Shown here: in pieces, positions 1-64,000 of the stretch
How the letters are laid out: the number at the start of each line of letters is the position of its first letter
Position numbering within the stretch: position 1 is the stretch's first letter
From: Candidatus Bathyarchaeota archaeon
GTDB lineage: Archaea > Thermoproteota > Bathyarchaeia > JAPDIZ01
Assembly: GCA_029259355.1 (NCBI GenBank)
Contig: JAPDIZ010000003.1
Location: 69,181-133,180 of the forward strand
Reading direction: 5' to 3'
Length of the DNA stretch: 64,000 nt
Notes under the pieces: generated by a model
What the model saw: the letters and a program-made list of their open reading frames with translations, nothing else
Told to the model about the DNA's origin: nothing
Databases searched by the model: none
Translations under genes and position numbers: made by a program

Positions 1-1
1 A

Positions 2-181
2 GCTCCGTGGTACAAGGAGGACGAGCTACTTAACAAGCAAGTAGCCGTTATAGCAAACCTACAACCAGCTAAGATATTCGGAGTCGAGTCAGAGGTTATG
101 ATTCTTGCCGCAGAAGACGAAGAAGGAGTATCCATTCTACAGCCAGATAAAAAGAAGAGAAATGGCTCAAAAATACTGTAA
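2..181 (+). CDS. tRNA-binding domain protein, C-terminal fragment (MetRS C-terminal / Trbp111-like OB fold); partial at window edge
   Basis: Frame-2 translation ...NLQPAKIFGVESEVMILAAEDEEGVSILQPDKKKRNGSKIL ending at TAA 179-181; typical tail of EMAP/Trbp111-type tRNA-binding domains. Confidence 0.55.
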   Translation, partial: APWYKEDELLNKQVAVIANLQPAKIFGVESEVMILAAEDEEGVSILQPDKKKRNGSKIL

Positions 182-186
182 ATTTT

Positions 187-345
187 TTACCTTTTGTTGT
201 TTCTCCTCATCCACAATTCAGTGGCTAGCATATCTCTAATAGCAGCACGAATAGCCTCAGCTCTATTTGGATAGTATCGCTCACTTACGAGTACGTCTAT
301 GTCTCTTAGGTACGACTCTGGAAGGTGTATGGTGATCAGTTTCAT
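187..345 (-). CDS. ribbon-helix-helix (CopG/NikR-type) DNA-binding protein
   Basis: MKLITIHLPESYLRDIDVLV...NRAEAIRAAIRDML fits the RHH strand-helix-helix pattern; the ORF track extends to 372 but MKLITI is the more typical start. Confidence 0.6.
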   Translation of the reverse strand: MKLITIHLPESYLRDIDVLVSERYYPNRAEAIRAAIRDMLATELWMRRNNKR

Positions 346-529
346 CGACCTCACCCCTCGGTCCGCGAGCACTCCCCTGTAAAAATAAAAGATATCCGTT
401 ATGATTACGATTTAAATACGTTTTAAATACCAAAACCTTTGGACATATAAAAATTGTCTATGGCTATGTAATTCCTCCTGTCAAAAAGTAGGTGTTAAGC
501 TCCTGTATTTTGGTTCGTTAACCCCAAAT

Positions 530-1837
530 CTACTCGAGGATTTCGCCCAAGAGGTGGAAGGGCTTGGCTTCCAACACCCTAATCTCCTTTTTAACCCCAA
601 GAAGCTGTAGGTGGTCCCGGATGACCACGGGTTTGTAGTTGTATGTTCTAGCTACAACGTTTTTGCCAAATCTGTCAAGCTCTATCAAGAAGGCTTTTTC
701 TCGATGCCCCACCATCCTCTGGTTGTTTTGGTAAGCGATTTGTTCGCAGAGCTTGGCAATAGCCGTGGATCGCTTCTTTACTTCTTTGGAGTTGAGGGGC
801 TTGAGCTTTGATGCAGGAGTCCCCGGCCTAGGTCCATACTTAGAGATATTCACTATATCTGGTCTGAGTTCCCTGATCAGCTCCACGGTCTTCTCGAAGT
901 CTTTGTGAGTTTCTGTAGGGTATCCGACGATGATGTCTGTTGCGATGGAGATACCCTCAACGCCTTCTCTTAGAGCTTCCACCACTTCTCTGAACAGCTC
1001 TACCGTGTAGGGTCGGTTCATGTCTCTGAGGACTTTGTTGGAGCCAGATTGTAGGGGGATGTGGACGAAGCGGTAGATCTTTGGGTGGTTTAGCGCCTCA
1101 ACGAGTTCGTCTAGCATGTCAGCTGCAAAGTGTGGATTCATCATACCGACTCTAATCCTATAGTCTCCAGAAACTTCGACCACTTTTTTAAGCAGGTCTG
1201 TGAGCTTCGTTCCGCGATCTCTTCCATAGGCTCCGCAATCCTGTGAGGTGAGCCAGATCTCCTTTGCCCCGCTTTCCACAGCCTTCTCAACCTTCTTCAC
1301 GATTTCGCGTACGTCGTAGGAGTAGAGAGTTCCTCTTGCGAAGCGGACGCAGCAGTAGGCGCAGCTCCCCAAGCACCCAAGCGAGATCTCAACGATCTCG
1401 ATGAAAGGATTTAGCCTTTGGTGCGGTAGCCCAATCTTTGGCTTAGGGCCCTTGGAGAGCTCCACAATCCCCCTCTCACCCAGCTCAACCCTTTGAAGAA
1501 CTTCTGGGAGCTTTTCGATGGTGTAGGGGTCTATGAGCGCGGCGAAGGAGGGAGCAGCTGCTTTAACCGCTGGGAGGTCTATCTTCGGCAGACAACCCGC
1601 TATGATTAGAGGCTTTTTGGTCGCGTGCAAAACCGATATCCTGTGAAGGAGCTTGTCCTCTGTGGGCTTCTTAACACCGCAGGTGTTGATGAGCAGCACA
1701 TCCGCTTGCTCAACGCTATCCACCCATGCGTAGCCTGCGCGCGCCGCTAGTGCGCGAATTATCTCGAAGTCGTGTTGGTTAGCTGCGCACCCATAGGTTT
1801 CTCCGTATATCCTCTTGCCACCCATTTTCGCAGCCAA
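530..1837 (-). CDS. radical SAM methylthiotransferase, MiaB-like (archaeal MtaB/CDKAL1-type tRNA modification enzyme)
   Basis: N-terminal MTTase Cys residues (GETYGCAAN, INTCGVK, AGCLP), radical SAM Cx3Cx2C (CLGSCAYCC) and C-terminal TRAM-like domain; 435 aa. Confidence 0.8.
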   Translation of the reverse strand: MAAKMGGKRIYGETYGCAANQHDFEIIRALAARAGYAWVDSVEQADVLLINTCGVKKPTEDKLLHRISVLHATKKPLIIAGCLPKIDLPAVKAAAPSFAALIDPYTIEKLPEVLQRVELGERGIVELSKGPKPKIGLPHQRLNPFIEIVEISLGCLGSCAYCCVRFARGTLYSYDVREIVKKVEKAVESGAKEIWLTSQDCGAYGRDRGTKLTDLLKKVVEVSGDYRIRVGMMNPHFAADMLDELVEALNHPKIYRFVHIPLQSGSNKVLRDMNRPYTVELFREVVEALREGVEGISIATDIIVGYPTETHKDFEKTVELIRELRPDIVNISKYGPRPGTPASKLKPLNSKEVKKRSTAIAKLCEQIAYQNNQRMVGHREKAFLIELDRFGKNVVARTYNYKPVVIRDHLQLLGVKKEIRVLEAKPFHLLGEILE

Positions 1838-1877
1838 TTTATGCTTCGGCGCTTATATGGGTGGGTGTGGCTAAGCC

Positions 1878-3014
1878 ATGTCTGAGTTCATCAGCGCTTA
1901 TGCTTTGCGGAGAAGCGCTAGGTGGAGGTACGAGCTTATAAGGGATTCGAGGTGGGACAAGTGCTACGCACCCGTGTATGAGGCTGTTGGTAGGGGGAGG
2001 AGGATACCCCTCCTCAAGACGCTTTTGGCTAGCTTCTGCCGCTACGGATGCGCCTACTGCGCTCTTAGGCAGGGGATGAGGAGAGGTGCTTGGGGTGTTG
2101 AGAGGCTTGTGAACGCAACCATCGCGCTCAGTCAGAGCAGGCGCATAGAGGGGCTTTTCCTAAGCTCTACGGTGTTCGGCGACCCAGATCGCGTAGTTGA
2201 GAGGGAGCTGGAGGTGGTGGAGAAGCTTAGAAGAAGAGGGTATACGGGATACATCCACCTCAAGGTCATGCCCGGTACAAGCCGATACTTGGTGGAGAGA
2301 GCTGCTGAGCTTGCGGACAGAGTCGGCGTAAACCTAGAAGCGCCCTTAGAATCCGCTTTCTCAGAAGTATGCCCTGACAAGGGAGGGTTTAGAGAAGCTG
2401 TGCTGAAGAGGCTTGAGTGGATCTCTGAAGCAGCTGAGAAGTGGAGGAGGAGAGGAGAGCGTCCGCGATGGGGGTTTGGGAGAGCAGGCGTCGATACACA
2501 GTTTGTTGTCGGCGCCACAGACGAACCCGACAAGACGTACTTGGAGCTTACGCAGAAGCTGTACCACGACCTCAAGCTGTCTAGAGTCTACTTCAGCGGA
2601 TTCGAGCCCATCCCCAACACCCCGCTGGAGAAGAGGAGGAGCTGTCCTCCGTGGAGGGAGCTGAGGCTGTATCAAGCCTCGTTTTTGATCAGAGATTATG
2701 GGTTTTCGGTTGAGCAGCTAGACGAAATACTCGACGACTTCGGGAACTTGCCCAACAAGGATCCAAAGGAGGCGTATGCGGAGGCACATCCAGAGCTCTT
2801 CCCAATAGACCTCAACCAAGCTAGCTTGAGAGAGCTTTTGCTCATACCGGGAATAGGCCTAGAAACCGCTAAGCGAATAGTTGCTGCGAGAAGCGTGCAA
2901 AAGATAGAGACCTACGCTGATCTGAGAAGAGTTTTAGGAAGAGCCCTCGCGAGGAAGATAGCTCCCTACGTCTCCTTTGGGGAAAAGGGAGCGCTTCGCG
3001 CATACGTGGGGTGA
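1878..3014 (+). CDS. radical SAM protein with C-terminal helix-hairpin-helix (putative DNA modification/repair radical SAM family)
   Basis: Cx3Cx2C motif CRYGCAYC near the N-terminus; C-terminal HhH signature LIPGIGLETAKRIVAAR. Confidence 0.5.
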   Translation: MSEFISAYALRRSARWRYELIRDSRWDKCYAPVYEAVGRGRRIPLLKTLLASFCRYGCAYCALRQGMRRGAWGVERLVNATIALSQSRRIEGLFLSSTVFGDPDRVVERELEVVEKLRRRGYTGYIHLKVMPGTSRYLVERAAELADRVGVNLEAPLESAFSEVCPDKGGFREAVLKRLEWISEAAEKWRRRGERPRWGFGRAGVDTQFVVGATDEPDKTYLELTQKLYHDLKLSRVYFSGFEPIPNTPLEKRRSCPPWRELRLYQASFLIRDYGFSVEQLDEILDDFGNLPNKDPKEAYAEAHPELFPIDLNQASLRELLLIPGIGLETAKRIVAARSVQKIETYADLRRVLGRALARKIAPYVSFGEKGALRAYVG

Positions 3015-3029
3015 AGAGAGCTGGGTTTT

Positions 3030-3686
3030 GTGCTAGAAGAGGGGGCTAAGCTCTTTGGATACGTTCGGGTGGGCGAAAGAGCCTACATAGGGCCTTACAC
3101 GCGCGTATACGGGCCAGCCACAATCGGCGACGATTCCCGCATAGAAGAGTTTTGCCTCATCGGCGTAGAAGCTGCGCGAAAAACATCTTCTAGAGAGAAT
3201 GAGCTCGAAACCTCGATAGGCGAAAAAGTCGTCATCCGCTCACACACAGTAGTTTATGCTGGTTGCCGAATCGATAGTGGGTGCTTCGTGGGGCACAACG
3301 CACTCCTCAGAGAGCATACGGTGCTGGGGAGGAACGTGGTTGTGGGAACAGCTTCCGTCCTAGAGGGCTATTGCTCAGTAGGCGACGAAACCGTTATGCA
3401 GTCTCTTGTATACGTCTGCCGCCACGCAGCCATAGGAAGAGGAGTCTTCATAGGCCCAAACACCGTTTTCCTCAACGACAAGCATCCCCCCTCCAAAAGG
3501 CTAGAAGCTCCGGTAGTGGAGGATGAAGCAGTCATTGGGGGAAACTGCACCATACTCCCAAACGTCAGAGTGGGGAGGGGAGCTTTGGTGGGCGCAGGCT
3601 CTGTCGTAACCAAAGATGTCCCTCCCTACGTGATCGTAGCGGGAAACCCCGCCAAGCCCTTGGGCAAAAGAGAGCTACCTACCTAA
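3030..3686 (+). CDS. hexapeptide-repeat (left-handed beta-helix) acyl/acetyltransferase
   Basis: Repeated [LIV]-G-x-x-x-x hexapeptide pattern across 218 aa (IGDDSRI, VGHNALL, IGGNCTI, VGAGSVV). Confidence 0.7.
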   Translation: MLEEGAKLFGYVRVGERAYIGPYTRVYGPATIGDDSRIEEFCLIGVEAARKTSSRENELETSIGEKVVIRSHTVVYAGCRIDSGCFVGHNALLREHTVLGRNVVVGTASVLEGYCSVGDETVMQSLVYVCRHAAIGRGVFIGPNTVFLNDKHPPSKRLEAPVVEDEAVIGGNCTILPNVRVGRGALVGAGSVVTKDVPPYVIVAGNPAKPLGKRELPT

Positions 3687-4847
3687 GGCGTCCTCAGCTC
3701 TCTGTACAAACTGCTCGTTGGTTAGCTCTGCAAAGACAGCGCTTGCTGCGTATGCGTGCCCATCGGCTATACCGAAGTCGGCGGTTGCTCTAAGCAGAAG
3801 CTCGTAGGCGTTGAGGAGCTCGCCTGAGTCTATCTTCGGCTGCATCTTCTTAGGGATGCGGACAGATGCCTTGACGTAGTCTTTTTGAAGCTCGCCAAAG
3901 CCTGGCACTTCTCTAGGTACGCGCATGAAGCCCATGATGTACTTGCTTGGGTCGATGAGCTTGGCTTGGTAGGAGATGAAGGAGCAGAAGGTCCCAACAA
4001 CCTTCGTACCCATTCCTCGGTATACGTCTCCCGAGTCAAACCACTGGATGTGCTCAGTCTTGTTCAAGCCTCTGCGGTAGAGAATTGCCAAAAGCCGCTT
4101 GTTGGCAGCTTTTCTCTTCTCCTCCAAGTCCTTTAGGAGGGTCTCTGCGCTTTGGGAGAAGCCGCGTAGAGACGCTTCTACCCCCACTCTTGGACCGCCT
4201 CGGTAGTAGCCGACGGAGCCAAGTATCTGGAGCTTGGAGAAGAGCCTCTGAACAGTCTCCCCTATTCTAGGGATTTTGAGCGACTTCCCCTCTTTAATCA
4301 GCGCCTTTGCTTCCAAGGCTTCGCTGAGAACCACTTGGTTGAGCCCTCTAAGGCCCCCAGGTATCTCTGTGCTGCCCACAACCGCCAGATAGGATAGGTC
4401 GACGTTTTCCTCGCTTAGCTTTTTGGAGAAGAGATAGCAGACGGTTGCGCCAGAAACCTCCTCCTCACCCCTTATTCCGAAGTTTTCGGGGTTTAGGTCG
4501 ATTACGGCGGGGTCCGTGGCTTGCCTAGGCTCGTGGTGATCAAGTATTATGGTGAGAAGCCTTCCTCGGTTTACGGAGGATATGTAGTCGGCGTGGGATG
4601 AGCCTATGTCGCAGTAGAGCACAACACCCTCTTCCTTCCTATGAATCGAGTCCACGACCTCGCGGAACAGCTTCTCCAAGCAGATGGTCTTTACCTCAAA
4701 CCCTGCTCGCCTAAGCGATTCGCAGATGATCGCGCCAGAGCACAGCCCATCTGCGTCGTCGTGGTGGATGACCACAGCTCTCTTTTCACCAGACTCAATC
4801 AGCTTGGAGACGGCTTCGCCGACTCGCTCGAAGTAATCCGACGACAT
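3675..4847 (-). CDS. DHH-family phosphoesterase (RecJ-like / NrnA-like nanoRNase or pAp phosphatase)
   Basis: VVIHHDDADGLCSGAI and ILDHHEP (DHH motifs), with a DHHA1-like C-terminal half; 390 aa. Confidence 0.7.
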   Translation of the reverse strand: MSSDYFERVGEAVSKLIESGEKRAVVIHHDDADGLCSGAIICESLRRAGFEVKTICLEKLFREVVDSIHRKEEGVVLYCDIGSSHADYISSVNRGRLLTIILDHHEPRQATDPAVIDLNPENFGIRGEEEVSGATVCYLFSKKLSEENVDLSYLAVVGSTEIPGGLRGLNQVVLSEALEAKALIKEGKSLKIPRIGETVQRLFSKLQILGSVGYYRGGPRVGVEASLRGFSQSAETLLKDLEEKRKAANKRLLAILYRRGLNKTEHIQWFDSGDVYRGMGTKVVGTFCSFISYQAKLIDPSKYIMGFMRVPREVPGFGELQKDYVKASVRIPKKMQPKIDSGELLNAYELLLRATADFGIADGHAYAASAVFAELTNEQFVQRAEDALGR

Positions 4848-4904
4848 CCCCCAACCACAGGGTATTAAGGAGGTTTGGGGGCTTAATTTGGTTGTGGGAG
4901 AGCG

Positions 4905-5498
4905 TTGGGTAGGCTAAGCGACCGCTACCGGGCATTGGCTAACCTCCGAAGAGCTGTGCAGCTCATAGAAAAATCGAGGTACTTCCCACTAGTCGTTCCA
5001 GAGGTGGGTACGAACGTAGCCATGGCCACACCCGGTGCAAAAAGCGTAGACGATATAGCAGCAGTTCCCGGAAGAATTGTGGTGATTGAGGGAAGGGCTA
5101 GAGCTGTTGGGTGCCCATGGTTTGGCGCGTCTAGCCACCTAGCTAGGCTCTTGCTCGAGAGGATGAAGTACGACCCCAACAAGCTTGGCGCAATAAACAT
5201 TCGGTTCTCCAGCTCTATACTCGAAGCTGTTGAGCACGTAGCTCAGCATCGTTCTCTAGTCATCTCATACTTCGAGAGAGAAAAAGAGCCTCCCGAAGTC
5301 GCTGAGGTTGAGGGCAAAAGCCTTCCATGGGGGCTTAGGCAAGCAATCGAAAACGCTGGCGGCAAAATCCCCGACATCGTATGGGATAGTGGAGGAGTTG
5401 GCAAAGAGGCTATGGTGAGGATATTCGGCAAAAACGCTGTTGACGCTACCAAGATCGCGTTAGCGGTAGCTAAGCTGGTCTCAAAGCAAACCTCTTAA
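4905..5498 (+). CDS. ThiN-domain protein (archaeal-type thiamine-phosphate synthase family), tentative
   Basis: GTNVAMA...AAVPGRI...WFGASSHLARLLL...AMVRIFGK resembles the ThiN domain as I recall it; not verified by search. Confidence 0.4.
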   Translation: MGRLSDRYRALANLRRAVQLIEKSRYFPLVVPEVGTNVAMATPGAKSVDDIAAVPGRIVVIEGRARAVGCPWFGASSHLARLLLERMKYDPNKLGAINIRFSSSILEAVEHVAQHRSLVISYFEREKEPPEVAEVEGKSLPWGLRQAIENAGGKIPDIVWDSGGVGKEAMVRIFGKNAVDATKIALAVAKLVSKQTS

Positions 5499-5534
5499 AT
5501 ACTCAGCACAGCCCTCCCAACGAGGGTTGATGGA

Positions 5535-5870
5535 TTGGGTCATTGGCTGATGGTAGTGATCGGCGCAGCCATTGGCTACCTCACCAACGCTATCGCAATT
5601 CGCATGGCTTTTCTGTGGCTTATTCCGCGAAAGCAAGAGGAGATGCGTAGGGGGTTGGTGGAGGGGATAAAGCAGTTTCTTCCCAAATACCTTCAGCTAC
5701 CTCTAATCGGAGACAAGATCGAGAAGGACATAGAGAGAATCGTCAGCCAATACGACTTGACCGAGTTGGGCAAGCAGCTGTATCGCGCTGGGCGAAGAGA
5801 GCTCTTGGGCATCGAGCTTCTTGGAGCTTTGGTGGGAGCTTTGGTCGGTTTAGTCGGGATGTTGCTCTAA
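5535..5870 (+). CDS. small hypothetical membrane protein
   Basis: 111-aa ORF with hydrophobic N- and C-terminal segments; no recognisable motif. Confidence 0.3.
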   Translation: MGHWLMVVIGAAIGYLTNAIAIRMAFLWLIPRKQEEMRRGLVEGIKQFLPKYLQLPLIGDKIEKDIERIVSQYDLTELGKQLYRAGRRELLGIELLGALVGALVGLVGMLL

Positions 5871-5986
5871 CCTAGCACCTGATTGTTTTCAACCGCGTGT
5901 TGGATTTGTCACCCCTGCCAACAAAGGCGATTGTAGCTAGGGGTCTGTTGCGCATTCGCTGAGCAGAAAGATTTGAGTTGTGAAGG

Positions 5987-6110
5987 TGGTAGCCCGGGGG
6001 AGATTCGAACTCCCGTCGGCGGGTCCAAAGCCCGCCATGCTTGGCCGTTTTGCGGCTTTTGCCTCTACACTCGGCGGGAGGCGTGCCCTCCACCGGGCTG
6101 CTCCCGGGCT
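5987..6110 (-). tRNA. tRNA gene, over-long (about 113-124 nt), probably intron-containing; candidate anticodon arm GCGGG-CUUUGGA-CCCGC would give anticodon UUG (Gln), isotype tentative
   Basis: Minus-strand RNA ends ...GGGAG-UUCGAAU-CUCCC-CCGGGCU-A-CCA (T-arm, 3' acceptor, discriminator, encoded CCA). Complementary 5' acceptor AGCCCGG occurs twice (6104-6110 and 6093-6099). Perfect 5-7-5 hairpin at 6019-6035. Extra sequence between acceptor and anticodon arm implies an intron at a non-canonical position. Confidence 0.6.
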
Positions 6111-6133
6111 GTGATGTGGATAGGAACAAGGTG

Positions 6134-6140
6134 TTTTTAA
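6134..6140 (-). promoter_or_regulatory. candidate archaeal TATA box for the tRNA at 5987-6110
   Basis: A/T-rich TTAAAAA (minus strand) about 24-30 nt upstream of the putative tRNA 5' end. Confidence 0.3.
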
Positions 6141-6255
6141 GTTTTGTAGGAGCTGCTAGTGGTGGGGGTGTAGAGTGTTCTAAGGGTTTATTGGGGAATT
6201 TTGTGCAATTGTTAGGATTACCGAAAAGTCTTTATACCTTCCTATTTCACCCTCT

Positions 6256-6987
6256 TTGAGGAATGGTCGGCTGAACATCGAGTTATCCGAAGAATCCATC
6301 CTCGCAAGGAGCTCGTCGCAGCAGGTTGTGTTGCTGATGCGTTGGGGGCTTGGATGGCTTAGGCGACGAAAATCCTCGACTCAGACGGCAGAGGTTTTGG
6401 AAGCTATAGACACTTTAGAGCGGGGAGGAGGATCGCCTAGCGTAAAAGCCATAAGCGCAGCAACCGGGTTGGGAAGCGACGAGGTTAGGAGAGTTCTAAG
6501 CGAAGCTGCTGACAAGGGGTTGGTATCGGTTGAGAGGGGAAGGCTTAGGCTCACGGACAAGGGAAGAGCTAGCGTGCTTGAGCACCGAACGAGGTATGTC
6601 CACGACCTCGTTTTAAGACCTCCCCCACCCCTCGCTACGCTCTCACGAGTTTGGGAGCGTGAGGTAAGCAGCTGGGGAGATCATTTGGTGAGAAACCACG
6701 GGATAGACCAGCAAGTAGTCCAGAGGCTTATGGAGTACAGAGGTAGAATAGAGCAGGTGGTTCCACTTACTTCGCTGGCGGAGGGGGAGAGGGGGGAAGT
6801 CGTCTTCGTATTGGGTGGGAGAGGAGCTGTTAGAAGGCTCTGGGATATGGGGCTCACCCCGGGAACCGAAGTCATCTTAGCTAGAAGAGCTCCCTTTATG
6901 GGGCCTGTCGAGGTTTTGGTTAGAGGAACGAGCTTAGCTCTTGGTAGAGGAATAGCTTCTCGAGTTTTTGTTAGAGTCAAGAGGTGA
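6256..6987 (+). CDS. winged-helix (DtxR-like) regulator with C-terminal FeoA (SH3-like) domain
   Basis: C-terminal LAEGERGEVVFVLGGRGAVRRLWDMGLTPGTEVILARRAPFMGPVEVLVRGTSLALGRGIASRVFV is FeoA-like; N-terminal HTH-like region; immediately upstream of feoB; true start uncertain. Confidence 0.65.
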   Translation: MRNGRLNIELSEESILARSSSQQVVLLMRWGLGWLRRRKSSTQTAEVLEAIDTLERGGGSPSVKAISAATGLGSDEVRRVLSEAADKGLVSVERGRLRLTDKGRASVLEHRTRYVHDLVLRPPPPLATLSRVWEREVSSWGDHLVRNHGIDQQVVQRLMEYRGRIEQVVPLTSLAEGERGEVVFVLGGRGAVRRLWDMGLTPGTEVILARRAPFMGPVEVLVRGTSLALGRGIASRVFVRVKR

Positions 6988-7107
6988 GCTCAAACGGGTA
7001 AGAGAATTAGCGTAGCGCTAGCTGGAAATGCTAATGTTGGGAAGAGCAGCCTCTTCAACCAGCTTACGGGGTCGAGCCAGCACATAGGTAACTGGCCGGG
7101 TAAGACT

Positions 7108-8958
7108 GTGGAAAAAGCTGAAGGCAAGCTGTACTACTCGGGATACGAGATATACGTGGTGGACCTGCCCGGTATCTACTCGCTGTCAGCTCTGTCGATT
7201 GAAGAGCTCATCGCTCGAGACTACATAGCCTCTGAAAAGCCCGACATAGTGATCGATGTCGTAGATGCCTCTGCTCTGGAGAGAAACCTGTACCTCACAG
7301 TGCAGCTGCTCGAACTCGAAGCCCCTCTACTGATAGCCCTCAACCAAGTAGACTTCGCCGCGAAGAGGGGGATTAGGATAGATGTCGAGGCTTTGGAAAG
7401 GGAGTTGGGGGTTAAGGTGGTTCCAACGATCGCAACCACTGGCTACGGGGTAGATGAACTCGTAAAAGCTGTAGTATCGTTCTACGAGGAGGGTAAGCCT
7501 AGCGGGAGAGCTCCAAGGTATGGGAGGGAAGTTGAGGAAGCGATAGAGGCTATCGAGAAGGAACTCTCCAACGTAACCCTTGGGGAGCTGGAGCGCTTTC
7601 CCAAAAGGTGGATTGCGATAAAGCTTCTCGAGAGAGATTCTGAGGTCTGGGAGCTGCTCTCCAAGCAGCCCAGCTGCGACGCTGTGTTTGAGGCTGTTGC
7701 GAAGTGGAGTCAAAAGATCGAGAGCATGCACGGCGAACGCGCTCCCGCCATAATCGCAGCCGAAAGATATGGGTTTATAACGCGAGTGGTTGAGCGCGTG
7801 CAGACGATAACCACACCCGCGAAGCCCTCGCTGAGCGAAGCCGTAGACGAGCTAACCACTCACCCAGTAGCGGGTTACCTGATCCTAGCTTGCGTAGTAG
7901 CTGGGATATTCGCTGCAGTCTTTGAAGGCGGATCAGCGCTCAGCGCTTTTCTTGAAAGCGTTCTATCTGGTTGGCTGCTTGCAGCGAGGCAGTGGCTCTT
8001 GAGCATCCTCCCAGCATGGGCTGTTGACGTCTTGATCGATGGGGTTCTGACGGGGTTTGTAGCGGGGCTTGTGCTCGTCATCCCATACGTCCTCCCCTTC
8101 TACGTCATACTCGCGCTGTTAGAGGACTCTGGGTACTTGCCTAGAGCCGCATTTCTCGTAGATAACCTCATGCACAAGATGGGGTTGCACGGAAAGGCCT
8201 TCATACCTCTCATGCTGGGCTTCGGCTGCAACGTCCCAGCTGTCATGGGCTGTCGAATAATGGAGACGGAGAGGGAGAGGTTCATCGCTGGCCTACTCGC
8301 TACTTTTGTGCCCTGCGCAGCTCGCACAGTCGTCATTCTCGGCGTTGTGGGAAGGTTTTTGGGCCTAGGGTGGGCGCTAGCCCTATACCTCATCGACATC
8401 TTGGTAGTGATCGCTGTGGGTAGGCTAGCTCACAGAGTTGCTCCAGGAGAGCCCATGGGCCTGATCATGGAGATGCCGCCTTACAGAAAGCCAAGCCCTT
8501 CGGTGGTGCTTAGACAGTCTTGGCTTAGGACAAAGGACTTTCTCTACATAGCTCTACCGATAATCGTGTTAGGGAGCAGCTTTTTGGAAGTGCTAAAGGT
8601 CGCGGGCGTCATCGACCAAGCCTCGCAAGCCTTTGCCCCAGCTATGAGCGCGATCCTCGGGCTACCCGGGTTTGCGGTGGTACCGCTGGTCTTTGGAGTG
8701 CTTAGGAAGGAGCTAGCTCTCGTAATGCTCGTTGAGGTAGCGGGCACGACCAACCTAAGCCTAGTGTTCACGCCTTCTCAGATGGTGGTTTTCTCACTTG
8801 TCACCATGCTCTACGTTCCCTGCATAGCTACGGTGGCAGCTCTGTTCAAGGAGTTTGGAGTTGGAAAAGCTGCGCTAATCACCGCAACAAACTTGCTGGT
8901 TGCAACCGCTTTGGGAGCGTCGTCTTTCAGGCTTATGGAGCTACTAGGCTTTTCCTAG
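7108..8958 (+). CDS. feoB: ferrous iron transport protein B (FeoB); real N-terminus lies upstream of the ORF-track start
   Basis: G3 (VVDLPG) and G4 (NQVD) GTPase motifs plus a polytopic membrane domain lie within the ORF; the G1 P-loop ALAGNANVGKSSLFNQ is encoded in the same frame at about 7015-7062, upstream of the first GTG (7108). Confidence 0.85.
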   Translation: MEKAEGKLYYSGYEIYVVDLPGIYSLSALSIEELIARDYIASEKPDIVIDVVDASALERNLYLTVQLLELEAPLLIALNQVDFAAKRGIRIDVEALERELGVKVVPTIATTGYGVDELVKAVVSFYEEGKPSGRAPRYGREVEEAIEAIEKELSNVTLGELERFPKRWIAIKLLERDSEVWELLSKQPSCDAVFEAVAKWSQKIESMHGERAPAIIAAERYGFITRVVERVQTITTPAKPSLSEAVDELTTHPVAGYLILACVVAGIFAAVFEGGSALSAFLESVLSGWLLAARQWLLSILPAWAVDVLIDGVLTGFVAGLVLVIPYVLPFYVILALLEDSGYLPRAAFLVDNLMHKMGLHGKAFIPLMLGFGCNVPAVMGCRIMETERERFIAGLLATFVPCAARTVVILGVVGRFLGLGWALALYLIDILVVIAVGRLAHRVAPGEPMGLIMEMPPYRKPSPSVVLRQSWLRTKDFLYIALPIIVLGSSFLEVLKVAGVIDQASQAFAPAMSAILGLPGFAVVPLVFGVLRKELALVMLVEVAGTTNLSLVFTPSQMVVFSLVTMLYVPCIATVAALFKEFGVGKAALITATNLLVATALGASSFRLMELLGFS

Positions 8959-8960
8959 GT

Positions 8961-9129
8961 TGGTGGGGCCGGAGGGATTTGAACCCCCGACATGCGGGTT
9001 GCTCTAGCTCCAGAAGTCAGTCATCCCCACAGGGTCTTCTTACCCGCATTCACGAGCCTCTGGAGCCCTTAACGAGGCTTCGCGCATTTCGCGAAGCCCT
9101 GCCGTCATACCTGGCTAGACCACGGCCCC
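8961..9129 (-). tRNA. tRNA gene, about 169 nt, with large intron(s); isotype not assigned
   Basis: Minus-strand RNA begins GGGGCCG-UG-GUCUAGCCAGGUAUGAC (acceptor, U8, D-arm with AGCCAGG loop) and ends GGGGG-UUCAAAU-CCCUC-CGGCCCC-A-CCA; about 115 nt lie between D-arm and T-arm, including a strong 8-bp hairpin GGCUUCGC/GCGAAGCC. Confidence 0.6.
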
Positions 9130-9154
9130 AGCAAATCCAAGGTTTAGCTTAGCT

Positions 9155-9163
9155 TGATATAAG
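9155..9163 (-). promoter_or_regulatory. candidate archaeal TATA box for the tRNA at 8961-9129
   Basis: CTTATATCA (minus strand) about 26-34 nt upstream of the tRNA 5' end. Confidence 0.3.
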
Positions 9164-9165
9164 CT

Positions 9166-9750
9166 TTAGCCAAGAGGCTTCAGCAACGTGTACAGCCCAA
9201 GCCCGATGAAGAGCGCTGCTGCAGCAAGCCTCAACCACTTAGACGGGAGCACTCTCCCGGCTTTGGCTCCGATAGCTACTGCAGCTGCCATCAAAACCAC
9301 AGCAGCTGCTACAATCCCACAGAGCACTTCAGCGGTTGCTTGGAAAGACGTAGCTAGCGAGATTACTGCTACGTTTGTCTTGTCTGCGAACTCCATGGTA
9401 GCGATGACCACTACCGAAGTAAAGAAAGTAGCTTCTCCCCTTTCCAGCACAACCTCAGCAGCTTCTGCTTGAGGAAGTGCGCACAAGATTCCCACCAAAA
9501 CCAGCATAAGCCCGGAAGCGAGCTTGAGCTGGCTTAGAGAGAGTAGGGATGAGAGACACACTCCCAAGAGTACGCAGGGAGCGTTGATCAGCAAGAAGCC
9601 GACCACGCTGCCTATGAAAACTGGTAGCGGTTTTCCTCTAGAAGCTAAAGCCACAGCCGCAAGCTGCGTCTTGTCACCCAATTCGGCTATCGACACAAGT
9701 ACGAATGCGGTAACTGCGGGGTTGGCAAGCGTCACTAGCTGCGCTTGCAT
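9166..9750 (-). CDS. UPF0016 / GDT1 (TMEM165) family membrane cation transporter
   Basis: Two internal repeats each carrying E-x-G-D-K-T (ELGDKTQ and EFADKTN) in a 6-TM 194-aa protein. Confidence 0.75.
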   Translation of the reverse strand: MQAQLVTLANPAVTAFVLVSIAELGDKTQLAAVALASRGKPLPVFIGSVVGFLLINAPCVLLGVCLSSLLSLSQLKLASGLMLVLVGILCALPQAEAAEVVLERGEATFFTSVVVIATMEFADKTNVAVISLATSFQATAEVLCGIVAAAVVLMAAAVAIGAKAGRVLPSKWLRLAAAALFIGLGLYTLLKPLG

Positions 9751-9782
9751 CTCAGCGCCTCAGCGTGGGTTATCCAACGCGC

Positions 9783-10091
9783 TTAGGCTTCTTTTGAGAG
9801 GTTAAAGGGCTTTCCATCCCGCCAAATCTTCTCTGGCATCTTGTCCTTCCACTTCCTCAGAAAGTTTAGGTCTTCCTTTTTATCGCGTAGCTCGTCGGGG
9901 AGCATTATGGGTATTTCGTCGTCTATTGGGTAGTAGCGGCCGCACTTTGGGCAGTAGAGAACCCCGTACACTATCTCCTTATACGGCTTGCCTTCTCTAT
10001 CGACTTCCTCCCTCTCCTCGAAGACGTAGAGCTCTAGGGGGTGGTGCTTGTCTATTGGACACGCAAGAATCTCCATCAGCCAGTACTTCAA
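9783..10091 (-). CDS. Trm112-like small zinc-finger protein
   Basis: [15 protein letters not shown]...[21 protein letters not shown] matches the Trm112 signature (LACP...C..C.R.YPI.DGIP.ML). Confidence 0.65.
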
Positions 10092-11240
10092 CTAGCGCCT
10101 CACCTTGCGGATTATGCCGCTTACCACGCTTCTCGGGTTTATCCTTATACTCGGCCAAATCCTCGCGTTCTTCTTTATCTTGGCGTATTCGCCCACTACA
10201 CAGTTAGCGCCTATTATCACGTAGTCGCCTATGGAAGCCTTCTGTCCAATGGTGCAGTTCTCCGCTACCACGCACTTCCTTAGCCGAGAACTATCTCCCA
10301 GCTCTGTATTCTCGTACACAATGGAGCCGTTTAGCTTGCTGGACTTGCCCACTGTTACACCATTTTTGATAACTGCACCTGGGGTGACTACTGCCTCCTT
10401 CTTCACAACAACATCGTCTTCGATTAACGCGGGGCCGATTATCTTAGCATCTCTCTCGACGCGCACATTTTCACCTATCCAAACAGGCCCAGCAACCTTA
10501 CCCTCCACCTCGCTATTCTCTGCAACATAGTTTCTTAGCCGCTTCAACACCCAAAGCGTTGCTGCTACATACCCATCTAGGCTTCCAACGTCAACCCAGA
10601 AAGCATCGGTTCTGTAGCCGTACATGGGCTTGCCTCGTGACAGAAGATCTGGGAAGAGATCTCTAGCGAAATCATAGGGGGTTTTGGGGGGGATGTAGTC
10701 AAAGATTTCTGGCTCACACACGTAGAGACCTGTGCTTATGGTTTTAGAGAAGCACTCCTCAGGCTTGGGCTTCTCAAAAAACTTCACTATTCTGTTGCTT
10801 CTGTTTAGTTTGACAACTCCAAACCTCCAAGGATCCGGAACCTTCTTCACAGCAATTGTGACTACTCCGCGCTTATGCTTGTGGTACTTCATTTCATCCG
10901 CGAGATTTATCTCCGTAACATTATCTCCCTGAATCACCGCAAAGGTTTCATCCAAATACTGCTGAGCGTTCAGAACCCCTCCAGCCGTACCCAGAGGAGT
11001 TTTTTCCCTAGTATACACTAACTTAACTCCTATCTTCGACCCATCTCCAAAGTACTCCCTTATCACGTGATCCATGTAGTTGGTCGTGATGATAACTTCG
11101 CGAAAGCCCTGATCCTTGAGAGAAGTCAGTATGTAGTATAGGATGGGCTTGTCAGCTATAGGCAACATAGGCTTTGGGCGGGTGTATGTTAGAGGACGCA
11201 AGCGGGTGCCCAAGCCGCCAGCGAGAACCACTGCTTTCAA
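10092..11240 (-). CDS. sugar-1-phosphate nucleotidyltransferase with C-terminal hexapeptide-repeat domain (archaeal GlmU/ST0452-like)
   Basis: N-terminal KAVVLAGGLGTRLRPLTYTRPKPMLPI (G-x-G-T-R nucleotidyltransferase motif); C-terminal LbH repeats. Confidence 0.8.
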   Translation of the reverse strand: MKAVVLAGGLGTRLRPLTYTRPKPMLPIADKPILYYILTSLKDQGFREVIITTNYMDHVIREYFGDGSKIGVKLVYTREKTPLGTAGGVLNAQQYLDETFAVIQGDNVTEINLADEMKYHKHKRGVVTIAVKKVPDPWRFGVVKLNRSNRIVKFFEKPKPEECFSKTISTGLYVCEPEIFDYIPPKTPYDFARDLFPDLLSRGKPMYGYRTDAFWVDVGSLDGYVAATLWVLKRLRNYVAENSEVEGKVAGPVWIGENVRVERDAKIIGPALIEDDVVVKKEAVVTPGAVIKNGVTVGKSSKLNGSIVYENTELGDSSRLRKCVVAENCTIGQKASIGDYVIIGANCVVGEYAKIKKNARIWPSIRINPRSVVSGIIRKVRR

Positions 11241-11510
11241 AGAAACCCCCGCACGCAGTCATAGCTTGGCTTCGACTTCCCCGTGCGTGTTGCAGAAGGT
11301 TTCTGCACCATGGTTTTTATGTTTTTGCCTACTTTTTATTGAAAAACTGCGCTGAAGTCTGGCGCGAATAGGCAGCATATGGGCTACGCTGAGGAAACAG
11401 CTAATAACCCCCAGCCTCCTCTACACGCGCTGAGAGAAACTGCTAGCAGGAAACTCTTAGCACAAGATGAGTTGTCAAGAATTTGTTGACTGCTATGGGA
11501 AGGAAGGCGC

Positions 11511-12602
11511 TTGACAACCATATGGCTAGACGTGCTCACCCATAAGCACGCTCTCTTGCTTAAAGAAGTTGGAGAATACCTGCGGAGAAGAGGTTTCAAG
11601 GTCTTCTACACAGCGAGAAGGATGAGCACACTCACCGATTTCTTAAACGCTTTATCAATCGATGCAGAGGTCGTTGGAAGCCACGGAGGCCGAGATCTCC
11701 GCAGAAAGCTTCTCCAAAGCCTTCGCAGAGCAAAAGAGCTGGTTCGCGTAGTGTTGGAGAAAAAGCCCTCGCTAGCCATCTCCCACGGGTCTCCAGAAGC
11801 CACTCGCGTAGCCTTCGGCCTTAAAATACCCCACATATGCATCCTCGACTCCCCACACGCAGAAGCAGTGTGTAGGCTCACTATACCCCTCTCATCACAC
11901 CTCCTCAGTACTTGGGCTATCCCCAAGAAGAGGTGGACCCCATACCTGATAGGCGGTTGCAGGCTTAGAACGTACAGAGCGCTAGACCCCGCACTATGGA
12001 TAAGAGGTGTTGAGCACCAGCCAGAGGAAGAGCCCTTGGTCGTTGTGAGAGCTGAGGAGTACTTCGCATCCTACATGCCTAGAGACGTAAGCGCTGCTTC
12101 TCTGAAGCTGGTCAAAGAGCTTGGCGAGCTGTGTAGGCGTCGGAAAGCTCGTGTGCTGGTGCTGGCTAGGACAGAGACGCAAGCGCAGAGGCTTGAGAGT
12201 GTAGCGGGGGAGGGGGTCGAAGTCGTTTACGAGTTGTTTCACGGGTCTCAGGTGCTGAGCAGAGCATGGGTTTTCCTCGGGATGGGAGGTACCATGACCT
12301 ACGAAGCCTCTTTGCTGGGAGTACCAACCGTAGCCTTTCCCCCAAGAAAGCCCACTGACTTAGAGCTATTCCTAGCTCAGAGAGGACTCGTCAGCATCGT
12401 GTACTCCACGTCTGACGCGATATCTCGTGTAGAAAGCGTTCTAAGCAACCCAGAGCCAGCTTTTCGCCGCCAGCGAAAGCGAGCGCAAAAGCTCTGGAGC
12501 CGTATGAGCGTCGCCGACTTTTACGACAAGCTCCAGAAATGCATAGACGAAGCTGTGCATAGAAGCACCGCCGCTATAGCTGAGAAAGCCGACAGCAGCT
12601 GA
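11511..12602 (+). CDS. uncharacterised protein, possibly DUF354-like (GT-B-like fold?)
   Basis: 363-aa soluble protein in glycan locus; TTG start; family assignment from memory only. Confidence 0.35.
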   Translation: MTTIWLDVLTHKHALLLKEVGEYLRRRGFKVFYTARRMSTLTDFLNALSIDAEVVGSHGGRDLRRKLLQSLRRAKELVRVVLEKKPSLAISHGSPEATRVAFGLKIPHICILDSPHAEAVCRLTIPLSSHLLSTWAIPKKRWTPYLIGGCRLRTYRALDPALWIRGVEHQPEEEPLVVVRAEEYFASYMPRDVSAASLKLVKELGELCRRRKARVLVLARTETQAQRLESVAGEGVEVVYELFHGSQVLSRAWVFLGMGGTMTYEASLLGVPTVAFPPRKPTDLELFLAQRGLVSIVYSTSDAISRVESVLSNPEPAFRRQRKRAQKLWSRMSVADFYDKLQKCIDEAVHRSTAAIAEKADSS

Positions 12603-13486
12603 ATGCGTAAGACGATCTCTTGCTCGCTAAGCGGCCTTTTTGAAACCAAGAGCTTAACCAAGGTCGATGGCGTGTTGTCCGAAGTGTTCGCGTGGATTAA
12701 CCCCTTTTCATCGAGGTAGACGGGCCTCTCAGCATACGTTGGATTCTTGCGTAGGCGAATAGCTGAGTAGGTTAGCAGAGCAGCATTGGTGAACTGTGGA
12801 GCGAGAGCCACAGCCGCAAAAGAGTGGGTGAGCCAAGCGCATGCTCCAGCTACCGCTCCTATCAACAAGCTCCCCGAATCCCCCAACAGATGCTTTGCAG
12901 GAAATGCGTTTCTAGTGTGGAAAACCAGCACAGCCACCAAAAGGCCTAGCGAAGCGATCAACGCCTCGTTATCAGGTGCGAGAAGAGCGATGAGAAGAAA
13001 GGCTGCTAAGGCTATGGACGAAGACCCTGTGAGAGAGCCGTTGAGCACATCAAGTGAATTCGCTGAAGCCGTTGAAGCAACGACAAAAGCATAGCAGGTG
13101 AGAGCGCTAACAAAACCTTCTCCAAGCCACACAGCAGCTAGGGGGAGAGGGATTAGAAGCAAGGCAGCCGTCTTCTCCCAAGTGCTTAGCTGGAAGAGGT
13201 CGTCTACAAGCCCTATGCAGCACGAGGTGATGGCTGTGATCAACAACGCAGCTAGAGCGAGGCTATGCATAAGCAGAGAGGATGCAGCATAAGCGAAAAA
13301 GATCGGTGGGAGAATCGAGAAGCCGCAGAGCGGAAGCACGGGCTTGTCGAGCTTATGGACATCTCTTCCGAAGAGGCCAAGCACCTCGGCTATGCGCGGA
13401 CCAGCGTAGAGAGCAGCTACAGCGATAAGCGTTGACGATAGGGCAGCTGAGGCTGAGAAAAGCAAACTTTGTAAATCATTGGACAA
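12521..13486 (-). CDS. MraY/WecA-family polyprenyl-phosphate sugar-1-phosphate transferase (AglH-like)
   Basis: Polytopic membrane protein with IGLVDDLFQLS (conserved D-D motif) and NSLDVLNG; 3' end overlaps the convergent ORF at 11511-12602. Confidence 0.7.
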   Translation of the reverse strand: MSNDLQSLLFSASAALSSTLIAVAALYAGPRIAEVLGLFGRDVHKLDKPVLPLCGFSILPPIFFAYAASSLLMHSLALAALLITAITSCCIGLVDDLFQLSTWEKTAALLLIPLPLAAVWLGEGFVSALTCYAFVVASTASANSLDVLNGSLTGSSSIALAAFLLIALLAPDNEALIASLGLLVAVLVFHTRNAFPAKHLLGDSGSLLIGAVAGACAWLTHSFAAVALAPQFTNAALLTYSAIRLRKNPTYAERPVYLDEKGLIHANTSDNTPSTLVKLLVSKRPLSEQEIVLRIQLLSAFSAIAAVLLCTASSMHFWSLS

Positions 13487-13571
13487 AGGTTTTCTAACCC
13501 CAGTATCTAAGGAATCTCTTGGAGCTTAGTAGGAGCTGTTGGTTAAAAAGAAGTTCGCGGGAGGGGTTTAG

Positions 13572-14675
13572 TTGGTTAAAGCGCTCATACTGGCTGGGGG
13601 TTTTGGTACTAGGCTTAGGCCGCTGAGCTGCACGAGGCCCAAGCAGCTATTTCCCGTGGGCAACCGCCCCCTACTCGAGTACCTCCTAGAGGGGCTTAGA
13701 GAAAGTGGTGTCGACACAGTCATATTAGCTACCAACTACATGGCGGATTATCTAGAGAAGTACTTTGGGGAAAGCTGGAATGGCTTGAAGATAAAGTACT
13801 CTCGCGAAGCAATCCCCCTCGGAACTGGGGGGCCTGTAAAGCGAGCCGAACCTCTCCTAGGGCATGATGAGCCCTTTTTGGTGCTCAACGGCGACATTCT
13901 GTCAAACATCCCCTACAACGAGATGCTCGATGCACACTTAGACAAAGAAGCTACGGCAACCATAGCGCTTAGGGAGGTAGAGGATCCTTCGCGATACGGT
14001 GTTGCAATAATGGACAATCACGGAAGGATACGAAAGTTCGTCGAAAAACCGAAGCCGGGAACCGCTCCCTCAAAGCTGATCAACGCGGGGGCGTATGTGC
14101 TGAGCCCAAAGATATTCGCTTACCTCCCAAACGAGGAGAGAAAAGTCTCTATGGAGAGAGAGGTTTTTCCCAAGCTCGCTGATCAGCAAAAGCTGTACGG
14201 GTTCTTCTATGAAGGGCTGTGGGTAGACATTGGAAAACCCGAGGATTACCTGAGGGCAAACTTCGAGATAGCCAAGCGCTTGGCAGGAGATGGTTTCGTA
14301 TTCGGACAAGGTGCTAGAATCGACGAAAACGTGGAGATCATCCCACCCGTACTCGTCGGAGACAACGTTGAGATAATGAGGAATTCGTGCATCGGGCCAT
14401 ACGTAGTCATAGGCAACAACGTAAGGATTCACGAAGGAGCTAGGCTCGAGAGAACCGTAGTCTTTCCAGACGCGGTGATCAAGAGCTTCTCCTCGCTCAA
14501 GGGAGCGATAATAGGTCAGGGAGCTGTCGTGGGTAGGTGGGTGAAGATCGAGGAAAACACCATAATAGGAGACGACGCGGAGATATTTGACAACGTTACG
14601 CTTGTAAGCGGCTGCTCGGTTTGCCCGTTTAAGGAAGTGTCGGAAAGCGTCTTATCGCCATCGAAGATTATGTAG
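13572..14675 (+). CDS. sugar-1-phosphate nucleotidyltransferase with C-terminal hexapeptide-repeat domain (paralog of 10092-11240)
   Basis: KALILAGGFGTRLRPLSCTRPKQLFPV; LbH repeats in the C-terminal third. Confidence 0.8.
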   Translation: MVKALILAGGFGTRLRPLSCTRPKQLFPVGNRPLLEYLLEGLRESGVDTVILATNYMADYLEKYFGESWNGLKIKYSREAIPLGTGGPVKRAEPLLGHDEPFLVLNGDILSNIPYNEMLDAHLDKEATATIALREVEDPSRYGVAIMDNHGRIRKFVEKPKPGTAPSKLINAGAYVLSPKIFAYLPNEERKVSMEREVFPKLADQQKLYGFFYEGLWVDIGKPEDYLRANFEIAKRLAGDGFVFGQGARIDENVEIIPPVLVGDNVEIMRNSCIGPYVVIGNNVRIHEGARLERTVVFPDAVIKSFSSLKGAIIGQGAVVGRWVKIEENTIIGDDAEIFDNVTLVSGCSVCPFKEVSESVLSPSKIM

Positions 14676-14690
14676 AGCTGGGCGAGCGCG

Positions 14691-16064
14691 TTGACGAGAA
14701 GGCTGTTCGGCACAAATGGCATACGCGGAGTAGCTAACGAAGAGATTACCCCAGAATTCTCGGTTCGAATAGGCCAAGCCATAGGCACATTCTTCGGGTT
14801 AGGTAGCAAGATCTTGGTGGGGATGGATGGGAGAACTAGCAGCCCCATGATAAAAGCCGCTGTCGAAGCAGGTTTAGCTTCAGCTGGTGTCAAGGTATTC
14901 GACGCCGAAATGCTCCCCACACCAGCTCTTCAGTACGCGGTAAAGCACCTCGGCATGGATGGAGGAGTGATGATTACAGCCTCCCACAACCCCCCAGAGT
15001 TCAACGGGATAAAGGTGGTCTACAGCGACGGAGTCGAGCTTGACAGATCTCGAGAAGAGGAGGTTGAGCGCATATTCTTCGAGCAAAGCTTTGAGCAAGC
15101 GCCTTGGCACAAACTCCACGACCCCAAGAAGGTATCGAGCATCCTCGACCTGTACGTAGATGCAGTCAAGTCTCACGTAGATGTGGAGGCTATTCGAAAG
15201 CGGGGTTACACGGTTGTCGTGGACCCGGGAAACGGCGTTGGCGCGCTGACGACTCCTAAGCTCTTGAAAGAGCTTGGGTGCAGAGTGGTGGCTATAAACA
15301 GCGCGATAGATGGCTCCTTCCCAGGCAGACTACCTGAGCCGACGCCGGAAAACCTAGGCTTGCTCTCAGAGACCGTTAAAGCCGTTGACGCAGATCTTGG
15401 AGTAGCTCACGACGGAGATGCTGATAGAGCGATCTTCACCGACGAGTTTGGCGAGGTCCATTGGGGAGATGAAACGGGCATACTGGTCATGGAGCACCTA
15501 CTTAGACAGGGAAAAGGGAATGTGGTGGTTACTCCTGTAAGCTCGTCGCACATAGTTGAGGATATTGCACGCAAGTACGGCGCCAGAGTGGTTTGGACAA
15601 AGGTAGGATCCATAGTGGTCTCCAGAACCATGCTCAAGGAGGGAGCGATTTACTCCTACGAGGAGAACGGGGGAATCTTCTACAAGCCCCACCAGCCCGT
15701 GAGAGATGGAGCGATGGCTGTTGCTTTGGTGCTTAACATAATGGCTTCTACGGGCAAGACGCTTTCTCAGCTGCTGCGGGAACAACCCAAAGTCTACTTA
15801 GTGAAGAAGAAGGTGAAATGCCCTAATGAGTTGAAGGAGAAGGTGCTGGAGGAGCTCGTGAAGAAGACAGAGGGTATGAAGAGGATAACCATCGATGGCG
15901 TAAAAGTCCTCTTCAATGATGGAGCAGTGCTCATCAGGCCATCTGGCACTGAGCCTATCTACAGGTGCTTCTGCGAAGGCTACACTGAAGAGAGAGCTCG
16001 GGAACTCGCGGAGTGGGGCGTTAACCTGATTTCAGAAGCTGTGAAGAAAGTCTCCAGCTCATAG
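14691..16064 (+). CDS. phosphohexomutase (phosphoglucosamine/phosphomannomutase family)
   Basis: Active-site TASHNPPEFNGIK, metal-binding GVAHDGDADR, sugar-binding ...EENGG...; 457 aa. Confidence 0.85.
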   Translation: MTRRLFGTNGIRGVANEEITPEFSVRIGQAIGTFFGLGSKILVGMDGRTSSPMIKAAVEAGLASAGVKVFDAEMLPTPALQYAVKHLGMDGGVMITASHNPPEFNGIKVVYSDGVELDRSREEEVERIFFEQSFEQAPWHKLHDPKKVSSILDLYVDAVKSHVDVEAIRKRGYTVVVDPGNGVGALTTPKLLKELGCRVVAINSAIDGSFPGRLPEPTPENLGLLSETVKAVDADLGVAHDGDADRAIFTDEFGEVHWGDETGILVMEHLLRQGKGNVVVTPVSSSHIVEDIARKYGARVVWTKVGSIVVSRTMLKEGAIYSYEENGGIFYKPHQPVRDGAMAVALVLNIMASTGKTLSQLLREQPKVYLVKKKVKCPNELKEKVLEELVKKTEGMKRITIDGVKVLFNDGAVLIRPSGTEPIYRCFCEGYTEERARELAEWGVNLISEAVKKVSSS

Positions 16065-16808
16065 CCTCCTGCATTTTTCTCGAAACAGCCTCGCGTGCGC
16101 TCTTATGAATTCGAGGATCTCTCCCAAGTTTAGCTTAGACTCCCCCCGTCGCCTATCGAAGAAGATGAACGGAACCTCACCAACCTTGTAGCCCTTCTTC
16201 ACGCAGCGGAAGAGTATCTCCTCGACGTATGCATAGCCGCTGCTCTTGATCTCCGAGAGGCCTATGCTCGAGAGCACCTCTCTTCTGTAAGCCCTGAAAG
16301 CGCTCGTAACGTCGTGGGCTTTGAAGCCCAAGAGCTTTCGAGAGATGAGGTTTGCTATTCTGCTCGTCAAGTGCCTACGAGGACCCCACCCGTAGATGGC
16401 TCCACCCTCGACGTACCTAGAGCCGATGACCACATCGTAGCCCTCCTTTATCTTCGAAACCATTTCAGGAATCTTCTCAGGCGGGTGCGAGAGGTCGGCG
16501 TCCATCTCTAGCAGTATTGTGGCGCCCATCTCCAATGATCTGTTGAAGCCCTCTATCCTAGCGGTTCCCTCACCCATCTTCCTAGGGCGGGTGATTACGG
16601 TGATGTTTGGGTACTGCTTAGCCAGCTCTTTTGCAACCTGCGAGGTTCCGTCAGGGCTGTTGTCATCTACGACCACCACAGCCCATTTACGCGCTGTTTT
16701 CTCCAGCACACGCACGAGGCGAGGTATGAGTACCTTGATGTTTTCAGCTTCTTTGTAAGTGGGTACGACTACTGAGACGAATTCGTCGAGCGGAGGTTGT
16801 GCAGACAT
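16059..16808 (-). CDS. GT2 glycosyltransferase, dolichyl-phosphate hexose synthase (Dpm1-like)
   Basis: VSVVVPTYKEAENI, VVVVDDNSPDGT, catalytic MDADLSHPP; 249 aa. Confidence 0.8.
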   Translation of the reverse strand: MSAQPPLDEFVSVVVPTYKEAENIKVLIPRLVRVLEKTARKWAVVVVDDNSPDGTSQVAKELAKQYPNITVITRPRKMGEGTARIEGFNRSLEMGATILLEMDADLSHPPEKIPEMVSKIKEGYDVVIGSRYVEGGAIYGWGPRRHLTSRIANLISRKLLGFKAHDVTSAFRAYRREVLSSIGLSEIKSSGYAYVEEILFRCVKKGYKVGEVPFIFFDRRRGESKLNLGEILEFIRAHARLFREKCRRL

Positions 16809-16810
16809 GA

Positions 16811-17332
16811 CTACACCACGCTAAAGGTTATTCTGTTCCACTGCCCAGTAAACACGAAGGTGTGGCTTTGCTCGTCGTATAGCCAAAGCTCGAAAATTAG
16901 GTCGTAGTTTTCACCAGGAGTATCGATTACGTAGTTAAACTCGAGGAGACGAGACTCCTCATTTGCGAGGAAGACCTGGTATTCCTTTATCACGGGGAGG
17001 TCAGCTGGCTTCTCCGTTGTGGGAAGCACCTTCTCATTTTGCCCAAGCTTCACCAACACACGAGCCCAGATAGCTTTTCCCATGTAGTTGTCAAGCTCTA
17101 CCCAGAGCTTGACGGGCTCTCCAGCTCTCACGGGGTTATCGGGGGTTGGGTAGTCGGTAGCCATCTTGTTCGGTCCCAAGGTAGCGATCACCACAAACCT
17201 CTCCGCTGGCGGAGGCTTGAGAGCTGCGTACGCTACAAAAGCCAGCACCAGTATCGCCGCTATCGCAACCGTTAAGACCACAGCCGTCTCTTCGCTTACC
17301 CAGACCTCCTCTTCTTTAGGCAAGGACATCAC
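16811..17332 (-). CDS. hypothetical single-pass membrane protein
   Basis: N-terminal TM helix then soluble domain; 4-nt overlap with upstream ORF and 2-nt gap to the GT2 suggest co-transcription. Confidence 0.35.
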   Translation of the reverse strand: MMSLPKEEEVWVSEETAVVLTVAIAAILVLAFVAYAALKPPPAERFVVIATLGPNKMATDYPTPDNPVRAGEPVKLWVELDNYMGKAIWARVLVKLGQNEKVLPTTEKPADLPVIKEYQVFLANEESRLLEFNYVIDTPGENYDLIFELWLYDEQSHTFVFTGQWNRITFSVV

Positions 17333-17832
17333 CCAATTTCCTTCTCAAGCAATTCTTCCAAAGACCTCTTTTCCCACCACCGCCACAGCCTCCAAGCTCC
17401 GTAAGTAATAGCCACAACAGCGACGGGTACTGTGACGTAGACTAGTATCTGCGTGATCTGTCTCCACCGCTCAGCAGATTCTCCCAAGGAATTTGCTTGC
17501 CCAACGATTTCGTTCGAGATGGCTATGGAGTTTTCGAGGAACTTCTCCGCTGCTTCAGCATCTCCAGCCTCGTAAGCCTGCTGGGCTTTGTCGATTAAGC
17601 TCTGAGCCTCGTTAAGCATCTGGACAAGCTGATTCACATCAGCGCCCTTTTCCTCAGCGCTTCTCACGGCGAGAAAGGCTTCCTCCAAAGACTTGTTAGC
17701 TTGCTCCAGCTTCTCCTGATAGCTCGCGCACGCTACAGCTGGTAGGTGAGGCGAGGAGAGCGCCATAGTTAGGATCAAGACAATTAGCGCCCAGCTGCTC
17801 GATCTGTCGGCGAACATCTCGAGGCTCTCCAC
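17329..17832 (-). CDS. hypothetical secreted coiled-coil protein with C-terminal membrane anchor
   Basis: Signal-peptide-like N-terminus, alanine/glutamate-rich helical region, C-terminal TM followed by basic tail RLWRWWEKR. Confidence 0.35.
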   Translation of the reverse strand: MESLEMFADRSSSWALIVLILTMALSSPHLPAVACASYQEKLEQANKSLEEAFLAVRSAEEKGADVNQLVQMLNEAQSLIDKAQQAYEAGDAEAAEKFLENSIAISNEIVGQANSLGESAERWRQITQILVYVTVPVAVVAITYGAWRLWRWWEKRSLEELLEKEIG

Positions 17833-17886
17833 AGGGTAATAAGCTTGATAAGAGCTTCGTGCGGTGAATTTAAGAGTTAGCGTTAG

Positions 17887-20127
17887 GTGTTCCTCGTGAG
17901 CTCATACAGACCTGTTCAGGCAACAGCTCTTCTGTTGGTTGTGTTCGTGATCGGGTTCTTCACCAGAATTCTACTGTTTACCCAAGCCCCCACACCACCC
18001 GGCGATGACGAAGCCGTGCTCTGCGGAGTTGCTTCCTACGTGCTTGAAGAGGGAAAGCTTCCCGAGAAAAACCCCTACCACATGTACGGAACGCCCTTCG
18101 TCTACCCTCCGCTTATGCACCTACTCTGCGCTCTGACATCAGCCGCTTGTGGGCTGAGTGGGTGGGGGGTGCTTGGAGCAGCGCTGTGGCTAACCATTTC
18201 GATCGATACATTCACCACACTCGCAGTGTATGCCGTGTCTAAGAGAATTCTCCAAAGCGAAGCCTGCTCGCTCCTCTGCGCGCTTGCCTACTCAGTTGCC
18301 AGCCCCCACCTCTACATGATGTGCTGGGGTGGATACGTAAACTTGCTGACGCTCTTCTACGTACCCCTCATCGTGGGGGCGCTGCTCCGTCACCTAGGAG
18401 GAGACTTTGTGAGGGGGTTTCTGACGCTAACCATCTCTCTAACAGCCGTTTTCTACTCCCACCACTTCTCCGCTGCCATCACGCTAGCGCTATTGAGCTG
18501 CACCGTGTTGGCGTTAGCAGCTACCAGAGCTCGCGAGAAGAAGACGCTGAAGTGGTTTTTCTGGGCAAGCGCGGCCACCGCATCCTCAGCAGCTGCGTCT
18601 GGGGCTTGGTACATCCCCAGATACGCTGAGTTCGCCTCGATATTCGCTAAAGCTGGAGCAGAGGCCTCCGTTTCCGCAACCCCGCAGATGATCGCTGAGG
18701 CTGCGTCCACCACCATATTGGGTATGGGGGCACCCTTTGCTGCGCTACTGCTTTGGCTCGTTGCCCTAGGCTTTGACTACGTTTGTCGAAGAAGAGGCTA
18801 TCTCGGCGTTGAGACCATATGCGTCTTCACGTGGTTTCTGGTTCCCTCCTTGCTTGGGCTACCCTTCGTATCGAAATCCCCCATGCTCTTCCAGAGATTC
18901 TTCTACTTCTCCACTCAACCCCTCGTCATACTCGCCGCAACGGGGCTGTTCTACATAGCAGTTGTGAGCGCACGGCTCAGCGACGCGCCAGCAGCTTTCG
19001 CTACCTTAGCCGTATCGATGCTTCTACTGGGATACTTCTTGGGAAACTTCTACTTCATCGGCTTGAGAGGGTTCTACGACGGAAACCTTGAGTGGTTTAG
19101 GAGCGGAGACGCTTCGACCAAGCACCTCATTAACTGGCTGTTTACGAAGTCGGAAGAAGGTTGCGTCATAGCTTCCTCTCACTCTCTCGGGTGGTGGCTC
19201 TCCGGGTTTTCACACCGCGGCATCATACCAGCAACACCAGCTAAGTTCCTAACCTTTCCCTACGAACTCGACCTATGCAGAGCAGCGTTTGTCTGCGTAA
19301 ACACATGCGTCTGGGCGGAGTCTGGAAGACACGCACTTATGGACAACGGGTTGAGGGGTGTGTTAAAAACTCCTCAAGTGTGCGTCTTGCGAGCTGGTGA
19401 GGTCTACCCGGGGATAGAGCTAGACACCAGCAAGCTATGCGTAGTCGTAAGAGAGGGGGGTGTGGTAAGGCGTTATGAGCTAAGCGATTTTGAGCCATCT
19501 CGCTCAGAGCTCGTTGCGAAGGGCAATGCGGTAGAGATGCTGTACGCCTATGAAGCAGATGAGCTTTGGCTGCGCCGAAGAGTGATATTTCCAAACAGCT
19601 CTGAAGGAGCAGATGTCTACCTAGAGGTTGGGGGAAAAGAGGTTTTGGAGGTTTGGGTTGGAGTGGATACACCCCTCGCCTACGAAAAAGCATACGCTGG
19701 CGATGGATGGGTGGGCTTCTTCGACAAAGCCGAGATGCTTGGCGCAGTAGCAGTCTTTGATCCAGAGCCACACGCGGTGCTCGGCGGAGAGGAGGGGAGC
19801 TACTTGGTCGTCTTCTGGGGAGGAGGTGGAGAGTTCCGAGCCAAGATATCGCTGCTGGTATTCGACGCCAGCAAAGCGGAGGTTAGGGAGCCGAAGGATT
19901 GGCTTGAGGAGATGATAGAGGCTAAGGTGGGGGGAGGGGGCGTAGAAGTGGCTACGGTGGACGAGCTGATGGATGTCTACAAAATCTCGTACGTAGCTGA
20001 TCAGGATGGCTACACAGCATACTCCATAGCACGCAGCCCCCGCTTCGACCTGATCTACTCCTGCTACAAAACGAAGCGAGGCTGGGAGGAGCCTACGAGA
20101 GTCTTGGTGCATAAGCGCTTGCTCTAA
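17887..20127 (+). CDS. GT-C-fold membrane glycosyltransferase (STT3/AglB-like or PMT/ArnT-like), 13-TM N-terminus plus soluble C-terminal domain
   Basis: 746 aa; N-terminal polytopic region with acidic loop PPGDDEA; C-terminal soluble domain about 300 aa; a WW-containing stretch LGWWLSGFSHRG instead of a canonical WWDYG. Confidence 0.5.
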   Translation: MFLVSSYRPVQATALLLVVFVIGFFTRILLFTQAPTPPGDDEAVLCGVASYVLEEGKLPEKNPYHMYGTPFVYPPLMHLLCALTSAACGLSGWGVLGAALWLTISIDTFTTLAVYAVSKRILQSEACSLLCALAYSVASPHLYMMCWGGYVNLLTLFYVPLIVGALLRHLGGDFVRGFLTLTISLTAVFYSHHFSAAITLALLSCTVLALAATRAREKKTLKWFFWASAATASSAAASGAWYIPRYAEFASIFAKAGAEASVSATPQMIAEAASTTILGMGAPFAALLLWLVALGFDYVCRRRGYLGVETICVFTWFLVPSLLGLPFVSKSPMLFQRFFYFSTQPLVILAATGLFYIAVVSARLSDAPAAFATLAVSMLLLGYFLGNFYFIGLRGFYDGNLEWFRSGDASTKHLINWLFTKSEEGCVIASSHSLGWWLSGFSHRGIIPATPAKFLTFPYELDLCRAAFVCVNTCVWAESGRHALMDNGLRGVLKTPQVCVLRAGEVYPGIELDTSKLCVVVREGGVVRRYELSDFEPSRSELVAKGNAVEMLYAYEADELWLRRRVIFPNSSEGADVYLEVGGKEVLEVWVGVDTPLAYEKAYAGDGWVGFFDKAEMLGAVAVFDPEPHAVLGGEEGSYLVVFWGGGGEFRAKISLLVFDASKAEVREPKDWLEEMIEAKVGGGGVEVATVDELMDVYKISYVADQDGYTAYSIARSPRFDLIYSCYKTKRGWEEPTRVLVHKRLL

Positions 20128-21353
20128 GGCCTTGAAACCTCTTGGTACAGCTCCTCCAGCGCACAGACTATCCGGCTCCAGTCGTATTTCTCAGCCGTAG
20201 CCAAGCAGTTTTGGCACATCTCAGCGTACTCACTTCTCCCCACTCCTTGAATGAGGTAGAGCATAGCTTCCGCAAACTCCTCTGGGTCGTTAGGCCTAAC
20301 AACCAACCCATTGAAGCCATTTCTCACGTAGTCTAGGGCGCCGTTGTGGACATGATTGACTACGATGGGGGGTGTACCCACGGACATCGCCTCCAAAACA
20401 GACATTGCAAAGCCTTCTCGAACAGATGGAAATGCGAAGACGTGCGACGACGCAACGGTGCGCAAAAACTCCTCGTGCCCCAGCACCCCCATAAAGGTAA
20501 CAGCGTCCTCTACCCCCAAGCTCTTCGCCTGCTTCTCAAGCGATTCTCGAAGAGGGCCGTCTCCGATTATCCTCAACCGAACGTCTCGAGAGACTTTGCG
20601 AACCTTGGTGAACGCGTGGATCAGCACATCCACCCTTTTGTGATGGACAAGCCTCCCCGCATAGACGATCTCCTTCACCTCGCTCAATGCCTTTTCACGA
20701 GGCTTTTTTGCAAGCCTCCGATTAGCTGCTGAGTCTACTCCGTTGGGTACGACTGCTATCTTCTGGCTCGCTCTACCGCCGAGGTAGTTCTTGAGGTTCT
20801 CCGCTGTTCTACTGGATACGCAGACAAAGCGCTTTGGGAGGTCGTAGCAGAGCTTTTCAACAGCCATCCCCATGGTGGCTAGGTACTTGTTTGAGGCGTA
20901 ATCTCTCCAGTAGCTCCCCCAAACCTCGTGGACGGTTAGCACAAACGGAGCCCGCCAAAGAGACGCAAGCATCCTTGAGGAGAAGACGTGTAGGTAAGGG
21001 AATGCGCTGCAGTCAACCACATCAAACCTGTGCTTCTTGAAGACGAGCTGAAGGAGGGAAAGGGCGAAGAGGATGGGTGGCCCAACTCTTCTAACGGATT
21101 CATCTCCAGCTTCGCTCGGCTCCACCTCGCGCACGTATGGAGCATGCCTATACAGCATCTCCCAGCGAAACTTCATTACCCTATACACTGATACGCCGTC
21201 GACGCTCTCGCTTCTAGGACGATCGGGGGGTCCTATGGCGAAAACGTAGACGTCGTGCTTCTTAGCAAGCCTCCTAGCTATCTCGTAATACCGCCTCTCC
21301 ACACCCCCTCGCTGGTAGGGGTAGAAAAGCTCGGGTATTAGCGCAATTCTCAT
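20124..21353 (-). CDS. GT4 glycosyltransferase (GT-B, group 1)
   Basis: C-terminal E-x7-E-type region (FAFPSVREGFAMSVLEAMSVGTPPIV). Confidence 0.8.
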   Translation of the reverse strand: MRIALIPELFYPYQRGGVERRYYEIARRLAKKHDVYVFAIGPPDRPRSESVDGVSVYRVMKFRWEMLYRHAPYVREVEPSEAGDESVRRVGPPILFALSLLQLVFKKHRFDVVDCSAFPYLHVFSSRMLASLWRAPFVLTVHEVWGSYWRDYASNKYLATMGMAVEKLCYDLPKRFVCVSSRTAENLKNYLGGRASQKIAVVPNGVDSAANRRLAKKPREKALSEVKEIVYAGRLVHHKRVDVLIHAFTKVRKVSRDVRLRIIGDGPLRESLEKQAKSLGVEDAVTFMGVLGHEEFLRTVASSHVFAFPSVREGFAMSVLEAMSVGTPPIVVNHVHNGALDYVRNGFNGLVVRPNDPEEFAEAMLYLIQGVGRSEYAEMCQNCLATAEKYDWSRIVCALEELYQEVSRP

Positions 21354-21529
21354 CCGATGCCCTTCCAGAGCTACGTAGCCGAGGGCTGCTGCTCTTACCT
21401 ACACCTCCTACTCTCGATAATAGCTTTTTGGCACGCTCGAAGCGATCACGTTTTAAACCCACGACGTGTCTAACGTGCCAGCGCTGGGGGGCTTAGCGAT
21501 TAGGGTGGTGATGGTAACCAGCTGTTTTC

Positions 21530-22612
21530 GTGCCCAGTAAGGGAGGAATCGAGACATTCGTATACGAGATCAGCAAGCGCTTGGTGCGCAATGGGCACGA
21601 AGTGCTGGTGGTGACGAGTAGCCGAGGGCTCCCACCAAGCTCGTACCGCCACAGAGTAGAGGGTATAGACGTAGTTAGGTATCCCGAGCGAGTTAGGGTT
21701 TGGGAGGTCCCCTTCGTTCCGCAGATACCCATAAAAGCGTTTCTTGAGGCTAAGCACAGCGTTGACCTAGTCCACATCAGCGGAGCTACTCCGCTGCAGA
21801 CAGACCTAGCGCATACGCTGCTCAAAGCGAGAAGGAAGCGAATCGTGTACACCCACCACTTCGACCCAGAGACGCGAACGGGTAGGCTTTCCAAAACCTA
21901 CGCATGGCTATCGATCCCCATAGTTAACCTCGCAGACGTGATCGTGGCAAGCACAGCGAGCTATGCAGCGACTAGTCCCACGCTAAAGAGGGTTTTGCGC
22001 AAAGTTAGGGTGATCCCAATGGGCGTTAACCCAAGCGAGTACTTGGTGAGGGGGTTGGCGGGGAGGGAAAGCATTATACTCTTCGTTGGAAAGCTGATCT
22101 ATTACAAAAACCCCCTAGGCTTGCTCAGGTCGTTTGCGCGAATCGCCAACGAGGTGCCTGAGTCCAAGCTAGTGTTCATCGGGGATGGGGAGGAGAGGCC
22201 CATCCTCATCCGAGAAGCCAAGAGGCTTGGGGTAAGCGATAGAGTGGTGTTGCGAGGCTTCGTAGAGAGAAAGGAGCTTCTGGCTTGGTTAGCCGAGGCT
22301 CGTGTGCTAGCACTACCATCGATCAATCGGAGAGAAGCTTTCGGCATAGTTCTCCTCGAAGCCGCTGCCTCTGGTTTGCCCGTCATCGGATCAGACATCC
22401 CAGGCGTTCGAGAGGTGGTGGAGTCGCTTGGGGGGCTTCTCGTGCCGCCTAGAGATGAGGAGAAGCTTGCTGAAGCGCTTAGGAAAGCTCTAGACGACGA
22501 CGGCTGGTGGAAGGCAGCCTCCTCTCGAGGCGTAAATGTGGTGAGAGAAAGGTTTTCTTGGGAAAAAATCTACCACAAGTACCTCAGCCTCTACGGGGAA
22601 TTAGCGGGATAG
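21530..22612 (+). CDS. GT4 glycosyltransferase (GT-B, group 1)
   Basis: LALPSINRREAFGIVLLEAAASGLPVIGSD. Confidence 0.8.
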   Translation: MPSKGGIETFVYEISKRLVRNGHEVLVVTSSRGLPPSSYRHRVEGIDVVRYPERVRVWEVPFVPQIPIKAFLEAKHSVDLVHISGATPLQTDLAHTLLKARRKRIVYTHHFDPETRTGRLSKTYAWLSIPIVNLADVIVASTASYAATSPTLKRVLRKVRVIPMGVNPSEYLVRGLAGRESIILFVGKLIYYKNPLGLLRSFARIANEVPESKLVFIGDGEERPILIREAKRLGVSDRVVLRGFVERKELLAWLAEARVLALPSINRREAFGIVLLEAAASGLPVIGSDIPGVREVVESLGGLLVPPRDEEKLAEALRKALDDDGWWKAASSRGVNVVRERFSWEKIYHKYLSLYGELAG

Positions 22613-23755
22613 CGCTTCTCGGTAAACCTCGGATATAGCTGCGGAAACCGACTCCCAGCTGAACAGCTCCTCCACAACTTTCCTCGCCCTTCGCCCCATC
22701 GACTCCCTCAGCTCTTGATCCTCCAACAGCTTCAACACCGCTTCGGCAAGCTCTCTAGAATCTCCTCGCTTCACAACCATTCCCACGCCAGCGTTCTTGA
22801 TGTACGGCGACACACCCGCGATCTCCGAAACAACCACAGGCTTTCCACAAGCCATCGCCTCTAAAACCACTGTTCCAAAACCCTCTAAGCGCGTGGTGGA
22901 GGGCAAGACAAGCAGGTCACAACTCGCATACTGCTCTATCAGCACTTCCTCCTCCAAATAGCCAGTGAAGGTTACGTATTTTCCGATACCAAGCGACGAA
23001 GCCAGCTTCAAGTAGTGCGGCATCATGTCACCAGCTCCCACGAGCTTGAAGCGCACTGAGGGATTGCTCCGCACCACCTCCTTCACTGCCTCTAACAACA
23101 CTGGAATGCCCTTGTAGGTGAAGGATCTTCCCATAGAGCCTACGAAAAGCACCTCAGCAACCTGCTTCTCCACGAGCTTCTTGAGTGGGGAGAACTTGTG
23201 AGTATCAACTCCAACGGGTATTACGTACACCCTATCCCCAAACCCCATAGACTTTAGCTCCAACCTCAGCAGGGGTGATGTAGCTATCACGGCAGAGGAT
23301 TCTTCGAGGACGCGGGGGGTGAGCAGGCTATGGTATGGATAGGCTAAAACCCTCCTTGCGAAGCTATCGGCGAAGACCTCTGGAGACTCGAGGTTGTGTA
23401 TGGTGATGACTAAGGGAACCCCCAGCCGTCTGCTCATCCTCGAAGCTTGCCAGCAGATCGATAGGTGTGGGATGTGCGCGTGGATTAGGGAGGGATCGAA
23501 GTGAGCTATTTCGTCTACGTCGAACCGCGCTAGTGGAGCTGTAAAGAGCCTAAACACACGCTTTGACCTAATCACTCTGTAGCCGTAGGCTAATGAGCTG
23601 GAGAAAAAGCCGCTGCACGTCGTTGCTACTCCAGGTTCAAACCCATGAGGTGGAAGGTGTTTAACCAGAGATGCGACGTAGTTCTCAACACCTCCATAGT
23701 GAGGTAGGTAGTAGGAGGTAATGTGCAGAACTCTTTGGGAAGACTTGCTCGGCAT
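22601..23755 (-). CDS. GT4 glycosyltransferase (GT-B, group 1)
   Basis: LVLPSTTRLEGFGTVVLEAMACGKPVVVSE. Confidence 0.8.
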   Translation of the reverse strand: MPSKSSQRVLHITSYYLPHYGGVENYVASLVKHLPPHGFEPGVATTCSGFFSSSLAYGYRVIRSKRVFRLFTAPLARFDVDEIAHFDPSLIHAHIPHLSICWQASRMSRRLGVPLVITIHNLESPEVFADSFARRVLAYPYHSLLTPRVLEESSAVIATSPLLRLELKSMGFGDRVYVIPVGVDTHKFSPLKKLVEKQVAEVLFVGSMGRSFTYKGIPVLLEAVKEVVRSNPSVRFKLVGAGDMMPHYLKLASSLGIGKYVTFTGYLEEEVLIEQYASCDLLVLPSTTRLEGFGTVVLEAMACGKPVVVSEIAGVSPYIKNAGVGMVVKRGDSRELAEAVLKLLEDQELRESMGRRARKVVEELFSWESVSAAISEVYREALSR

Positions 23756-23757
23756 TC

Positions 23758-24633
23758 TCAGAATTGATGCAGAGCCTCCCAGTACGATTCTGGGTTTCCC
23801 ACGTCGATGTACTTCTCGTGAGAGCCGAGCATAAGCGCGTAGACCTCGAAGCCCCAGTTTAGCAGGAGCTGTATGGCGTCGGTGAGCTGCTTCTCCCCAT
23901 CCCTTCCATATCCGACCCTCGTAAGAGCGTCGAATATCAAGGGCTTGAAGGCGTAGACCGCTATGGAGGCGATATTCGTCGGAGGCTCCTGAGGTTTCTC
24001 CACCACACTCCTCAGTCTTATCAAGTCGTCCTCTACGAAGTCTCCCTCAACTACACCGTAGATGCGCGGATCCTCCACCTCCTTAACTAGCATAGTTGCC
24101 GCAGGCTTGTAGGACTCGTGCACCTCCAGCAACCGCTTGATGTAGTGGTTGTCGTTTGACAGCACGAAGGAGTCTCCCGCGTAAACAATGAAGTCTTCAT
24201 CTCTAGCAAACGATCTCGCTCTCAACACCGCATCACCGAATCCCCTAGGCTTAGGCTGGTTTACCCAAACAATTATGGAGTCTTCCAGTCTGCGGTAAAA
24301 GGCGCTCAGCTCCTCAACATAATCCTGTTTGTTACGCTTCTCCAGCTCCTCTAAGAAGTCGTAGTCTGGGGTGAAATGGTCTTCAATCGCTCTCTTAGCC
24401 TTCCCCGTGATGAAGCAGAACTCCCTAATGCCCGCGTCGTATAGGTGCTCAAAGACTAGCTGAAGCAGAGGCTTAACAACAAGCCTTCCCCCGCTCTTCA
24501 CAAACACGGGAAGCATTTCTTTAGGCTGTTCCTTCGTCGCGGGGAGGAGGCGTGTTCCAAGACCCGCAGCGGGTATCACAGCTTTCCTAACCAAGGCTCG
24601 CTCCAGTCCTCCGAAACTAAGACATTTTAGCAA
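23758..24633 (-). CDS. UTP-glucose-1-phosphate uridylyltransferase (GalU-type)
   Basis: VRKAVIPAAGLGTRLLPATKEQPKEMLPV is the GalU N-terminal signature; 291 aa, no LbH domain. Confidence 0.8.
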   Translation of the reverse strand: MLKCLSFGGLERALVRKAVIPAAGLGTRLLPATKEQPKEMLPVFVKSGGRLVVKPLLQLVFEHLYDAGIREFCFITGKAKRAIEDHFTPDYDFLEELEKRNKQDYVEELSAFYRRLEDSIIVWVNQPKPRGFGDAVLRARSFARDEDFIVYAGDSFVLSNDNHYIKRLLEVHESYKPAATMLVKEVEDPRIYGVVEGDFVEDDLIRLRSVVEKPQEPPTNIASIAVYAFKPLIFDALTRVGYGRDGEKQLTDAIQLLLNWGFEVYALMLGSHEKYIDVGNPESYWEALHQF

Positions 24634-24688
24634 AACTCTTTTTAAAATACTCCATCCCGAACATTGGAAACACTATGCTCACGTTGAG

Positions 24689-25729
24689 ATGATCGACGTG
24701 CACAAAGTAGTCAGAGAAGGTTTGGAGCGAATAGAAAGAGAACTCTCGGAATACCACGAAGCCTTTGAGTCACGCAAAGTCTTAGTGGCTGGCGGAGCTG
24801 GTTTCATAGGGACTTGGGTGTGCAGAACCCTTCTACGGTTGGGAGCTGAAGTGGTGTGTGTAGACAACTTCGCAAGCTCGCTTCCCGAAAACGTTGAGGA
24901 GTTATTGAGCCAACAAGGCTTTACACTGTTAAAGAAAGACGTCTCCAAACCTCTCGCCGCTGAGGAGGTGGGTCGAGTAAACATCGTCTTGCACTTAGCT
25001 AGCCGAGCTGCACCGCCTGAGTTTGACAGCTTTCCCGTAGAAACTCTTCTCGCAAACACCGTGGGAACAGCTAACCTGCTGGAACTGTCGAGAGCTTGTG
25101 ATGCAACCTTCCTGTTCGCCTCATCCTCAGAGGTCTATGGAGACCCCCCGCCAAACTACGTACCCACGCCCGAGATCTATACTGGAAACGTCAACCCCGT
25201 AGGTCCTCGTAGCTGCTACGAAGAAGCCAAGAGGTGTGGTGAAGCTTTTGCAAAAGCCTACGAAAAGCAGTACGGCCTCGATGTGAGAATCGTCAGAATC
25301 TTCAACACCTACGGGCCGTACATGAGGGCTGAGGGCATCTACGGAAGGGTCGTCTCCCGCTTCATCACACAAGCTCTCGCAAACCAACCCATCACTATCT
25401 ACGGCGACGGAAGCCAGTCAAGAAGCTTCACTTACGTCACAGATCTCGTTAACGGGTTGCTGCGAGCAACATGCTGCGATAAAGCTAGGGGTGAGGTCAT
25501 CAACATAGGGAGTGAAAGGGAGATCAAGATCATCGAGCTAGCTCATCTGATAAAGAAGCTGACGAGGAGCAGCTCAGAATTCAAGTTTGAGCAGCCACCA
25601 CCCGACGATCCTCGAAGGAGGTGCCCTGACATATCCAAGGCGAAAAAGCTCCTTAACTGGACTCCAAAGGTAGGCCTCGAAGAAGGCCTAACCTACACAA
25701 TCGAGTGGTTTCGTGACAAGATGAGCTAA
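24689..25729 (+). CDS. UDP-glucuronate decarboxylase-like extended SDR (UXS / ArnA C-terminal domain family)
   Basis: Rossmann VLVAGGAGFIGTWV; catalytic Y-x3-K (YEEAKRCGE); C-terminal RRRCPDISKAKKLLNWTPKV resembles the UXS tail motif. Confidence 0.7.
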   Translation: MIDVHKVVREGLERIERELSEYHEAFESRKVLVAGGAGFIGTWVCRTLLRLGAEVVCVDNFASSLPENVEELLSQQGFTLLKKDVSKPLAAEEVGRVNIVLHLASRAAPPEFDSFPVETLLANTVGTANLLELSRACDATFLFASSSEVYGDPPPNYVPTPEIYTGNVNPVGPRSCYEEAKRCGEAFAKAYEKQYGLDVRIVRIFNTYGPYMRAEGIYGRVVSRFITQALANQPITIYGDGSQSRSFTYVTDLVNGLLRATCCDKARGEVINIGSEREIKIIELAHLIKKLTRSSSEFKFEQPPPDDPRRRCPDISKAKKLLNWTPKVGLEEGLTYTIEWFRDKMS

Positions 25730-25789
25730 TGTTTATTAGAAGCGCGTAATCACGTTTGCCTCGCAAACGCCTAAGGCGTTTCAAGGGGG

Positions 25790-26314
25790 TTGGCGGCGCT
25801 GAGCCGCTTACTTCCTTGGCGCCTAGTTGGGCGTTGGCAGTGCATAGCCTGTGGCGAGTGCTGCCGAATCTTCAGAGTTGGCTTGAACAGCAGCGAGCTG
25901 CAGAGGTTTCTCACGAAGTACCCATATGCGGTTGAGATTGGAGCAGATGGGAGGGCGTATCTGAAGCGTAGGAGAGATGGGAGCTGCGTCTTTCAGATAG
26001 GTAGGCTCTGCGGAATACAGCACGAAAAACCTCTTGCGTGCAAGCTCTGGCCCTTCTACATATACCCAAAGCCCCTCGACGTTGGGAGACCAGAGGACGC
26101 AGCATACCTCTATGGCAACGAGGTGTACTACGTCTACGTACATGCAGTGTGCAACGGGTTGGGAGTGGGGCCGCCCATCGAGTTTGCTATAGCCGAAGCG
26201 ATGAAGATTCGGGAAGGCAAAATGCTTAGGCAGAAGTTTCTCACCAGCCCATCGACACCTACGTCACCGATCGACGTGGTTCGTCGACCAGTTCTCCCCA
26301 GACCTATATGCTAG
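25790..26314 (+). CDS. YkgJ-like cysteine-cluster protein (CxxCxxCC putative Fe-S/Zn domain)
   Basis: CIACGECC near the N-terminus plus additional conserved Cys. Confidence 0.5.
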   Translation: MAALSRLLPWRLVGRWQCIACGECCRIFRVGLNSSELQRFLTKYPYAVEIGADGRAYLKRRRDGSCVFQIGRLCGIQHEKPLACKLWPFYIYPKPLDVGRPEDAAYLYGNEVYYVYVHAVCNGLGVGPPIEFAIAEAMKIREGKMLRQKFLTSPSTPTSPIDVVRRPVLPRPIC

Positions 26315-27233
26315 AAAGCGCTTGCTGATAGGTTTGCTTGATGCTTTCCACAGCCTCCCAAAACAGCTTCTTCTCAACCTCGTCGAGGTCTAGAGCGCAA
26401 GGCTTTATCGACTTCCTGCCAAGCGAGAAAACCCAGTTTGCAAAGCACTTCACTCCATCTACCTCCACGAAGGAGCCTATGGTGAACTCCCTGTTTTCGT
26501 CTAGCAGGAGAGCTTTGGAAATCTCTCTAAAACATCCTACAGGCCCTGTTGAGGTCCCGCCCAGCTTAGCTATGACATCCCTAGCCATGCTGGACACGGC
26601 CTTTCTCGCCTCCTCAATAGAGACTTCGATCCCTTTCTCAGAGAGAAATTTGAAGAGCTTCTTGCCCCTAACCCAAGTTTGCGAAAGCACCGGGACGAGC
26701 TTCTCCCCGTGCTCACCCACGACTAGCGTAGACACCTCGTTTGGCGAAACCCCCAGCTTTTGCGAAATCCAAAGCCTAAGCCTCACCCCATCTAGAAACG
26801 TCCCGCTGCTGATGGCGTAGGGGAAGTTCCCCACCTCCTTCATAAGCCACGCCATAGCATCTACTGGGTTGGTGACGACAACGATGTGAGACTCTTGGTT
26901 AGTTTTCACCAACGACTCAGCGATGTCTGATATCACCTTAGCGTTGACCGCTGCCAAATCTTTGCGATCCATGTGCGGCTTCCTCGGAGAGCCTGCGCAC
27001 ACCAGCACCAAATCAGCTTGATCAAGCTCCTCCAGCGTGCTTAGAGTACGTACCTCGAGGTCTTTGCCACGTGCGCAAGCAGATATCATTAGCTCAAGCT
27101 TCAGCGCTTCAGCCAAGCCCGGTACAACGTCGTAGAGGGTGAGGCAGCCAACGTAGGGCTCGCTAGACATTGCGTGGGCATAGGTTCTTCCGATAAGCCC
27201 TAAGCCGATTACCGCGACGTGATACGTTACCAA
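26304..27233 (-). CDS. mdh: malate/L-lactate dehydrogenase (LDH-like MDH)
   Basis: VAVIGLGLIGRTYAH (NAD-binding), IVVVTNPVD, GEHGE. Confidence 0.8.
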   Translation of the reverse strand: MVTYHVAVIGLGLIGRTYAHAMSSEPYVGCLTLYDVVPGLAEALKLELMISACARGKDLEVRTLSTLEELDQADLVLVCAGSPRKPHMDRKDLAAVNAKVISDIAESLVKTNQESHIVVVTNPVDAMAWLMKEVGNFPYAISSGTFLDGVRLRLWISQKLGVSPNEVSTLVVGEHGEKLVPVLSQTWVRGKKLFKFLSEKGIEVSIEEARKAVSSMARDVIAKLGGTSTGPVGCFREISKALLLDENREFTIGSFVEVDGVKCFANWVFSLGRKSIKPCALDLDEVEKKLFWEAVESIKQTYQQALSSI

Positions 27234-28189
27234 GACAGCTCACCTCTCCTCGCATATCCCTTTACCACGTTAGCGAGGGTGAGGGGGATGTGCTCGTAGC
27301 TATCTACTACTTGAAACACTCCTCCAGATACCTTGGCCATCTCCCCACAAACCTCTCTATCGATAACCTTTCCCCTACGAGTCTGTACGCCAATTACGTG
27401 GAGCTGTGGGTACTTAGCAGCTACTGGCACGGGGTCTTCGGTTGTGTATATGCCGTCTGTTATGAGCACACCCATCTTCTCCTTATGAGAAGCTCGCTGA
27501 AGCTGCTGAAGCCCAGCTCTCAAAGCAGCAGCTATGTCCGTGTACCCAGTTGGTGGAGTTGACAGTATCTCCCTCACAATCGCTCTGACCTCCCTATACT
27601 CCCTCATGTCCTTAATTACCCTAGGCTTGTCGCTGTAAAGGATTACAGCATACTCCTCATCTCGCAAGAGGTAGGCCAAGACCGCTGTGGAGAGAGCTGC
27701 TACGAGTATTTTTGAACCAGACATCGAACCCGAGTGGTCCATGATGAGCGCAACAGACCTCTTCGTCCTCCACCTTTCGTAAGAAACCACATTCTCCAAG
27801 CTTGGCGAAAGAGTTTCGGTTACCCTCTCGATGGTCTCATCCCAGTCGATTAGGTCGTTGCCCGGCTCGTAGGGAACCCTCCTAAGCTTGGGAACAGGTT
27901 TTCCAATTCCTAAGAGCTCAAGCGCCTTTGCTTCTATCCAGTTTATGTATGTGTGCAGCACGAGATCGAGAACTTTGTCGGATAGCCAAGGCTTGACCTT
28001 GTAAAAGACCTCTAGGAAGCGCGTTGGGTGGTCTTCGACGAATCTTTTGGCATACTCTGGGTCGCGGTTTAGGTAGCTAGCTATGGTGTCTGCGCGGAAA
28101 TCGGAGAACTTCCTCAGAGATTCAACGTCCAGCTCCCTGAGCGCGTCAGCGATCATCTTCCTATAGCTCTGCAGCGGGGCTTGGCTCAC
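27227..28189 (-). CDS. von Willebrand factor A (VWA) domain protein
   Basis: MIDAS motif DHSGSMSG (D-x-S-x-S) within a VWA-like fold; 7-nt overlap with mdh start. Confidence 0.75.
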   Translation of the reverse strand: MSQAPLQSYRKMIADALRELDVESLRKFSDFRADTIASYLNRDPEYAKRFVEDHPTRFLEVFYKVKPWLSDKVLDLVLHTYINWIEAKALELLGIGKPVPKLRRVPYEPGNDLIDWDETIERVTETLSPSLENVVSYERWRTKRSVALIMDHSGSMSGSKILVAALSTAVLAYLLRDEEYAVILYSDKPRVIKDMREYREVRAIVREILSTPPTGYTDIAAALRAGLQQLQRASHKEKMGVLITDGIYTTEDPVPVAAKYPQLHVIGVQTRRGKVIDREVCGEMAKVSGGVFQVVDSYEHIPLTLANVVKGYARRGELSW

Positions 28190-28193
28190 CCAC

Positions 28194-29186
28194 TCAACGC
28201 CTTCTTCCTCCTCTTCGAGGCGAGGGGGTTCCAGCCCCCTTTGCTCGAAAAAAGGGCTCAGAGGATGGTTCTTGAGCCACAGCTCCTCCTCTAAGCGCCA
28301 TCGAAACTATCTCTGACACGATCTGCTCCCTAGTCTTGGTCACGTCGTCTCTTACGCGGATTTTCTTGGTAAACGCCATCAGCGCAGCGTTTAGCAGAAT
28401 GCTCTCATTTCTCCAATCCCCTCCCTCGCTACACAGCTCGCCGAGCACGATGCCCATGTGTATCCCAGCTCTGAGAGAAACCCCAGAAACCAAGTCAGGG
28501 TGCCTATAGGTTAGGTCTACGCACGCTTCGATTAGGTCAAGCAGCTCATCGTTTTTGGCTATATGGTCGTATCCCCTCGCCAAGAGCTCCCTCTTGATTA
28601 TCTCCCTCTCCTCTAAGGGGTCTTGCCTCCTCATCGGAACCCAAACAAATCTATCTATAGCGGCTTCGGGCAGGGGATAAGTTCCCGCATACTCCATGGG
28701 GTTAGCTGTGACGATTACCGAGAAGCCCTTCTTTGCCCTAACCCCACCGAGCTTGGGTATGTGTATCACCCTCTCGTCCATAGCTGTCAACAGGACATTC
28801 CACGTATCGGAGGGTAGCCTAGTCCCCTCGTTTATGAACAAGATACCTCCATCAAGCATAGCCCTCGTCAGCGGGCCTGGGACAAAGGTGTCCCACGAAA
28901 AGCCTGGCTTTATCCCAAGCTTCTCAGCTTCTTCAGCGTTCATCAAGACGAGGGAGGGGTCAAACCACCCAACGATCTTGGAGGGCGTGATGTCGGGGGC
29001 GCCGTCAACGCGGTAGAATGGCCTACCCAGCGCCTTAGCTATCTCCATGCAGATCTTGGTCTTTCCCCTGCCCACGTCGCCCTCTATCAAAACCGGGGTC
29101 TCAGACCTCAGCGCAGCCAGTATGAGCCTAACCTCAACTCTCCGCCCAACAACGGCTTTCTCGAGCTTCTTGAGCACTTCGTCCAT
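28194..29186 (-). CDS. AAA+ ATPase, MoxR/ChlI-like
   Basis: Walker A GDVGRGKT; Walker B-like ILFINEGTR; immediately upstream of the VWA gene. Confidence 0.7.
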   Translation of the reverse strand: MDEVLKKLEKAVVGRRVEVRLILAALRSETPVLIEGDVGRGKTKICMEIAKALGRPFYRVDGAPDITPSKIVGWFDPSLVLMNAEEAEKLGIKPGFSWDTFVPGPLTRAMLDGGILFINEGTRLPSDTWNVLLTAMDERVIHIPKLGGVRAKKGFSVIVTANPMEYAGTYPLPEAAIDRFVWVPMRRQDPLEEREIIKRELLARGYDHIAKNDELLDLIEACVDLTYRHPDLVSGVSLRAGIHMGIVLGELCSEGGDWRNESILLNAALMAFTKKIRVRDDVTKTREQIVSEIVSMALRGGAVAQEPSSEPFFRAKGAGTPSPRRGGRRR

Positions 29187-29223
29187 CGCAGCAGATAATT
29201 AGAAAGCTCCTCGATAAAAATAG

Positions 29224-30093
29224 TTGGCTTCGAAGAGGAAACGCTTTTTTGCCTCCACCTGTCTACGCCGTAACGCAGCCATGACTGCCGAAAACGAGGT
29301 TCAGTTTTTCGTATCACCGCTTCCTTTTCTTCAGAGCGTTGTTGACCAGCTCCTGCTCAGCCCCTGCCTCCGCGCTTCGAAAGCCATAGCCCTACCATAC
29401 TCGAGGAGCCTTTCGCCATACTTTGAGGAAGTAGTCAACGGAGCTCCCTTCGAGACCATAATGGGTTGCCTGCTCGAAGCTGGCTTGATAACGTCGCCAA
29501 CTAAGCAGTGGAAGCAGGTTACGAAGAGGCTGCTCGAAGGGCTTAGGCAGGTTAAGAGAGACCATCCTGATGTAGCCATCGAGTGCTTCAAGCCCGACGG
29601 CTACGAGGAGTGGGTGGTCCACACCTCCACCGAGATAGCTGCGTTGGTTATGAGAGCTGGTGCTAGGGGTAGGGTGGATGTTTCCGAGTGGAGGTCTAAG
29701 CTGCTTGAGAGCCTAGACTTCGAAGACACTGTCGAGGAAGAGGTCGATCGCCTACACGACATAGCTCGTCGCCGCGGATCCCCCGTCTTCGCAGCTACTT
29801 GGGGCACATGCGTCCCCCTGCTGAGAAAGCTTAGGAGCAGAGGGCTCAGAGCACGAGCTGTTTACCCCGTCAAACCCTACGTCAAAAACCCCCTTGAGGA
29901 GCTCGAGACCCTCGTCTACGCAAAAGGAGCTAAGGGCATAAGCGACCAGCTTCTCGAAAACCTAGCTAAGAGATATGTTGACTACGTCAGAGAGTACGTG
30001 ATGAAGACGCACTCAGTGGATGAGGCATACGCCCTCTGGATCAGGAAAGAGATCTCGAAGAAGCTGAGAGCTCTGCTCGCTAAGCAGAGCTGA
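29224..30093 (+). CDS. hypothetical protein
   Basis: 289-aa ORF with no recognisable motif; start uncertain. Confidence 0.3.
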   Translation: MASKRKRFFASTCLRRNAAMTAENEVQFFVSPLPFLQSVVDQLLLSPCLRASKAIALPYSRSLSPYFEEVVNGAPFETIMGCLLEAGLITSPTKQWKQVTKRLLEGLRQVKRDHPDVAIECFKPDGYEEWVVHTSTEIAALVMRAGARGRVDVSEWRSKLLESLDFEDTVEEEVDRLHDIARRRGSPVFAATWGTCVPLLRKLRSRGLRARAVYPVKPYVKNPLEELETLVYAKGAKGISDQLLENLAKRYVDYVREYVMKTHSVDEAYALWIRKEISKKLRALLAKQS

Positions 30094-30145
30094 GGCAACG
30101 CTTTAAGCCAAAGAAACCTTCTGTGCATAGGCAGGAGGTAGCTGT

Positions 30146-30703
30146 GTGTATAGGAGGCTACAGATAGCCATAGCTACCACCTACGACATCCCCCCAGAAC
30201 ATGTAGTGGAGAAGGCTAAAGCAGTTGCCAGAGAGCTTGCGAAGAGGGAGTGCGTTGTTCTCACAGGAGGCAACGGAGGCTTGATGACCATTATCGCGAA
30301 GGAGGTGAACGAGGCAGGAGGGATAACTGTCGGCATATTGGCCAAGGAGCTGGAAGACCTCCCCTGCGACCACCCTTGGCACAACCCCTACAACACCATA
30401 GAAATTAGGTCGGGCGCTTCCTTCGCCATAAGGAGCTTCGTGCTCGTAAACAGCTGCGACGCGCTAATAGTCATCGCTGGAGGCTCTGGAACGCTGACGG
30501 AGGTGGCTATGGCCTACAACTACGGTAAGCCCATAGTCGTGCTTAGGGGGACGGGGATGATTGCAGAGACGTTGGAGAAGAGCTTCCCCGATGGATACCT
30601 AGACCACAGAAAAACGACTAAGATAGTCTTTGCCGACACCCCAGAGGAGGCTGTAGAGATCGCTTGCCGCAAAGCAGAGGAGTGGCGTAGGCGAACCACT
30701 TAA
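30146..30703 (+). CDS. Rossmann-fold nucleotide-binding protein, LOG/TIGR00725-like
   Basis: VLTGGNGGLMTIIAKEV...ALIVIAGGSGTLTEVAMAY resembles the LOG family fold. Confidence 0.5.
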   Translation: MYRRLQIAIATTYDIPPEHVVEKAKAVARELAKRECVVLTGGNGGLMTIIAKEVNEAGGITVGILAKELEDLPCDHPWHNPYNTIEIRSGASFAIRSFVLVNSCDALIVIAGGSGTLTEVAMAYNYGKPIVVLRGTGMIAETLEKSFPDGYLDHRKTTKIVFADTPEEAVEIACRKAEEWRRRTT

Positions 30704-30704
30704 A

Positions 30705-31847
30705 TTGAGATGCTTAGGTGTCTGTGGAGAAGGGGGTCGTTGCTTCGTGGGATATGAAGTTTCTAAGGCTTTGGTAACTGGCGGAGCAGGCTTCGTAGGC
30801 GTAAACTACGCCAAACACCTCCTTGATCGAGGGGTTGAGGTCGTTGTATACGACAACTTTGGGAGAGGCCCTGGGGGAAAGATAAACTGCGAGTGGCTTA
30901 GTAAGCACCCCAACGCCAACAAGCTAGAGGTTGTTGAAGGAGACGTGAGAGACTTCGAGTCCTTGAAGAAAGCTGCCTCTGGATGTGATCTCATCCTCCA
31001 CGCTGCTGCGCAAGTATCGGTTCCGCTGTCCATGGAGGAGCCCAAGGTAGACTTCGAGATCAACGTGTTGGGAACCTTTAACGTGCTCGAGGTTGCGCGA
31101 AGCCTAAACACAGACCCAGCCGTGATCTACACCTCGACGAACAAAGTCTACGGAATCCCTGAGTACGAGCTGGTGGAACTGGAGACGAGATACGACTTCA
31201 CTGGCGACCTGCTTGGGGTTGATGAGAAAGCTCAGCTCAAAGCTGAGGAGCCCTATGGAGCAAGCAAAGCCGTTGGAGACCTCTACGTGAAGGCGTATCA
31301 CAACATCTATGGCCTAAAAACCGTCTCCTTCAGGTGCTCCTGCATGTATGGACCGAGGCAGTGGGGCGTTGAAGAGCAGGGATGGGTTGCGTGGTTCTGC
31401 ACCGCCTTCGCCCTAGGATACCCCATCACCATCTTCGGCAACGGAAAGCAGGTTAGAGACCTCCTATACATAAGCGACGTAGTAGAGGCTTTCGACCTCG
31501 CACTCGACAACATCGACAAAGTAGCTGGTTTAGGCATCAACTTAGGTGGTGGAAAAGAAAATGCGGTTTCGCTTCTAGAGGTCATCGCATACCTCGAGCA
31601 GCTCTCTGGCAGAAAAGTCGATATCCAATTCACCGACTGGCGACCATTTGACAACAAGTGCTACTACACCGACATCACTCTCGTTAAGAAGCTGCTGGGG
31701 TGGATTCCAAAGGTTTCTTGGCGCGACGGAGTGAGAATGACTTACGAATGGGTTAAGGAAAACCTCGAGGTTATTGAAGAGGTGTATCGCTCCAAAGAGG
31801 GAAGAAGCTTAAGACCTATGGTGGAAGCCGCAAAGAAACATGGCTGA
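30705..31847 (+). CDS. NAD-dependent nucleotide-sugar epimerase/dehydratase (extended SDR) with Cys-rich N-terminal extension
   Basis: TTG start; ALVTGGAGFVGVNYAKHLL; Y-x3-K (YGASKAVGD); N-terminal MRCLGVCGEGGRC leader precedes the Rossmann motif. Confidence 0.75.
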   Translation: MRCLGVCGEGGRCFVGYEVSKALVTGGAGFVGVNYAKHLLDRGVEVVVYDNFGRGPGGKINCEWLSKHPNANKLEVVEGDVRDFESLKKAASGCDLILHAAAQVSVPLSMEEPKVDFEINVLGTFNVLEVARSLNTDPAVIYTSTNKVYGIPEYELVELETRYDFTGDLLGVDEKAQLKAEEPYGASKAVGDLYVKAYHNIYGLKTVSFRCSCMYGPRQWGVEEQGWVAWFCTAFALGYPITIFGNGKQVRDLLYISDVVEAFDLALDNIDKVAGLGINLGGGKENAVSLLEVIAYLEQLSGRKVDIQFTDWRPFDNKCYYTDITLVKKLLGWIPKVSWRDGVRMTYEWVKENLEVIEEVYRSKEGRSLRPMVEAAKKHG

Positions 31848-31993
31848 CGAATAGATCCACGGCCTTCTGCCTTCACAAAAAACTGAGCAGCCATACCCAC
31901 TACCACCAATAAGTATAAACCTTTGTGATTTTGGGGGGAGGTTTACGGAGCCCTTCTGGAGCTGATAGACGCTCCCTATAGGATTATTGAAGG

Positions 31994-32827
31994 GTGAGAG
32001 TGCAGGGAGCTATGCAGAAAGTCCTAGAAGAAGCTGCTGCTCAACCTTGCTACGGAACTCCATACAGATATTTAATCAGACTTCATCTACACGCCTTCGT
32101 AGAGGAACTCCTGAAGAAAACTCCCAGAGAGCTTCTAATTCTAGACGTAGGCTGTGGAAAAGGCGCGTACTCCCGCGTATTCAGCAACTTCCAAACACTC
32201 GGTAAGTACGTAGGCGGAGATATCGAAGCGTTTCGAGACTCTTGGAAGCAAGCTAAGAGGCGTTTTGAGGGAAAGTTCTCAGCTGACTACATCTGCTTTG
32301 ACGCAAACCACCTACCTCTCAAGGACGACGCATTTGACGCTGTGCTGTGCATAGCAGCTCTTGAGCACATAAAAGACGATGAGTCAGCGGTAGAGGAGAT
32401 CGAAAGGGTGTTGAGGAAGGAGGGGGTAGCTTATGTATGGGTTCCAAGCAAGGGCACATGGTTGTTTGATTTAGGCAAGCACGGCTACCACTTCTACTCT
32501 CTCAAAGATATCGTCAAGCTCTTTGAGGGAAGAAGACTCACCATCAGCAAAGTCATGCCAACAGGAGGTACACTTTGCTTCATCACCACCTGCCTAACTA
32601 TTTGGCTCAAACTCGTCATCTCAGCGATCGCGTTGGCTCTGGGGATAAGCAAAGATAGGAGGAAGTACTTGGCAGATGGCGTCGATCGCCTAAGGATTAA
32701 GTTAGGAGAGGCTTACGACAAAGCCCTCAAGTATTGCGTGAGGAAAGATTTTGCTGCTGGCAACAAGCTCCCAGGCGGTTACTCCATAATCATTTACAAG
32801 CGTTTTCCTTCTAGAGAAATGGTGTAG
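31994..32827 (+). CDS. class I SAM-dependent methyltransferase
   Basis: Motif I LILDVGCGKGAYS. Confidence 0.7.
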   Translation: MRVQGAMQKVLEEAAAQPCYGTPYRYLIRLHLHAFVEELLKKTPRELLILDVGCGKGAYSRVFSNFQTLGKYVGGDIEAFRDSWKQAKRRFEGKFSADYICFDANHLPLKDDAFDAVLCIAALEHIKDDESAVEEIERVLRKEGVAYVWVPSKGTWLFDLGKHGYHFYSLKDIVKLFEGRRLTISKVMPTGGTLCFITTCLTIWLKLVISAIALALGISKDRRKYLADGVDRLRIKLGEAYDKALKYCVRKDFAAGNKLPGGYSIIIYKRFPSREMV

Positions 32828-32863
32828 AGAGGCACCATTCAGATCTATTCGATTTGGCGAGAG

Positions 32864-33997
32864 GTGAACTACTTGCAAAGACGCGAGTTTAGAAAAATTC
32901 CCTTCATTGATTTGGTCAGACAGTACGAATCGATTAGAAACGAAATTGACTCAGCTATAAGCAGCGTCATCGAGCGAGGAAAGTTTATTCTTGGAGAAAA
33001 CGTTGAGCAATTCGAGAAAGAGTTTGCTCGTTTTTGTGGAGTGAAGTATGGGGTGGGAGTTGGTTCGGGAGCAGATGCTCTTCTATTCGCCCTCAAAGCA
33101 CTTGGTATCGAAGCTGGGGATGAGGTGATCACAACGCCTTTTACCTTCGTAGCGACGGTTAACGCAATAGTGCTTGCTGGAGCAAAGCCTGTATTCGTTG
33201 ATATCGACCCCGACACCTACTGCCTATCCCCTGATAAGCTTAAGAAGGCGATTACCTCTCGAACCAAAGCCATAATCCCTGTGCATCTCTATGGACACCC
33301 ATGCGACATGAAGCCCATTCTCGAGGTGGCTGAGGAATATGGGCTCTACGTCGTTGAGGATGCCTGTCAAGCACACGGAGCGCAGTACTATGGAGCAAAA
33401 GCAGGTTCGTTTGGAATATGCGGGTGCTTCAGCTTCTATCCGACCAAAAACTTGGGAGCGTTTGGAGATGGAGGAATGGTCGTCACCAACGACTACGAAC
33501 TCGCTGAGAGAATAAGGCTGCTTAGAGCGCAGGGGCAGAGATCGAGATACAGTTACGAGGTAATTGGCTACACCAGTAGGCTTGATGAAATTCAAGCAGC
33601 TATTCTGAGAGTAAAGCTAAGACATCTCGAAGAGTGGAATGAAAAGCGTAGGGAAAAAGCTAGGACCTACTCGAAGCTCTTAAGCGAACTTGACTTAGTC
33701 TTGCCCATAGAGAAAAACTACGCTAAGCACGTCTACCACCTCTACGTAATTAGATGCAGCAGACGTGATGAATTAGTTACTTTTCTAAACCAAAACGGAG
33801 TTGAGGCGCTCATCCATTACCCAACACCCATTCACTTAGCAAGTGGATACCGCTTTATGAGGTACAGCTCAAACTCATTCCCCGTCTCCGAGCGATGCGC
33901 TAAGGAAGTGGTTTCGCTACCCATTTTCCCCGAACTCAGCGTCGAAGAAGTGGAATACGTCTGCTCGCTGTTGGAGGAGTTTCTGAACAGCTACTAA
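32864..33997 (+). CDS. DegT/DnrJ/EryC1/StrS-family PLP-dependent nucleotide-sugar aminotransferase
   Basis: GVGVGSGADALLFALKALGIEAGDEVITTPFTFVATVNAI; DACQAHGA; lysine-containing FSFYPTKNLGAFGDGG. Confidence 0.85.
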   Translation: MNYLQRREFRKIPFIDLVRQYESIRNEIDSAISSVIERGKFILGENVEQFEKEFARFCGVKYGVGVGSGADALLFALKALGIEAGDEVITTPFTFVATVNAIVLAGAKPVFVDIDPDTYCLSPDKLKKAITSRTKAIIPVHLYGHPCDMKPILEVAEEYGLYVVEDACQAHGAQYYGAKAGSFGICGCFSFYPTKNLGAFGDGGMVVTNDYELAERIRLLRAQGQRSRYSYEVIGYTSRLDEIQAAILRVKLRHLEEWNEKRREKARTYSKLLSELDLVLPIEKNYAKHVYHLYVIRCSRRDELVTFLNQNGVEALIHYPTPIHLASGYRFMRYSSNSFPVSERCAKEVVSLPIFPELSVEEVEYVCSLLEEFLNSY

Positions 33998-34011
33998 TGA
34001 GCAAAAACTTG

Positions 34012-34623
34012 TTAGGAACAGGGTTTTCTCGCTACCACCACATACCCCGTCGTCCAAGCTTCGCTACAGCCTCTATCTAGCCTGCTCAAGAGGTGTGCAA
34101 AGAGCCACAGAGGATACTTTATGAGCGGTGGGAAGCGCTCCCCCCACACGTGTATGAGAGAACCAACCGATGTAAACAGCCCACCTTGAGACTCGATGAG
34201 GTCCACGCTGAAGCCCAGTTCCTCAAGAATCCTCCTCACCCCCCTAGGGGTTATCCTCCAATAATCCTTCTCATCATGTAGTGGGTAAAGAAACGGCGTA
34301 GACAATATCAGGACGCCATCATTGACCAAAACCCTCCTGACCTCTTCCAACGCCTCGCCCGGCTTTTCCAAATGCTCCAAGACCTCGGTGCATATCACAG
34401 CATTGACGGACCTCCCCCTGATCGGAAGGTGATGCGCGTCCGCGACCACATCCACCTTATGGCTCGACTTATCGATGTCGAGCCTGATAGACTTGACTTG
34501 AGGGAGTTGAGAGTATGGAGACGCACCCGCGCCTACGTCGAGAACGACTCCCTTGATTCCGCGGCATAGCTTAAGCATAGCTTGATCCAAGAGCTTGCGC
34601 CGAGGCGTTCTGCAGATAGCCAC
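34012..34623 (-). CDS. class I SAM-dependent methyltransferase
   Basis: GVVLDVGAGASPY motif I; 203 aa. Confidence 0.7.
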   Translation of the reverse strand: MAICRTPRRKLLDQAMLKLCRGIKGVVLDVGAGASPYSQLPQVKSIRLDIDKSSHKVDVVADAHHLPIRGRSVNAVICTEVLEHLEKPGEALEEVRRVLVNDGVLILSTPFLYPLHDEKDYWRITPRGVRRILEELGFSVDLIESQGGLFTSVGSLIHVWGERFPPLIKYPLWLFAHLLSRLDRGCSEAWTTGYVVVARKPCS

Positions 34624-34714
34624 GCGTTATCCTCCGCAGTAGCTATTGCAGATCGAAAACGCCTTTTAATTCGTTGGAGCTCTTCTTCTATAAAGGCAAA
34701 TCGGTGCAGCAAAG

Positions 34715-36028
34715 TTGAAAATAGGCTTGGTAACCGAGTTTTTCCCTCCCTACATACTTGGTGGAGGAGAGCTTAGCGTAAAAGAATTAGGCAAAGCGCT
34801 GGCAGAGGCTGGCGAGGAAGTTTACGTCATAACACCTAGCTACGATGGGTGGAGAGGGGAACTCAGCTTAGACGGATACACCGTCGTGTACTACCCTTTT
34901 CCCCTCAAACAAGCTTTTGATCACAGATACCTAGTCGGAAACCCCCTCTTCTTTAGGTACATGGCTAGGGAAGTTGGCAAAGCCTGTTCGAAGTATTCGA
35001 TAGAAATCTTGCACGCGCAAAACAAGTACGCCGTCCCAGGAACCATATACGCTGGGGAAAAAGCCAGCATCCCAGTTGTAGCAACGCTGAGAGATACCAT
35101 AGCTATCTGCGAATTCGGCATATGCTTGCTCAGTTTTCCACACAAACCTCCTAGGTGGTGTAGCTTCTGGAAGCGACTGCGCTGTTGCATAAACTTTCTA
35201 GAGATGTATAGCGATAGTGTCTCGACTCTGGATAAGCTAGTAAAAGCTCCTCTACTAGCTACTTACTCAGCTTACTTAGCTCGTGTCTTGAGAAGCGATC
35301 TTCGAAAAGTGGACAAGATAGTTTTCGCAAGCCAAGGGCTTCTGGAAGTCTACGCTAGCCTAGATCTCCCGCGCGAAAAGCTAGCAGTTATACCCAACAT
35401 CCCTCCTCGCATAGAGGCGAAGGCAGGGAATCACCGAGACGTTAGGAAAAGCTTAGCCGTCGGGGAAGACGCTTTTCTCGTGGTGTATGCGGGTAGGATC
35501 TCTTGGGGAAAAGGAGTCCATACGCTTTTAGAAGCTGTACGCTTGCTGATGAGAAGAGGTGAGGCAAAGAATCTGAAGGTGGCGCTGGTTGGAGGAGGCT
35601 TGGTGAACCGCTTCACAGAAATCAGCAGAGAATACGGGCTTAACGATTCTGTGATGTTTTTGGGTCCTCGCCCCCACGACTTCGTACTCTCGCTTGTTGC
35701 ATCATCTGATGCTGCTGTCATGCCATCTGTGTGGCCAGAACCTCTGAGCAGGTTTGTTCTGGAAGCTATGGTGCTATCCAAGCCCATAATCGCCACGAGA
35801 GTTGGGGGAAACCCAGACGCCGTCATAGACGGAGAAAACGGCTTCCTTGTCAAACCCAGTAGCCCCACAGAGTTAGCAAACGCTCTATCCAAGTTGATCA
35901 ACAACCCCGACCTACGCAAAAAGATGGGGGCTCGAAGCAGAGAACTCGTTAAAGAGATATTCAGCAGAGAGGAGATCGTGAAGAAAACGCTCGACCTATA
36001 TCGCGATGTGTTGGAGGCGAAGCGTTAA
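34715..36028 (+). CDS. GT4 glycosyltransferase (GT-B, group 1)
   Basis: N-terminal KIGLVTEFFPPYILGGGE; C-terminal VMPSVWPEPLSRFVLEAMVLSKPIIATRVGG. Confidence 0.8.
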   Translation: MKIGLVTEFFPPYILGGGELSVKELGKALAEAGEEVYVITPSYDGWRGELSLDGYTVVYYPFPLKQAFDHRYLVGNPLFFRYMAREVGKACSKYSIEILHAQNKYAVPGTIYAGEKASIPVVATLRDTIAICEFGICLLSFPHKPPRWCSFWKRLRCCINFLEMYSDSVSTLDKLVKAPLLATYSAYLARVLRSDLRKVDKIVFASQGLLEVYASLDLPREKLAVIPNIPPRIEAKAGNHRDVRKSLAVGEDAFLVVYAGRISWGKGVHTLLEAVRLLMRRGEAKNLKVALVGGGLVNRFTEISREYGLNDSVMFLGPRPHDFVLSLVASSDAAVMPSVWPEPLSRFVLEAMVLSKPIIATRVGGNPDAVIDGENGFLVKPSSPTELANALSKLINNPDLRKKMGARSRELVKEIFSREEIVKKTLDLYRDVLEAKR

Positions 36029-37944
36029 CGAAGACCTGATACAGACTCAAAGTCATATGCTTTATCGAGCGCGTTTATTCGGTGCACTGGATATCCTACA
36101 TCGAGTATCCTATCCGTCAGAGGGGTTTTATCCATCTCCACGCGAATCGATTTTACGTAGTAGAAATCGACGAACTCGAGGTTTTGCAAGTTCACATAGC
36201 CTATCCTGCCAGTCCATGGGTCAAAGTAAAAGGGCGAAATGCTGTTCGATGGAAAGGGAGCGCTCCTCCCTAGCCAGTTGATGACTATGAAGTCCCTCTG
36301 AGTTATTCTTACACCAAACATCTCACTACAATACTCGAAGTAGCTGATCGCGTATAGACAAGCCACCACAGTTATCGCCGCGAGTAGAGCGTAGCGAATA
36401 TACCTAGTTGCTGAGCCGAGTAGCTTGAGAACATAGCTTAACCCAACAGCTGCTAGAACGCAGGCAGGCACAGAAGATACGTAGACAAACCGGGGGATGT
36501 CTGGCGTGTCTAGGGGGAACTGCGCGTAGAACAGGCTTTGCTCAGCCAACACGACTGAGGAGAGAAGCCAAAGAACCAATAGCTTTCCTCCATACCCCTC
36601 TTCGAAAAACGCGTAAAAAAGCCCAGCTAACGTGAGCACGAAGACTATAGGCGAGAAGTTGGATACAAAGTCGAACAGAAGCCTGACAGGGACCTCGACC
36701 ACCTCCTCATAGTACATAGACACTCTTCCATAGACTATGAGGTATGTCACAGAAACAACTAACAAGCCCACAAACGCCTTTTTAGCCCAGCTCCAGCGGA
36801 GCCAGCTAGCTTCTTTCCTCGCTGTAAGCACTAAAGCTACAGCCAACATTGCGTAGATGAAAATCGACGCAGGATATGGATGCGTCAGCATCAGCGAAAA
36901 AACCATGATAGCGAGGGGGAGGAGAAGCCTATCGTCTCGCCTCTTCAAGTAGCAGAGGAAGCAGTGAGCAGCGTAAATCGAGAGAGCTACACCCATTAAG
37001 CACTTGTAGAGGTCAGAGGTGTGTCTGAGGATTCCCGGAGAGGTAGCGAAGAAAACCCCGGCAAAGGCCGCGGCTAGCTGGCTGCCAGTGAGCCTGTGGA
37101 CAAGCCCATAAGCCCCCACAGCCCCAAGCGCCATTAACAAAAGCGGCAACAGCTCAACCACCCTTATCCAGTAGGGTTTGTGGAGTGGTTGGAGAAAAGC
37201 GCCAATAGCCTCAAACGTTAGGTGAGCACCTTTGGTCATGAGCGGAAACTCGTGTGGAGAAACCCTATGCTCCAAAGTAGCGATGTAGATGGGTACGTCC
37301 CAGCCTACGGGCGCGTGAAGGCCTACGCTAGCAAATAACCGAGTGCTAACCGCTACAAGCGACACGAGAAAAAGCGGAAGAAACGAGTTCGGTGTAGTTG
37401 GCGAAGCAGTTTGTATAGTTCCTAAAGCGCCTTTCCCCCTATCAACAGCACTTTTCAAAAGAGACGAAAAGGTCCACCAATAAAGAAGCAAGAGCACAAC
37501 CTTGGTGGAAAGCTCGATCATCCAAGGTAACCTAAAGCCAGCTTGTGTTAGAGCAAATTCCACGAGGAAAGAGGGAGCTGCTACAAAGATCCACAGCTGC
37601 TGAATGGGCTTAGCGTTTCTGGGAAAAGCTAGGAGCGCATCACGTAACCAGTTCGGCGCAGCGATCCAGGCAGCTGTATAGATTGTGAAAGCGGCGAGAA
37701 GAGCAACTAGAAGTAGACGGGTAATGCCTCTCTTCAACTGGCGATGAGTTAGCCACCCCAACAGCGCTCCAAATGCTAGCGCAGCAAAGATTATTGAGCA
37801 GCATTGGCTGTGGCCAGGGTATGCGGTAAGGGCAATAGCTCCAGCACCAGTTGGTATCAGCAACAGCAGCCACGCAACTACGTCTATCCATCTTCTCCGC
37901 ACTTTGGATATACACCTGCCATCGCTCGCATAACTGCTCAACAA
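36025..37944 (-). CDS. large polytopic membrane protein, possible GT-C-like glycosyltransferase or polymerase
   Basis: 639 aa, more than 12 predicted TM helices by hydrophobicity, C-terminal soluble region; no diagnostic motif recognised. Confidence 0.4.
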   Translation of the reverse strand: MLSSYASDGRCISKVRRRWIDVVAWLLLLIPTGAGAIALTAYPGHSQCCSIIFAALAFGALLGWLTHRQLKRGITRLLLVALLAAFTIYTAAWIAAPNWLRDALLAFPRNAKPIQQLWIFVAAPSFLVEFALTQAGFRLPWMIELSTKVVLLLLYWWTFSSLLKSAVDRGKGALGTIQTASPTTPNSFLPLFLVSLVAVSTRLFASVGLHAPVGWDVPIYIATLEHRVSPHEFPLMTKGAHLTFEAIGAFLQPLHKPYWIRVVELLPLLLMALGAVGAYGLVHRLTGSQLAAAFAGVFFATSPGILRHTSDLYKCLMGVALSIYAAHCFLCYLKRRDDRLLLPLAIMVFSLMLTHPYPASIFIYAMLAVALVLTARKEASWLRWSWAKKAFVGLLVVSVTYLIVYGRVSMYYEEVVEVPVRLLFDFVSNFSPIVFVLTLAGLFYAFFEEGYGGKLLVLWLLSSVVLAEQSLFYAQFPLDTPDIPRFVYVSSVPACVLAAVGLSYVLKLLGSATRYIRYALLAAITVVACLYAISYFEYCSEMFGVRITQRDFIVINWLGRSAPFPSNSISPFYFDPWTGRIGYVNLQNLEFVDFYYVKSIRVEMDKTPLTDRILDVGYPVHRINALDKAYDFESVSGLR

Positions 37945-38065
37945 TTGGCTTCCTCGCTCTTAAGGAGGTTTTCGTAAAAAGATGTTGACGCTACAGCATC
38001 TCTAGTCAGTAGTCAAGTTCTTTAAGAAGCATGTCAAACGAGATTATTGCGGGATAGGTGGTCAG

Positions 38066-39019
38066 ATGCGGCGCATCACCATAGCTATCCTCGTCGTGCT
38101 GCTTTCTGCCCTAGTCATCGTTTTGCTGAAGCCCATGGGAGAAGCGGTTAGCAAGCCAGAGCTTGAGTGGAGCAGCGACGTCAAGCCTGGCTCAGGGCCT
38201 GGTCAGCCCCCGCCCGACATGCCTCCCGACGCTGATGGGCCGTGGAATCACCGCATACTGATTGCGTGCTCATCCGATGGGCTATCTTGGCAGAAAAAGT
38301 ACGTAATTTTAGCTGACCAAGCATCTGTTCCAGACGCCATCATCGACAAAGAGGGGAACATACGCGTATACTATTGCGACTACTTCAACGGCGGGATCAC
38401 CGTAGCCATATCCAAAGACGGCGAGAACTGGATCTATAAGCGAGTAAAGGGCTTATCCCCGGAGTGGGCTGACCCAGACGTAGTCATCCTACCCGACGGG
38501 AGGTATAGGCTATACGCTTCATACTTCCCCTTGGTGGGGAGCCAAGACCGCATAGTATCCGCTATCTCAGAAGACGGCATCAACTTCATACCCGAGGAGG
38601 GAAACCGCTATCATGAACCCGGAACTCTGCTAGCCGACCCCGATGTCTTCTGGGCTGGAGACCACTGGGTCATGTTCGTCGATACAGGCGGAGCCTTGAT
38701 CATGCTAACCTCAGAGGATGGGCTCAACTTCACGAAGATTGGGGAATTGGAGCTTGAAGTTGATTCTGGAGGTGTATCTTGCACAATCCCCGTCGAAGGT
38801 GGGTACAGGATATACTTCCACCGCGGCAAGCCTCTTCAAATCTACTCCGCCTTTACATCAGACCTCAAAAACTGGTCAGAGCCAGTGCTCGTGCTTGAGG
38901 CTGGCGAACCCGGGTCACTCGACGAGTTTGGAACCGCGGATCCTGCGGTTGTCAAGCTTCCACAAGGGGGATACCTGATGTTCTACAAAACCTGGATAAA
39001 CCCGCCAAAAAGCCTCTAG
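38066..39019 (+). CDS. secreted BNR/Asp-box repeat beta-propeller protein (putative glycosidase-like)
   Basis: Signal peptide MRRITIAILVVLLSALVIVLL; four Asp-box-like repeats (SSDGLSW, SKDGENW, SEDGINF, SEDGLNF). Confidence 0.6.
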   Translation: MRRITIAILVVLLSALVIVLLKPMGEAVSKPELEWSSDVKPGSGPGQPPPDMPPDADGPWNHRILIACSSDGLSWQKKYVILADQASVPDAIIDKEGNIRVYYCDYFNGGITVAISKDGENWIYKRVKGLSPEWADPDVVILPDGRYRLYASYFPLVGSQDRIVSAISEDGINFIPEEGNRYHEPGTLLADPDVFWAGDHWVMFVDTGGALIMLTSEDGLNFTKIGELELEVDSGGVSCTIPVEGGYRIYFHRGKPLQIYSAFTSDLKNWSEPVLVLEAGEPGSLDEFGTADPAVVKLPQGGYLMFYKTWINPPKSL

Positions 39020-39024
39020 CCACT

Positions 39025-40014
39025 CTACGATTTTACAAAAGCAAGCTTTGGGAAGCGCCTCCCAAAGAAGAAGCCGATTAGGTGAGAAGCCGTCACGACT
39101 GGGTAGTAGACAAGCGATGCCAACCAAACCAAGGGGTTCTTCGTACGGATCATTGCGCGCAAGAAATAGGCTAAGTCTACGATCAGGGCTGCAGAGAGAA
39201 ACGCGTAGACCAAGGTTATGGCAGTCTCTACTCTCAGCAGAGCCCATAGAAGAAGAGAGAGCGAAATCATCAAGAGATAGGCGATGAATAGATTGCTCAG
39301 CAACCGCTTAGCTCTCCACGCGCCATATAGGGAGTCGCAGTAGCCTAAGCCAAGACCTTGCCTAAGCTCCTTCCTCGCTATAGCGCGCAACCCATTCTCC
39401 ACTTCATGAAAAACCACTGCATTAGGCTGGTAGACTATTTGACAACCAAGAGCCTTGAGGATTCTGTGAGCTATTTCTTGGTCTTCACATGCGACCAGCT
39501 CCTCGTTGAAGCCTCCAACAGCCTCTACGACGAACCTTCTGTAGGCGCAGTTTACCGTTGAGAAGTCTTGCCCAGGTTTCATCACTCGCCTCTGCTGCTT
39601 TGCCTTAGCCAAAAACCCCAATTCCCTTACCTTTGAGAAGATGCCTCTAGATTTCATCGGAAGCTGCCTACCTACGACGCCACAAACCTCCTTCTCCTCA
39701 AACTCCGACAACAAGCTCTCAAGCCATCGGGAGTCGGCTACGCAGTCTGCGCTGATGAAGCAAACATACTCTCCTTTCGCACTCGAAACCCCGACGTTTC
39801 TAGCGTGCCCAAAGGTGTGTTTTCGCTCAATAACTACGCGCGCACCCATTTCCTCAGCAATCTCCTTAGTCCTATCTACCGACTCACCATCGACAACGAT
39901 TATCTCATAGGATTCTCGGGGAAGCGTCTGCTTTAGAAGCGAGTCGATGCAAGCGCCTATGCTATCCTCTTCGTTTCTGGCTATGATGATCACAGATGCT
40001 AGCAGTTTCTCCAA
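39025..40014 (-). CDS. GT2 glycosyltransferase with C-terminal transmembrane segments
   Basis: SVIIIARNEEDSI...IIVVDGESVDRT (GT2 nucleotide-binding region); hydrophobic C-terminus. Confidence 0.75.
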   Translation of the reverse strand: MEKLLASVIIIARNEEDSIGACIDSLLKQTLPRESYEIIVVDGESVDRTKEIAEEMGARVVIERKHTFGHARNVGVSSAKGEYVCFISADCVADSRWLESLLSEFEEKEVCGVVGRQLPMKSRGIFSKVRELGFLAKAKQQRRVMKPGQDFSTVNCAYRRFVVEAVGGFNEELVACEDQEIAHRILKALGCQIVYQPNAVVFHEVENGLRAIARKELRQGLGLGYCDSLYGAWRAKRLLSNLFIAYLLMISLSLLLWALLRVETAITLVYAFLSAALIVDLAYFLRAMIRTKNPLVWLASLVYYPVVTASHLIGFFFGRRFPKLAFVKS

Positions 40015-40090
40015 CTACTCACACCTGCGCTAAGCTTTAACTCCACGGCTAAAAATAGCTATTCGCGTTTGCGGAGAGATGCGTTGAAAG

Positions 40091-41230
40091 ATGATCGATG
40101 TTTGCTTGGTTACGCTTAAGTACCCACCGCTGCTGGGTGGAGATGCAAGCCACACTCAGCAACTAGCCAAAGAACTCTCGAGGAGAGGGTACAGAGTAGC
40201 TGTAGTAACGATCAAGCCGAGAAAGAAGCCTTCTTCTCAGTACGAGGACGGCGTTTGGGTGGAGAGAGTTGGGGTCGGTAGCGAGACCACTGAGCTTGAG
40301 CGGTTTTGCCTCAAGAGAGCGCTGTTCATCGTCTGCGCCTTTGCAGCGCTTGCCAAACTCTGGGCTAGAGCGGGCATCCGAACAATACACTCCCACGGCT
40401 GGGACCCCGGCTTGGTATGTGGACTGTTCTCGCTCATCACAAGAGCTAAGCTAGTCCACACCCTTCACGGCATTCCCCGCGTCAGTGGGTTGCTTGCTCT
40501 CTGGGAAAGGCTTGTCCTAAAGATCTGCTCTGCAGCTAGAGCTTTCCTCATCGCGCTTAACCCAGAAGACGCTGAGCTAGCAGCGTCTATGGGGGTTCCG
40601 AGGAATCGAATAAGGACTATACCCAACGCTATCGACGTAGAGAAGTTGTCGAGAGGAGATGCGGGGGCTTTTAGATCGAGGTATGGGGTGAGGAAAGGGG
40701 AGGCTGTAGCTATCTTTGTGGGAAGACTCCACGCTCAAAAAGGCGTCGATACCCTAATCCGAGCAGCACGCCTTCTGCAAGACTACCCCATAAAGTTCTT
40801 CGTCATCGGATCAGGACACGAAGCCCGCAGATACCTCGAGGAAGCTAGGGGCTTGAGCAACCTCCGCTTTTTGGGAGAGGTCCCTGAGGATGTTTTGAGC
40901 CAAGCCTACGCAGCTTGCGACATCTTCGTGCTACCATCCATCTTTGAGGGAATGCCCTACGCGCTCATGGAGGCTATGGCGCTGGGGAAGGCGGTGGTGG
41001 CGAGTGACATTGAGGGTGTGAAAACCCTAGTCAAAGACGGAGAGACTGGTCTTCTATTTCCCCCACGCGACCCCCAAGCTTTAGCAGAGAGGATTAAGAT
41101 CCTCTGCGAAAACCCAGAGCTTAGAAGGAAGTTGGGGAAAAATGCCCGCGAACTCGTGCTCTCCCGGTACAGCTGGGAATCGGTATTGAACAAGCTCCTC
41201 AGGCTCTACGGAGTGATTCCCTTTGGCTAA
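40091..41230 (+). CDS. GT4 glycosyltransferase (GT-B, group 1)
   Basis: FVLPSIFEGMPYALMEAMALGKAVVASDIEG. Confidence 0.8.
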   Translation: MIDVCLVTLKYPPLLGGDASHTQQLAKELSRRGYRVAVVTIKPRKKPSSQYEDGVWVERVGVGSETTELERFCLKRALFIVCAFAALAKLWARAGIRTIHSHGWDPGLVCGLFSLITRAKLVHTLHGIPRVSGLLALWERLVLKICSAARAFLIALNPEDAELAASMGVPRNRIRTIPNAIDVEKLSRGDAGAFRSRYGVRKGEAVAIFVGRLHAQKGVDTLIRAARLLQDYPIKFFVIGSGHEARRYLEEARGLSNLRFLGEVPEDVLSQAYAACDIFVLPSIFEGMPYALMEAMALGKAVVASDIEGVKTLVKDGETGLLFPPRDPQALAERIKILCENPELRRKLGKNARELVLSRYSWESVLNKLLRLYGVIPFG

Positions 41231-42389
41231 GCTATCCATCGCGCAAGCAGCTTCTTACTACCCACCCGACTTTGGAGGAATAGAATCTTACGTCTACAAC
41301 ATATCCATCCGAATGGCTAGGAAGGGACACCGGGTTGTGGTGCTAACCTCAGAGCACCCAAGATGTTCTCAAGTCGAAGTTGTTGAAGGTGTTGAGGTGA
41401 GGAGGCTTAGAGTCGCTAAGAAGTTCTTCGGCTTTCCCCTAATGCCCAGCTTACCCACCCAGATAGCCTCCGAAGACTTCGACGTAGTTCACGGACACAT
41501 CAACGCCCCTCTAGTCGTAGACCTAGCCGCACTAGCCTCTAGGGCTTCGCACACTCCTCTGGTAGTGACCTATCACGCAGACCTGCTCCCCGAAGAAGTA
41601 GCTGAGGGAAGCATAGCGTTGGCCAAAGCTCTCTCCGCAGTTTACGACACATCGATCAAGAGGTGGGTTCTGAGACAAGCTAGAGCCATAATCGCTACCA
41701 CACCCCTCTATGCATCAACCTCACCCTACCTCAGAAAGTTTCTGCGAAAAGTTAGGATAGCGCCTGTTGGGGTGGACGTAGAGCACTTTAAGCCCATGCG
41801 GGAGGAGGGGGTAAGGGAGGACCTAGGCATCCCCAAAGATCTGAGGGTTGTTCTCTTCGTTGGAAGAATGGTCGCCTACAAAGCTTTGGACATTCTCTTA
41901 GCGGCTTTCGCAAAGCTAGCCAAGGCGGTGAATGACGTAGCATTGGTTTTGGTGGGGGAAGGGCCTAGGAAAAGTTGGGCTTCTGCGCTTGCGAGAGAGC
42001 TAAGCGTTAAGAACAGAGTTTTCGTGGTGGGGAATGTGCCTCTTGAGACGCTTCCCAAGGTATATGCTATGTCCGAGCTTGTGGTAGTTCCTTCTAGGTC
42101 TAGGGCTGAGGCGTTTAGCGTCACAGCACTCGAAGCGATGGCTTGTGGAAAACCCGTAGTTGCGACTCGCGTAGGTGGAGTGCCCTACGTGGTAGTCGAT
42201 GGCGTAACAGGCGTCTTAGTTCCTCCGAAAAATGCGGAGGCACTTTGCGAGGCTATGCTTAGCTTGCTAAGCAACGAGGACGAGGCGCGTAGGCTGGGAG
42301 AAGCTGGTAGGAGAAGAGCTGTGGAGCTGTTTAGCTGGGATAGGGTGGTAAACCTAATTGAGGATGTCTACCTATCGGTAGCTGTGTGA
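41223..42389 (+). CDS. GT4 glycosyltransferase (GT-B, group 1)
   Basis: VVVPSRSRAEAFSVTALEAMACGKPVVATRVGG; overlaps upstream GT4 by 8 nt. Confidence 0.8.
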   Translation: MAKLSIAQAASYYPPDFGGIESYVYNISIRMARKGHRVVVLTSEHPRCSQVEVVEGVEVRRLRVAKKFFGFPLMPSLPTQIASEDFDVVHGHINAPLVVDLAALASRASHTPLVVTYHADLLPEEVAEGSIALAKALSAVYDTSIKRWVLRQARAIIATTPLYASTSPYLRKFLRKVRIAPVGVDVEHFKPMREEGVREDLGIPKDLRVVLFVGRMVAYKALDILLAAFAKLAKAVNDVALVLVGEGPRKSWASALARELSVKNRVFVVGNVPLETLPKVYAMSELVVVPSRSRAEAFSVTALEAMACGKPVVATRVGGVPYVVVDGVTGVLVPPKNAEALCEAMLSLLSNEDEARRLGEAGRRRAVELFSWDRVVNLIEDVYLSVAV

Positions 42390-42401
42390 GGCGGTGGTTT
42401 A

Positions 42402-42743
42402 TTGGAGGCGTACTACCTAGCCTTAGCAGCCTTTGGCGCGTTGATGGCTTACCTAACCTTTAGGGAGTATCGAAGGCGGAGGATTAGGCTAAGCAGCTTA
42501 ATCCTCTGGGAGATGCTATGGGTTTCGATCACGGTTTTCTGTCTATACCCTCCGCTGATAACCATAGCCATCGAAGCGCTGAACGTCGCTTTGCCAGTCC
42601 ACCTCTTCTCCGTTGCATCCATTCTGGTTCTCTTCGTGTTGGTGTATAGGCTATACGCAAAGCTTGAGGAGCTCAACAAAAACCTCATAAGGCTTGCGAG
42701 AGAGGTTGCGCTACGCCAGCTCGATGAGGAGCAAAAGAGCTAG
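42402..42743 (+). CDS. small membrane protein, DUF2304-like (GT2-associated)
   Basis: 113 aa, about 3 TM helices followed by a short helical tail; 3' end overlaps the convergent GT2. Confidence 0.45.
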   Translation: MEAYYLALAAFGALMAYLTFREYRRRRIRLSSLILWEMLWVSITVFCLYPPLITIAIEALNVALPVHLFSVASILVLFVLVYRLYAKLEELNKNLIRLAREVALRQLDEEQKS

Positions 42744-43414
42744 AGCAGGTGTCTCTTGACGAAGTCAACGAATATCTTAACCCCATCGAACACCCCAGTT
42801 CCCTTCTTCATCGAATACTCGCTGTATATGGGCGTAACCGGCACCTCAGCTACCCTACATCCAAGCCTAATAGCTTGGGCGATCATGTCAGAAGCCCAAG
42901 CAAATCCCGTTGGAAACTCCTCTAGTGCATGGAGGAGGCGTCGAGACAAGGCTCTGAAACCAGACTGGGAGTCGGAGAGGGAGTATCTACAAACCGCTGA
43001 AGTTATCGATGTGAGGAGCTTGTTGCCCAATCGCTTTACAAAGGGTATTGAAGAAGTGTCACCAGCGAACCTAGACCCAATCACCAAGTCAGCCTCCCCC
43101 CTCTTCACGGGCTCAGCCACAGCTGGTATCTCGTCGGGGTTGTGCTGTCCATCAGCGTCTATCATAACAACTACCTCGGGGTCGAACCTCTTCGCAGCCT
43201 CAAGCCCAGTGTATATGGCAGCGCCTACGCCCAAGTTGAAGGGATGAGAGAGCACTAGCGCACCAGCGTCTGCAGCTTTTTCAGCTGTTCTATCCACGCT
43301 CCCATCGTCAATAACCAAGACGATAGGGCAGTGCTTTAGAGCTCCAGCTACAACATCGCCGACTGTCGCCTCCTCGTTGTACGCAGGTATTACGCAGACC
43401 ATCGATGTCCTCAA
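42740..43414 (-). CDS. GT2 glycosyltransferase, polyprenyl-phosphate hexose synthase-like
   Basis: VCVIPAYNEEATV, VLVIDDGSVDRT, MIDADGQHNPDE. Confidence 0.8.
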   Translation of the reverse strand: MRTSMVCVIPAYNEEATVGDVVAGALKHCPIVLVIDDGSVDRTAEKAADAGALVLSHPFNLGVGAAIYTGLEAAKRFDPEVVVMIDADGQHNPDEIPAVAEPVKRGEADLVIGSRFAGDTSSIPFVKRLGNKLLTSITSAVCRYSLSDSQSGFRALSRRLLHALEEFPTGFAWASDMIAQAIRLGCRVAEVPVTPIYSEYSMKKGTGVFDGVKIFVDFVKRHLL

Positions 43415-43421
43415 GGCTCGC

Positions 43422-45086
43422 CTATCCCCTAACTACGTAGTATGAGCCAATACCCGTATCTGTTATGCGGTTACCCCTAGGCAGGTAAGCCAATATGGGC
43501 ACGTGAGACTCTACCAAAAAGTATCCCCTTCTCCACACCTCGGCTTTGATCACAAGCGTGCTTCCCTCTTCCCAGGGCTGAAGCCTGTACATACACCTAC
43601 ACTTCCCAAACTTCCCTGTGTAGAGCGTGTTTATCCAGTCTCCGCTTTTTACGACGTGAACTTCAGCATCCTGCATAGCCATGCCATGCTGATCTACGTA
43701 ACACCTAATCTCCACGTACTCTCTGTTGCACATTCGAGCAGAGACTTGTACGCCGTAGCAATTTCCAACCGTGTCACGCTTCATAACCCTAATCTCTCTA
43801 GCAACGTATAGAGCTCCCGCTTTGGGGTTGTTGACTCCCAGCTTTTGAAGCAGCAGCATATCCCAGTTGGTGGATTTCGACCAAGAGCTACAGACAGATT
43901 GCGCTGAAAGGTTGCGTAAGATCCTCGTCGCCACCACGTCTTGCTTGAGGTAGAAGCTATAGTTGGACACGTACTCGACGGAGTATGAAACCAGCTCGAC
44001 CCCTAGCACCGCTACCACCAAAAAGGATACCACGAGTGGGGGAACGAGCTTAGCTCTGTTTGGCAGACGCACGCCCCTCTCGTAGAGAAAAGGCCAAAAA
44101 ACCGTAGTCGAAGCAAACAGCGCTATCGGAAGCGAAGCATAACACGCAAGCCTTTCTGGGCTGCCAAAGGTGTAGATCAGCCTAACGTGCATGAGCGAAA
44201 GAGGTATGAGAGCCCAGAGAGCGAGGAAGACCAAAGCCTGCTCGTTTAGCTGCCTTCTCCTCGCAAGAGTAGGGACTGCGAAGAGCGAAGCAACCATCAA
44301 AGCAGCTAAAGACAGTCCGAAAAGGTGGACGTATGGAAAGTAGAGCACGATCGAGGGCTTAGCCCAGACTACTGGAAAGGTGTAGAATCGTACCAAGGCT
44401 TTGGCACAAGCTTCGTAAAGAACTAGGAACAAGGCGAATGCTAATAGGATGGCGGCAAACCCAGCCCTATCTCTCCTCAAAAGCTTGATCGCTGCAGCAT
44501 ACGCCAACACCACTGCGAAGGTGAAGAATAGCGTAGGTGAGTGGGTTATGAGCATTCCTACGATCAAGAGAGCGTAGATAGCCCAAGCTCTTTTCGTAGA
44601 CTCTGACATCGCTATCATCAGAGCAGTAGCTGACAGCATATAGTAAGAGAGTATGAAGGGGTAGAGGCCACAAGCCAGTGCCTCAACCTCGCGAGGCGAT
44701 AGAGCGAGTAACAGAGCCGCTAACCCACCGACTCCATGAGAGCGAGCGAATCTCCTGCCTAGAGCGTAAGCGGGGATAACGAGCAGAGCCGAGGAAACCG
44801 AAGCAAACGCCTTGGTTGCCTCAAAGATTTGGGAGAGGTCTCCGCCTCCCCAAATGGCGGTCGAGAGGCAGAGGAGGATGTGCAGAGCTGGTGGATACCT
44901 CTGCGAGATAGAGAGCTGCTCAGCCGAGAGGCTAGACATACCAAGCATTAGGAAAACGCGCTGTAGGTGAATAGCTGGATCCTCTCCAAGCGGTGGAAGC
45001 GATAGGCAGAGCAAACGCACTCGAATGAAGAGGGCGAGGAGGAAGATCAGCGAGAGCGTGAAGATGGCTTTGCTGGAGCCTCGCAA
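43422..45086 (-). CDS. polytopic membrane protein with C-terminal soluble domain (possible GT-C-like)
   Basis: 554 aa; N-terminal two-thirds strongly hydrophobic; C-terminal roughly 170 aa Cys-containing soluble domain. Confidence 0.4.
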   Translation of the reverse strand: MRGSSKAIFTLSLIFLLALFIRVRLLCLSLPPLGEDPAIHLQRVFLMLGMSSLSAEQLSISQRYPPALHILLCLSTAIWGGGDLSQIFEATKAFASVSSALLVIPAYALGRRFARSHGVGGLAALLLALSPREVEALACGLYPFILSYYMLSATALMIAMSESTKRAWAIYALLIVGMLITHSPTLFFTFAVVLAYAAAIKLLRRDRAGFAAILLAFALFLVLYEACAKALVRFYTFPVVWAKPSIVLYFPYVHLFGLSLAALMVASLFAVPTLARRRQLNEQALVFLALWALIPLSLMHVRLIYTFGSPERLACYASLPIALFASTTVFWPFLYERGVRLPNRAKLVPPLVVSFLVVAVLGVELVSYSVEYVSNYSFYLKQDVVATRILRNLSAQSVCSSWSKSTNWDMLLLQKLGVNNPKAGALYVAREIRVMKRDTVGNCYGVQVSARMCNREYVEIRCYVDQHGMAMQDAEVHVVKSGDWINTLYTGKFGKCRCMYRLQPWEEGSTLVIKAEVWRRGYFLVESHVPILAYLPRGNRITDTGIGSYYVVRG

Positions 45087-45098
45087 CTCCTCCCCCAG

Positions 45099-46514
45099 CT
45101 AGCTACGCTGAAAAGCTTGTGGAGGCCTACCCAACCCCCTCCAGATAAAGCCCAGCTCTATCGCGTGATTTGGGTCTACTATTCCTCTAGCGTCTACTAG
45201 GACGCAGGGCTTCTTAACCAGCGACCAAACTCTTTTCCAGTCCACTTCTTGAAAAGCTCTGTGCTCAGTAGCGACCACCACAGCATCAGCTCCCTCCACC
45301 GCTTCATACACAGACGAAGCAGTCTCTGCTGGAGCCTCCTTCACATACGGGTCAAATGCTACGACTCTAGCTCCTTCTCCGACTAGCCTCTCTATCAGCT
45401 TTAGAGACTGGCTTTCGCGCGTGTCGCTCGTCTCTCCCTTAAAGGCTAAGCCGAGCACAGCTACTCGCGACTTCCTCACCTCTTTACCAGCTTCCAAAAG
45501 CCCGTCGCGAAGCAAATCCAACACGTGGAGGTACATCGAGCTGTTTAAGTTCCTAGCTGAGACTATTAGGCTGGTGTCTATCCCCAGCTTTTCACCCACA
45601 GCAGCTAAGAAAAGCGGGTCTTTGGGTAAGCAGCTCCCACCAACCAGCCCTGGGTTCAATATGTTTACAGAGGAGTAGCCGCGGGACAAGGTGTTGGCTG
45701 CGGAAATCACCTTTCTCACATCTGCGCCGTAAGTTTCGCAGAAGAGGGCTATGAGGTTTCCGAGAGCTATCGACACGTCGATCCAGAGGTTGTCAGCAAG
45801 CTTAACCAGCTCAGCTGCCCTAGGGTTTCCCACGTCGATGGTTTCTAAGCCTAGGCATCTGAAGAAGGCGACGACGCAGTCTCTACTCCTTGGGCCGACT
45901 GCTCCCACGACTACAGGAAGCTTTGCCAACTCCTCCAAAGCCCTACCCTCTGACAAGCGCTCTGGGCAAAACGCTAGGGCAAAGTCTTGCTCAGCCTTCA
46001 GCCCGCTTCCATGCTCTAAGGCTGGCTTAAGCAGCTCCTCCGTAGTTCCCGGAGGAACCGTTGACTTCAGCACAACAACCTGACCAGCTCTGAGGCGGCT
46101 AGATATAGCCTCTGCAGCGCTTCTCAGATACCTTAGCTCCGCGCTTCCATCCACCCCTAGCGGAGTACCAACCGTTATCACTATCACGTTGGAAGATTCC
46201 ACGGCGTAGGCTGAGTCTGTGGTAGCCTCTAACATCTTAGACGCTATGCATGTTTTCAGAGCTTCCTCGAGCCCAGGCTCAAAGAAGGGGGTTTCTCCTC
46301 TCCTAACCTTCTCAACGACTTCTTCGCTCACATCTACTCCAACAACCCTTATCCCCCTTTGAGCCATGAAGGCTGAGAGGCAGAGCCCGACGTAGCCAAG
46401 CCCGAAAACAGATGCGACGAGTTTACCCGATTTGTGCCATCGATCGATCTCGTCGGGCGTGGGTATGGGCATAGAGACACCACACAACAATTGCTCAGGC
46501 TTCTTCATACCCAC
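45099..46514 (-). CDS. UDP-glucose 6-dehydrogenase / nucleotide-sugar dehydrogenase
   Basis: N-terminal NAD-binding VFGLGYVGLCLSAF; central region with catalytic Cys (GGSCLPKD). Confidence 0.85.
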   Translation of the reverse strand: MGMKKPEQLLCGVSMPIPTPDEIDRWHKSGKLVASVFGLGYVGLCLSAFMAQRGIRVVGVDVSEEVVEKVRRGETPFFEPGLEEALKTCIASKMLEATTDSAYAVESSNVIVITVGTPLGVDGSAELRYLRSAAEAISSRLRAGQVVVLKSTVPPGTTEELLKPALEHGSGLKAEQDFALAFCPERLSEGRALEELAKLPVVVGAVGPRSRDCVVAFFRCLGLETIDVGNPRAAELVKLADNLWIDVSIALGNLIALFCETYGADVRKVISAANTLSRGYSSVNILNPGLVGGSCLPKDPLFLAAVGEKLGIDTSLIVSARNLNSSMYLHVLDLLRDGLLEAGKEVRKSRVAVLGLAFKGETSDTRESQSLKLIERLVGEGARVVAFDPYVKEAPAETASSVYEAVEGADAVVVATEHRAFQEVDWKRVWSLVKKPCVLVDARGIVDPNHAIELGFIWRGLGRPPQAFQRS

Positions 46515-46575
46515 TTACGCGAGTTTTATTAGGCTTTGCTTACTCCATATCTCGACCTATCAAGGGGGTTTTTTC

Positions 46576-47253
46576 TTGAGCGAACCCGAAGTCGTGACGG
46601 TTCCTGAGGAAGAGATCTTAGACGTTGAGGTAGAGAAGGACGTCTTAGAAGCTAACAGAAAGCTTGCTGAAGAGGTTAGGAAAGCCCTAGATGCTCACGG
46701 CGTGAAAGCGATCGACGTCATGGGCTCCATAGGCTCTGGAAAAACCACCATCATCGAAGAGCTGGTTAAGCGGTTGAAGACTAAGTACTCCATAGCCGTA
46801 ATCAGTGGAGACGTAGCCACGTCGATAGACGCAAAGAGAATTCTCCAGCACGGAGTGGAGGCGATACAGGTTAACACGGGAAAGGAGTGCCACCTCGACG
46901 CCAACTTGGTTAAGAAAGCGTTGGGGAGGCTCGACCTATCAAAGCTTGACTTGCTCTTCATCGAAAACGTTGGAAACCTCATCTGCCCAGCAGAGTTTCC
47001 GCTTGGAGCGCACAAGCGAGTCGTGGTGGTGAGCGTTACCGAAGGACCGTACATGGTGGTTAAGCACCCCATGATATTCGCTGAAGCAGATGTCGTCGTA
47101 ATCAACAAGGTAGACTTGGCGCAGGCGATGGGCGTTGACGTGGACAAGCTAGCTGAGGATTGCTTGAGGGTTAACCCAAGAGCTAAGGTTATGAAGACGA
47201 TAGCGAGGGAAGGAGTGGGAGTAGATGAGCTGGCAAAAGCTTTAGAGCTCTAG
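46576..47253 (+). CDS. hypB: hydrogenase nickel-incorporation GTPase HypB
   Basis: P-loop MGSIGSGKTT; ENVGNLICPA (HypB metal-binding CPA motif region); INKVDL (NKxD). Start placed at in-frame TTG 46576 to avoid overlap with the upstream gene. Confidence 0.8.
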   Translation: MSEPEVVTVPEEEILDVEVEKDVLEANRKLAEEVRKALDAHGVKAIDVMGSIGSGKTTIIEELVKRLKTKYSIAVISGDVATSIDAKRILQHGVEAIQVNTGKECHLDANLVKKALGRLDLSKLDLLFIENVGNLICPAEFPLGAHKRVVVVSVTEGPYMVVKHPMIFAEADVVVINKVDLAQAMGVDVDKLAEDCLRVNPRAKVMKTIAREGVGVDELAKALEL

Positions 47254-47255
47254 CT

Positions 47256-47990
47256 CTACCTTCTCCTACGAAGTATCTTCACATCCTCGGTCTTACACCC
47301 CACAAACACTACATCAGCAAGTCTTATGAAGAGCCCCGTCTCCACCACGCCGGGTATGCTCCTTATCCTCTGATCAAGCTCAGCAGGGTTCTCTATAACC
47401 CCGAAGTCTACGTCAACGACGAAGTTGCCGTTGTCTGTGACGATGGGGCCATCTTTTTTCGAGGCTATTCGCAGAGAAGGCTTTCCCCCAAGCTCCTCAA
47501 GCTTTCTAACTACGGCTGGTAGCGCAAAGGGCAACACCTCTACCGGGACTGGTTGTTTTCTCCCCAATTTCTCCACAACCTTTGTCTCATCTACCACGAC
47601 GACGAACTGCTTAGCTAAGCTGTCTACGACCTTCTCACGAGCGTGTGCAGCACCTCCTCCCTTTATCAGGTTGAGCTCAAAGTCTACTTGGTCAGCGCCG
47701 TCTATCGCTATGTCGATGGACGGGGTTTCGAAGAGATTGGTCAGCGGAATGCCGACTTCTGCAGCAAGCATCATCGATTGGTACGAAGTGGGTATCCCCA
47801 CTATGTCTAGCCCTTCTTCCCTGATGCGCCTTCCAAGCTCAATTATCGCATATCTGACCGTAGAACCCGTTCCCAGCCCAACGACTTGACCACTCTTCAC
47901 AAGCTTCGTCGCCTCAATCGCTGCCGCTTTCTTCGCGCTCTCCTTCCAGCTCATCTCCACCAACCTCCACCAACTTATCGAGCTCCTCAA
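47256..47990 (-). CDS. rpiA: ribose-5-phosphate isomerase A
   Basis: VVGLGTGSTVRYAI; IDGADQVD; KGGGAAHAREK. Confidence 0.8.
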   Translation of the reverse strand: MRSSISWWRLVEMSWKESAKKAAAIEATKLVKSGQVVGLGTGSTVRYAIIELGRRIREEGLDIVGIPTSYQSMMLAAEVGIPLTNLFETPSIDIAIDGADQVDFELNLIKGGGAAHAREKVVDSLAKQFVVVVDETKVVEKLGRKQPVPVEVLPFALPAVVRKLEELGGKPSLRIASKKDGPIVTDNGNFVVDVDFGVIENPAELDQRIRSIPGVVETGLFIRLADVVFVGCKTEDVKILRRRR

Positions 47991-48468
47991 GCTTCTTCAA
48001 AGCTCTAGCGATCTCCTCTCGCAAAGCCTCAATCTCTCCTCTTTGCTCAGCAGGCTTCGGAGAAGGCTTGGGTTTAGCAGCTTGCGTCCTCTGCGGAAGA
48101 GGTAAGCGCGCAACAGTTTCTGGCTTAGGCATAGGCGCTTCTTCCAATCTCTCTATTCGCTCAAGCTCAGATCGGTAGCGCCTAAGCAACGCGTGGAAAT
48201 CGCTTTCCCCGATCTCTCCCCTAGCCTTCGCATCGTATATGCGGGTAAGCGCGTAGCCGATGATCTCCCTTTCTATGGCGAGCACACCTTTTGAGAGGGG
48301 TGTGTCTAGCTTTTCGGAGACGAACCCGCTTCCTTGGATACGAGGCGTTCTAGATTTGAGGAGCGCAGCTGTTGCGACAGCTACGACAGCAACTATAGCG
48401 GATGCGAGCAAGAGCTGTGTGAGGGGGTCTAAGCCAAGCCCCTGTAGTACTGATGGCTCAACCAACAC
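47914..48468 (-). CDS. hypothetical membrane-anchored protein with Pro/Lys-rich linker and acidic coiled-coil tail
   Basis: N-terminal TM helix, then PKPETVARLPLPQRTQAAKPKPSPKP linker; overlaps the annotated 5' end of rpiA. Confidence 0.3.
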   Translation of the reverse strand: MLVEPSVLQGLGLDPLTQLLLASAIVAVVAVATAALLKSRTPRIQGSGFVSEKLDTPLSKGVLAIEREIIGYALTRIYDAKARGEIGESDFHALLRRYRSELERIERLEEAPMPKPETVARLPLPQRTQAAKPKPSPKPAEQRGEIEALREEIARALKKLEELDKLVEVGGDELEGEREESGSD

Positions 48469-48562
48469 CCATCCCTTGCCCTAACCCTTCCAGAGGAGCT
48501 CCTAAAAACGTTTGTGAAAAGCCGAAGCCACAGAAGTAGCTAGAAAACGAGAAGATTTTGCC

Positions 48563-49288
48563 TTAGGTCATGGGAGCGTATATACCTAGGTAGAGCCTAC
48601 CGAGGTCTGGGTGGGAGAGCAGCTCCTTAGCTGAGCCGCTGAATATTGGGCGGCCAGCTACGAAGAGGTATGCGCTGTCACCTATTTCGAGAGCACGCTT
48701 AGCGTTCTGCTCCACCAAGACTATGGTCATGTCGTGAGTATCCCTCAGCTGGACAATCTGCCCCAAGATCGTTCTCGCTATCTTAGGCGCTAGGTTTGCC
48801 GTAGGCTCATCGAACATCATGAGCTTGGGGTGCCGAATGAGCGCCATAGCTATCGCCAGCATCTGGCGCTCTCCTCCGCTCAGCTTCATCGCCTTGCTAC
48901 CCATGTACTCCTTTAGAATGGGGAAGAGCTCCAGCACCTCGGCCATCCTAGACTCCACTTCATCCCTAGGAACTGTGTAGCTCGCCATCAGCAGATTTTC
49001 CCTAACCGTTAGGTGCGGGAAAACGTTTTCCACCTGCGATAGATAGGCTATGCCCACCCTAGCTACTTCGTGAGGCTTGAGGTTTGTCAAGTCGATTCCG
49101 TCAAAAGTTATCTTTCCGCTGTAGAGGCTAGTCAGCCTGAAGATGGTCTTAAGCATCGTAGACTTGCCGCTTCCGTTTGGACCCACGATTACGGTGATCT
49201 CTCCGTCTCTCACCTCCATATCTACGTCGAACAGCACCTGAAGGCTTCCGTAGCCTGCGTTGACTCCCTCAGCTACCAAATGGGGCAA
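48563..49288 (-). CDS. livF: ABC transporter ATP-binding protein, LivF-type
   Basis: Walker A GPNGSGKST; signature LSGGERQ; Walker B MMFDEP. Confidence 0.8.
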   Translation of the reverse strand: MPHLVAEGVNAGYGSLQVLFDVDMEVRDGEITVIVGPNGSGKSTMLKTIFRLTSLYSGKITFDGIDLTNLKPHEVARVGIAYLSQVENVFPHLTVRENLLMASYTVPRDEVESRMAEVLELFPILKEYMGSKAMKLSGGERQMLAIAMALIRHPKLMMFDEPTANLAPKIARTILGQIVQLRDTHDMTIVLVEQNAKRALEIGDSAYLFVAGRPIFSGSAKELLSHPDLGRLYLGIYAPMT

Positions 49289-49291
49289 GCT

Positions 49292-50086
49292 TCACCCACC
49301 CAGATACGATTCGATGACCTCGGGAGTGTTCACTACGTCCTTAGGCTTTCCCTCAGCGATCACCCTCCCTCTGTGCATAGCGTAGACGTGATCCACGTAT
49401 TGAAGCGCGATGTCGAGCCTATGCTCGACTATCAAGAACGATATACCCAACTCCTTCCTCAAACCAAGTATGTGCTCAAAGATCTCGTGAGCCAGCCTCG
49501 GGTTTATGCCAGCTATGGGCTCATCCATCAAGATAACTCGGGGGTCGCTCATCAGCGCTCTGCCGATCTCAACGAGCTTCATTTGCCCACCGCTCAAAGC
49601 GTTTACGGGCGTGTTCCACAGACCGTCTAGGTTGAGTATCTCGAGCACGTTAAACGCCTTCTCTACAAGCTCTTCCTCTTGCTCGACCCAAGTCTTCTTC
49701 AGCACAGCCTTAGACAGGTTTTCGCCTACTTGGCTTCTAGCTGCTACCAAGAGGTTCTCCAAGACCGTGAGCTTGGTGAAGAGAGCGGGTATCTGAAAGG
49801 TTCGAACTACACCGCTCTGGTATATCTTGTGGGGAGGCCAACCCGTTATGTCGGTTCCGTTAAACCTCACCCGCCCATCGTCTAGCCTGTAGATTCCAGA
49901 GACCACGTTGATCAGCGTAGTCTTTCCGCTGCCGTTGGGGCCGATGAGCATGACCAAAGATCTGTCTCCAACGCCCAGCGTAGCCCCATCTAGCGCAACC
50001 ACTCCGCCAAATCGCTTCCGAACGTTTTCTACGTCTAACACCCTTCCGTCTGATCCGCTCATACCCGTGGAGCCACCCTTTCCCAC
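49292..50086 (-). CDS. livG: ABC transporter ATP-binding protein, LivG-type
   Basis: Walker A GPNGSGKTT; signature LSGGQMK; Walker B ILMDEP. Confidence 0.8.
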   Translation of the reverse strand: MGKGGSTGMSGSDGRVLDVENVRKRFGGVVALDGATLGVGDRSLVMLIGPNGSGKTTLINVVSGIYRLDDGRVRFNGTDITGWPPHKIYQSGVVRTFQIPALFTKLTVLENLLVAARSQVGENLSKAVLKKTWVEQEEELVEKAFNVLEILNLDGLWNTPVNALSGGQMKLVEIGRALMSDPRVILMDEPIAGINPRLAHEIFEHILGLRKELGISFLIVEHRLDIALQYVDHVYAMHRGRVIAEGKPKDVVNTPEVIESYLGG

Positions 50087-50154
50087 TTTTGTGGGCTTAG
50101 TGAGGCATCAAAAAAGGAAGAGGTTATTTATTAAGTTTAGCGCTACCCATGCTC

Positions 50155-51597
50155 CTAGAACCACTGGACGGTTCCCGTAGCAGCGTTGTAGATACCTACG
50201 TCAACCCACTTGTACTGGCCATCGACGAGCTGGACGTTGGTTATGACATAGTCACCGTAGGCGCGGTCACCCGCGTCGTCGAGAGCGGTCCAGCCAGTAA
50301 CGCCGAAGTACCTGTCGGCGACCTCGGGTATGGCCTTGGCTACGGCTTGCCCGTCGTAGACCCTTGCCTCAAGTATAGCGAGAGCTGCTATCCACGCAGA
50401 GTCGTAGAGGTTCATTGAGTATGGGTGCGGATCGATGCCGAACCTGCTTCTGTACTTCTCGATGAACGCGTCCTTCTTTGGAGACTTTGCTGGTGTGTAG
50501 ATAGTTGAGCCTACGAAGACTGCGCTAACGACATCGCCTACGCTCTCAGCAATCCTCGTCGAGTAGGCAATGCCATCGGTTCCGAACCACTTGACATCCA
50601 TGAGCACGCTGTAGTCCTTAGCCAAGCTGAGTATGCCTGTTCCTTCTTCGAACGAGATTAGGACGACGCCTACGTCAGCGCCAGCGCCGAAGGCGTTGAC
50701 AGCATCAGCGAGCTTGCTTACCTCAGCAGAGTAAACCGCTGCATATGGGTCGTAAGGTATCTCGGTGGTGGTGCCGCCCATAGCCTCGAAGTTCTCCTTG
50801 ATGGCGTCCCTGAGACCAACTCCCCAGTCGTCGTTTCTGTAGATGATTACGAGCTTCCTTATGCCAGATTGCCATATGATGTGAGCAAGTGCTTTGCCTT
50901 GGGTTACGTCAGTAGGCACCGTTCGGAACAGTGGGTCGCCAGCGATGGCGAGACCTGGGAACGTCGAGGAGGGGCTTATGGTTACGAGGTTGTTTTCCTT
51001 CAAGTAGCTGAGCACCTTACTCGCTTCGCCGCTGGCGTATGGGCCTACATAGACCTTTATGCCCTTAGCAGCAAGCGACTTAACGGCCTCTAGGGCGCCA
51101 TCTGGCGAGGTCTTGGTGTCTTCGATGTATATCTTAAAAGCGACGTTTAGGCCGAGGGTGTTGTGGACGTAGTCGTTAATGTCCTCCTCCGCTAGTATGA
51201 GCGCGTTCTTCCCATTTTCGCCGTAAGAAGACAGAGCGCCTGAGAGGGGTATTAGAGCGCCGATGGGCACTTCGCTTGGAAGCTGGCCCGCAGCAGTCGC
51301 GCCTACGCCAGGCGCTGCTGCGAGGATGTAGCCGATGCCTGCGCCCACCAGTATGCCTATCACTAGTACAACGACCAAGTAGGTGATCGATGGCTTAGCC
51401 GACAATTTTTTCACCCACCTACCCGTACCTCTTGAATATGGCCTTTTGCCATGGAGACGAATACATAGCAAGGGGGTAGGTAGAAATATAACTCTTTTTG
51501 TGGAGAATACAGCAAAACGCGGCGGTGGAGCGGGCGAAAAGCGTGGTGAGCCCATGATCCACCTTGAGATACTGAAGGAGGCGGTGATGTTCAGCAA
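50155..51597 (-). CDS. ABC transporter substrate-binding protein (type I periplasmic binding fold, Liv-like)
   Basis: N-terminal membrane anchor/signal segment, then alpha/beta binding-protein fold; the ORF-track N-terminus is probably over-extended. Confidence 0.75.
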   Translation of the reverse strand: MLNITASFSISRWIMGSPRFSPAPPPRFAVFSTKRVIFLPTPLLCIRLHGKRPYSRGTGRWVKKLSAKPSITYLVVVLVIGILVGAGIGYILAAAPGVGATAAGQLPSEVPIGALIPLSGALSSYGENGKNALILAEEDINDYVHNTLGLNVAFKIYIEDTKTSPDGALEAVKSLAAKGIKVYVGPYASGEASKVLSYLKENNLVTISPSSTFPGLAIAGDPLFRTVPTDVTQGKALAHIIWQSGIRKLVIIYRNDDWGVGLRDAIKENFEAMGGTTTEIPYDPYAAVYSAEVSKLADAVNAFGAGADVGVVLISFEEGTGILSLAKDYSVLMDVKWFGTDGIAYSTRIAESVGDVVSAVFVGSTIYTPAKSPKKDAFIEKYRSRFGIDPHPYSMNLYDSAWIAALAILEARVYDGQAVAKAIPEVADRYFGVTGWTALDDAGDRAYGDYVITNVQLVDGQYKWVDVGIYNAATGTVQWF

Positions 51598-52540
51598 CCT
51601 CTTGGTGCTGATGTCGATAGGGCTTACGCTAACCTACATGACCCTCAAGGTCCCGAACTTCTCTCACGGAGACTTCGCCACCCTCGGCGCCTACGCAGCC
51701 TACACCCTCTACAAGCTCATGGGGGCTGGAATAGTTTCGACGGTGCCTGTAGCGTTTCTCTTCTCAGGCGCTGTAGCGCTCATGCTCTACTACGTGGTCT
51801 TTAGACCTCTCTGGAAGAGGGGAGCGGGTATAGTGGTGCTCATGATCGCCTCCATAGCTCTAGAGATCGCGATAAGGAGCTGTGTACACATCTACGCAGA
51901 CGTGATGACAGCAGCCACTCCCCCCGACGTGTTCTTCAGAGGCTTCATGATCACCGAGGAGTTTGTGCTCAACATCGGTGGGTTGGTGCTTCCCGGCTTA
52001 CTCACCCTATCCACGCTCATGGTGGTAGTGCTCGTCGTATCTCTCTACATCCTCCTCACCAAGACCAAGTTCGGCATAGCGATGAGAGCAGCAATAGAAA
52101 ACCCAAGCTTAGCTAGCACCGTGGGGATAAACGTAGACTTGGTCTATGCAGTATCTTGGTTCTTGGCGGGAGGGCTTGCTGGCGCAGCAGGAGCTCTTAT
52201 CCCCCTATACTTCCCGTGCGACCCAGAGAGTGGTTGGTGGTTCCTGCTCAGAATATTCACCGTAACCATATTGGGCGGTCTCTCAGGCCTTTGGGGTACT
52301 ATAGTGAGCGGCTACATAGTGGGCTTTTCAGAGGTCATAGGCATCTACCTGCTTTCGCAGCCTCCTCTCTCGCTTTCAACAGCTTATAGACCAGCTATAG
52401 CCCTCCTCATACTAGTTATTACGCTGTTGGTAGCTCCCAAGGGCTTGAGCGGCATCGAGTGGGATCAGGTCATGTACTCGCTCAAAAAGCGGTTTGGTGG
52501 TGTGGTAAGCGTTGGTGTTGGGGATAGTCGATCCAGTTAG
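51554..52540 (+). CDS. livH: ABC transporter permease, LivH-type
   Basis: Polytopic permease; start placed at internal ATG (MIHLEIL) to avoid overlap with the divergent substrate-binding gene. Confidence 0.7.
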   Translation: MIHLEILKEAVMFSNLLVLMSIGLTLTYMTLKVPNFSHGDFATLGAYAAYTLYKLMGAGIVSTVPVAFLFSGAVALMLYYVVFRPLWKRGAGIVVLMIASIALEIAIRSCVHIYADVMTAATPPDVFFRGFMITEEFVLNIGGLVLPGLLTLSTLMVVVLVVSLYILLTKTKFGIAMRAAIENPSLASTVGINVDLVYAVSWFLAGGLAGAAGALIPLYFPCDPESGWWFLLRIFTVTILGGLSGLWGTIVSGYIVGFSEVIGIYLLSQPPLSLSTAYRPAIALLILVITLLVAPKGLSGIEWDQVMYSLKKRFGGVVSVGVGDSRSS

Positions 52541-53600
52541 GTTTTTGCTAGACTTCACAGCGCTCTACGCAGTGTACATGATACTGTCAGTTAGCTTAAA
52601 CTTCGAGTATGGCTACTTGGGCATACCAAACTTCGGCAAGGTGCTCTTCTTCGCGGGAGGAGCCTTCATAGTTGGGGGTATGACAGCTAGGTTTGTTGCT
52701 TGGCTAGCAGGCATCGCCTACTCACCTGAGACATACTCTATTGAGAACGTCAAGCTATCTATGCAGGTTTCACAATACTTCGCTCAAAACCCCGGTGTAG
52801 CGATCTTGGTGCTGCTGTTAGCGGTTGTACTAGCTATAGGGTTCAGCGCTTTGCTGGGGCTGTTGGCTTCTTATCCCGCTATAAGGCTGAGGGAGGACTA
52901 CTTAGGCATAACGCTTCTCGCCATGGGCGAGTTGCTGAGGGTTATTGCGAGAAACTATGAGCCATGGGTTTGCGGAACATTTGGAGTGGCGGTGCCCGAT
53001 CCCTTGGCTTGGGTGCCCACCTCCCTCCACGACTTTGCCTACATCGCACTAATGCTATCCGCAGCCTTCGGCGTCTGGCTATTCACCGAGCAGCTAGCTC
53101 GCTCACCGTTTGGCAGAATGCTTAGAGCGATAAGAGACAACGAGGTAGCTGCGGCTGCGCTGGGCAAAGACGTAGTGAAGACTAGGATGAAGGTGCTGAT
53201 AGTGGGCTCGGCGATGGCTGGGCTTGCTGGAGCACTCCACGCATTCTACACCCACGCCGTCCACCCAGACGACTACATGCCCATAAGGACATTCTTGGTG
53301 TGGGTTATGGTGATTCTTGGAGGAGCTGGCAACAACGCTGGCGCTATGCTGGGCGCACTCATCTACACGCTCATCGATAGGCTCATCGCTCAGTACAAGT
53401 ACGCCATAGCAGCCCCCTTCGACGTAAACTACCTGAGCTACGTAATCTTGGGGATAGTGCTCATCCTCGTCCTTATGTACAAGCCCGAGGGAATCTTGCC
53501 AGAGAAGCCTAGCGAAACCATCGACTTTTCGCGAAAGAAGCAAGAGCTTGAACAGGCGAAGCAGTCTGGGAGAGAGCTAGAGGTGTTTTCTAGCGATTAG
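52512..53600 (+). CDS. livM: ABC transporter permease, LivM-type
   Basis: Polytopic membrane protein downstream of livH with overlapping junction. Confidence 0.75.
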   Translation: MVLGIVDPVRFLLDFTALYAVYMILSVSLNFEYGYLGIPNFGKVLFFAGGAFIVGGMTARFVAWLAGIAYSPETYSIENVKLSMQVSQYFAQNPGVAILVLLLAVVLAIGFSALLGLLASYPAIRLREDYLGITLLAMGELLRVIARNYEPWVCGTFGVAVPDPLAWVPTSLHDFAYIALMLSAAFGVWLFTEQLARSPFGRMLRAIRDNEVAAAALGKDVVKTRMKVLIVGSAMAGLAGALHAFYTHAVHPDDYMPIRTFLVWVMVILGGAGNNAGAMLGALIYTLIDRLIAQYKYAIAAPFDVNYLSYVILGIVLILVLMYKPEGILPEKPSETIDFSRKKQELEQAKQSGRELEVFSSD

Positions 53601-54452
53601 CACATACTCCCTACACCAGTATAGTGGAAACCTATTGAGTATTTTCGCTAGCAGAACTAGGGCTCTCAACAAGCTCCTCGAAAACCTCCTGTACAGTATC
53701 CAGTCAAAGTTAGCGGAGGTTTTTCGAAAGAGTAGCAGAGCCCACCTATCGCCTCCGAAGAGCTGGGCCAGCTCAGCTTCACCCATAGCTCTATCAGGTG
53801 GGGTGAGCGATCTATCAACCGAGTCCCGGTACTCGTCCTGAAGGCGCTTGATGGCTTCCCTCTTGCGCTCGAGGTGTTTTCTCGCAAGCTTAACCAACCA
53901 CCTCAGAGGCGGTGCCCCCCAAATGGGATCCATCCACTCTTCACGTGGAGCGATAACCACCACCAGCCCGTTGGGCTTAAGCACTCTCCAAACCTCGCTT
54001 ACAACAGTCTCAGCATCGTGGACGTGTTCGAGCATATGGCTGCAGAGCACCACATCCACCGAGTTGCTGCGGATAGGGAGCAGCTCCCCAGGCGAAAGCG
54101 CAAAACAAGCTTCTTTGCAGCGCTTGCTCGCTTGCCGCAGAAGAGCCTTGGAGATGTCCGATCCAAAAAAGCGTGGGGGTTTTTCGCACACAGCAGCTAT
54201 CTCGCTTAGGACAAGCCCCTCTCCGCACCCACAGTCTAAGCAGATTTGGCCATTTCTACCATCAAACACCTTCTTCCAAAGCCTTCGAAAGAAGCCTTGC
54301 CTAACCTCTCGCTCAGCAAGCCTAACGTCTCTAGGAACCTTGTAGTAGACGGTGAGCGCATGGTCGTCTAGCTCCTCATAAGCGCTGTATATGGCTGAGT
54401 ATATCTTGTCGTAAACCTCTACGTGCCTCTTAAGCCTCTTCCCCTGCTTCAA
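53577..54452 (-). CDS. class I SAM-dependent methyltransferase
   Basis: Motif I ICLDCGCGEGLVLS. Confidence 0.7.
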   Translation of the reverse strand: MKQGKRLKRHVEVYDKIYSAIYSAYEELDDHALTVYYKVPRDVRLAEREVRQGFFRRLWKKVFDGRNGQICLDCGCGEGLVLSEIAAVCEKPPRFFGSDISKALLRQASKRCKEACFALSPGELLPIRSNSVDVVLCSHMLEHVHDAETVVSEVWRVLKPNGLVVVIAPREEWMDPIWGAPPLRWLVKLARKHLERKREAIKRLQDEYRDSVDRSLTPPDRAMGEAELAQLFGGDRWALLLFRKTSANFDWILYRRFSRSLLRALVLLAKILNRFPLYWCREYVLIARKHL

Positions 54453-55914
54453 TACTGACCTCCTCTATCCAATACTCTACCACCCAGTAGCCGCTATCGA
54501 ACAACCTGATCTGTCCAGAGCTTGAAGCTGAGCGCTCCACCACCACGTATGCAGGAGGCTTCGTCACATAGCTTGGCGTAAGTGGGTATGCCCACCACCA
54601 ATGCCCCACCCCATATGCGGTGAGAACAGGTTCAGCCCCTCTCTCCACAACAAACGAGTATACCAAGCTCTCCTCCCAAGATATTCCGTAAAAACCCACC
54701 GACTTCTCAACCACTACTCGAGCCATAAGCGTTGCCCAAACCCCTTGGATTAAGATAAGCACCGCGACCAAAGCAAGCGCGAGCACCCAGACCCACCTAG
54801 AGGGGAGAGGAAGGCGCAGAGCCTCCGCTGCATCGCGTAGGAGCAAGGCGAGGGCAAAAATTCCTAGAGTGCTTAAGCAGAGAACGGGGTACGTTAGGTA
54901 CTGGATGAAACGGGCTATGGCATATTCGCCCACAACTCCTGAAGCGATGAGGAGGTGAGGAGCAACCACCCAAGCAGCAATCGCTTCCCTGGCCAAGGAC
55001 GAAGAGCTTTCTCGCTTCATCGCCAAGTAGACCACTCCAAGCATAGCGAGCGCAGTATAGGGGAGGAAGTAGCTTGCGAGGTAGAAGTTTTTCAGTGCCA
55101 AGACTCTCCAATCGCTCACCAAGCCTTTTTTAGGAAGCTGCTCAGCTATGCGAAGCCCACGAACAAGCGATTGAGCAGCTCTCGAAGTCATCGATCTGCT
55201 CTCTACAAACAAGTTAACGCTGTTTACCTCTTGATGCCAAGCATATGCGTAGGCGGTTGCACCTATCAACGCAACCAAAACCCACAGCCAGTCCAGCCGC
55301 TTCTTCGCCAACGCGTAGAGAGTGAGTAGCAAAAGCGTCGAGAAGGCCACAGCGGGGGTGGAGAGGTGCAGAGACCCAGCGAATGAGAGAATCAGGAAGA
55401 CAACTAGGGCTTCTCGAGCGCCAACTCGCTTGCTCGAAACAAATGCAAGGAGAAGGGCTACAAAGAAAAAACCTATGGCTGTTGGGTAGCCTCCCCACGA
55501 ATACACTAACAGATCGTTTATCGAAAGCGCGACGAAGGTGGAGGCGAGGAGAGCAAAGCTTCTTCCCAGCTTAGAGCACAGGCAATACACTGCAAGCACT
55601 GACAAAGAGTTTAGGGTGATGGAGATTAGAGTGAGCGCGGTCAGCGCTTGGAGAGCGTCTAGAGAAGAAGCTGTGGCTACGCAAGCAGCGACCACGTGGA
55701 TTGAAGATGCGTAGACTCTCCACGCATCTATCCAAAAGTACCCAAGCCGATCTACATTCTCTATGGCCAAAACCTGCGAGAGGTGTCTACCCGCATCACT
55801 TCCGCAGCCAGCGTATCCATCGAAGCCGTAGGCTTTCACCGAAAAGCTGAGCACAAGGATTAGGGCTAAAGTTAGCTTGCGCATACATAAGCGCGATCTA
55901 AGCTCTTCAGCCAA
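54430..55914 (-). CDS. polytopic membrane protein with C-terminal soluble domain (possible GT-C-like glycosyltransferase or polymerase)
   Basis: 494 aa, more than 10 hydrophobic helices; 23-nt overlap with the downstream methyltransferase. Confidence 0.4.
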   Translation of the reverse strand: MAEELRSRLCMRKLTLALILVLSFSVKAYGFDGYAGCGSDAGRHLSQVLAIENVDRLGYFWIDAWRVYASSIHVVAACVATASSLDALQALTALTLISITLNSLSVLAVYCLCSKLGRSFALLASTFVALSINDLLVYSWGGYPTAIGFFFVALLLAFVSSKRVGAREALVVFLILSFAGSLHLSTPAVAFSTLLLLTLYALAKKRLDWLWVLVALIGATAYAYAWHQEVNSVNLFVESRSMTSRAAQSLVRGLRIAEQLPKKGLVSDWRVLALKNFYLASYFLPYTALAMLGVVYLAMKRESSSSLAREAIAAWVVAPHLLIASGVVGEYAIARFIQYLTYPVLCLSTLGIFALALLLRDAAEALRLPLPSRWVWVLALALVAVLILIQGVWATLMARVVVEKSVGFYGISWEESLVYSFVVERGAEPVLTAYGVGHWWWAYPLTPSYVTKPPAYVVVERSASSSGQIRLFDSGYWVVEYWIEEVSIEAGEEA

Positions 55915-55972
55915 CCCCTCACCTTCGAAGCTCCTTATCCAAGTAGCTTTTTATAATAGCGCTTGTTAATCT

Positions 55973-56986
55973 GTGAGACCAGCATTGACTCAAGTGCTTT
56001 TGGCTTTACAACTCCTTGCATCGATGGCTTTATCGTTTGCAGCTACGTACATCCTCGTACCACTAGCCATAGAGAGGCTAACAGCTAGAGGTATCTTCGG
56101 CGTAGATGTCCACAAACCTACTCAGCCCCGAGTGCCAGAGATGGGTGGAGTAGCATTTGTTGGAGGATACCTGCTTGGAATGCTATACCTCCTCACCGCA
56201 TTCCCTGGCTACATAACCCCCATACTGGCTGCGCTTTGCAGCATACTGATGATCTGTTTGATGGGGATGCTTGACGACATACTCGACCTAAGCCAGAGGA
56301 CCAAAGCAACCCTTCCACTAATAGCATCCCTTCCGCTGATAATAGCTGTGAGCAGCGACCGCGCCATGCTCATCCCCCTCATCGGTCGAGTCCAGCTAGG
56401 CCTCATCTACCCCTTCCTCTTGGTTCCCATAGGCGTCACAGCTGCGTCCAACTTAACTAATCTATTAGCAGGGTTCAACGGCTTAGAAGCGGGTATGGGG
56501 ATAATCGCTCTCTCCTCTCTGGTGATATCTGCCCTGTTAATAGGACACGATTTATGCGCAGTGATAGCAGCGCCCATGATCGGCGCACTAGCCGCTTTCT
56601 TCCTCTTCAACCGATACCCAGCTAGGATCTTCCCGGGAAACGCGGGCACCTTCTCGATAGGTGCTGTGGTTGCTGCAGCCGTTATACTGGGCGATATGGA
56701 GGTTATAGGCGTAATATGCCTCATGCCCTACATCATAGAGTTCTTCATCAAAGCAAGAACCAAGTTCAAGGGGGTTTGCTTCGGCGTTCTAAACCCCGAC
56801 GGAACGCTTTCTCCGCCAAGAGGCAAGCACGTCGAGTCCTTAACCCACATCCTCATGCTCAACGGAAGATGCACTGAAAAGGGTTTGGTGTATAGGCTGC
56901 TGCTCATAGAAGCATTCTTTGGCACGATAGCCATAGTTGTAGCTCACTTAAGCCTCTACTTCATTCTACTCAGACCAGTCAGCTAG
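55973..56986 (+). CDS. MraY/WecA-family UDP-HexNAc:polyprenyl-phosphate HexNAc-1-phosphate transferase (AglH-like)
   Basis: MGMLDDILDLS (D-D motif), NLTNLLAGFNGLEAG, FPGNAG; paralog of 12521-13486. Confidence 0.8.
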   Translation: MRPALTQVLLALQLLASMALSFAATYILVPLAIERLTARGIFGVDVHKPTQPRVPEMGGVAFVGGYLLGMLYLLTAFPGYITPILAALCSILMICLMGMLDDILDLSQRTKATLPLIASLPLIIAVSSDRAMLIPLIGRVQLGLIYPFLLVPIGVTAASNLTNLLAGFNGLEAGMGIIALSSLVISALLIGHDLCAVIAAPMIGALAAFFLFNRYPARIFPGNAGTFSIGAVVAAAVILGDMEVIGVICLMPYIIEFFIKARTKFKGVCFGVLNPDGTLSPPRGKHVESLTHILMLNGRCTEKGLVYRLLLIEAFFGTIAIVVAHLSLYFILLRPVS

Positions 56987-56991
56987 TACCA

Positions 56992-57433
56992 GAAGTAGGG
57001 GTTGTTGCAAGCAATCCACGCAAGCTGGAGTATGCTGTAGACGAAGTAGGCAGCGATCAGCGCGTAACTAGCCATGCGCTCACGCAGCGAAGCAGTTTGG
57101 AGCGCACCACAGGCAATGACCATCGCCAGCAGTGGAGTAGCAGCCAGCATGTACCTCGCCTCCTTGTGTATGAATAAGGAGTGTGCAAAGAGCTAGTGCG
57201 AAAGCATTAGCTGAAATAAACCAAGTCTTTTGATCTCCACGTAACAGAGCTATTAGCACAAGGTACAGCGCTGGGCCAAAGATTGCGAAGAAACAGTAGT
57301 AGAAGAACTCTGGGGGAGAGGAGTACTGTATGAGCAAAACCTGCTCTGTGTTTAGGTTAAAGGTTAGGAAGCGCCAAGGTGACTTAAACGGAACTCCATA
57401 AACCACGTAATCTAAGAGAGCTTGAATTGCCAT
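56992..57433 (-). pseudogene. frameshifted small membrane protein gene (possibly GtrA-like)
   Basis: One frame gives MAIQALLDYVVYGVPF...LLIHTQGG (57080-57433); a different frame continues ...EARYMLAATPLLAMVIACGALQTAS...MASYALIAAYFVYSILQLAWIACNNPYFW to a stop near 56992. Both halves are hydrophobic and protein-like. Confidence 0.4.
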
Positions 57434-57982
57434 AGCTACCGAGAAGCCAGCGACATAGGGAAAAGCAGCTTTGGAGAAGCGGTGAAGCTGGGGTTTAAAG
57501 AGGCTAGAGGAGACATAATCGTCCCAGTGATGAGGGATAGATCCGATATCCCTAAGCTACTGAAAGCTGTTCTCTCAGGCTACGACATAGCCATAGGCTC
57601 GAGGTTCATCAAGGGATCCAAGCTCGTAGGCCACCCGAGGTGGAAGCTATCCGCCAACAGGCTATACAACGCTTTGCTAATGGTTGTTACGGGGAGGAGG
57701 ATATCCGACTTCACCAACGCCTTCAAAGCATACAAAGGGGAAGTGCTAGATGGGATTAACCCAAGCTCGAGAAGCTTCGACATAACAGCGGAAATCGCGC
57801 TGAAGGCTGTGTTCATGGGAGCAAGAATGGTCGAAGTTCCCGTAGAGTGGAGAGGAAGAAGCAAAGGAGAGGCTAAGTTTAAGCTAACCGTTGGAGCAAG
57901 CTACCTCGCTACGCTGCTCAGGGTTTGGGTAGAGGGAATTGTGGGTAGAGCCTTATCCAAAGCTCGACGAGTTGTGTGGTGA
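57422..57982 (+). pseudogene. 5'-truncated GT2 (Dpm1-like) glycosyltransferase remnant
   Basis: Aligns to residues about 75 onward of the GT2 at 16059-16808 (GEAVKLGFKEARGD vs GEGTARIEGFNRS); the N-terminal nucleotide-binding region is absent and the catalytic MDADLSHPP position reads MRDRSDIP. Confidence 0.5.
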
Positions 57983-58080
57983 ATAGCCCTCTGCAAAGCG
58001 GTAGTTAAGCTGAGTCGAGGAAAAGCTCTTTTGAATGATGCGGGTTTTACGCTTATGCAAGGGGGAAGGCGAAGCTGTCC

Positions 58081-59136
58081 AAAGTAGTCATAACTGGAGG
58101 ATTAGGCTTCATAGGCTTCAACTTCGCTACGCACTTCCTCAGAAGCTATCGAGAAGACGGTGTAGAGGTCGTGTTAGTCGACAACTTATCGGATCCGAGC
58201 GGGGGAGCTTACAAAAACATGGTAACGCTTCTCAGACACCATGGAGAGGATGTTGAGAAGGGTTTGCTGAGGATCGTTCCAACAGATGTGAGAGATTTTG
58301 AAGCTCTTCGCCAGACGTTGAGAGATGCAGACACCGTCCTACACTTCGCTGCTCAAGTAGCTATGAAGCCCTCGCTCGAAGACCCCATAACCGATTTTGA
58401 GATAAACGCGCGCGGAACGCTAAACGTCTTAGAAGCTGCGAGGAGATCGGAATCGAACCCCGTGATGCTCTACACCTCAACTAACAAGGTGTATGGACGG
58501 CTCGATAGAGTACCACTAGTGGAGAAGGAGCTTCGCTGGGACTACTCAGAGGATTCGCCATACTATGAGGGAATTACCGAGGATTACCCGCTCGACATAG
58601 GAGGGCCTTACGGCATAAGCAAGTGCGCAGGCGACATGTACTTTCGAGAATACGCCAAAACCTACGGCATGAAGACCATAGTCTTCCGTATGTCAGCCGT
58701 ATATGGTGAGAACCAGTACACAACCGAAGTACACGGCTGGGTTGGGTGGGTTATCTCGCGAGCGCTTTTGAAAAAGCCCCTAACCATATTCGGCGATGGA
58801 AAACAGGTTCGTGGAGTGTTGCACGTGCAAGACCTAATCGAAGCGTTTGAGCTTGCGCAAAAAAACATCAACCGAGTTAGGGGTGAGGCATTCAACATAG
58901 GGGGAAACCGCCGAAACTCTCTCTCCATCCTCGAGCTGCTCAAGCTGCTCAAGGAGAGATACGGCGTCGCTCCCTCTGAGGTTAGGTATGCGAATTGGAG
59001 AAAAGTGGATCAGAAGTGCTTCATAGCTAACTGCCGAAAAGCTTTGGAGTACTTTGGGTGGAGGCAGAAGATAAGTAAGGAAGAAGGCATCGACCGGATG
59101 ATCGCTTGGGTTCGGCAAAACATCGCCGATAGCTAG
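58081..59136 (+). CDS. NAD-dependent nucleotide-sugar epimerase/dehydratase (paralog of 30705-31847), no canonical start codon for the Rossmann motif
   Basis: Frame-1 translation from 58081 gives KVVITGGLGFIGFNFATHFL...; Y-x3-K (YGISKCAGD); first in-frame ATG/GTG/TTG is GTG at 58171, after the Rossmann motif. Confidence 0.7.
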   Translation, partial: KVVITGGLGFIGFNFATHFLRSYREDGVEVVLVDNLSDPSGGAYKNMVTLLRHHGEDVEKGLLRIVPTDVRDFEALRQTLRDADTVLHFAAQVAMKPSLEDPITDFEINARGTLNVLEAARRSESNPVMLYTSTNKVYGRLDRVPLVEKELRWDYSEDSPYYEGITEDYPLDIGGPYGISKCAGDMYFREYAKTYGMKTIVFRMSAVYGENQYTTEVHGWVGWVISRALLKKPLTIFGDGKQVRGVLHVQDLIEAFELAQKNINRVRGEAFNIGGNRRNSLSILELLKLLKERYGVAPSEVRYANWRKVDQKCFIANCRKALEYFGWRQKISKEEGIDRMIAWVRQNIADS

Positions 59137-60587
59137 CGAACCAGCTTCTCATATTTTCTCAGCCACTTGATAATTCGAGGTTCTAGAGGAAGCTTGAGGA
59201 AGCGCGTCTTCCACCGAATACTCTCGATTTTGCCCAAAGCCTCTAAAAGAACTCCGAGAGATTTCTTCGAAACCTTGTGCTTTAAGCTGGGGTGGTGTAC
59301 TAGCCACGTGATGAAGCACAGCTCCTCCAACATTTCTCCATACTCTTTGGTGAGCCAAGGGGAAACCGCAACGTCGTATGAGAAGAACGCCCACTCCTCC
59401 AAGCTCCTTGGCTCCCTTAAACCGTGTTTGAGCGAGAACTCATAGAGAGGAGTCCCTGGGTATGGTGTGTAGATGAAGAGGGAGAGGTGAGATTCTGGGT
59501 TGATTTCGCGAAGCTTCTCCATAACCCTGATCGTCATGTAGACATCACCGTAGGTTTCGCCGGGAAAACCAACCATGAAAGAGTATTCGGGAACGATGCC
59601 GAATTTCTTGCACTTCTCCGCAGACCTCAGGATATCGCTTACCGTTATGTCCTTCTTGATGAGCTCAAGTATTCTAGGGGATCCAGATTCTGCGCCTAGA
59701 AGCAGAGAGCGGCAGCCGCTTCTGCTAATCCAGCCCATAAGCTCATCGCTAAAACCCGCTACATAGTCGCATCTGCAGCTCGCGCTCCAACCAATGTCCA
59801 AACCCTCCTCAACAATGCCTCTGCATATCTCAACAACTCTTCTTCTGTCCACGAAGAAGTTGTCGTCTTGGAAGCGAACACCCTTGATGCGGTAGCGCCA
59901 AACGAGGCTCTTCAGCTCCTCAACAACTCTCCTCGACGATAGGGGAAACCACTTTCTGCCATAGAAACGAGATATCGCGCAAAACGCGCAGCGATGCACA
60001 CACCCACGGCTCGTTATGTAGTCTAAGGTTTTGTCAGAAGCTTCATCTTTAACGCAGTATTTCTCAACGTTGATTAAGTGGTAGGCAAGCGGGGGAAACT
60101 TATTCACATCCTCCAGCAGCCTCTCGGGATTATGCTGAACTTCTCTACCATACTTGTAAGATAAGCCTAGCAACCCCTTTAGCTCGTCTCCCTTCTCTAG
60201 CCGCTGCACAAGCTCTAGTAGCGTAAGCTCTCCTTGCCCTCTCACCACAGCATCTACCAAGGGGTGGCTAACTGTCTGCTCAGGAAGAAGCGTTGGGTGG
60301 AAGCCTCCCCAGACGACAAAGGCTCCCTGCTCCTTCGCGGCAGCCGAAGCAGCCAAGCCGTCTCTGATTTGAAAGCCCGTCATCGAGCTTACTCCAATGC
60401 AGAGAGCGGAGCGCGATAGCTTCCTGATGGTATGCTCAAAGTCATCATCCAGCCTAGCGTCTACTATTTCCACCTCATAACCTGCTTTCTCGAGAACAGG
60501 TGCTAGCGCTAACAGCGAAAGGGGGGCTCTGTTGACCGGAACCCCAGTTCGGGGATAGAAGAGAACTACCCTCCCGCTCAAGCCCAA
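59133..60587 (-). CDS. B12-binding-domain radical SAM enzyme (class B radical SAM)
   Basis: N-terminal cobalamin-binding-like domain (VVLFYPRTG...EVEIVDARLDD); radical SAM CxxxCxxC (CVHRCAFCAIS); 484 aa. Confidence 0.8.
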   Translation of the reverse strand: MGLSGRVVLFYPRTGVPVNRAPLSLLALAPVLEKAGYEVEIVDARLDDDFEHTIRKLSRSALCIGVSSMTGFQIRDGLAASAAAKEQGAFVVWGGFHPTLLPEQTVSHPLVDAVVRGQGELTLLELVQRLEKGDELKGLLGLSYKYGREVQHNPERLLEDVNKFPPLAYHLINVEKYCVKDEASDKTLDYITSRGCVHRCAFCAISRFYGRKWFPLSSRRVVEELKSLVWRYRIKGVRFQDDNFFVDRRRVVEICRGIVEEGLDIGWSASCRCDYVAGFSDELMGWISRSGCRSLLLGAESGSPRILELIKKDITVSDILRSAEKCKKFGIVPEYSFMVGFPGETYGDVYMTIRVMEKLREINPESHLSLFIYTPYPGTPLYEFSLKHGLREPRSLEEWAFFSYDVAVSPWLTKEYGEMLEELCFITWLVHHPSLKHKVSKKSLGVLLEALGKIESIRWKTRFLKLPLEPRIIKWLRKYEKLVR

Positions 60588-60632
60588 AAAACCCGCGTGA
60601 AAAATTGCGAAGCTTTAGATATCACTACCAAG

Positions 60633-60851
60633 CTAAAGATAGCCAAGCGCTCTCAGCCTTCGCTTTATCTCTTCTTCCTCCTCCGGGCTATAGGGATACT
60701 CTTCACCCTCTTCTTCTTTGAGGAGTTCGGTGAGCACGAACTCGATAAACTCTTCTACGTCTTTGAAAGCTCCCTCACTTTCCTTGACTTTCTCCTCAAT
60801 TTTTTGGTAAAGCGATTTGGGGATGGATATAGTTACCTTCTCTGCGCTCAT
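60633..60851 (-). CDS. small ribbon-helix-helix-like protein with acidic C-terminal tail
   Basis: KVTISIPKSLYQKIEEKV (RHH-like strand/helix) followed by a Glu-rich tail; start overlaps the cysC stop by 4 nt. Confidence 0.5.
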   Translation of the reverse strand: MSAEKVTISIPKSLYQKIEEKVKESEGAFKDVEEFIEFVLTELLKEEEGEEYPYSPEEEEEIKRRLRALGYL

Positions 60852-61402
60852 CCTCGCACCATCCTTGGAGGCTCTTCTATGTACCCAAGGTTTTTCAAAG
60901 TTTCCAAAATCTTCTCCACACAGCTGTCTGGGCTTTCAGCTTCCGTATCCAGTACGACCTCGGGGTTCTCTGGCTCCTCGTACACGTCCTGTATACCAGT
61001 CATATCGCTTATCTCACCCCTTAAGGCTCTTCTGTACAAGCCCTTGGGGTCTCTGCGGATGCAAGTTTCTAGAGAGCACTTAACGTATACCTCGACAAAG
61101 TCTTTGATGAGTTCTCTGGCAAACCTCCTCACCGAGCGGTAGGGCGAGACAAACGATGCGATAACCACAACTCCGTTGCGAGCTAATAGGTGGCTGACGT
61201 ATGCTACTCTGCGGAGGTGCCTCTCCCGATCCTCTCTGCTAAAGCCCGCCTCAGGGCTAAGCCACTTCCTCACCTCATCCCCATCCAAAACCTCTACGGG
61301 GAAGCCATAGGTTCTCAGCACGGGCTCAAGCTTCCTAGCTATGGTAGTCTTTCCAGAGCTAGGAAGCCCGGTCAGCCAGATGACGAAGCCACGGCGCATC
61401 AC
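60848..61402 (-). CDS. cysC: adenylylsulfate (APS) kinase
   Basis: P-loop GLPSSGKTT; ASFVSPY; DPKGLYRRALRGEI...TGIQDVYEEP; 184 aa. Confidence 0.9.
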   Translation of the reverse strand: MMRRGFVIWLTGLPSSGKTTIARKLEPVLRTYGFPVEVLDGDEVRKWLSPEAGFSREDRERHLRRVAYVSHLLARNGVVVIASFVSPYRSVRRFARELIKDFVEVYVKCSLETCIRRDPKGLYRRALRGEISDMTGIQDVYEEPENPEVVLDTEAESPDSCVEKILETLKNLGYIEEPPRMVRG

Positions 61403-62790
61403 ACAGCCTCCACTAGGGACCGCCCCCTCAACCCAATAGGTTTCTCCAAACCAAAGAGCTCGAAAAGGGTGGGGGCTATGTCGTAGATAGATGCGCTCCT
61501 CCTCCCTTGACTTATCCTTCCCTCGGGGTCGTGCAGTATGTATACTCCGTGCATTGAGTGTACTGCATCATCTGGGCCTATGTCGTTTTCCGGAAGATAC
61601 ATGGTTCCATGGCCAAGCGTGCCCGCTGACCTCCAGTAGAGGTCGTCGAAGTAGACGAGGAGATCTGGGTAATCCCCCGATACGGTGGAGTAGAGCTGCT
61701 CAGGCTTGTAGACCTTAGTTTCCATTCTCCTACCGCTTGGATCGTCTATTTTTCGAAGCTCATCAGCTAGCTCCTCCCTAAAAGATTCGTAGCTGCTGGG
61801 GTCTATAACACCCCTAGGCTCTCTTCCCCTGACGTTGATGAAGATTCTTGCGTAGTATCCTCCCCACCCCCATGCCTTGGTGCGATCCCAGTCTACGGAT
61901 AGCTTTTCTAGGTCTACGACGCCCCCTGGCTTATGCTTGATGACCAAGTATCCCTTTTCGATGAGCCATTCGTTGACGCAGAAAGCACCCCTCATCCCCT
62001 TCGCTCCATGGTCTGAAACAACCAAGATGAGCACATCTTTTCCAACCACCTTCAAGAGCTCAGCGATTTTCTGGTCAACATACTTGTAGTAGTCTTCGAT
62101 AACGTGCTCAAACTCGTTTCCCGGAGTGTAGAGGTGGTGCGTAGGGTCGAAGAACTTCCAAAACGCGTGGTGGACACGATCAACACCGATCTCAACGAAC
62201 ATGAAGAAATCCCACTTTTTGCGCGAAGCCAAGTGGTTTATCGCCTTAAAGTGCAGATCCGTCATGTGATACAGCTCTCGAAGAAGCCGTTTCCGCTGCT
62301 CAGTCCTAAACTCCACATCAAAGACATACTTCTCGCCAATTACCCTCTCGATCTCAAATCTAAGCAGTGAGGGGTAGGTGTACTGCTTATCAGCTGAGGG
62401 AGTTATGAAGCAAGACACCCAGCACCCCTTGACAGGCTTTGGTGGATATCCTGGAGGCACGCTTACTATGCAAGAGCGCATTCCTCTCTTCGAAAGCTCG
62501 TCCCAAACAGCGGGGTACTTGACGCTATGGGAGTTCACGATGTATGTCTCGTCATAGGAACCCAGCTTCCTATGCCTAAAGCCATACATCCCAAGCTCTC
62601 CAGGCTCTCTCCCAGTAGCCATAACGATCCACGCGGGAATCGTTATTGGAGGATGACAACTCTCCAAAGAGCCGTAGAAGCCCCCATCCATCAAGGAGGA
62701 TATGGTTGGCAGAGAATCTCTAAACCTCTCGAAAACCAGCTCTGGAGGAGCACAGTCTAAGCCAATCACCAAAACTCTATTGCTCCTCAT
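61399..62790 (-). CDS. alkaline-phosphatase-superfamily enzyme (type I phosphodiesterase / nucleotide pyrophosphatase-like), function unknown
   Basis: N-terminal VLVIGLDCAPPEL and mid-protein LILVVSDHGA resemble metal-ligand motifs of the PF01663-like alkaline phosphatase fold (from memory); 4-nt overlap with cysC. Confidence 0.55.
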   Translation of the reverse strand: MRSNRVLVIGLDCAPPELVFERFRDSLPTISSLMDGGFYGSLESCHPPITIPAWIVMATGREPGELGMYGFRHRKLGSYDETYIVNSHSVKYPAVWDELSKRGMRSCIVSVPPGYPPKPVKGCWVSCFITPSADKQYTYPSLLRFEIERVIGEKYVFDVEFRTEQRKRLLRELYHMTDLHFKAINHLASRKKWDFFMFVEIGVDRVHHAFWKFFDPTHHLYTPGNEFEHVIEDYYKYVDQKIAELLKVVGKDVLILVVSDHGAKGMRGAFCVNEWLIEKGYLVIKHKPGGVVDLEKLSVDWDRTKAWGWGGYYARIFINVRGREPRGVIDPSSYESFREELADELRKIDDPSGRRMETKVYKPEQLYSTVSGDYPDLLVYFDDLYWRSAGTLGHGTMYLPENDIGPDDAVHSMHGVYILHDPEGRISQGRRSASIYDIAPTLFELFGLEKPIGLRGRSLVEAV

Positions 62791-62795
62791 CTAAT

Positions 62796-63962
62796 TCACT
62801 CCACAAAGGGCTTTTCGTAAGATAGCAGAACCTCAGCAACCTCTGGCCTAACCATGTAGGGCGGGGGTCGCTCCCTCCTGCTTATCAATTCCCTAAGCTT
62901 GGTGCCGCTAAACCTTACCCTAAGCTCCTCGCTATGCGGGCATATCTTCTCATTAACTATCCCGCCGCACTTTTCGCAGTAGAGGAACTCTCTGAAGAAG
63001 AGGGGGACTATGCCTAGGTCTGGGAACTGCTTGAAAATCTCCTGAGCCTCATATGGCCCGTAGTAGTTACCTACGCCTGCGTGGTCTCTACCCACGATGA
63101 AGTGCGTACACCCAAAGTTCTTCCTCATTATGGCGTGGTGAACAGCCTCTCTCGGCCCAGCGTAGCGCATTTGATACCGCAATATGCTCAAAACGACGGT
63201 GTCTTTCGGGAAGTAGTTCTTGGTGAGGACATCGTAAGCTCTCAAAATGACTTCGTCGCGAAAATCCCCTCTCTTCTTCCTACCTATCACTGGGTTTATG
63301 AATAGGCCATCTACGAAGGCTAGCGCCGACTTCTGGAGGTACTCGTGGCCGAGGTGGGGGGCGTTTCTCGTCTGAAAGCCCACGACCGTCCTCCAACCCC
63401 TCTCCCTAAACAAAACTCTCGTCTCAATAGGTCGGAGAGTGTAGCGGTAGAAGGGGTTTGGCGCTTCTCCAATGAGCTCTATTTCCCCTCCAATCAGCAG
63501 CTCCTTCGCTGAATAAAGCTTAGCCACACCAGGGTGGTTTGCATCCCGTGTCTTGAACACCTTCTCCGCGTACTCACCCCTATCCCAAGGATAAACCTCC
63601 TCAACGCGGAGAACTGCAAGAGGTGTTTCGCTAAAGAAGAGAGCAGCTTCATCACCCTCCCTAAGCTCGCCCAAATCCTCCTTAGAGACATCGAGGACTA
63701 TAGGGATAGTCCAAGGAAGACCATTCAGCAACCTCATCTCATAGAGAACGCTCTCAAGCTCATCTCGGCACAAAAAGCCCGTCAACGGGCTGTATATCCC
63801 ATGACCAATGTTCTCGAGGTCTAGGGCGTGATCCTCATCTACGTATATCCTATGCATTTCCCTAGACTCGATTAGTAGGCGCTGAAGCCTAGCTCCCTTG
63901 GCGACGCGAACCACCAACGAGCCGCCGTGAGGCTTCGACACCAAGCTCTCCGCAGCCTCCAC
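62796..63962 (-). CDS. sat: sulfate adenylyltransferase (ATP sulfurylase)
   Basis: QTRNAPHLGHEYL and VGRDHAGVG motifs; N-terminal PUA-like domain; 388 aa. Confidence 0.9.
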   Translation of the reverse strand: MEAAESLVSKPHGGSLVVRVAKGARLQRLLIESREMHRIYVDEDHALDLENIGHGIYSPLTGFLCRDELESVLYEMRLLNGLPWTIPIVLDVSKEDLGELREGDEAALFFSETPLAVLRVEEVYPWDRGEYAEKVFKTRDANHPGVAKLYSAKELLIGGEIELIGEAPNPFYRYTLRPIETRVLFRERGWRTVVGFQTRNAPHLGHEYLQKSALAFVDGLFINPVIGRKKRGDFRDEVILRAYDVLTKNYFPKDTVVLSILRYQMRYAGPREAVHHAIMRKNFGCTHFIVGRDHAGVGNYYGPYEAQEIFKQFPDLGIVPLFFREFLYCEKCGGIVNEKICPHSEELRVRFSGTKLRELISRRERPPPYMVRPEVAEVLLSYEKPFVE

Positions 63963-64000
63963 CGACCATACAGGATGAAGTAACGAGATTATTGTGTTTT

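Follow-up and report, generated by a model that had tools for sequence, protein, structure and literature searches.

How did three damaged or atypical genes come to lie side by side in an archaeal glycosylation cluster: through the joining of two modules, or through the loss of genes that already stood there? The locus is part of a 64,000-nt stretch of a Candidatus Bathyarchaeota genome (contig JAPDIZ010000003.1; hereafter the window, numbered from its first nucleotide). The original prediction for this region listed, within ~1.1 kb, a split membrane protein gene, a glycosyltransferase remnant and an epimerase gene without a canonical start. All three are present in the sequence, with coordinates and some details corrected below. 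Our analysis indicates that a two-gene module for glycan decoration is very probably present here as a recent loss-of-function allele, produced by one repeat-mediated deletion of 1,224 bp. It is an ordinary, well-resolved pseudogene pair, that is, a case of young gene loss and not a module seam.

Alignment to related strains had been proposed as a way to find an intact ancestral arrangement, and such an arrangement was indeed found. Three contigs (L020, L021 and L022) that are ~99% identical to the window (98.7–99.3% on both sides of the scar) carry at the same spot a whole 469-aa GT-C glycosyltransferase and a whole 246-aa dolichyl-phosphate-sugar-synthase-like GT2. The two genes are divergent and share an 84-nt spacer with a TATA box; TATAAATA lies in this spacer, ~30 nt upstream of the GT2 ATG. 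In a distant relative, L003/L004, both glycosyltransferases are also whole and stand in the same order, within the collinear series MT – 494-aa membrane protein – GPT – GT-C – GT2 – 72-aa gene – APS kinase – Phosphodiest – ATP sulfurylase. The L020–L022 contigs have this gene order as well, with an epimerase and a radical SAM gene in addition. Judged from these gene orders, the intact two-gene state is the ancestral one, because the more distant L003/L004 also has both genes whole in the same order.

The GPT and PAPS flanks of the damage are collinear in close and distant relatives alike. On the left stands GPT (55973–56986, plus strand; Pfam Glycos_transf_4, E 2e-33), an intact GT4-family phosphosugar transferase (AglH/WecA-like) that is convergent with the GT-C remnant, collinear with L003 and L020–L022 and separated from L020 by only three synonymous differences and one non-synonymous difference. 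Against GTDB species representatives the GPT protein gave only distant matches, of at most 43% identity, to Heimdallarchaeota and Bathyarchaeota MAGs. The right flank starts with the 72-aa gene (60633–60851, minus strand; identical protein on seven contigs), which is followed by APS kinase, Phosphodiest and ATP sulfurylase. This flank is collinear in all relatives, and the block 60634–63944 is collinear in L003. No tRNA genes or Rfam families were found in the window.

Relative to the intact arrangement the window lacks 1,224 bp, and the missing segment is bounded by GGGAAAAGCAGCTTT on the left and GGGAGAAGCAGCTTT on the right. These are the two copies of a 15-nt repeat that match at 14 of 15 positions, 10 nt of them exact (AAGCAGCTTT); in the intact allele one copy lies in the GT-C gene and the other in the GT2 gene, 1,224 bp apart start to start. 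Alignment with L020–L022 places the junction at 57458–57472: a single copy survives here, in the left variant GGGAAAAGCAGCTTT, and the left alignment block stops at 57472. The repeat is thus found at both breakpoints of the intact allele and one copy is left in the deleted allele, as in a repeat-mediated deletion. What has been lost is GT-C codons 1–307, the TATA-box spacer and GT2 codons 1–68. The event resembles the prokaryotic repeat-mediated (microhomology) deletions that make pseudogenes, both in its 10–15-nt repeat breakpoints with one copy kept and in a second, 12-nt deletion between 8-nt repeats inside the GT2 remnant. Nothing about it is unusual in comparison with these cases. A 10-nt repeat within ~1.2 kb is about what is expected by chance.

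On the minus strand, the surviving fragment comprises the C-terminal 162 codons (308–469) of the 469-aa GT-C glycosyltransferase and spans 56983–57472. It had been described as a small membrane protein split across two frames at 56992–57433; the split is real, while the identity and the limits had to be revised. The proximal piece (codons 308–402; 57188–57472, minus strand) matches the L003 orthologue with a tblastn E value of 2e-49. The distal piece (codons 403–469 and the stop; 56983–57186, minus strand), which lies in a different frame from the proximal, upstream piece, is 100% identical at the amino acid level to L020 residues 403–469 and matches the L003 orthologue with a tblastn E value of 2e-30. 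The frameshift between them is due to a one-base insertion, an A at 57187 that turns plus-strand CAAG into CAAAG; it is present in the window, L001 and L002 (the last showing no indel in this stretch) and missing from L020, L021 and L022. The intact orthologues (469–470 aa) match GT22 (PF03901) and PMT_2 (PF13231), and the window fragment retains only a weak Pfam GT22 match (E 0.006, profile positions 220–304). At the sequence level, the intact GT-C matched no solved structure. GT-C enzymes have an acidic motif, taken as catalytic, in the first extracytoplasmic loop, close to the N-terminus. The intact proteins of L020 and L003 have GDEDEY as this motif, which is gone from the window because it falls within the deleted codons 1–307.

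On the plus strand, codons 69–246 of the GT2 survive at 57458–57982 (E 4e-67 to the full-length 248-aa P0002) without a start codon of their own, a promoter or the N-terminal nucleotide-binding part. The absence of the N-terminus had been recognised correctly, but the start had been set at 57422; homology begins at 57458, at codon 69 of 246, and the TTG at 57422 is merely the first start codon of a mechanical ORF, within antisense GT-C sequence. The missing residues 1–68 include the IDDNS acidic motif, which the intact conspecific protein contains as VVIDDNSSD. What remains gives a weak Pfam GT2 match (E 0.003, profile positions 66–164). The intact L020 protein, by comparison, aligns over residues 4–235 with the Pyrococcus furiosus Dol-P-Man synthase (PDB 5MLZ, E 5e-36), its second-best structural matches being ArnC (E ~1e-21 to 1e-19). 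Against the NCBIfam models for AglJ, ArnC and the haloarchaeal Dol-P-hexose transferase it scores 88–95 bits, below the cut-offs of 325–529 bits. On sequence grounds, then, the GT2 belongs to the polyprenyl-phosphate GT2 class, within which a specific function is not assignable.

Further lesions lie within the GT2 remnant. Where 5MLZ has D-A-D, the intact GT2 family has M-G-D, in which the second Asp alone is kept, and the window has M-R-D (G94R), followed by a four-residue deletion. The proposed change to R-D-R was off by one residue in register. G94R (57533, G to A) and the 12-nt in-frame deletion after 57540 (lesions at 57533–57541, plus strand) are found in the window only, in comparison with L001, L002 and L020–L022, and both are missing even from the 99%-identical L001. 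The 12-nt deletion falls between 8-nt repeats ATCCGATA and removes four residues of the SDNPSD loop beside the catalytic Asp. Three other replacements, Y131H, F137S and R166G, are derived states of the deletion haplotype and affect positions that are conserved in six intact homologues. Against the intact L020 allele, pN/pS of the remnants is low (GT2 0.15, GT-C 0.05), so that relaxed constraint cannot be demonstrated statistically and is supported by a few replacements polarised with outgroups. A recent origin of the deletion accounts for the low ratio. Most of the differences between remnant and intact allele are older than the deletion. Comparison with L003 is uninformative for dating the decay, as synonymous divergence climbs steeply along the cluster: dS is 0.34 at the ABC permease and saturated at GPT and the genes after it.

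The original reading of the damage was that of a recombination or insertion seam at which a second glycosylation module (GPT, epimerase, B12-binding radical SAM and PAPS genes) had been joined to the first. It could draw on the steep rise in dS towards GPT, on the epimerase–radical SAM pair (57983–60632), in place of which L003/L004 has a 133-nt spacer, and on the patchy pS to conspecifics along the region (0 to 0.12), from which it follows that recombination shapes the locus. We nevertheless regard a seam as highly improbable. GPT and the PAPS genes flank the intact GT-C and GT2 in the same order both in L003/L004 and in L020–L022, the epimerase and radical SAM genes are already present in the undeleted conspecific allele, and the breakpoints are a direct repeat inside the two glycosyltransferase genes themselves, so that the scar is an internal deletion between collinear flanks. 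Nor is the expected foreign composition seen, as GC content and tetranucleotide usage of 56–64 kb are unremarkable and lie in the range shown elsewhere in the window.

Could the deletion, the frameshift and the missing epimerase start instead be errors of the source contig? The frameshift does sit in a short A run, and one of the assemblies that shares it, L001, has 2.6x coverage and private, error-like G-to-T and C-to-A changes that split its radical SAM gene. Yet all three lesions, namely the deletion, the extra A and the GTA codon, are common to the window, L001 (ENA) and L002 (Logan, another run), and they are linked to dozens of haplotype SNPs: all 37 linked substitutions between 57632 and 60602 recur in L001, L002 shares them across its shorter span, to 58111, and L024 and L025 carry the same linked SNPs 3' of the junction. 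Since the deletion occurs in two independent assemblies, it is not an assembly error, and a 15-nt repeat is too short for assembly collapse; an artefact is thus scarcely credible, and at the level of sequence these assemblies demonstrate a real haplotype. That the remnants are retained as functional products, such as a small membrane protein or a shortened GT2 acting as a regulatory subunit, appears exceedingly unlikely to us. The GT2 frame is open for 186 codons from the TTG and is called as a 170-aa protein in L001, and the low pN/pS might be read as constraint; however, the youth of the deletion accounts for the latter, the GT2 has lost its first 68 residues (IDDNS included) together with the promoter-bearing spacer, invariant positions have undergone radical changes, the window copy has lost part of the loop beside the catalytic Asp, and the GT-C tail is frameshifted. 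Gene decay was accordingly the right diagnosis for both glycosyltransferase remnants; for the epimerase, the missing start is real but decay is not established.

This epimerase gene (58075–59136, plus strand) encodes a CDP-tyvelose-2-epimerase-like SDR with an intact body (PDB 9RL0, E 3e-80; 1ORR, E 3e-71). The CDP-tyvelose (CDP-paratose) 2-epimerases 9RL0 and 1ORR are matched over their full length, and GxxGxxG, S/T and YxxxK are kept: the GxxGxxG region at T19–G26, T148 and Y191/K195, with all catalytic and NAD motifs present (alignment A1). There is no frameshift or stop, and the five amino acid differences from L020 are all conservative. Unlike 9RL0 and 1ORR, the window gene lacks a canonical start and is paired with a B12-binding radical SAM gene. 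The partner (59133–60587, minus strand; Pfam Radical_SAM and B12-binding) is intact, 100% identical to P0130, and differs from L020 by three synonymous changes and one non-synonymous change. Decay of the radical SAM gene, as the L001 assembly might suggest, was considered and dropped, since the two stop-causing changes are private to L001 and the gene is whole in L024, which has the same haplotype. The two-gene block lies 100 bp past the GT2 stop and ~0.6 kb from the deletion junction, and its presence in the undeleted allele means that it is unrelated to the damage.

As predicted, the Rossmann motif of the epimerase is not preceded by a canonical start. The reading frame begins at 58039, after the TGA at 58036–38, and contains no ATG, GTG or TTG between this TGA and the GTG at 58171, which lies 3' of the GGLGFIG motif (58096–58116). 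In the intact alleles of L020–L022 the sole canonical start is the GTG at 58084–86, which in the window is GTA (58086, A vs G). The Met position of the family is occupied by a CTG (58075), in the intact alleles too. We considered whether the epimerase had been silenced through loss of the GT2 promoter, and dropped this idea because the gene shows no radical changes, frameshifts or stops, unlike the GT2 remnant.

It is plausible, although we hold this tentatively, that the epimerase is alive and initiates at the near-cognate CTG 58075, in which case GTG to GTA would be a silent change of a Val codon. The CTG aligns with the Met of homologues and is also there in the intact alleles, and the purine-rich GGGGGAAGG lies 5 nt upstream of it as opposed to 14 nt upstream of GTG/GTA; the absence of frameshifts and stops and the conservative nature of the replacements argue in the same direction. 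In the homologues of L010/L011 and L014/L015, the start position is an ACG preceded by AAGGAGG or GAGGGA. Of the differences within the 77 codons before their first canonical start, 25 are synonymous and 9 non-synonymous (pN/pS 0.11); the N-terminus of these homologues is thus evidently translated and under purifying selection. Against a near-cognate start, the GTG that was lost was the only canonical start, and its loss is limited to the haplotype in which GT2 and GT-C were destroyed as well. Furthermore, GGGGGAAGG poorly matches the GGAGG/GAGGT motifs preceding other genes of the window, and a Shine-Dalgarno survey did not discriminate between CTG and GTG. Finally, a metagenome scan covered 80 members of the family; among the 65 more distant ones, ~62 have a canonical start no more than 25 codons upstream of the glycine motif, and the other three have one further upstream. 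As far as these sequences indicate, near-cognate starts are occasional and not general in the family, and canonical starts are the rule.

The likely history of the two-gene deletion runs as follows. The ancestral allele held the divergent DPMS-like GT2 (246 aa) and GT22/PMT_2-type GT-C (469 aa) on either side of the 84-nt TATA-box spacer. A single 1,224-bp deletion between the 10-nt exact (15-nt near-exact) direct repeats, one copy per gene, arose, probably by replication slippage or microhomology-mediated end joining, and left two promoterless, head-to-head 3' remnants. The haplotype probably then acquired the extra A in the GT-C tail and the radical GT2 replacements, and GTG to GTA in the neighbouring epimerase arose on the same haplotype; the data leave the order of the three shared lesions free. 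G94R and the second repeat-mediated deletion, of 12 nt, were added in the window alone.

As to the role of the lost pair, the experimental precedent is the AglD/AglS system of Haloferax volcanii (with the AglR flippase), in which a Dol-P-mannose synthase and a Dol-P-mannose mannosyltransferase attach the last sugar of the N-linked pentasaccharide (PMC3871713). The intact allele resembles it in that a cytoplasmic polyprenyl-phosphate GT2 and a multi-spanning GT-C stand together in an archaeal glycosylation cluster. This pairing implies the same two-step logic, whereby a sugar is loaded onto lipid and then transferred outside the membrane. By analogy with AglD and AglS, the GT2 would load a hexose onto dolichyl phosphate in the cytoplasm, and the GT-C would transfer the sugar to a glycan or protein outside; use of a dolichyl-phosphate-linked donor by the GT-C is suggested by its family and by its adjacency to the DPMS-like GT2. 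Loss of both may leave a surface glycan short of one residue. Orthology to AglD/AglS is not established, however, the AglJ and Dol-P-hexose transferase NCBIfam scores being far under the cut-offs, and the genes here are adjacent and divergent, whereas H. volcanii has aglD away from its agl cluster; the window copy of the pair is, moreover, destroyed. The P. furiosus synthase, the best solved-structure match, is covered over its catalytic domain and interface helices, but it has 374 aa, in comparison with 246 aa and no C-terminal transmembrane domain in the intact GT2 and with codons 69–246 only in the window copy. That the GT2 family has M-G-D for the D-A-D of this synthase, and that the GT-C resembles no solved structure in sequence, weigh against the assignment. 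In bacteria, three-component glycosylation systems join a flippase to a GT2 of the GtrB or ArnC type and to a GT-C, for instance GtrC or ArnT (PMC11127046). The same enzyme classes serve there as an add-on decoration module, but the present case is archaeal and dolichol-based, and the loss occurred by deletion and not by phase variation. No flippase gene was identified next to the GT2/GT-C pair.

For annotation, both remnants should be treated as pseudogenes of one deletion event, and neither as small ORFs nor as a horizontal-transfer seam. At this locus the loss of a decoration module from an archaeal surface-glycosylation island can be followed cleanly, base by base: through a chance 10-nt repeat, the shared promoter region of a donor-synthase/transferase pair was lost and both genes were disabled at once. 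With intact and deleted alleles at ~99% identity, a natural pair is available for testing the contribution of the module to the glycan. Both alleles occur in ENA assemblies with adjacent accession numbers, ERZ255153xx to ERZ255157xx, which may belong to one study, and in assemblies from several sequencing runs. Two wider readings are, taken jointly, doubtful. The deletion could be a selected surface-glycan variant, with both alleles coexisting in one natural population and the loss favoured, for example, by escape from a glycan-receptor virus; and ACG, possibly also CTG or ATA, could be stably used as initiation codons in the epimerase family, in which case the 'missing start' would reflect regulation and not decay. 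For work on non-canonical initiation in uncultured archaea the epimerase is a modest lead; its homologues keep an ACG start under purifying selection. The same glycosylation island of the genome retains at least two other DPMS-like GT2 paralogues.

Between the stop codon of the gene for a GT4-family phosphosugar transferase (GPT; 55973-56986; Pfam E 2e-33) and a CDP-tyvelose-2-epimerase-like gene, the window carries two head-to-head gene fragments. On the minus strand lie the final 162 codons of a GT22/PMT_2-type glycosyltransferase (GT-C; 56983-57472), split over two frames and matching only positions 220-304 of the Pfam GT22 profile. On the plus strand lie codons 69-246 of a dolichyl-phosphate-sugar-synthase-like GT2 (57458-57982), covering Pfam profile positions 66-164. 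All three damaged or atypical genes of the original prediction, namely a frame-split membrane protein, a GT2 remnant and an epimerase without a canonical start, are present in the sequence. The split GT-C fragment is real but reaches further right than had been proposed; the GT2 remnant is real too, but its homology starts at 57458 rather than at the TTG that opens the mechanical ORF. The supposed change of D-A-D to R-D-R was read one residue out of register: D-A-D of Dol-P-Man synthase (DPMS) aligns to M-G-D in the intact GT2 family, and the window reads M-R-D, with four residues deleted as well.

Used as a protein query, the GT2 remnant returned a truncated homologue (P0001, 96% identical) and a full-length 248-aa protein (P0002, 66% identical). 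The latter belongs to a more distant relative represented by contigs L003 and L004, which are 100% identical over 15.9 kb. On either side of the scar L003 and the window are collinear, the L003 order being methyltransferase, 503-aa membrane protein, GPT, 470-aa GT22/PMT_2 protein (minus), 248-aa GT2 (plus), 72-aa gene, APS kinase, Phosphodiest and ATP sulfurylase. An exact-match query with the 72-aa protein of the window located three conspecific contigs (L020, L021 and L022; 98.7-99.3% identity to the window on both flanks) with the order 72-aa gene, B12-binding radical SAM enzyme (rSAM; 482-484 aa), epimerase (350 aa), GT2 (246 aa), 84-nt spacer, GT-C (469 aa) and GPT.

Alignment to these three contigs shows that exactly 1,224 bp are missing from the window. 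The left breakpoint of the intact allele, GGGAAAAGCAGCTTT, lies inside GT-C on the opposite strand (codons 308-312), and the right breakpoint, GGGAGAAGCAGCTTT, inside GT2 (codons 69-73). A single repeat copy is left in the window (57458-57472), and since it is the left variant, the crossover falls inside the 10-nt exact stretch AAGCAGCTTT. The lost DNA comprises GT-C codons 1-307, including the GDEDEY loop motif, the 84-nt spacer, which carries TATAAATA ~30 nt upstream of the GT2 ATG, GT2 codons 1-68 and one repeat copy. A 10-nt repeat across ~1.2 kb is roughly the chance expectation, and the junction anatomy points to accidental slippage or microhomology-mediated deletion as the likely mechanism. 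The scar is a real, cleanly explicable but ordinary event: in this allele a repeat-mediated deletion inactivated the divergently transcribed GT-C and GT2 genes, and minor decay came after.

An assembly artefact is ruled out, as the lesions and linked substitutions recur in the ENA assembly L001 and in L002, a Logan assembly made from a different run. Both carry the junction, an additional A at 57187 and A instead of G at 58086; L001 has 37/37 linked haplotype-specific substitutions from 57632 to 60602, L002 has the linked substitutions across its shorter span (to 58111), and contigs L024 and L025 show identical SNPs downstream of the junction. The L001 rSAM gene is broken into 134-aa and 341-aa pieces (L001 3258 and 3457; window 59359 and 59558) by two private changes, G-to-T and C-to-A, on a contig of 2.6x coverage; in L024, of the same haplotype, the gene is intact, and the split probably reflects sequencing errors, not decay.

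The site had also been read as a recombination or insertion scar joining a second module. Both glycosyltransferases are whole in the conspecific contigs, an outcome that the original prediction had counted against itself; it refutes only the idea of a module seam, not decay. All relatives keep GPT and the PAPS genes in collinear order, and the composition of the supposed module is unremarkable (GC 0.50-0.54; tetranucleotide correlation 0.93 versus 0.90-0.97 elsewhere). The sole indel relative to L003/L004 is the epimerase-rSAM pair, which is already in the undeleted conspecific allele and is unrelated to the scar. The region does undergo recombination, though not at the deletion junction: dS to L003 rises along the cluster (48697-63944) from 0.34 in an ABC permease (52512-53600) and 0.48 in the methyltransferase to 1.2 in a 494-aa membrane protein, with saturation from GPT onward, and pS to L020 spans 0 (APS kinase, 72-aa gene) to 0.12 (GT2). 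Such mosaic divergence suggests recombination or faster turnover in the glycosylation genes. Neither Pfam nor NCBIfam gives a match for the 494-aa protein (54430-55914, minus), whose gene lies between those for the methyltransferase and GPT; its pN/pS against the conspecific allele is the neighbourhood maximum (0.39; 8 non-synonymous, 7 synonymous).

Later lesions have accumulated in both remnants. Common to the window, L001 and L002 are a +1 A, turning CAAG into CAAAG, which puts the GT-C tail out of frame, and the GT2 replacements Y131H, F137S, R165K and R166G. In six aligned intact GT2 homologues Y131 is invariant, 137 is always hydrophobic and 166 is never Gly, so the changes at these three positions arose on the deletion haplotype. 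Confined to the window are G94R, adjoining the catalytic Asp, and a 12-nt deletion between 8-nt repeats ATCCGATA that takes four residues out of the conserved SDNPSD loop. Differences from L020 are mostly synonymous (15 synonymous to 7 non-synonymous in the GT2 remnant, 7 to 1 in GT-C) and therefore mostly older than the inactivation; judged from these sequences, the decay overall is young.

The epimerase and the convergent rSAM gene form a 2.65-kb block (57983-60632) found in both alleles of the species; L003/L004 lack it and have a 133-nt spacer there (L003 10748-10881). The epimerase frame opens at 58039 and its GGLGFIG motif lies at 58096-58116, with ATG, GTG and TTG absent before 58171. 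Homologues begin M-x-K/R-I/V-L-I-T-G-G, and the family Met position is CTG (58075) in the window and in intact alleles. The only canonical start of the intact alleles, GTG at 58084, is GTA in the deletion haplotype, a change that is silent if the true start lies upstream. The body is intact (9RL0 match, E 3e-80; all motifs present), and all five amino-acid replacements that separate it from L020 are conservative. Upstream of their Rossmann motif, homologues in other uncultured lineages also lack a canonical start: the Met position is ACG in L010 (9770-10807), L011, L014 (2081-3118) and L015, behind AAGGAGG or GAGGGA, and AAG-ATA in L016 (~5830-6870) and L017, behind AAGGAGG, these Shine-Dalgarno-like sequences standing 6-8 nt before it. 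A comparison of L010 with L014 upstream of the first canonical start (77 codons) gives 25 synonymous and 9 non-synonymous differences, a pN/pS of 0.11, which indicates that this stretch is translated; in both contigs the upstream YdjM gene ends in an in-frame TAA, 7 codons ahead of the ACG. Canonical starts are the rule among 80 metagenomic family members that are more distant. It is possible, if not quite probable, that the window epimerase is still translated from a near-cognate codon; otherwise its start was lost very recently.

The best structure match of the intact GT2 is the P. furiosus DPMS 5MLZ (E 5e-36; catalytic domain and interface helices), followed by ArnC; AglJ, ArnC and Dol-P-hexose transferase models are also matched, below their cut-offs. 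GT-C was assigned to the GT22/PMT_2 group, and no sequence-level match to solved structures was found for it. The intact pair resembles, in combining a lipid-phosphate sugar synthase with a GT-C, AglD/AglS of Haloferax (PMC3871713) and bacterial three-component systems (PMC11127046), and by this analogy the deletion would likely deprive a glycan of one sugar that is added externally. Two paralogous DPMS-like GT2 genes remain in the window (16059-16808, minus, 34% identity to the intact GT2; 42740-43414, minus, 31%). Near them are large membrane proteins without a Pfam match (17887-20127, 746 aa; 43422-45086, 554 aa), each of which might be the GT-C partner of its neighbouring paralogue.

The site belongs to a 50-kb glycosylation island. 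Such genes fill most of the window: 10092-47990 encodes two NDP-sugar pyrophosphorylases, PGM/PMM, DUF354, at least five GT1/GT4-type transferases, a GT2 and a UDP-glucose dehydrogenase; no tRNA or Rfam RNA was found anywhere in the 64 kb. Behind the 72-aa acidic protein, a conserved block (60848-63962, minus) encodes ATP sulfurylase, a 463-aa Phosphodiest-family (alkaline-phosphatase superfamily) protein with no NCBIfam assignment, and APS kinase; the block suggests PAPS supply for a sulfated glycan.

Follow-up and report, generated by a model that had tools for sequence, protein, structure and literature searches.

The window (the whole 64-kb stretch of archaeal DNA analysed) carries at 58075-59136 a gene that is best explained, judging from its sequence relatives, as an ordinary extended-SDR sugar-nucleotide epimerase whose nearest type is probably CDP-tyvelose/paratose 2-epimerase (Table 1). 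The translated frame matches the Pfam Epimerase profile (PF01370) with E=1.5e-45 over profile positions 1 to 240, and it displays the features expected of an extended SDR, namely a Rossmann fold, the S/T...YxxxK catalytic residues and full-length similarity to a characterised CDP-tyvelose 2-epimerase. Among solved structures the homologs nearest in sequence are 9RL0 (CDP-tyvelose 2-epimerase, chain 9rl0_E; E=2.7e-80, query 3-348 against chain residues 2-338) and 1ORR (chain 1orr_A; E=3.3e-71), with which the protein aligns end to end and shares TGGxGFxG, the catalytic S/T and YxxxK. In contrast to these enzymes, it is assigned by sequence alone and at a level below that of an equivalog, as no NCBIfam equivalog model reached its cut-off (dTDP-glucose 4,6-dehydratase, GalE and others all scored far below). 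CDP-paratose 2-epimerase is the JGI name of many homologs. The solved CDP-tyvelose 2-epimerase begins one residue after the position of a CTG codon at 58075 (query residue 3 corresponds to chain residue 2).

Table 1. Coordinates of the features discussed for the epimerase gene and its paralog
Feature	Position	Strand	Remarks
Paralog pseudo-leader, TTG...MRCLGVCGEGGRCF	30705..30746	+	Untranslated spacer adjoining the stop codon (30701-30703) of the preceding gene
Paralog SD, GGAGAAGGGGG	30726..30736	+	-10.3 kcal/mol, gap of 10 nt to GTG 30747
Paralog CDS from its real start, GTG 30747	30747..31847	+	366 aa
ATGATG in the other frame (head of the "leader")	58035..58040	+	Opens a 73-codon ORF ending at 58256
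TGA	58036..58038	+	Upstream closure of the epimerase frame
SD-like GGGGG	58061..58065	+	Within AAGGGGGAAGG at 58059-58069
CTG, proposed near-cognate initiation codon	58075..58077	+	Position of Met1 in homologs
Proposed full CDS, CDP-tyvelose/paratose 2-epimerase-like SDR	58075..59136	+	353 codons plus TAG (59134-59136), CTG start
Rossmann strand beta1 and GxxGxxG NAD-binding motif, KVVITGGLGFIG	58081..58116	+	Matches TGGxGxxG
GTA (Val4)	58084..58086	+	GTG in lineage 2, where callers start a 350-aa protein (MVITGG...)
GTG, first canonical start in the epimerase frame	58171..58173	+	29 residues inside the domain
Catalytic S/T within STNKVYG	58477..58497	+	Aligned to 9rl0_E; upstream of YGISK
Catalytic YxxxK (YGISK)	58609..58623	+	Aligned to 9rl0_E

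Reading frame of the epimerase gene

The epimerase frame opens at 58039, runs open to 59136 and contains no ATG, GTG or TTG across its first 44 codons, up to GTG 58171. A start-free stretch of this length is by itself not rare (P about 0.15); the layout is a real anomaly because the Pfam Epimerase domain begins at 58084 (profile position 1, open-frame residue 16), upstream of the first canonical start at 58171, so that initiation at the latter would remove 29 domain residues including the NAD-binding GxxGxxG. Public gene calls nevertheless place the start at this GTG (321 aa; P0001, P0122), shortening the protein by 32 residues and depriving it of the NAD-binding motif, since the callers allow ATG, GTG and TTG only. 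In the second lineage described below the same codon is GTC. The two ATGs at 58035 and 58038 are set one base earlier than the epimerase frame and a +1 shift would therefore be needed to connect them. ORF mapping bears out the arrangement described in the initial annotation, which had placed the ATGs and the Rossmann motif in different frames and had found no canonical start before the motif.

Proposed initiation at CTG 58075

The explanation that we favour, with a probability of roughly 0.6, is Shine-Dalgarno (SD)-guided initiation at CTG 58075, a non-AUG start that the initial annotation had listed among its options and for which the alignment with the Met1 of homologs, the SD and conservation argue. 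Read from this codon (CTG-TCC-AAA-GTA-GTC-ATA-ACT-GGA-GGA), the sequence LSKVVITGG aligns with MSKVLITGG, MPRILITGG and MQRILITGG of the nearest homologs, the CTG occupying the position of their Met1. Most of the roughly 110 family homologs begin 2-6 residues ahead of the strand-beta1 sequence; a start at CTG gives seven residues when counted to the T of TGG and so falls in the modal class (6-8 residues, 81 of the ~110). Upstream, GGGGG forms a duplex of -9.1 kcal/mol with the anti-SD AUCACCUCCU, a strength reached at 6% of random positions, and is separated from the CTG by an aligned gap of 9 nt, genes of the window having mostly 5-10 nt. For comparison, SD sequences of -8 kcal/mol or stronger are found at 41% of the gene starts of the window vs. 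9% of background positions. The locus thus combines the two elements looked for in a near-cognate start, a codon at the Met1 position and a ribosome-binding site at functional spacing.

According to this model, CTG would now sit where the ancestral ATG was; the 3' end of the 16S rRNA would pair with GGGGG 58061-58065 and thereby place the small ribosomal subunit, and the initiator Met-tRNA would read the near-cognate CUG 9 nt downstream of it, yielding a 353-residue protein, (M)SKVVITGGLGFIG, with (M)SKVVITGGLGFIGFNFATHFLR as its predicted N-terminal peptide. Expression from CTG would probably be below that from AUG, and neither ATGATG 58035/58038 nor the TTG of the paralog at 30705 would be translated into the epimerases. 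We infer the use of CUG itself, rather than of AAG 58072 or of no codon, as well as its efficiency. The model has to contend with the weakness of CUG where it has been measured and with the initiation factor aIF1 of archaea, which discriminates at least against AUU in vitro (PMC4705826).

By eye, two promoter-like elements can be seen in this region: TTTTGAAT at 58029-58036 would set the transcription start near 58058, and GTTAAGC at 58004-58010 would set it near the ATGs at 58035/58038. Rfam and tRNA scans of the 64-kb window returned no matches.

Conservation and selection

The locus was compared in five assemblies, each from a different sample (NCBI/ENA contigs and Logan assemblies), which represent two lineages, the first comprising the window and L001 and the second L002-L004. 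All share one sequence across the G5 run and the CTG, and variable sites at 58053 and 58086 flank this invariant segment. Between the lineages the gene differs at 17 sites, 12 synonymous and 5 nonsynonymous, which indicates purifying selection (dN/dS 0.12, departing from neutrality with P=3.7e-5), a codon- and frame-level signal that is weak given an overall divergence of only about 1.3%. Downstream of 58084 the substitutions, read directly, are conservative in the epimerase frame, whereas those in the ATG frame include W->R, S->G and H->R. The 5' region has accumulated 1 substitution in 176 nt vs. 20 in 354 nt upstream; as pS ranges between 0 and 0.14 across the locus, this conservation is not readable as constraint, and the variation suggests a recombination mosaic. 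An outgroup would be required to give the GTA/GTG difference at 58084 a direction and the CTG an age, but the protein search had no match with an identity between 62% and 99%, the scan of GTDB genomes returned distant bacterial matches only, and the epimerase region is apparently missing from a third lineage.

Probable near-cognate starts in homologs and in the window

Some members of the epimerase family show a comparable arrangement. In P0012 GGAGG is followed after 7 nt by ACG at the aligned Met1, and in P0044 and P0049 GGAGG is followed after 6 nt by ATA; in none of the three is the Rossmann motif preceded by a canonical start. A comparison of the two ATA lineages (pS 0.44) gives the 27 codons that precede the first canonical start a dN/dS of 0.17 vs. 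1.4-1.8 in the other frames; these codons therefore evolve as coding sequence. ACG or ATA at the Met1 position appears to have arisen independently in three other lineages of the family, one of them stable over pS ~0.44. The very short N-termini of P0057 and P0104 were also considered as possible signs of hidden near-cognate starts and were rejected, canonical starts being present upstream.

Within the window, the gene for FeoB (nearest named relatives in Ca. Bathyarchaeia, ~55% identity) likewise appears to need a near-cognate start, ACG at 6994. Its P-loop is encoded ahead of the first canonical start, and the ACG follows GAGGTGA (-11.7 kcal/mol) at a gap of 9 nt; the predicted N-terminus is (M)GKRISVALAGNANVGK. 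Dependence on near-cognate codons would thus concern about 3% of the genes of the window (2 of ~58, FeoB with ACG and the epimerase with CTG). TTG is the commonest start there (about 18 of 44 assigned starts), several of these being backed by Pfam alignments that begin at profile positions 1-3. Frequent TTG starts fit a tolerant reading of the first base of the start codon and for this reason are counted for initiation at CTG.

The paralog and the supposed Cys-rich leader

The paralog forms an ORF that is continuous in frame from TTG 30705, as the initial annotation had reported. From this ORF and the ATGATG frame at 58035 that annotation had also deduced a conserved Cys-containing leader common to both paralogs, and this part is contradicted by the alignment of orthologs that it had itself called for. 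In the third-lineage ortholog (L022) the "leader" has lost 1 nt and with it its reading frame, TTG takes the place of GTG 30747 and coding-type conservation begins at that codon, whereas the SD is kept as GAGGAGGGGG, with a 1-nt indel. The paralog leader is non-coding. From GTG 30747 the Pfam domain begins after 7 residues, and the dN/dS of the paralog relative to lineage 3 is 0.106; the SD for TTG 30705 is weak (-5.2 kcal/mol). Gene callers choose the 366-aa form, which NCBI, ENA and Logan contain; a 380-aa form does not occur in the protein collection.

The leader peptides of the two paralogs align with a local score of 30, which is reached by 0.6% of shuffles and by none of 72 peptides obtained by translating the DNA ahead of other genes, a similarity that is nominally significant in a comparison chosen post hoc. 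At the DNA level the two leaders have in common AAGGGGG only, which is not significant. The shared "C.GEG" is purine-rich SD/spacer DNA read as protein, the SD of the paralog yielding "GEGG". A conserved coding leader was rejected on the basis of the N-termini of homologs, the choices of gene callers and the lineage-3 ortholog of the paralog; the "leader" at ATGATG 58035 is probably promoter or 5' region and would lie outside the protein.

Alternative explanations

If the GTG found at 58084 in lineage 2 were the true start, its replacement by GTA in the window would leave little or no enzyme, and the gene would be a young, intact pseudogene in a decaying glycosylation locus. The surroundings speak for such a history, which is the main rival reading and which we nonetheless regard as unlikely. 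The window and L001 have lost 1,210 bp between direct repeats of 13 nt, and with them the N-terminal portions of the neighbouring GT2 and GT22/PMT_2 genes as well as the promoter common to both; what is left of GT22 carries an additional 1-nt frameshift at 57187 and, with two glycosyltransferase genes lost, the pathway may be decaying and the epimerase may be no longer expressed. The dN/dS given above does not separate the two branches. However, the deletion is recent, as the substitutions in the GT2 remnant are still mostly synonymous, and GTG 58084 would be 18 nt from the only SD, beyond the usual 5-10 nt. It would also leave a lead-in of 4 residues to TGG; only 4 of the ~110 homologs have one so short, and in at least two of them (L024 and L025) canonical starts exist further upstream. 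As a synonymous transition at the third position, GTA to GTG belongs to the commonest type of difference (12 of 17), the L-S-K codons upstream of 58084 match the M-S-K of homologs, and near-cognate starts are maintained in homologs and required by FeoB of the same archaeon. A start at a different non-canonical codon close to the SD, or low-level initiation at several codons, is improbable. AAG at 58072 is the obvious candidate, its gap of 6 nt being the modal SD gap and its 8-residue lead-in also falling in the modal class, but AAG is among the weakest near-cognates in the systems where it has been measured, and the Met1 of homologs aligns exactly with CTG. In Escherichia coli CUG gives 1-2% of AUG initiation, and most other codons 0.1-1% (bioRxiv 10.1101/063800).

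The initial annotation had further suggested either a programmed +1 frameshift or a 1-nt indel. For the former, translation would start at ATG 58035 or 58038 and change frame, for example by slippage of the Gly-tRNA on GGG-G at 58062-58065, to produce MMRVLRLCKG-KAKLSKVVITGG... The G5 run could permit P-site re-pairing in the +1 frame, the ATG/G5 arrangement is kept in both lineages, and, with TTAAG at about -29, a leaderless mRNA could begin at ATG 58035. In bacterial prfB, +1 frameshifting is stimulated by an internal SD, AGGGGG, followed by CUU-UGA; the epimerase locus resembles it in having AGGGGG and a start codon one base behind the frame of the main ORF. It departs from prfB in its archaeal host and in a shift site devoid of an in-frame stop or slow codon: the codon after the G run is GAA, the 0 frame remains open for 73 codons, and around the place where the shift would have to occur the ATG frame has neither a stop nor a known hungry codon. 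Nor does the upstream ORF have a credible initiation signal, the SD of ATG 58035/58038 (-5.9 kcal/mol, gaps of 14-17 nt) being at background level, and its peptide is not conserved in the ortholog of the paralog, where the look-alike leader is frame-broken (L022). A slippery codon joined to a stop or slow codon, a credible initiation signal and a conserved upstream peptide are all lacking here. No such extension occurs among the ~110 homologs, in which the few long N-termini are unrelated in sequence; there are homologs with ACG or ATA starts, and L012 contains no upstream out-of-frame ATG able to serve; the RNA fold at 58030-58120 is unremarkable (z=-1.06). Taken with this evidence, a programmed shift is very improbable. 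An assembly or sequencing error is scarcely credible: a true G4 would join ATGATG to the Rossmann frame in one continuous ORF, MMRVLRLCKGKAKLSKVVITGG, but the region is identical, with no indel, in five assemblies from two lineages that differ at 17 other sites of the gene, and homologs have nothing that corresponds to the 15-residue extension it would create.

Comparison with known systems and implications

Initiation at CTG 58075 would make the epimerase a further case of a phenomenon already known, that of genes with non-canonical starts. CTG starts have been documented for rpsL and Deide_03051 of Deinococcus and for RepA of an E. coli plasmid, and other non-canonical starts for dnaA (ATC) and infC (ATT/ATA) (PMC2830850). 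As in those genes, an essential N-terminal element precedes every ATG, GTG and TTG, the near-cognate codon is found at the Met1 position of homologs and is kept in relatives, and annotation truncates the protein. Those examples are bacterial and several have been proved by N-terminal peptides, whereas the epimerase comes from an uncultured archaeon and the evidence is comparative; unlike for infC, no autoregulation-type role is apparent for its start. Among archaea, near-cognate codons account for ~30% of the alternative initiation sites mapped in Haloferax volcanii (PMC7261190). The abundance of TTG starts in the window is shared with TTG-rich Thermoproteota such as Aeropyrum pernix, whose commonest start is TTG (cited in PMC2830850), but CTG and ACG go past the accepted archaeal set of AUG, GUG and UUG (PMC4705826). 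A relaxed start-codon stringency on SD-led mRNAs in this archaeon, perhaps in a wider related group, is a tentative and rather doubtful extension of these observations.

Neither of the more unusual possibilities, a conserved Cys-rich leader and a programmed frameshift, is supported. Annotation is affected in both genes of the window, as public FeoB entries (616 aa; P0169, P0172) lack the P-loop because the callers allow ATG, GTG and TTG only, and metabolic reconstructions from such MAGs could score epimerase and FeoB genes wrongly as broken. Initiation at CUG, ACG and AUA is poorly documented in archaea; two genes in 64 kb, together with three parallel cases in the epimerase family, hint that some archaea tolerate or exploit these codons behind a strong SD. 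If this is general, gene callers would systematically yield N-terminally truncated, inactive-looking proteins, and near-cognate starts would be a maintained, possibly expression-tuning feature of the archaeal genes that carry them.

Reading Frame at the 5′ End of the Epimerase Gene

Judged from its sequence, the predicted epimerase (58075..59136, +) is an ordinary member of the extended SDR family and most resembles CDP-tyvelose/paratose 2-epimerase: its best PDB matches are 9rl0_E (E=2.7e-80) and 1orr_A (E=3.3e-71), TGGxGxxG, S/T and YxxxK are all intact, and no NCBIfam equivalog model matches it at its cut-off. The frame is closed upstream by TGA 58036-58038 and open from 58039 to TAG 59134-59136, with 44 codons lacking ATG, GTG or TTG before the first canonical start, GTG 58171. 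Such a run is by itself not rare (P about 0.15); its anomaly is its place relative to the Epimerase domain. In the stop-to-stop translation the Pfam match begins at open-frame residue 16 (58084) and covers profile positions 1-240 (E=1.5e-45), and initiation at GTG 58171 therefore removes 29 residues, the NAD-binding GxxGxxG among them. The public protein calls P0001 and P0122 (321 aa, N-terminus MLVDNLSD) use this truncating start.

The same region was obtained from four further assemblies: L001 (ENA ERZ25515360), 99.55% identical to the window across 6 kb, and a second lineage at about 98.7%, L002-L004 (Logan SRR24791474, ENA/NCBI ERZ25515408 and Logan SRR21024894). The G5 run at 58061-58065 and the CTG codon are identical in all five, which vary at 58053 and 58086, flanking the CTG, and at 15 more sites within the gene; no indel was found among them in the epimerase 5′ region. 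The offset between the ATGATG and Rossmann frames is therefore real. The initial annotation described this layout correctly, a motif with no in-frame ATG, GTG or TTG ahead of it and ATG codons out of frame, and the 1-nt indel that it offered as one explanation is unsupported.

Coordinates of start-site features in the window and in related loci
Feature	Position	Strand	Remarks
Rossmann motif KVVITGGLGFIG	58081-58116	+	epimerase frame
CTG	58075	+	epimerase frame, before Rossmann motif
ATG pair	58035, 58038	+	frame one base earlier; 73-codon ORF, end 58256
1,210-bp deletion	junction about 57458-57472, within 57080-57982		relative to lineage 2 (L002-L004 2153-3363)
Paralog SD GGAGAAGGGGG	30726-30736		-10.3 kcal/mol with anti-SD; gap 10 nt to start
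FeoB	6980-8958	+	frame open from 6988; GNANVGKS 7024-7047; first canonical start GTG 7108
FeoB SD GAGGTGA	6981-6987	+	-11.7 kcal/mol; overlaps FeoA stop
P0012	L012/L013 2063-2130		AAAGGAGG-cttaacc-ACG-GGT-CGC-ATT-CTG-ATA-ACG-GGT-GGG
P0044			AAGGAGG-caggcg-ATA-GAC-AAG-ATT-CTT...; ATA start candidate
P0049/P0050			AAGGAGG-ccaaag-ATA-GAC-AGG-GTT...; ATA start candidate
Example TTG starts	11240, 27233, 40014, 54452	-	
Example TTG starts	11511, 13572, 14691		

The Proposed Cysteine-Rich Leader

The proposed conserved Cys-containing leader, shared with a second SDR epimerase (30747..31847, +), proved to be wrong. Most of about 110 family homologs start 2-6 residues ahead of strand beta1, 81 of them have a lead-in of 6-8 residues to the T of TGG, and the few with longer N-termini show unrelated sequences there. 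Gene calls for the paralog in NCBI, ENA and Logan start at GTG 30747 (366 aa, P0173), and a 380-aa form from TTG 30705 is absent from a collection of 15 billion proteins. In the paralog ortholog of a third, more diverged lineage (L022, pS 0.37) the leader is not kept, an outcome that the initial annotation itself had set as a refutation: a 1-nt deletion (GTGGAGAAGG to GT-GAGGAGG) breaks its frame, codon 30747 is TTG instead of GTG, and codon-like conservation starts only there. The SD duplex of TTG 30705 reaches only -5.2 kcal/mol. The peptide likeness (MR.L..C.GEG) exceeds most shuffles (0.6%); at the DNA level the leaders have AAGGGGG alone in common, which is not significant. The "GEG" arises when GG(N)GAAGG, a purine-rich Shine-Dalgarno element, is translated as codons.

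Proposed Initiation at CTG and its Alternatives

Among the three explanations originally offered, non-AUG initiation at CTG 58075 is favored, at a probability of about 0.6, on the basis of Met1 alignment, the SD and purifying selection. The codons after the CTG read S-K-V-V-I-T-G-G, and MSKVLITGG, MPRILITGG and MQRILITGG are the N-termini of the nearest homologs (about 60% identity). The resulting N-terminus has the modal length of the family and extends one residue beyond that of the crystallised CDP-tyvelose 2-epimerase (query residue 3 = chain residue 2). Duplex energies were computed against the anti-SD AUCACCUCCU; in the window, 41% of the 44 gene starts assigned reach -8 kcal/mol or below vs. 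9% of random positions, and gaps are mostly 5-10 nt. For the CTG the duplex is -9.1 kcal/mol, in the 6% tail, at an aligned gap of 9 nt; for the two upstream ATG codons it is -5.9 kcal/mol at gaps of 14 and 17 nt. Between the window lineage and lineage 2 the gene differs by 12 synonymous and 5 nonsynonymous changes (dN/dS 0.12; P=3.7e-5 vs. neutrality); as the CTG lies within this diverged tract, the gene has been held under purifying selection while carrying it. The neighboring AAG 58072 is a possible alternative as the codon used.

The serious rival is that the window lineage has lost a start at 58084, which is GTG in lineage 2, where the 350-aa P0121 is called from it, and GTA in the window. 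Beside the epimerase, the deletion in the window and L001, flanked by 13-nt direct repeats GA(A/G)AAGCAGCTTT, removes a divergent promoter and truncates both genes that share it, a minus-strand GT22/PMT_2 membrane glycosyltransferase by its N-terminal ~2/3 and a plus-strand GT2 by its first 68 residues, and the GT22 remnant has an additional 1-nt frameshift at 57187; the locus may therefore be decaying. However, the GTG is poorly spaced from the SD (18 nt to position 58084), its N-terminus would be atypically short, and GTA/GTG is a synonymous transition of an ordinary kind; the GT2 remnant still shows a dN/dS of 0.11, from which the deletion appears to be recent. A programmed +1 frameshift from the upstream ATG frame is not supported, as the shift site has no stop, the upstream frame no credible initiation signal and its peptide no conservation, and the RNA fold around the start is unremarkable.

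Probable Non-Canonical Starts in Other Genes

In three other epimerase-family clusters the calls are N-terminally truncated, no canonical start occurs upstream of the Rossmann motif, and a strong SD is followed by a near-cognate codon at the Met1 position. Between the two ATA lineages, which share 88.7% identity (pS 0.44), the 27 codons from ATA to the first canonical GTG have a dN/dS of 0.17 in frame vs. 1.4-1.8 in the other two frames, good evolutionary evidence that the ATA alleles are translated from a non-canonical start. In L014-L017 (about 2400-2500) the ATA overlaps the upstream NTP-transferase stop (ATAG), and P0021 (560 aa) joins an NTP-transferase and an epimerase in one natural fusion; in these loci coupling is conceivable, as is fusion by recoding.

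Among about 58 stop-to-stop window frames scanned with Pfam, only the epimerase and FeoB need a non-canonical start. Listed from GTG 7108, FeoB matches FeoB_N at profile positions 36-155 only, and public calls (616 aa) miss the P-loop; 40 open upstream codons extend the match to 2-155, regain GNANVGKS and raise the score from 145 to 216 bits. FeoB probably starts at ACG 6994, which follows the SD by six bases (9 nt aligned gap), yields an N-terminus of the commonest length among 121 homologs and keeps its frame in all three lineages (L020/L021 and L023 compared). In lineage 3 the A-run 6992-6994 is one A shorter, so that GTG 6984, which lies within the SD, comes into frame and gives a 657-aa call; FeoB dN/dS against this lineage is 0.063. 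In this uncultured archaeon, FeoB has Ca. Bathyarchaeia as its nearest named relatives (about 55% identity).

TTG is apparently the commonest start in the window (about 18 of 44 assigned, vs. 15 ATG and 11 GTG), as in Aeropyrum pernix (cited in PMC2830850); many TTG starts are confirmed by Pfam matches that open at profile positions 1-3, several by GGAGG/GGTGA motifs lying 5-9 nt upstream. Other genes lack an SD and carry TATA-like boxes about 20-27 nt upstream, suggesting a mix of leaderless and SD-led mRNAs.

Genomic Setting

A large glycan-biosynthesis cluster dominates 10-46 and 53-64 kb, with several GT1/GT4 and GT2 genes, three NTP-transferases, phosphomannomutase, UDP-glucose dehydrogenase, DegT aminotransferase, three SDR epimerases/dehydratases and methyltransferases. 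Adjoining ATP-sulfurylase and APS kinase (sulfate activation), a Phosphodiest-family protein and a B12-binding radical-SAM enzyme complete the set, which hints at a surface glycan that carries sulfate or some other modification. The start of the third SDR (GDP-mannose-dehydratase/UXS-like, 24464-25729, +) is also uncertain: its Rossmann motif lies 31 residues after ATG 24689 and sources call it at 346, 343 or 335 aa, although canonical starts exist.

Synonymous divergence from L003 across 55319-63136 is strongly mosaic (pS falls from 0.14 for the GT2 remnant through 0.05 for the epimerase, 0.04 for the Phosphodiest gene and about 0.01 for radical-SAM and GT4 to 0 for APS kinase), which suggests homologous recombination among strains. 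At 57541 the window lacks 12 nt present in both L001 and L003.

Implications

Non-canonical starts are a known phenomenon: CTG in Deinococcus rpsL, Deide_03051 and E. coli RepA, ATC in dnaA and ATT/ATA in infC (PMC2830850). In E. coli CUG, AUA, AUC and AUU initiate at 1-2% of AUG (bioRxiv 10.1101/063800). The accepted archaeal starts are AUG, GUG and UUG, AUU being rejected by aIF1 in vitro (PMC4705826); near-cognate codons made up about 30% of mapped alternative initiation sites in Haloferax volcanii and were set aside there (PMC7261190). The interest of the CTG case lies mainly in its consequence for annotation and in the hint of relaxed start-codon choice in this archaeal lineage.

Follow-up and report, generated by a model that had tools for sequence, protein, structure and literature searches.

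The radical SAM gene and its surroundings

The window, by which we mean the whole stretch of 64,000 nucleotides that was analysed, is a glycosylation island in which Rfam and tRNA scans gave no matches. The part considered here begins with two conserved members of the locus on the minus strand, a class I SAM methyltransferase (Methyltransf_11 in Pfam; 53577-54452) and a 494-aa polytopic membrane protein without family match in Pfam scans (54430-55914). These are followed by a GT4-family polyprenyl-phosphate sugar-1-phosphate transferase (AglH/WecA/MraY-like; 55973-56986, plus strand; PF00953, 116 bits), the remnants of two further glycosyltransferase genes and a short-chain dehydrogenase/reductase (SDR) epimerase gene. 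The gene under study is the open reading frame at 59133-60587 on the minus strand, which encodes 484 aa and starts with TTG, a second in-frame TTG lying 6 nt downstream of the first. It is a real gene, far outside chance expectation.

Upstream of it, on the same strand, lie ATP sulfurylase (sat; 62796-63962; NF003166, 532.8 bits against a cutoff of 387), an AlkP-superfamily protein (61399-62790; PF01663, 162 bits), APS kinase (cysC; 60848-61402; PF01583, 194.9 bits; TIGR00455, 214 bits against 138.7) and a 72-aa ORF (60633-60851) that appears ribbon-helix-helix-like (RHH) by eye and for which a Pfam scan gave nothing above threshold. Genes from sat through the RHH ORF are separated by gaps or overlaps of at most 5 nt, the ATG of the RHH ORF overlapping the cysC stop, and a spacer of 45 nt containing T5 and T6 runs, which are possible archaeal termination signals, leads to the radical SAM gene. 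Homologues of the AlkP protein, 55-67% identical, occur across archaeal phyla, with two natural fusions to APS kinase, and the gene adjoins cysC in Ca. Hecatella; this close and widespread link to archaeal APS kinase, in some cases a fusion, may be the more general lead.

The product of the radical SAM gene carries an N-terminal Rossmann-like B12-binding domain over residues 22-126 (60210-60524, minus strand, checked by translation; PF02310, 55.0 bits against a cutoff of 32.1, E 8.8e-15) and a radical SAM core over residues 190-354 (59526-60020, minus strand; PF04055, Radical_SAM, 79.8 bits against 29.5, E 3.4e-22). Within the core, the CX3CX2C [4Fe-4S] motif reads CVHRCAFC (59979-60002, minus strand), and its cysteines C196, C200 and C203 were invariant in an alignment of 38 sequences and again in a second alignment; the alignments also revealed a family-invariant WGGxHP stretch inside the B12-binding domain. 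The C-terminal tail (about residues 440-484; 59133-59270, minus strand) is basic, with 13 K/R against 4 D/E, and amphipathic, the helix at 467-484 reaching a muH of 0.63, about 2.7 SD over the protein mean. No transmembrane segment was found in the protein, and the tail is possibly a membrane-interface element.

The AlphaFold2 model (pLDDT 92.4, pTM 0.90) displays alternating beta/alpha elements across residues 6-132. Its best Foldseek matches in the PDB were TsrM, AprD4, OxsB, MgmA, CysS and TokK, with TM 0.66-0.74 (0.69-0.71 for AprD4), E 5e-25 for TsrM and a probability of 1.0 for class B matches. The three-part architecture of N-terminal Rossmann B12 domain, CX3CX2C TIM-barrel core and helical C-terminal domain, the last basic in our protein, is common to the solved class B examples TsrM (6wte), OxsB (5ul4), TokK (7kdx), MgmA/QCMT (9ccb) and CysS (9n1d), from which the protein nevertheless differs by an identity of 17-22% and by scores below the cutoff of every curated family. 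The best sequence match in the PDB was AprD4 (6fd2, E 8.4e-15), and MgmA (9ccb) was matched at E 9e-13. Some proteins with a B12 domain, AprD4 and ArsL for example, bind no cobalamin. By these features the protein is a class B (B12-binding) radical SAM enzyme, probably soluble or peripheral to the membrane, and is predicted to bind cobalamin. In class B enzymes the cofactor is bound base-off, without a DxHxxG motif, and a sequence signature for its binding is not known (PMC12931638).

Family placement drew on scores against NCBIfam models and on matches in sequence and fold to PDB entries. All scores against NCBIfam equivalog models lay far under the trusted cutoffs, with HpnJ at the top (140.9 bits against 577.6), followed by ApyD (132 against 750), BchE (131.8 against 481), MJ_1487 (120.7 against 251), PhpK (116.6 against 600) and MgmA (99.3 against 360); the RiPP C-methyltransferase subfamily model gave 75.8 bits, and the curated families that were checked also included HpnR, BzaD, ladderane radical SAM, TsrM, AprD4, KedN5 and ArsL. 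The scores were flat across methylases and non-methylases, and by this measure the protein falls outside every characterised family. An earlier note made from the letters alone had proposed a B12-binding radical SAM enzyme at this place: the ORF spans exactly the positions it gave, and the two Pfam domains, the CVHRCAFC motif and the fold all agree with the identity. Clustering with housekeeping enzymes, which the same note had named as the contrary outcome, was not observed, all equivalog models, housekeeping or otherwise, scoring below cutoff. Characterised members number only a few dozen among more than 220,000 class B radical SAM enzymes (PMC12931638).

Database searches returned 2023 homologues at E<=1e-5, among them hundreds in bacteria at 36-42% identity. 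The close orthologues (P0002-P0006; 47-51% identity) form a small, rare clade (NJ bootstrap 60/100), and the score drops from 932 bits for a representative at 50% identity to 566 bits for the next sequence.

The epimerase cassette and the decay of its partners

The SDR gene (58084-59136, plus strand) is convergent with the radical SAM gene, its stop overlapping the 3' end of the latter by 4 nt. The predicted protein matched 9rl0 (TaTyvE) with 272 bits and 1orr with 241 bits over residues 2-345, the next family reaching 117 bits, and carries the motifs YGISK (the catalytic YxxxK) and STNKVYG; by these matches it is a CDP-tyvelose 2-epimerase homologue. The enzyme of 9rl0 is a CDP-glucose/CDP-mannose 2-epimerase (PMC13098431).

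A contig of the same species, L081, retains the intact gene order GT2, GT2, Wzx flippase, sat, AlkP, cysC, RHH, radical SAM, SDR, GT2, PMT_2, GT4. The locus of a sister taxon, L173, is collinear (sat, AlkP, cysC, RHH, then GT2, PMT_2 and GT4) and is missing exactly the radical SAM and SDR genes, a stretch of 2.7 kb being reduced there to 192 bp. These two genes thus form an accessory cassette of 2.7 kb, to which the 45-nt spacer with its T runs also belongs, whereas the RHH ORF and the GT4-family gene, both conserved in L081 and L173, are part of the backbone. Horizontal transfer of the cassette was considered and rejected, its GC and GC3 being indistinguishable from those of the host. The informative neighbour of the radical SAM gene is the epimerase gene, together with which it is gained or lost.

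In contrast to L081, the glycosyltransferase genes next to the cassette are broken in the strain studied here. Alignment with the intact genes of L081 and L173 identified an AglJ/DPM1/ArnC-type GT2 remnant (57422-57982, plus strand) that has lost about 68 N-terminal residues and carries an internal deletion of 4 aa and numerous substitutions. A PMT_2/GT22 GT-C glycosyltransferase persists as a C-terminal remnant of 117 aa (57080-57433, minus strand), compared to 469 aa in L081. By blastn of L081 and of an independent assembly, L082, against the window, a deletion of about 1.2 kb relative to L081 was mapped to a junction at 57458-57472 with the microhomology AGCAGCTTT, and this junction is identical in L082. 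Furthermore, the GTG start of the SDR gene in L081 is GTA here, and the first canonical start, at 58171, lies downstream of the GxxGxxG motif. The radical SAM gene itself differs from that of L081 by 4 nt only. With both glycosyltransferase genes cut down by deletion and the epimerase gene deprived of its start codon, the pathway around the radical SAM gene may be inactive in this strain; that the gene has outlasted its dead partners may reflect independence from them or simply recent decay.

Neighbourhoods of the orthologues

AglJ/DPM1-type GT2 genes adjoin every orthologue of the radical SAM gene, usually together with a PMT_2 GT-C transferase gene, in contexts that are few and partly non-independent, most of them coming from three or four related organisms. 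A recurrent module consists of PMT_2, amine oxidase, DUF362, GT2, GT2 (AglJ/ArnC-like), a radical SAM paralogue and the orthologue (L083-85, L089-91, L093-97 and L108). Other orthologue loci carry two PMT_2 genes, one GT2 and one methyltransferase (L092), or GT2, UGDH and methyltransferases (L086). The GT2 associated with the orthologues (about 245 aa) matches the AglJ, ArnC, DPhHxTase and PpgS models, with scores well under the equivalog cutoffs, and the intact GT2 of L081 likewise matches those for AglJ, ArnC and DPhHxTase. The modules outside the window contain a phytoene-desaturase-like oxidase (PRK07233; HpnE-like, 58 bits) and DUF362, and no TyvE-like SDR. An unrelated contig, L106, carries a trio of TyvE-like SDR (43% identity), GT2 and radical SAM (41% identity) genes.

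Glycan genes were found at most 3 kb from the homologue in 12 of 13 loci at 44% identity or more and in 7 of 13 at 38-44%, compared to 28/73 at 33-38% and 10/60 below 33%. For distant homologues with full flanks the count was 13/50 near the gene and 10/50 at 6-9 kb, so proximity brings no excess of glycan genes. When the neighbours in 80 GTDB loci were clustered de novo, tandem arrays of 2-5 radical SAM paralogues emerged in 59/82 loci, which also carry SPASM radical SAM, methyltransferase, NTP_transf_5 and HprK-like genes; not being glycan-specific, these loci are uninformative for the orthologue. One apparent fusion of radical SAM, GT1 and MT11 domains (P0007) was rejected as a 'Rosetta stone', its N-terminal 275 residues holding only fragments of a methyltransferase (model positions 48-94 of 95) and of a GT1 (2-92 of 172). 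Read-through of decayed genes in a Logan contig probably accounts for it, and it was kept as neighbourhood evidence only.

When sat, cysC and AlkP were sought by tblastn in 86 + 80 further homologue loci, only L081, from the same species, was found to have them. A conserved link of the radical SAM gene to PAPS synthesis was rejected, these genes being absent from about 160 other loci and the unit from sat to RHH persisting in L173 without the radical SAM gene; it is by local chance that the latter stands beside the genes for sulfate activation. The setting between an epimerase and a PAPS operon, on which the earlier note had built, is hence informative on one side, with a TyvE-like epimerase that co-varies with the radical SAM gene, and positional only on the other. 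Synteny across genomes, a check that it had suggested, showed glycosylation genes consistently surrounding the close orthologues, and a sugar or lipid-linked sugar remains a reasonable form of the sugar or lipid substrate that it had envisaged.

A proposed sugar-tailoring role and its alternatives

The radical SAM enzyme most likely modifies a sugar, its gene travelling with that of a sugar-nucleotide 2-epimerase in a surface-glycan cluster. More specifically, we propose, with a probability of roughly 0.4, a tailoring enzyme of surface-glycan or glycolipid synthesis that carries out a radical modification, probably a C-methylation, of a hexose. The SDR would invert C-2 of an NDP-hexose and the AglJ/DPM1-type GT2 would place the hexose onto dolichyl phosphate or another lipid. 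The radical SAM enzyme would then modify this hexose, most probably by cobalamin-mediated C-methylation, in which the 5'-deoxyadenosyl radical would take a hydrogen atom from the sugar and methyl-cobalamin would give the CH3; this step could also take place at the nucleotide-sugar stage. Finally, a PMT_2-type GT-C enzyme would pass the product to an acceptor outside the cytoplasm. The sat-AlkP-cysC unit would supply PAPS to sulfate the same or another glycan, with no mechanistic tie to the radical SAM enzyme. We infer cobalamin binding, the methylation chemistry and the order of steps, as well as the substrate, the last from synteny alone. A membrane-anchored substrate would fit the basic amphipathic C-terminus.

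GenK, GenD1 and Fms7 perform aminoglycoside C-methylation, AprD4 is a paromamine 1,2-diol dehydratase, and MoeK5 C-methylates a lipid-linked uronic acid in moenomycin, which offers an analogy to a lipid-anchored sugar. Together with Fom3 they exemplify class B enzymes acting on carbohydrates from glycosyltransferase-rich clusters, as proposed here. The likeness drawn here is one of proposed function, and the settings differ: these enzymes belong to bacterial secondary metabolism, in contrast to an archaeal cell-surface glycan locus, and AprD4 works without cobalamin. The ArnC/ArnT, PpgS/Rv3779, AglJ and DPM1/PMT pathways combine a GT2 synthase with a GT-C transferase, as found beside the orthologues, and to our knowledge none of the polyprenyl-phosphate sugar pathways of these types includes a radical SAM tailoring step. 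MoeK5 is among the class B enzymes listed in PMC12931638, and C-methylation is favoured because every sequence similarity network group with a characterised B12-dependent member includes C-methyltransferases (PMC12931638).

The same hexose might instead undergo a radical rearrangement or redox reaction, by cyclitol ring contraction (the reaction suggested for HpnJ and calditol synthase), oxidative ring contraction (OxsB), 1,2-diol dehydration (AprD4) or oxidation and cyclisation (BchE). We regard this as unlikely, although it weakens the case for methylation that the top curated models, HpnJ, ApyD and BchE, are non-methylases, albeit at equally low scores, and that the sugar diol-dehydratase AprD4 is the best sequence match in the PDB and among the best structural ones. 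For HpnJ, which functions in hopanoid cyclitol-ether formation, the proposed substrate is moreover a hexose that HpnI, a GT2, links to a membrane lipid (PMC13459092), a coupling of the same kind as here, and methylating and non-methylating class B enzymes are inseparable by sequence or structure (PMC12931638). However, the scores are three- to five-fold under the cutoffs and flat over both classes, the likeness to HpnJ and BchE is greater in the radical SAM paralogue of the orthologue loci (215-230 bits) than in the orthologue, and among characterised class B enzymes methylases are in the majority (PMC12931638). Neither a hopanoid or calditol context nor the restriction to acid environments described for homologues of Cds is evident at our locus.

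An action on the chains or backbone of archaeal lipids (the isoprenoid tails of archaeol or GDGT, or glycerol), after the manner of GrsA/GrsB, Gmm, Cgm/Pgm and the bathyarchaeal desaturase Ted, appears improbable. The earlier note had hinted at GDGT ring synthases, correctly describing GrsA/B as B12-binding radical SAM enzymes (PMC13459092). Named homologues of MtaB indicate an archaeal host with kinship to Bathyarchaeia, the set of archaeal lipid enzymes of this kind is growing and includes a bathyarchaeal one (bioRxiv 10.1101/2025.10.20.683597; PMC13459092), and the class B architecture is common to them. They are predicted to be peripheral membrane proteins with a hydrophobic substrate pocket, and the basic amphipathic C-terminal helix of our protein would be compatible with such a membrane association. 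The phytoene-desaturase-family oxidase and DUF362 of the orthologue modules would fit a lipid substrate equally well, and a Caroten_synth gene lies 7 kb off in L081 and L173. Against this, grs, gms, tes and AttH hydratase genes were found neither in the window nor in L081, L173 or any orthologue locus, and lipid-synthesis genes were absent near all orthologues, the neighbours throughout being GT2, GT-C, SDR, Wzx and PAPS genes. Of two sister taxa with otherwise identical loci one lacks the gene, which is hence accessory; it co-varies with a nucleotide-sugar epimerase, the trio recurs in L106, hundreds of homologues are bacterial, and nothing points specifically to ring synthesis. The comparison with the lipid enzymes was by literature description; the Grs/Gmm family is defined at about 31-34% identity and E <= 1e-60, with Saci_1585, Saci_0240, Saci_1785, Gmm and Ted as references.

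A coupling to sulfate activation, in which the enzyme would help to make or process the sulfated product, for instance by preparing an acceptor carbon or forming a C-S bond, while co-transcribed with sat-AlkP-cysC, is more doubtful still: the genes are tightly packed on one strand, low-stringency Pfam scans of unassigned proteins recognised no sulfotransferase in the window, and thioether formation is within the reach of class B enzymes (ThnL), but the unit is missing from every orthologue locus and complete in L173, AlkP-cysC pairs and fusions are widespread without the radical SAM gene, and the spacer belongs to the cassette. Modification of a RiPP or protein, for instance by C-methylation as with PoyC, MgmA or ApyD, is very improbable, for despite the matches to ApyD, MgmA and the RiPP C-methyltransferase subfamily and the RiPP-like arrays of 3-5 paralogues with SPASM radical SAM, NTP_transf_5 and HprK-like genes around distant Acidobacteriota homologues, every orthologue context is glycan-type and lacks RiPP-recognition, protease and transporter genes, and the RHH-like ORF persists in L173 without the radical SAM gene. 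The small ORFs near orthologues (L083, L084, L091) are mutually unrelated and none is conserved, and they were rejected as RiPP precursors.

Returning to hexose tailoring, we know of no class B radical SAM enzyme with a role in the glycosylation of archaeal proteins or lipids, or with a polyprenyl-phosphate sugar as its substrate. As a speculative extension of the proposal, archaeal surface glycosylation would include a cobalamin-dependent radical SAM step, of which the cassette would be the first example, a C-branched or rearranged hexose being formed on dolichyl phosphate and exported by GT-C. If so, a Bathyarchaeia-like envelope would bear a C-methyl or radically rearranged hexose, made from a locus that also sulfates glycans, and acquisition or loss of the cassette, like the decay of its partners, would switch surface chemistry between strains. 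On present evidence, the enzyme adds a further unassigned protein to an already very large family, with its partners broken here. The TyvE-like 2-epimerase, AglJ-type GT2 and radical SAM enzyme nevertheless make up a compact and testable trio, through which a novel branched or rearranged sugar might come to light in uncultured archaea related to Bathyarchaeia.

The radical SAM enzyme and its family

The open reading frame at 59133-60587 on the minus strand encodes a protein of 484 amino acids. Pfam assigns residues 22-126 to a B12-binding domain (55.0 bits) and residues 190-354 to a Radical_SAM core (79.8 bits), each over its gathering threshold. The three cysteines of its cluster motif CVHRCAFC (59979-60002) are invariant in a 38-sequence alignment, and the AlphaFold2 model obtained from this alignment is confident (pLDDT 92.4, pTM 0.90), its closest PDB folds being those of the cobalamin-dependent radical SAM enzymes TsrM, OxsB, MgmA, CysS and TokK, and of AprD4 (TM 0.66-0.74, 17-22% identity). 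The earlier note had placed a class B (B12-binding) radical SAM enzyme at exactly this position, and domains, motif and fold bear out the assignment.

The protein was placed using curated model scores, PDB sequence matches, fold matches and a neighbour-joining tree. Twenty-seven NCBIfam models match it and none at its cutoff, the best being HpnJ (140.9 against 577.6), ApyD (132 against 750) and BchE (131.8 against 481). The top PDB sequence match is AprD4 (E 8.4e-15). A search of 5.8 billion proteins returned 2023 matches, none of them a characterised protein; only five (P0002-P0006, hereafter termed the orthologues) share 47-51% identity, and hundreds more, from many bacterial and archaeal phyla, come next at 36-42%. 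When a profile of the close group was compared to 1.84 billion 50%-identity representatives, one scored 932 bits, the next 566 bits and a continuum lay below; over 150 representatives score ≥399 bits, and 15,958 have E ≤ 1e-30. In a tree of 325 sequences the enzyme clusters with the five orthologues only (bootstrap 60/100), deeper nodes being unresolved; the confident grouping with housekeeping enzymes that the earlier note had raised as a counter-indication was not observed. We conclude from the NCBIfam, PDB, database, profile and tree results that this is a genuine radical SAM enzyme of class B, belonging to a small orthologue clade within a very large uncharacterised subfamily.

The accessory cassette, its glycan neighbours and a proposed role

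The radical SAM gene and a convergent SDR gene (58084-59136, plus strand) overlap at their stop codons. In L173, a contig of a sister taxon that is collinear throughout (DNA 70-85% identical), exactly these two genes are missing, 192 bp standing in place of 2.7 kb and beginning directly after the stop codon of the preceding small open reading frame. As the collinear sister lacks precisely this pair, the two genes form an accessory cassette, whose GC and GC3 match the host values. L173 also carries an extra sulfatase-family (PF00884) gene (5562-6971), missing from the window's species, between a GT2 pair and the Wzx flippase gene. By its sequence the SDR is a CDP-tyvelose 2-epimerase homologue and no generic epimerase: among PDB matches 9rl0 scores 272 bits and 1orr 241 bits, versus 117 bits for the next family. 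The 9rl0 enzyme interconverts CDP-glucose and CDP-mannose (PMC13098431). On an unrelated AT-rich metagenome contig (L106), a TyvE-like SDR (43% identity), a GT2 and a radical SAM homologue (41% identity) form a trio.

Synteny around the close relatives supports the glycan half of the earlier note's interpretation. A seven-gene module is conserved at L083-L085, L089, L091, L093-L097 and L108, in the order PMT_2 (GT-C), phytoene-desaturase-like flavoprotein (PRK07233), DUF362, GT2, GT2, a second B12-binding radical SAM protein (33% identical, more BchE/HpnJ-like) and the 47-51% identical orthologue. The first GT2 is arsenosugar/MftF-like and the second AglJ-like; models of polyprenyl-phosphate hexose synthases (AglJ, ArnC, DPhHxTase and PpgS) match both this second GT2 and the GT2 adjacent to our gene, in its intact copy on the same-species contig L081. 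At L092, the locus of a more divergent orthologue, PMT_2 occurs twice, together with one GT2 and one methyltransferase gene; a 41-50% identical relative (L086) neighbours a GT2, a UDP-glucose dehydrogenase and sugar methyltransferases. These orthologue contexts are few, some come from related organisms, and gene calls in the retrieved loci follow the simple rule of taking the longest ORF. The L092 orthologue, P0006, is split (451-1901) into an 80-aa open reading frame holding the N-terminus and a 403-aa gene, the cause being a frameshift or else an error in sequencing.

Glycan genes lie within 3 kb at 12 of the 13 loci of ≥44% identity, falling to 10 of 60 at <33%. Among loci with complete flanks, most of them distant, proximity brings no enrichment: 13/50 have such genes near the homologue and 10/50 at 6-9 kb. 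Given this fading association, function ought not to be carried over across the broad family.

We tentatively propose, with a probability of about 0.4, that the enzyme radically modifies a hexose between its supply by the TyvE-like SDR and its transfer by PMT_2. The 2-epimerase would provide an NDP-hexose, whose sugar an AglJ/DPM1-type GT2 would put onto dolichyl phosphate; the radical SAM enzyme would modify the hexose at the nucleotide or the lipid-linked stage, most probably by cobalamin-mediated C-methylation, and the PMT_2 GT-C enzyme would move the modified sugar product outside the cell. Activity at a membrane surface would suit the basic, amphipathic C-terminal tail of the radical SAM enzyme. 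Non-methylating chemistry on the same sugar is rather improbable; here the NCBIfam scores are flat, methylases and non-methylases scoring about alike, and neither sequence nor structure can tell the two kinds apart among the more than 220,000 class B members (PMC12931638). That the enzyme instead alters membrane lipids of archaea, in the manner of Grs, Gmm or Ted, is quite unlikely; its close relatives lie amid glycan genes.

The sulfate-activation genes and the distant homologues

On its other side, as claimed in the earlier note, the radical SAM gene meets sulfate-activation genes. Lying 5' on the same strand, with gaps or overlaps of at most 5 nt from one another, are a 72-aa open reading frame (60633-60851), the APS kinase gene cysC (60848-61402), an AlkP-superfamily (PF01663) gene (61399-62790) and the ATP sulfurylase gene sat (62796-63962). 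This proximity speaks for a true functional tie to sulfation, a reading that is nevertheless highly doubtful: sat, cysC and the AlkP gene stand beside none of about 160 other homologue loci, they are kept in L173 despite the missing radical SAM gene, and AlkP-cysC pairs and fusions are widespread without it. The 45-nt spacer 5' of the radical SAM gene, itself part of the cassette, has runs of five and six T (T5 and T6), so that even co-transcription is uncertain. The link to the PAPS genes drawn in the earlier note accordingly falls, closeness to sulfate activation being a local feature of this lineage.

For the AlkP protein, a role as PAP/PAPS hydrolase or as sulfuryl transferase of AlkP type is conceivable; no classical sulfotransferase was detected in the 64-kb window, and our literature search found nothing on the protein. 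It is 81% identical in L173, and homologues of 55-67% identity occur in many archaeal phyla, among them Bathyarchaeia, Nitrososphaerales, Hydrothermarchaeota, several Asgard groups and Verstraetearchaeota, and also in some bacteria. In Ca. Hecatella orcuttiae the gene adjoins that of APS kinase, and P0199 and P0212 are fusions of the two proteins. The acidic 72-aa product (MSAEKVTISIPKSLYQKIEEKVK...RRLRALGYL), whose ATG overlaps the cysC stop codon, has no Pfam assignment and looks like a ribbon-helix-helix protein. Being 100% conserved in L081, with an open reading frame of equal length and position in L173, it is part of the sat-AlkP-cysC unit.

Two to five tandem paralogues of the family occur at 59 of 82 loci. 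In Acidobacteriota and others (L003, L009, L016, L021, L023, L026, L028, L037, L045 and similar), arrays of three to five are accompanied by a SPASM radical SAM protein, a methyltransferase-amidohydrolase fusion, further methyltransferases, NTP_transf_5 and an HprK-like protein. This recurrent cluster type is apparently undescribed, and its product is possibly RiPP-like or heavily methylated. We give hardly any credence to a peptide as the substrate of the window's enzyme, whose close relatives neighbour glycosyltransferases.

The host, the glycosylation island and decay of the locus

The window contains no rRNA or tRNA. Named homologues of its housekeeping MtaB/CDKAL1-type tRNA methylthiotransferase (radical SAM; 530-1837, minus strand, at the window start) all belong to Bathyarchaeota/Bathyarchaeia or Thermoproteota at 45-51% identity, which together with the archaeal markers ThiN, DUF1616 and Trm112 indicates an archaeon related to, yet distant from, described Bathyarchaeia. 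Pfam finds no TRAM domain (PF01938) in this protein, although most homologues have one; a further radical SAM gene with a C-terminal HHH_3 motif follows (1878-3014, plus strand). A glycosylation island takes up most of the 64-kb window, with sugar nucleotidyltransferases, phosphoglucomutase, UDP-glucose dehydrogenase, a DegT aminotransferase, three SDRs, two GT4 initiating transferases, at least six GT1, at least four GT2 and methyltransferases. Four large proteins from within the glycosylation blocks, of 746, 639, 554 and 494 aa (17887-20127, 36025-37944, 43422-45086 and 54430-55914, respectively), have no Pfam match at E ≤ 1 and are candidate polymerases, oligosaccharyltransferase-like or other GT-C enzymes.

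The 99% identical L081 contig preserves the full order GT2, GT2, Wzx flippase, sat, AlkP, cysC, 72-aa open reading frame, radical SAM, SDR, GT2, PMT_2, GT4. Compared to it, the window has undergone a deletion of about 1.2 kb at the microhomology AGCAGCTTT (junction about 57458-57472), which costs the AglJ-type GT2 its N-terminal ~68 residues and leaves PMT_2 with its last 117 only. The remnants span 57080-57982, and that of the GT2 displays a further four-codon deletion and many replacements. Since the independent assembly L082 carries the same junction, this is a population variant and not an assembly error. Additionally, the SDR start reads GTA instead of the GTG of L081; the next canonical start (58171) lies past the GxxGxxG NAD motif, with none upstream of the motif, so that in this strain translation probably fails or gives a truncated product. 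Both the radical SAM gene and the sat operon are intact, their differences from L081 being mostly synonymous (three synonymous and one non-synonymous in the former). The lesions in GT2, PMT_2 and SDR mean that the proposed pathway is probably broken in the window's strain, the surviving radical SAM gene being either a recent relic or without strict need of these partners.

Of the earlier interpretation, an unassigned class B enzyme with close relatives in glycan surroundings stands, without the sulfate link. Within a known class the enzyme is a new, as yet family-less member, for whose cassette the analysis provides a specific, testable hypothesis.
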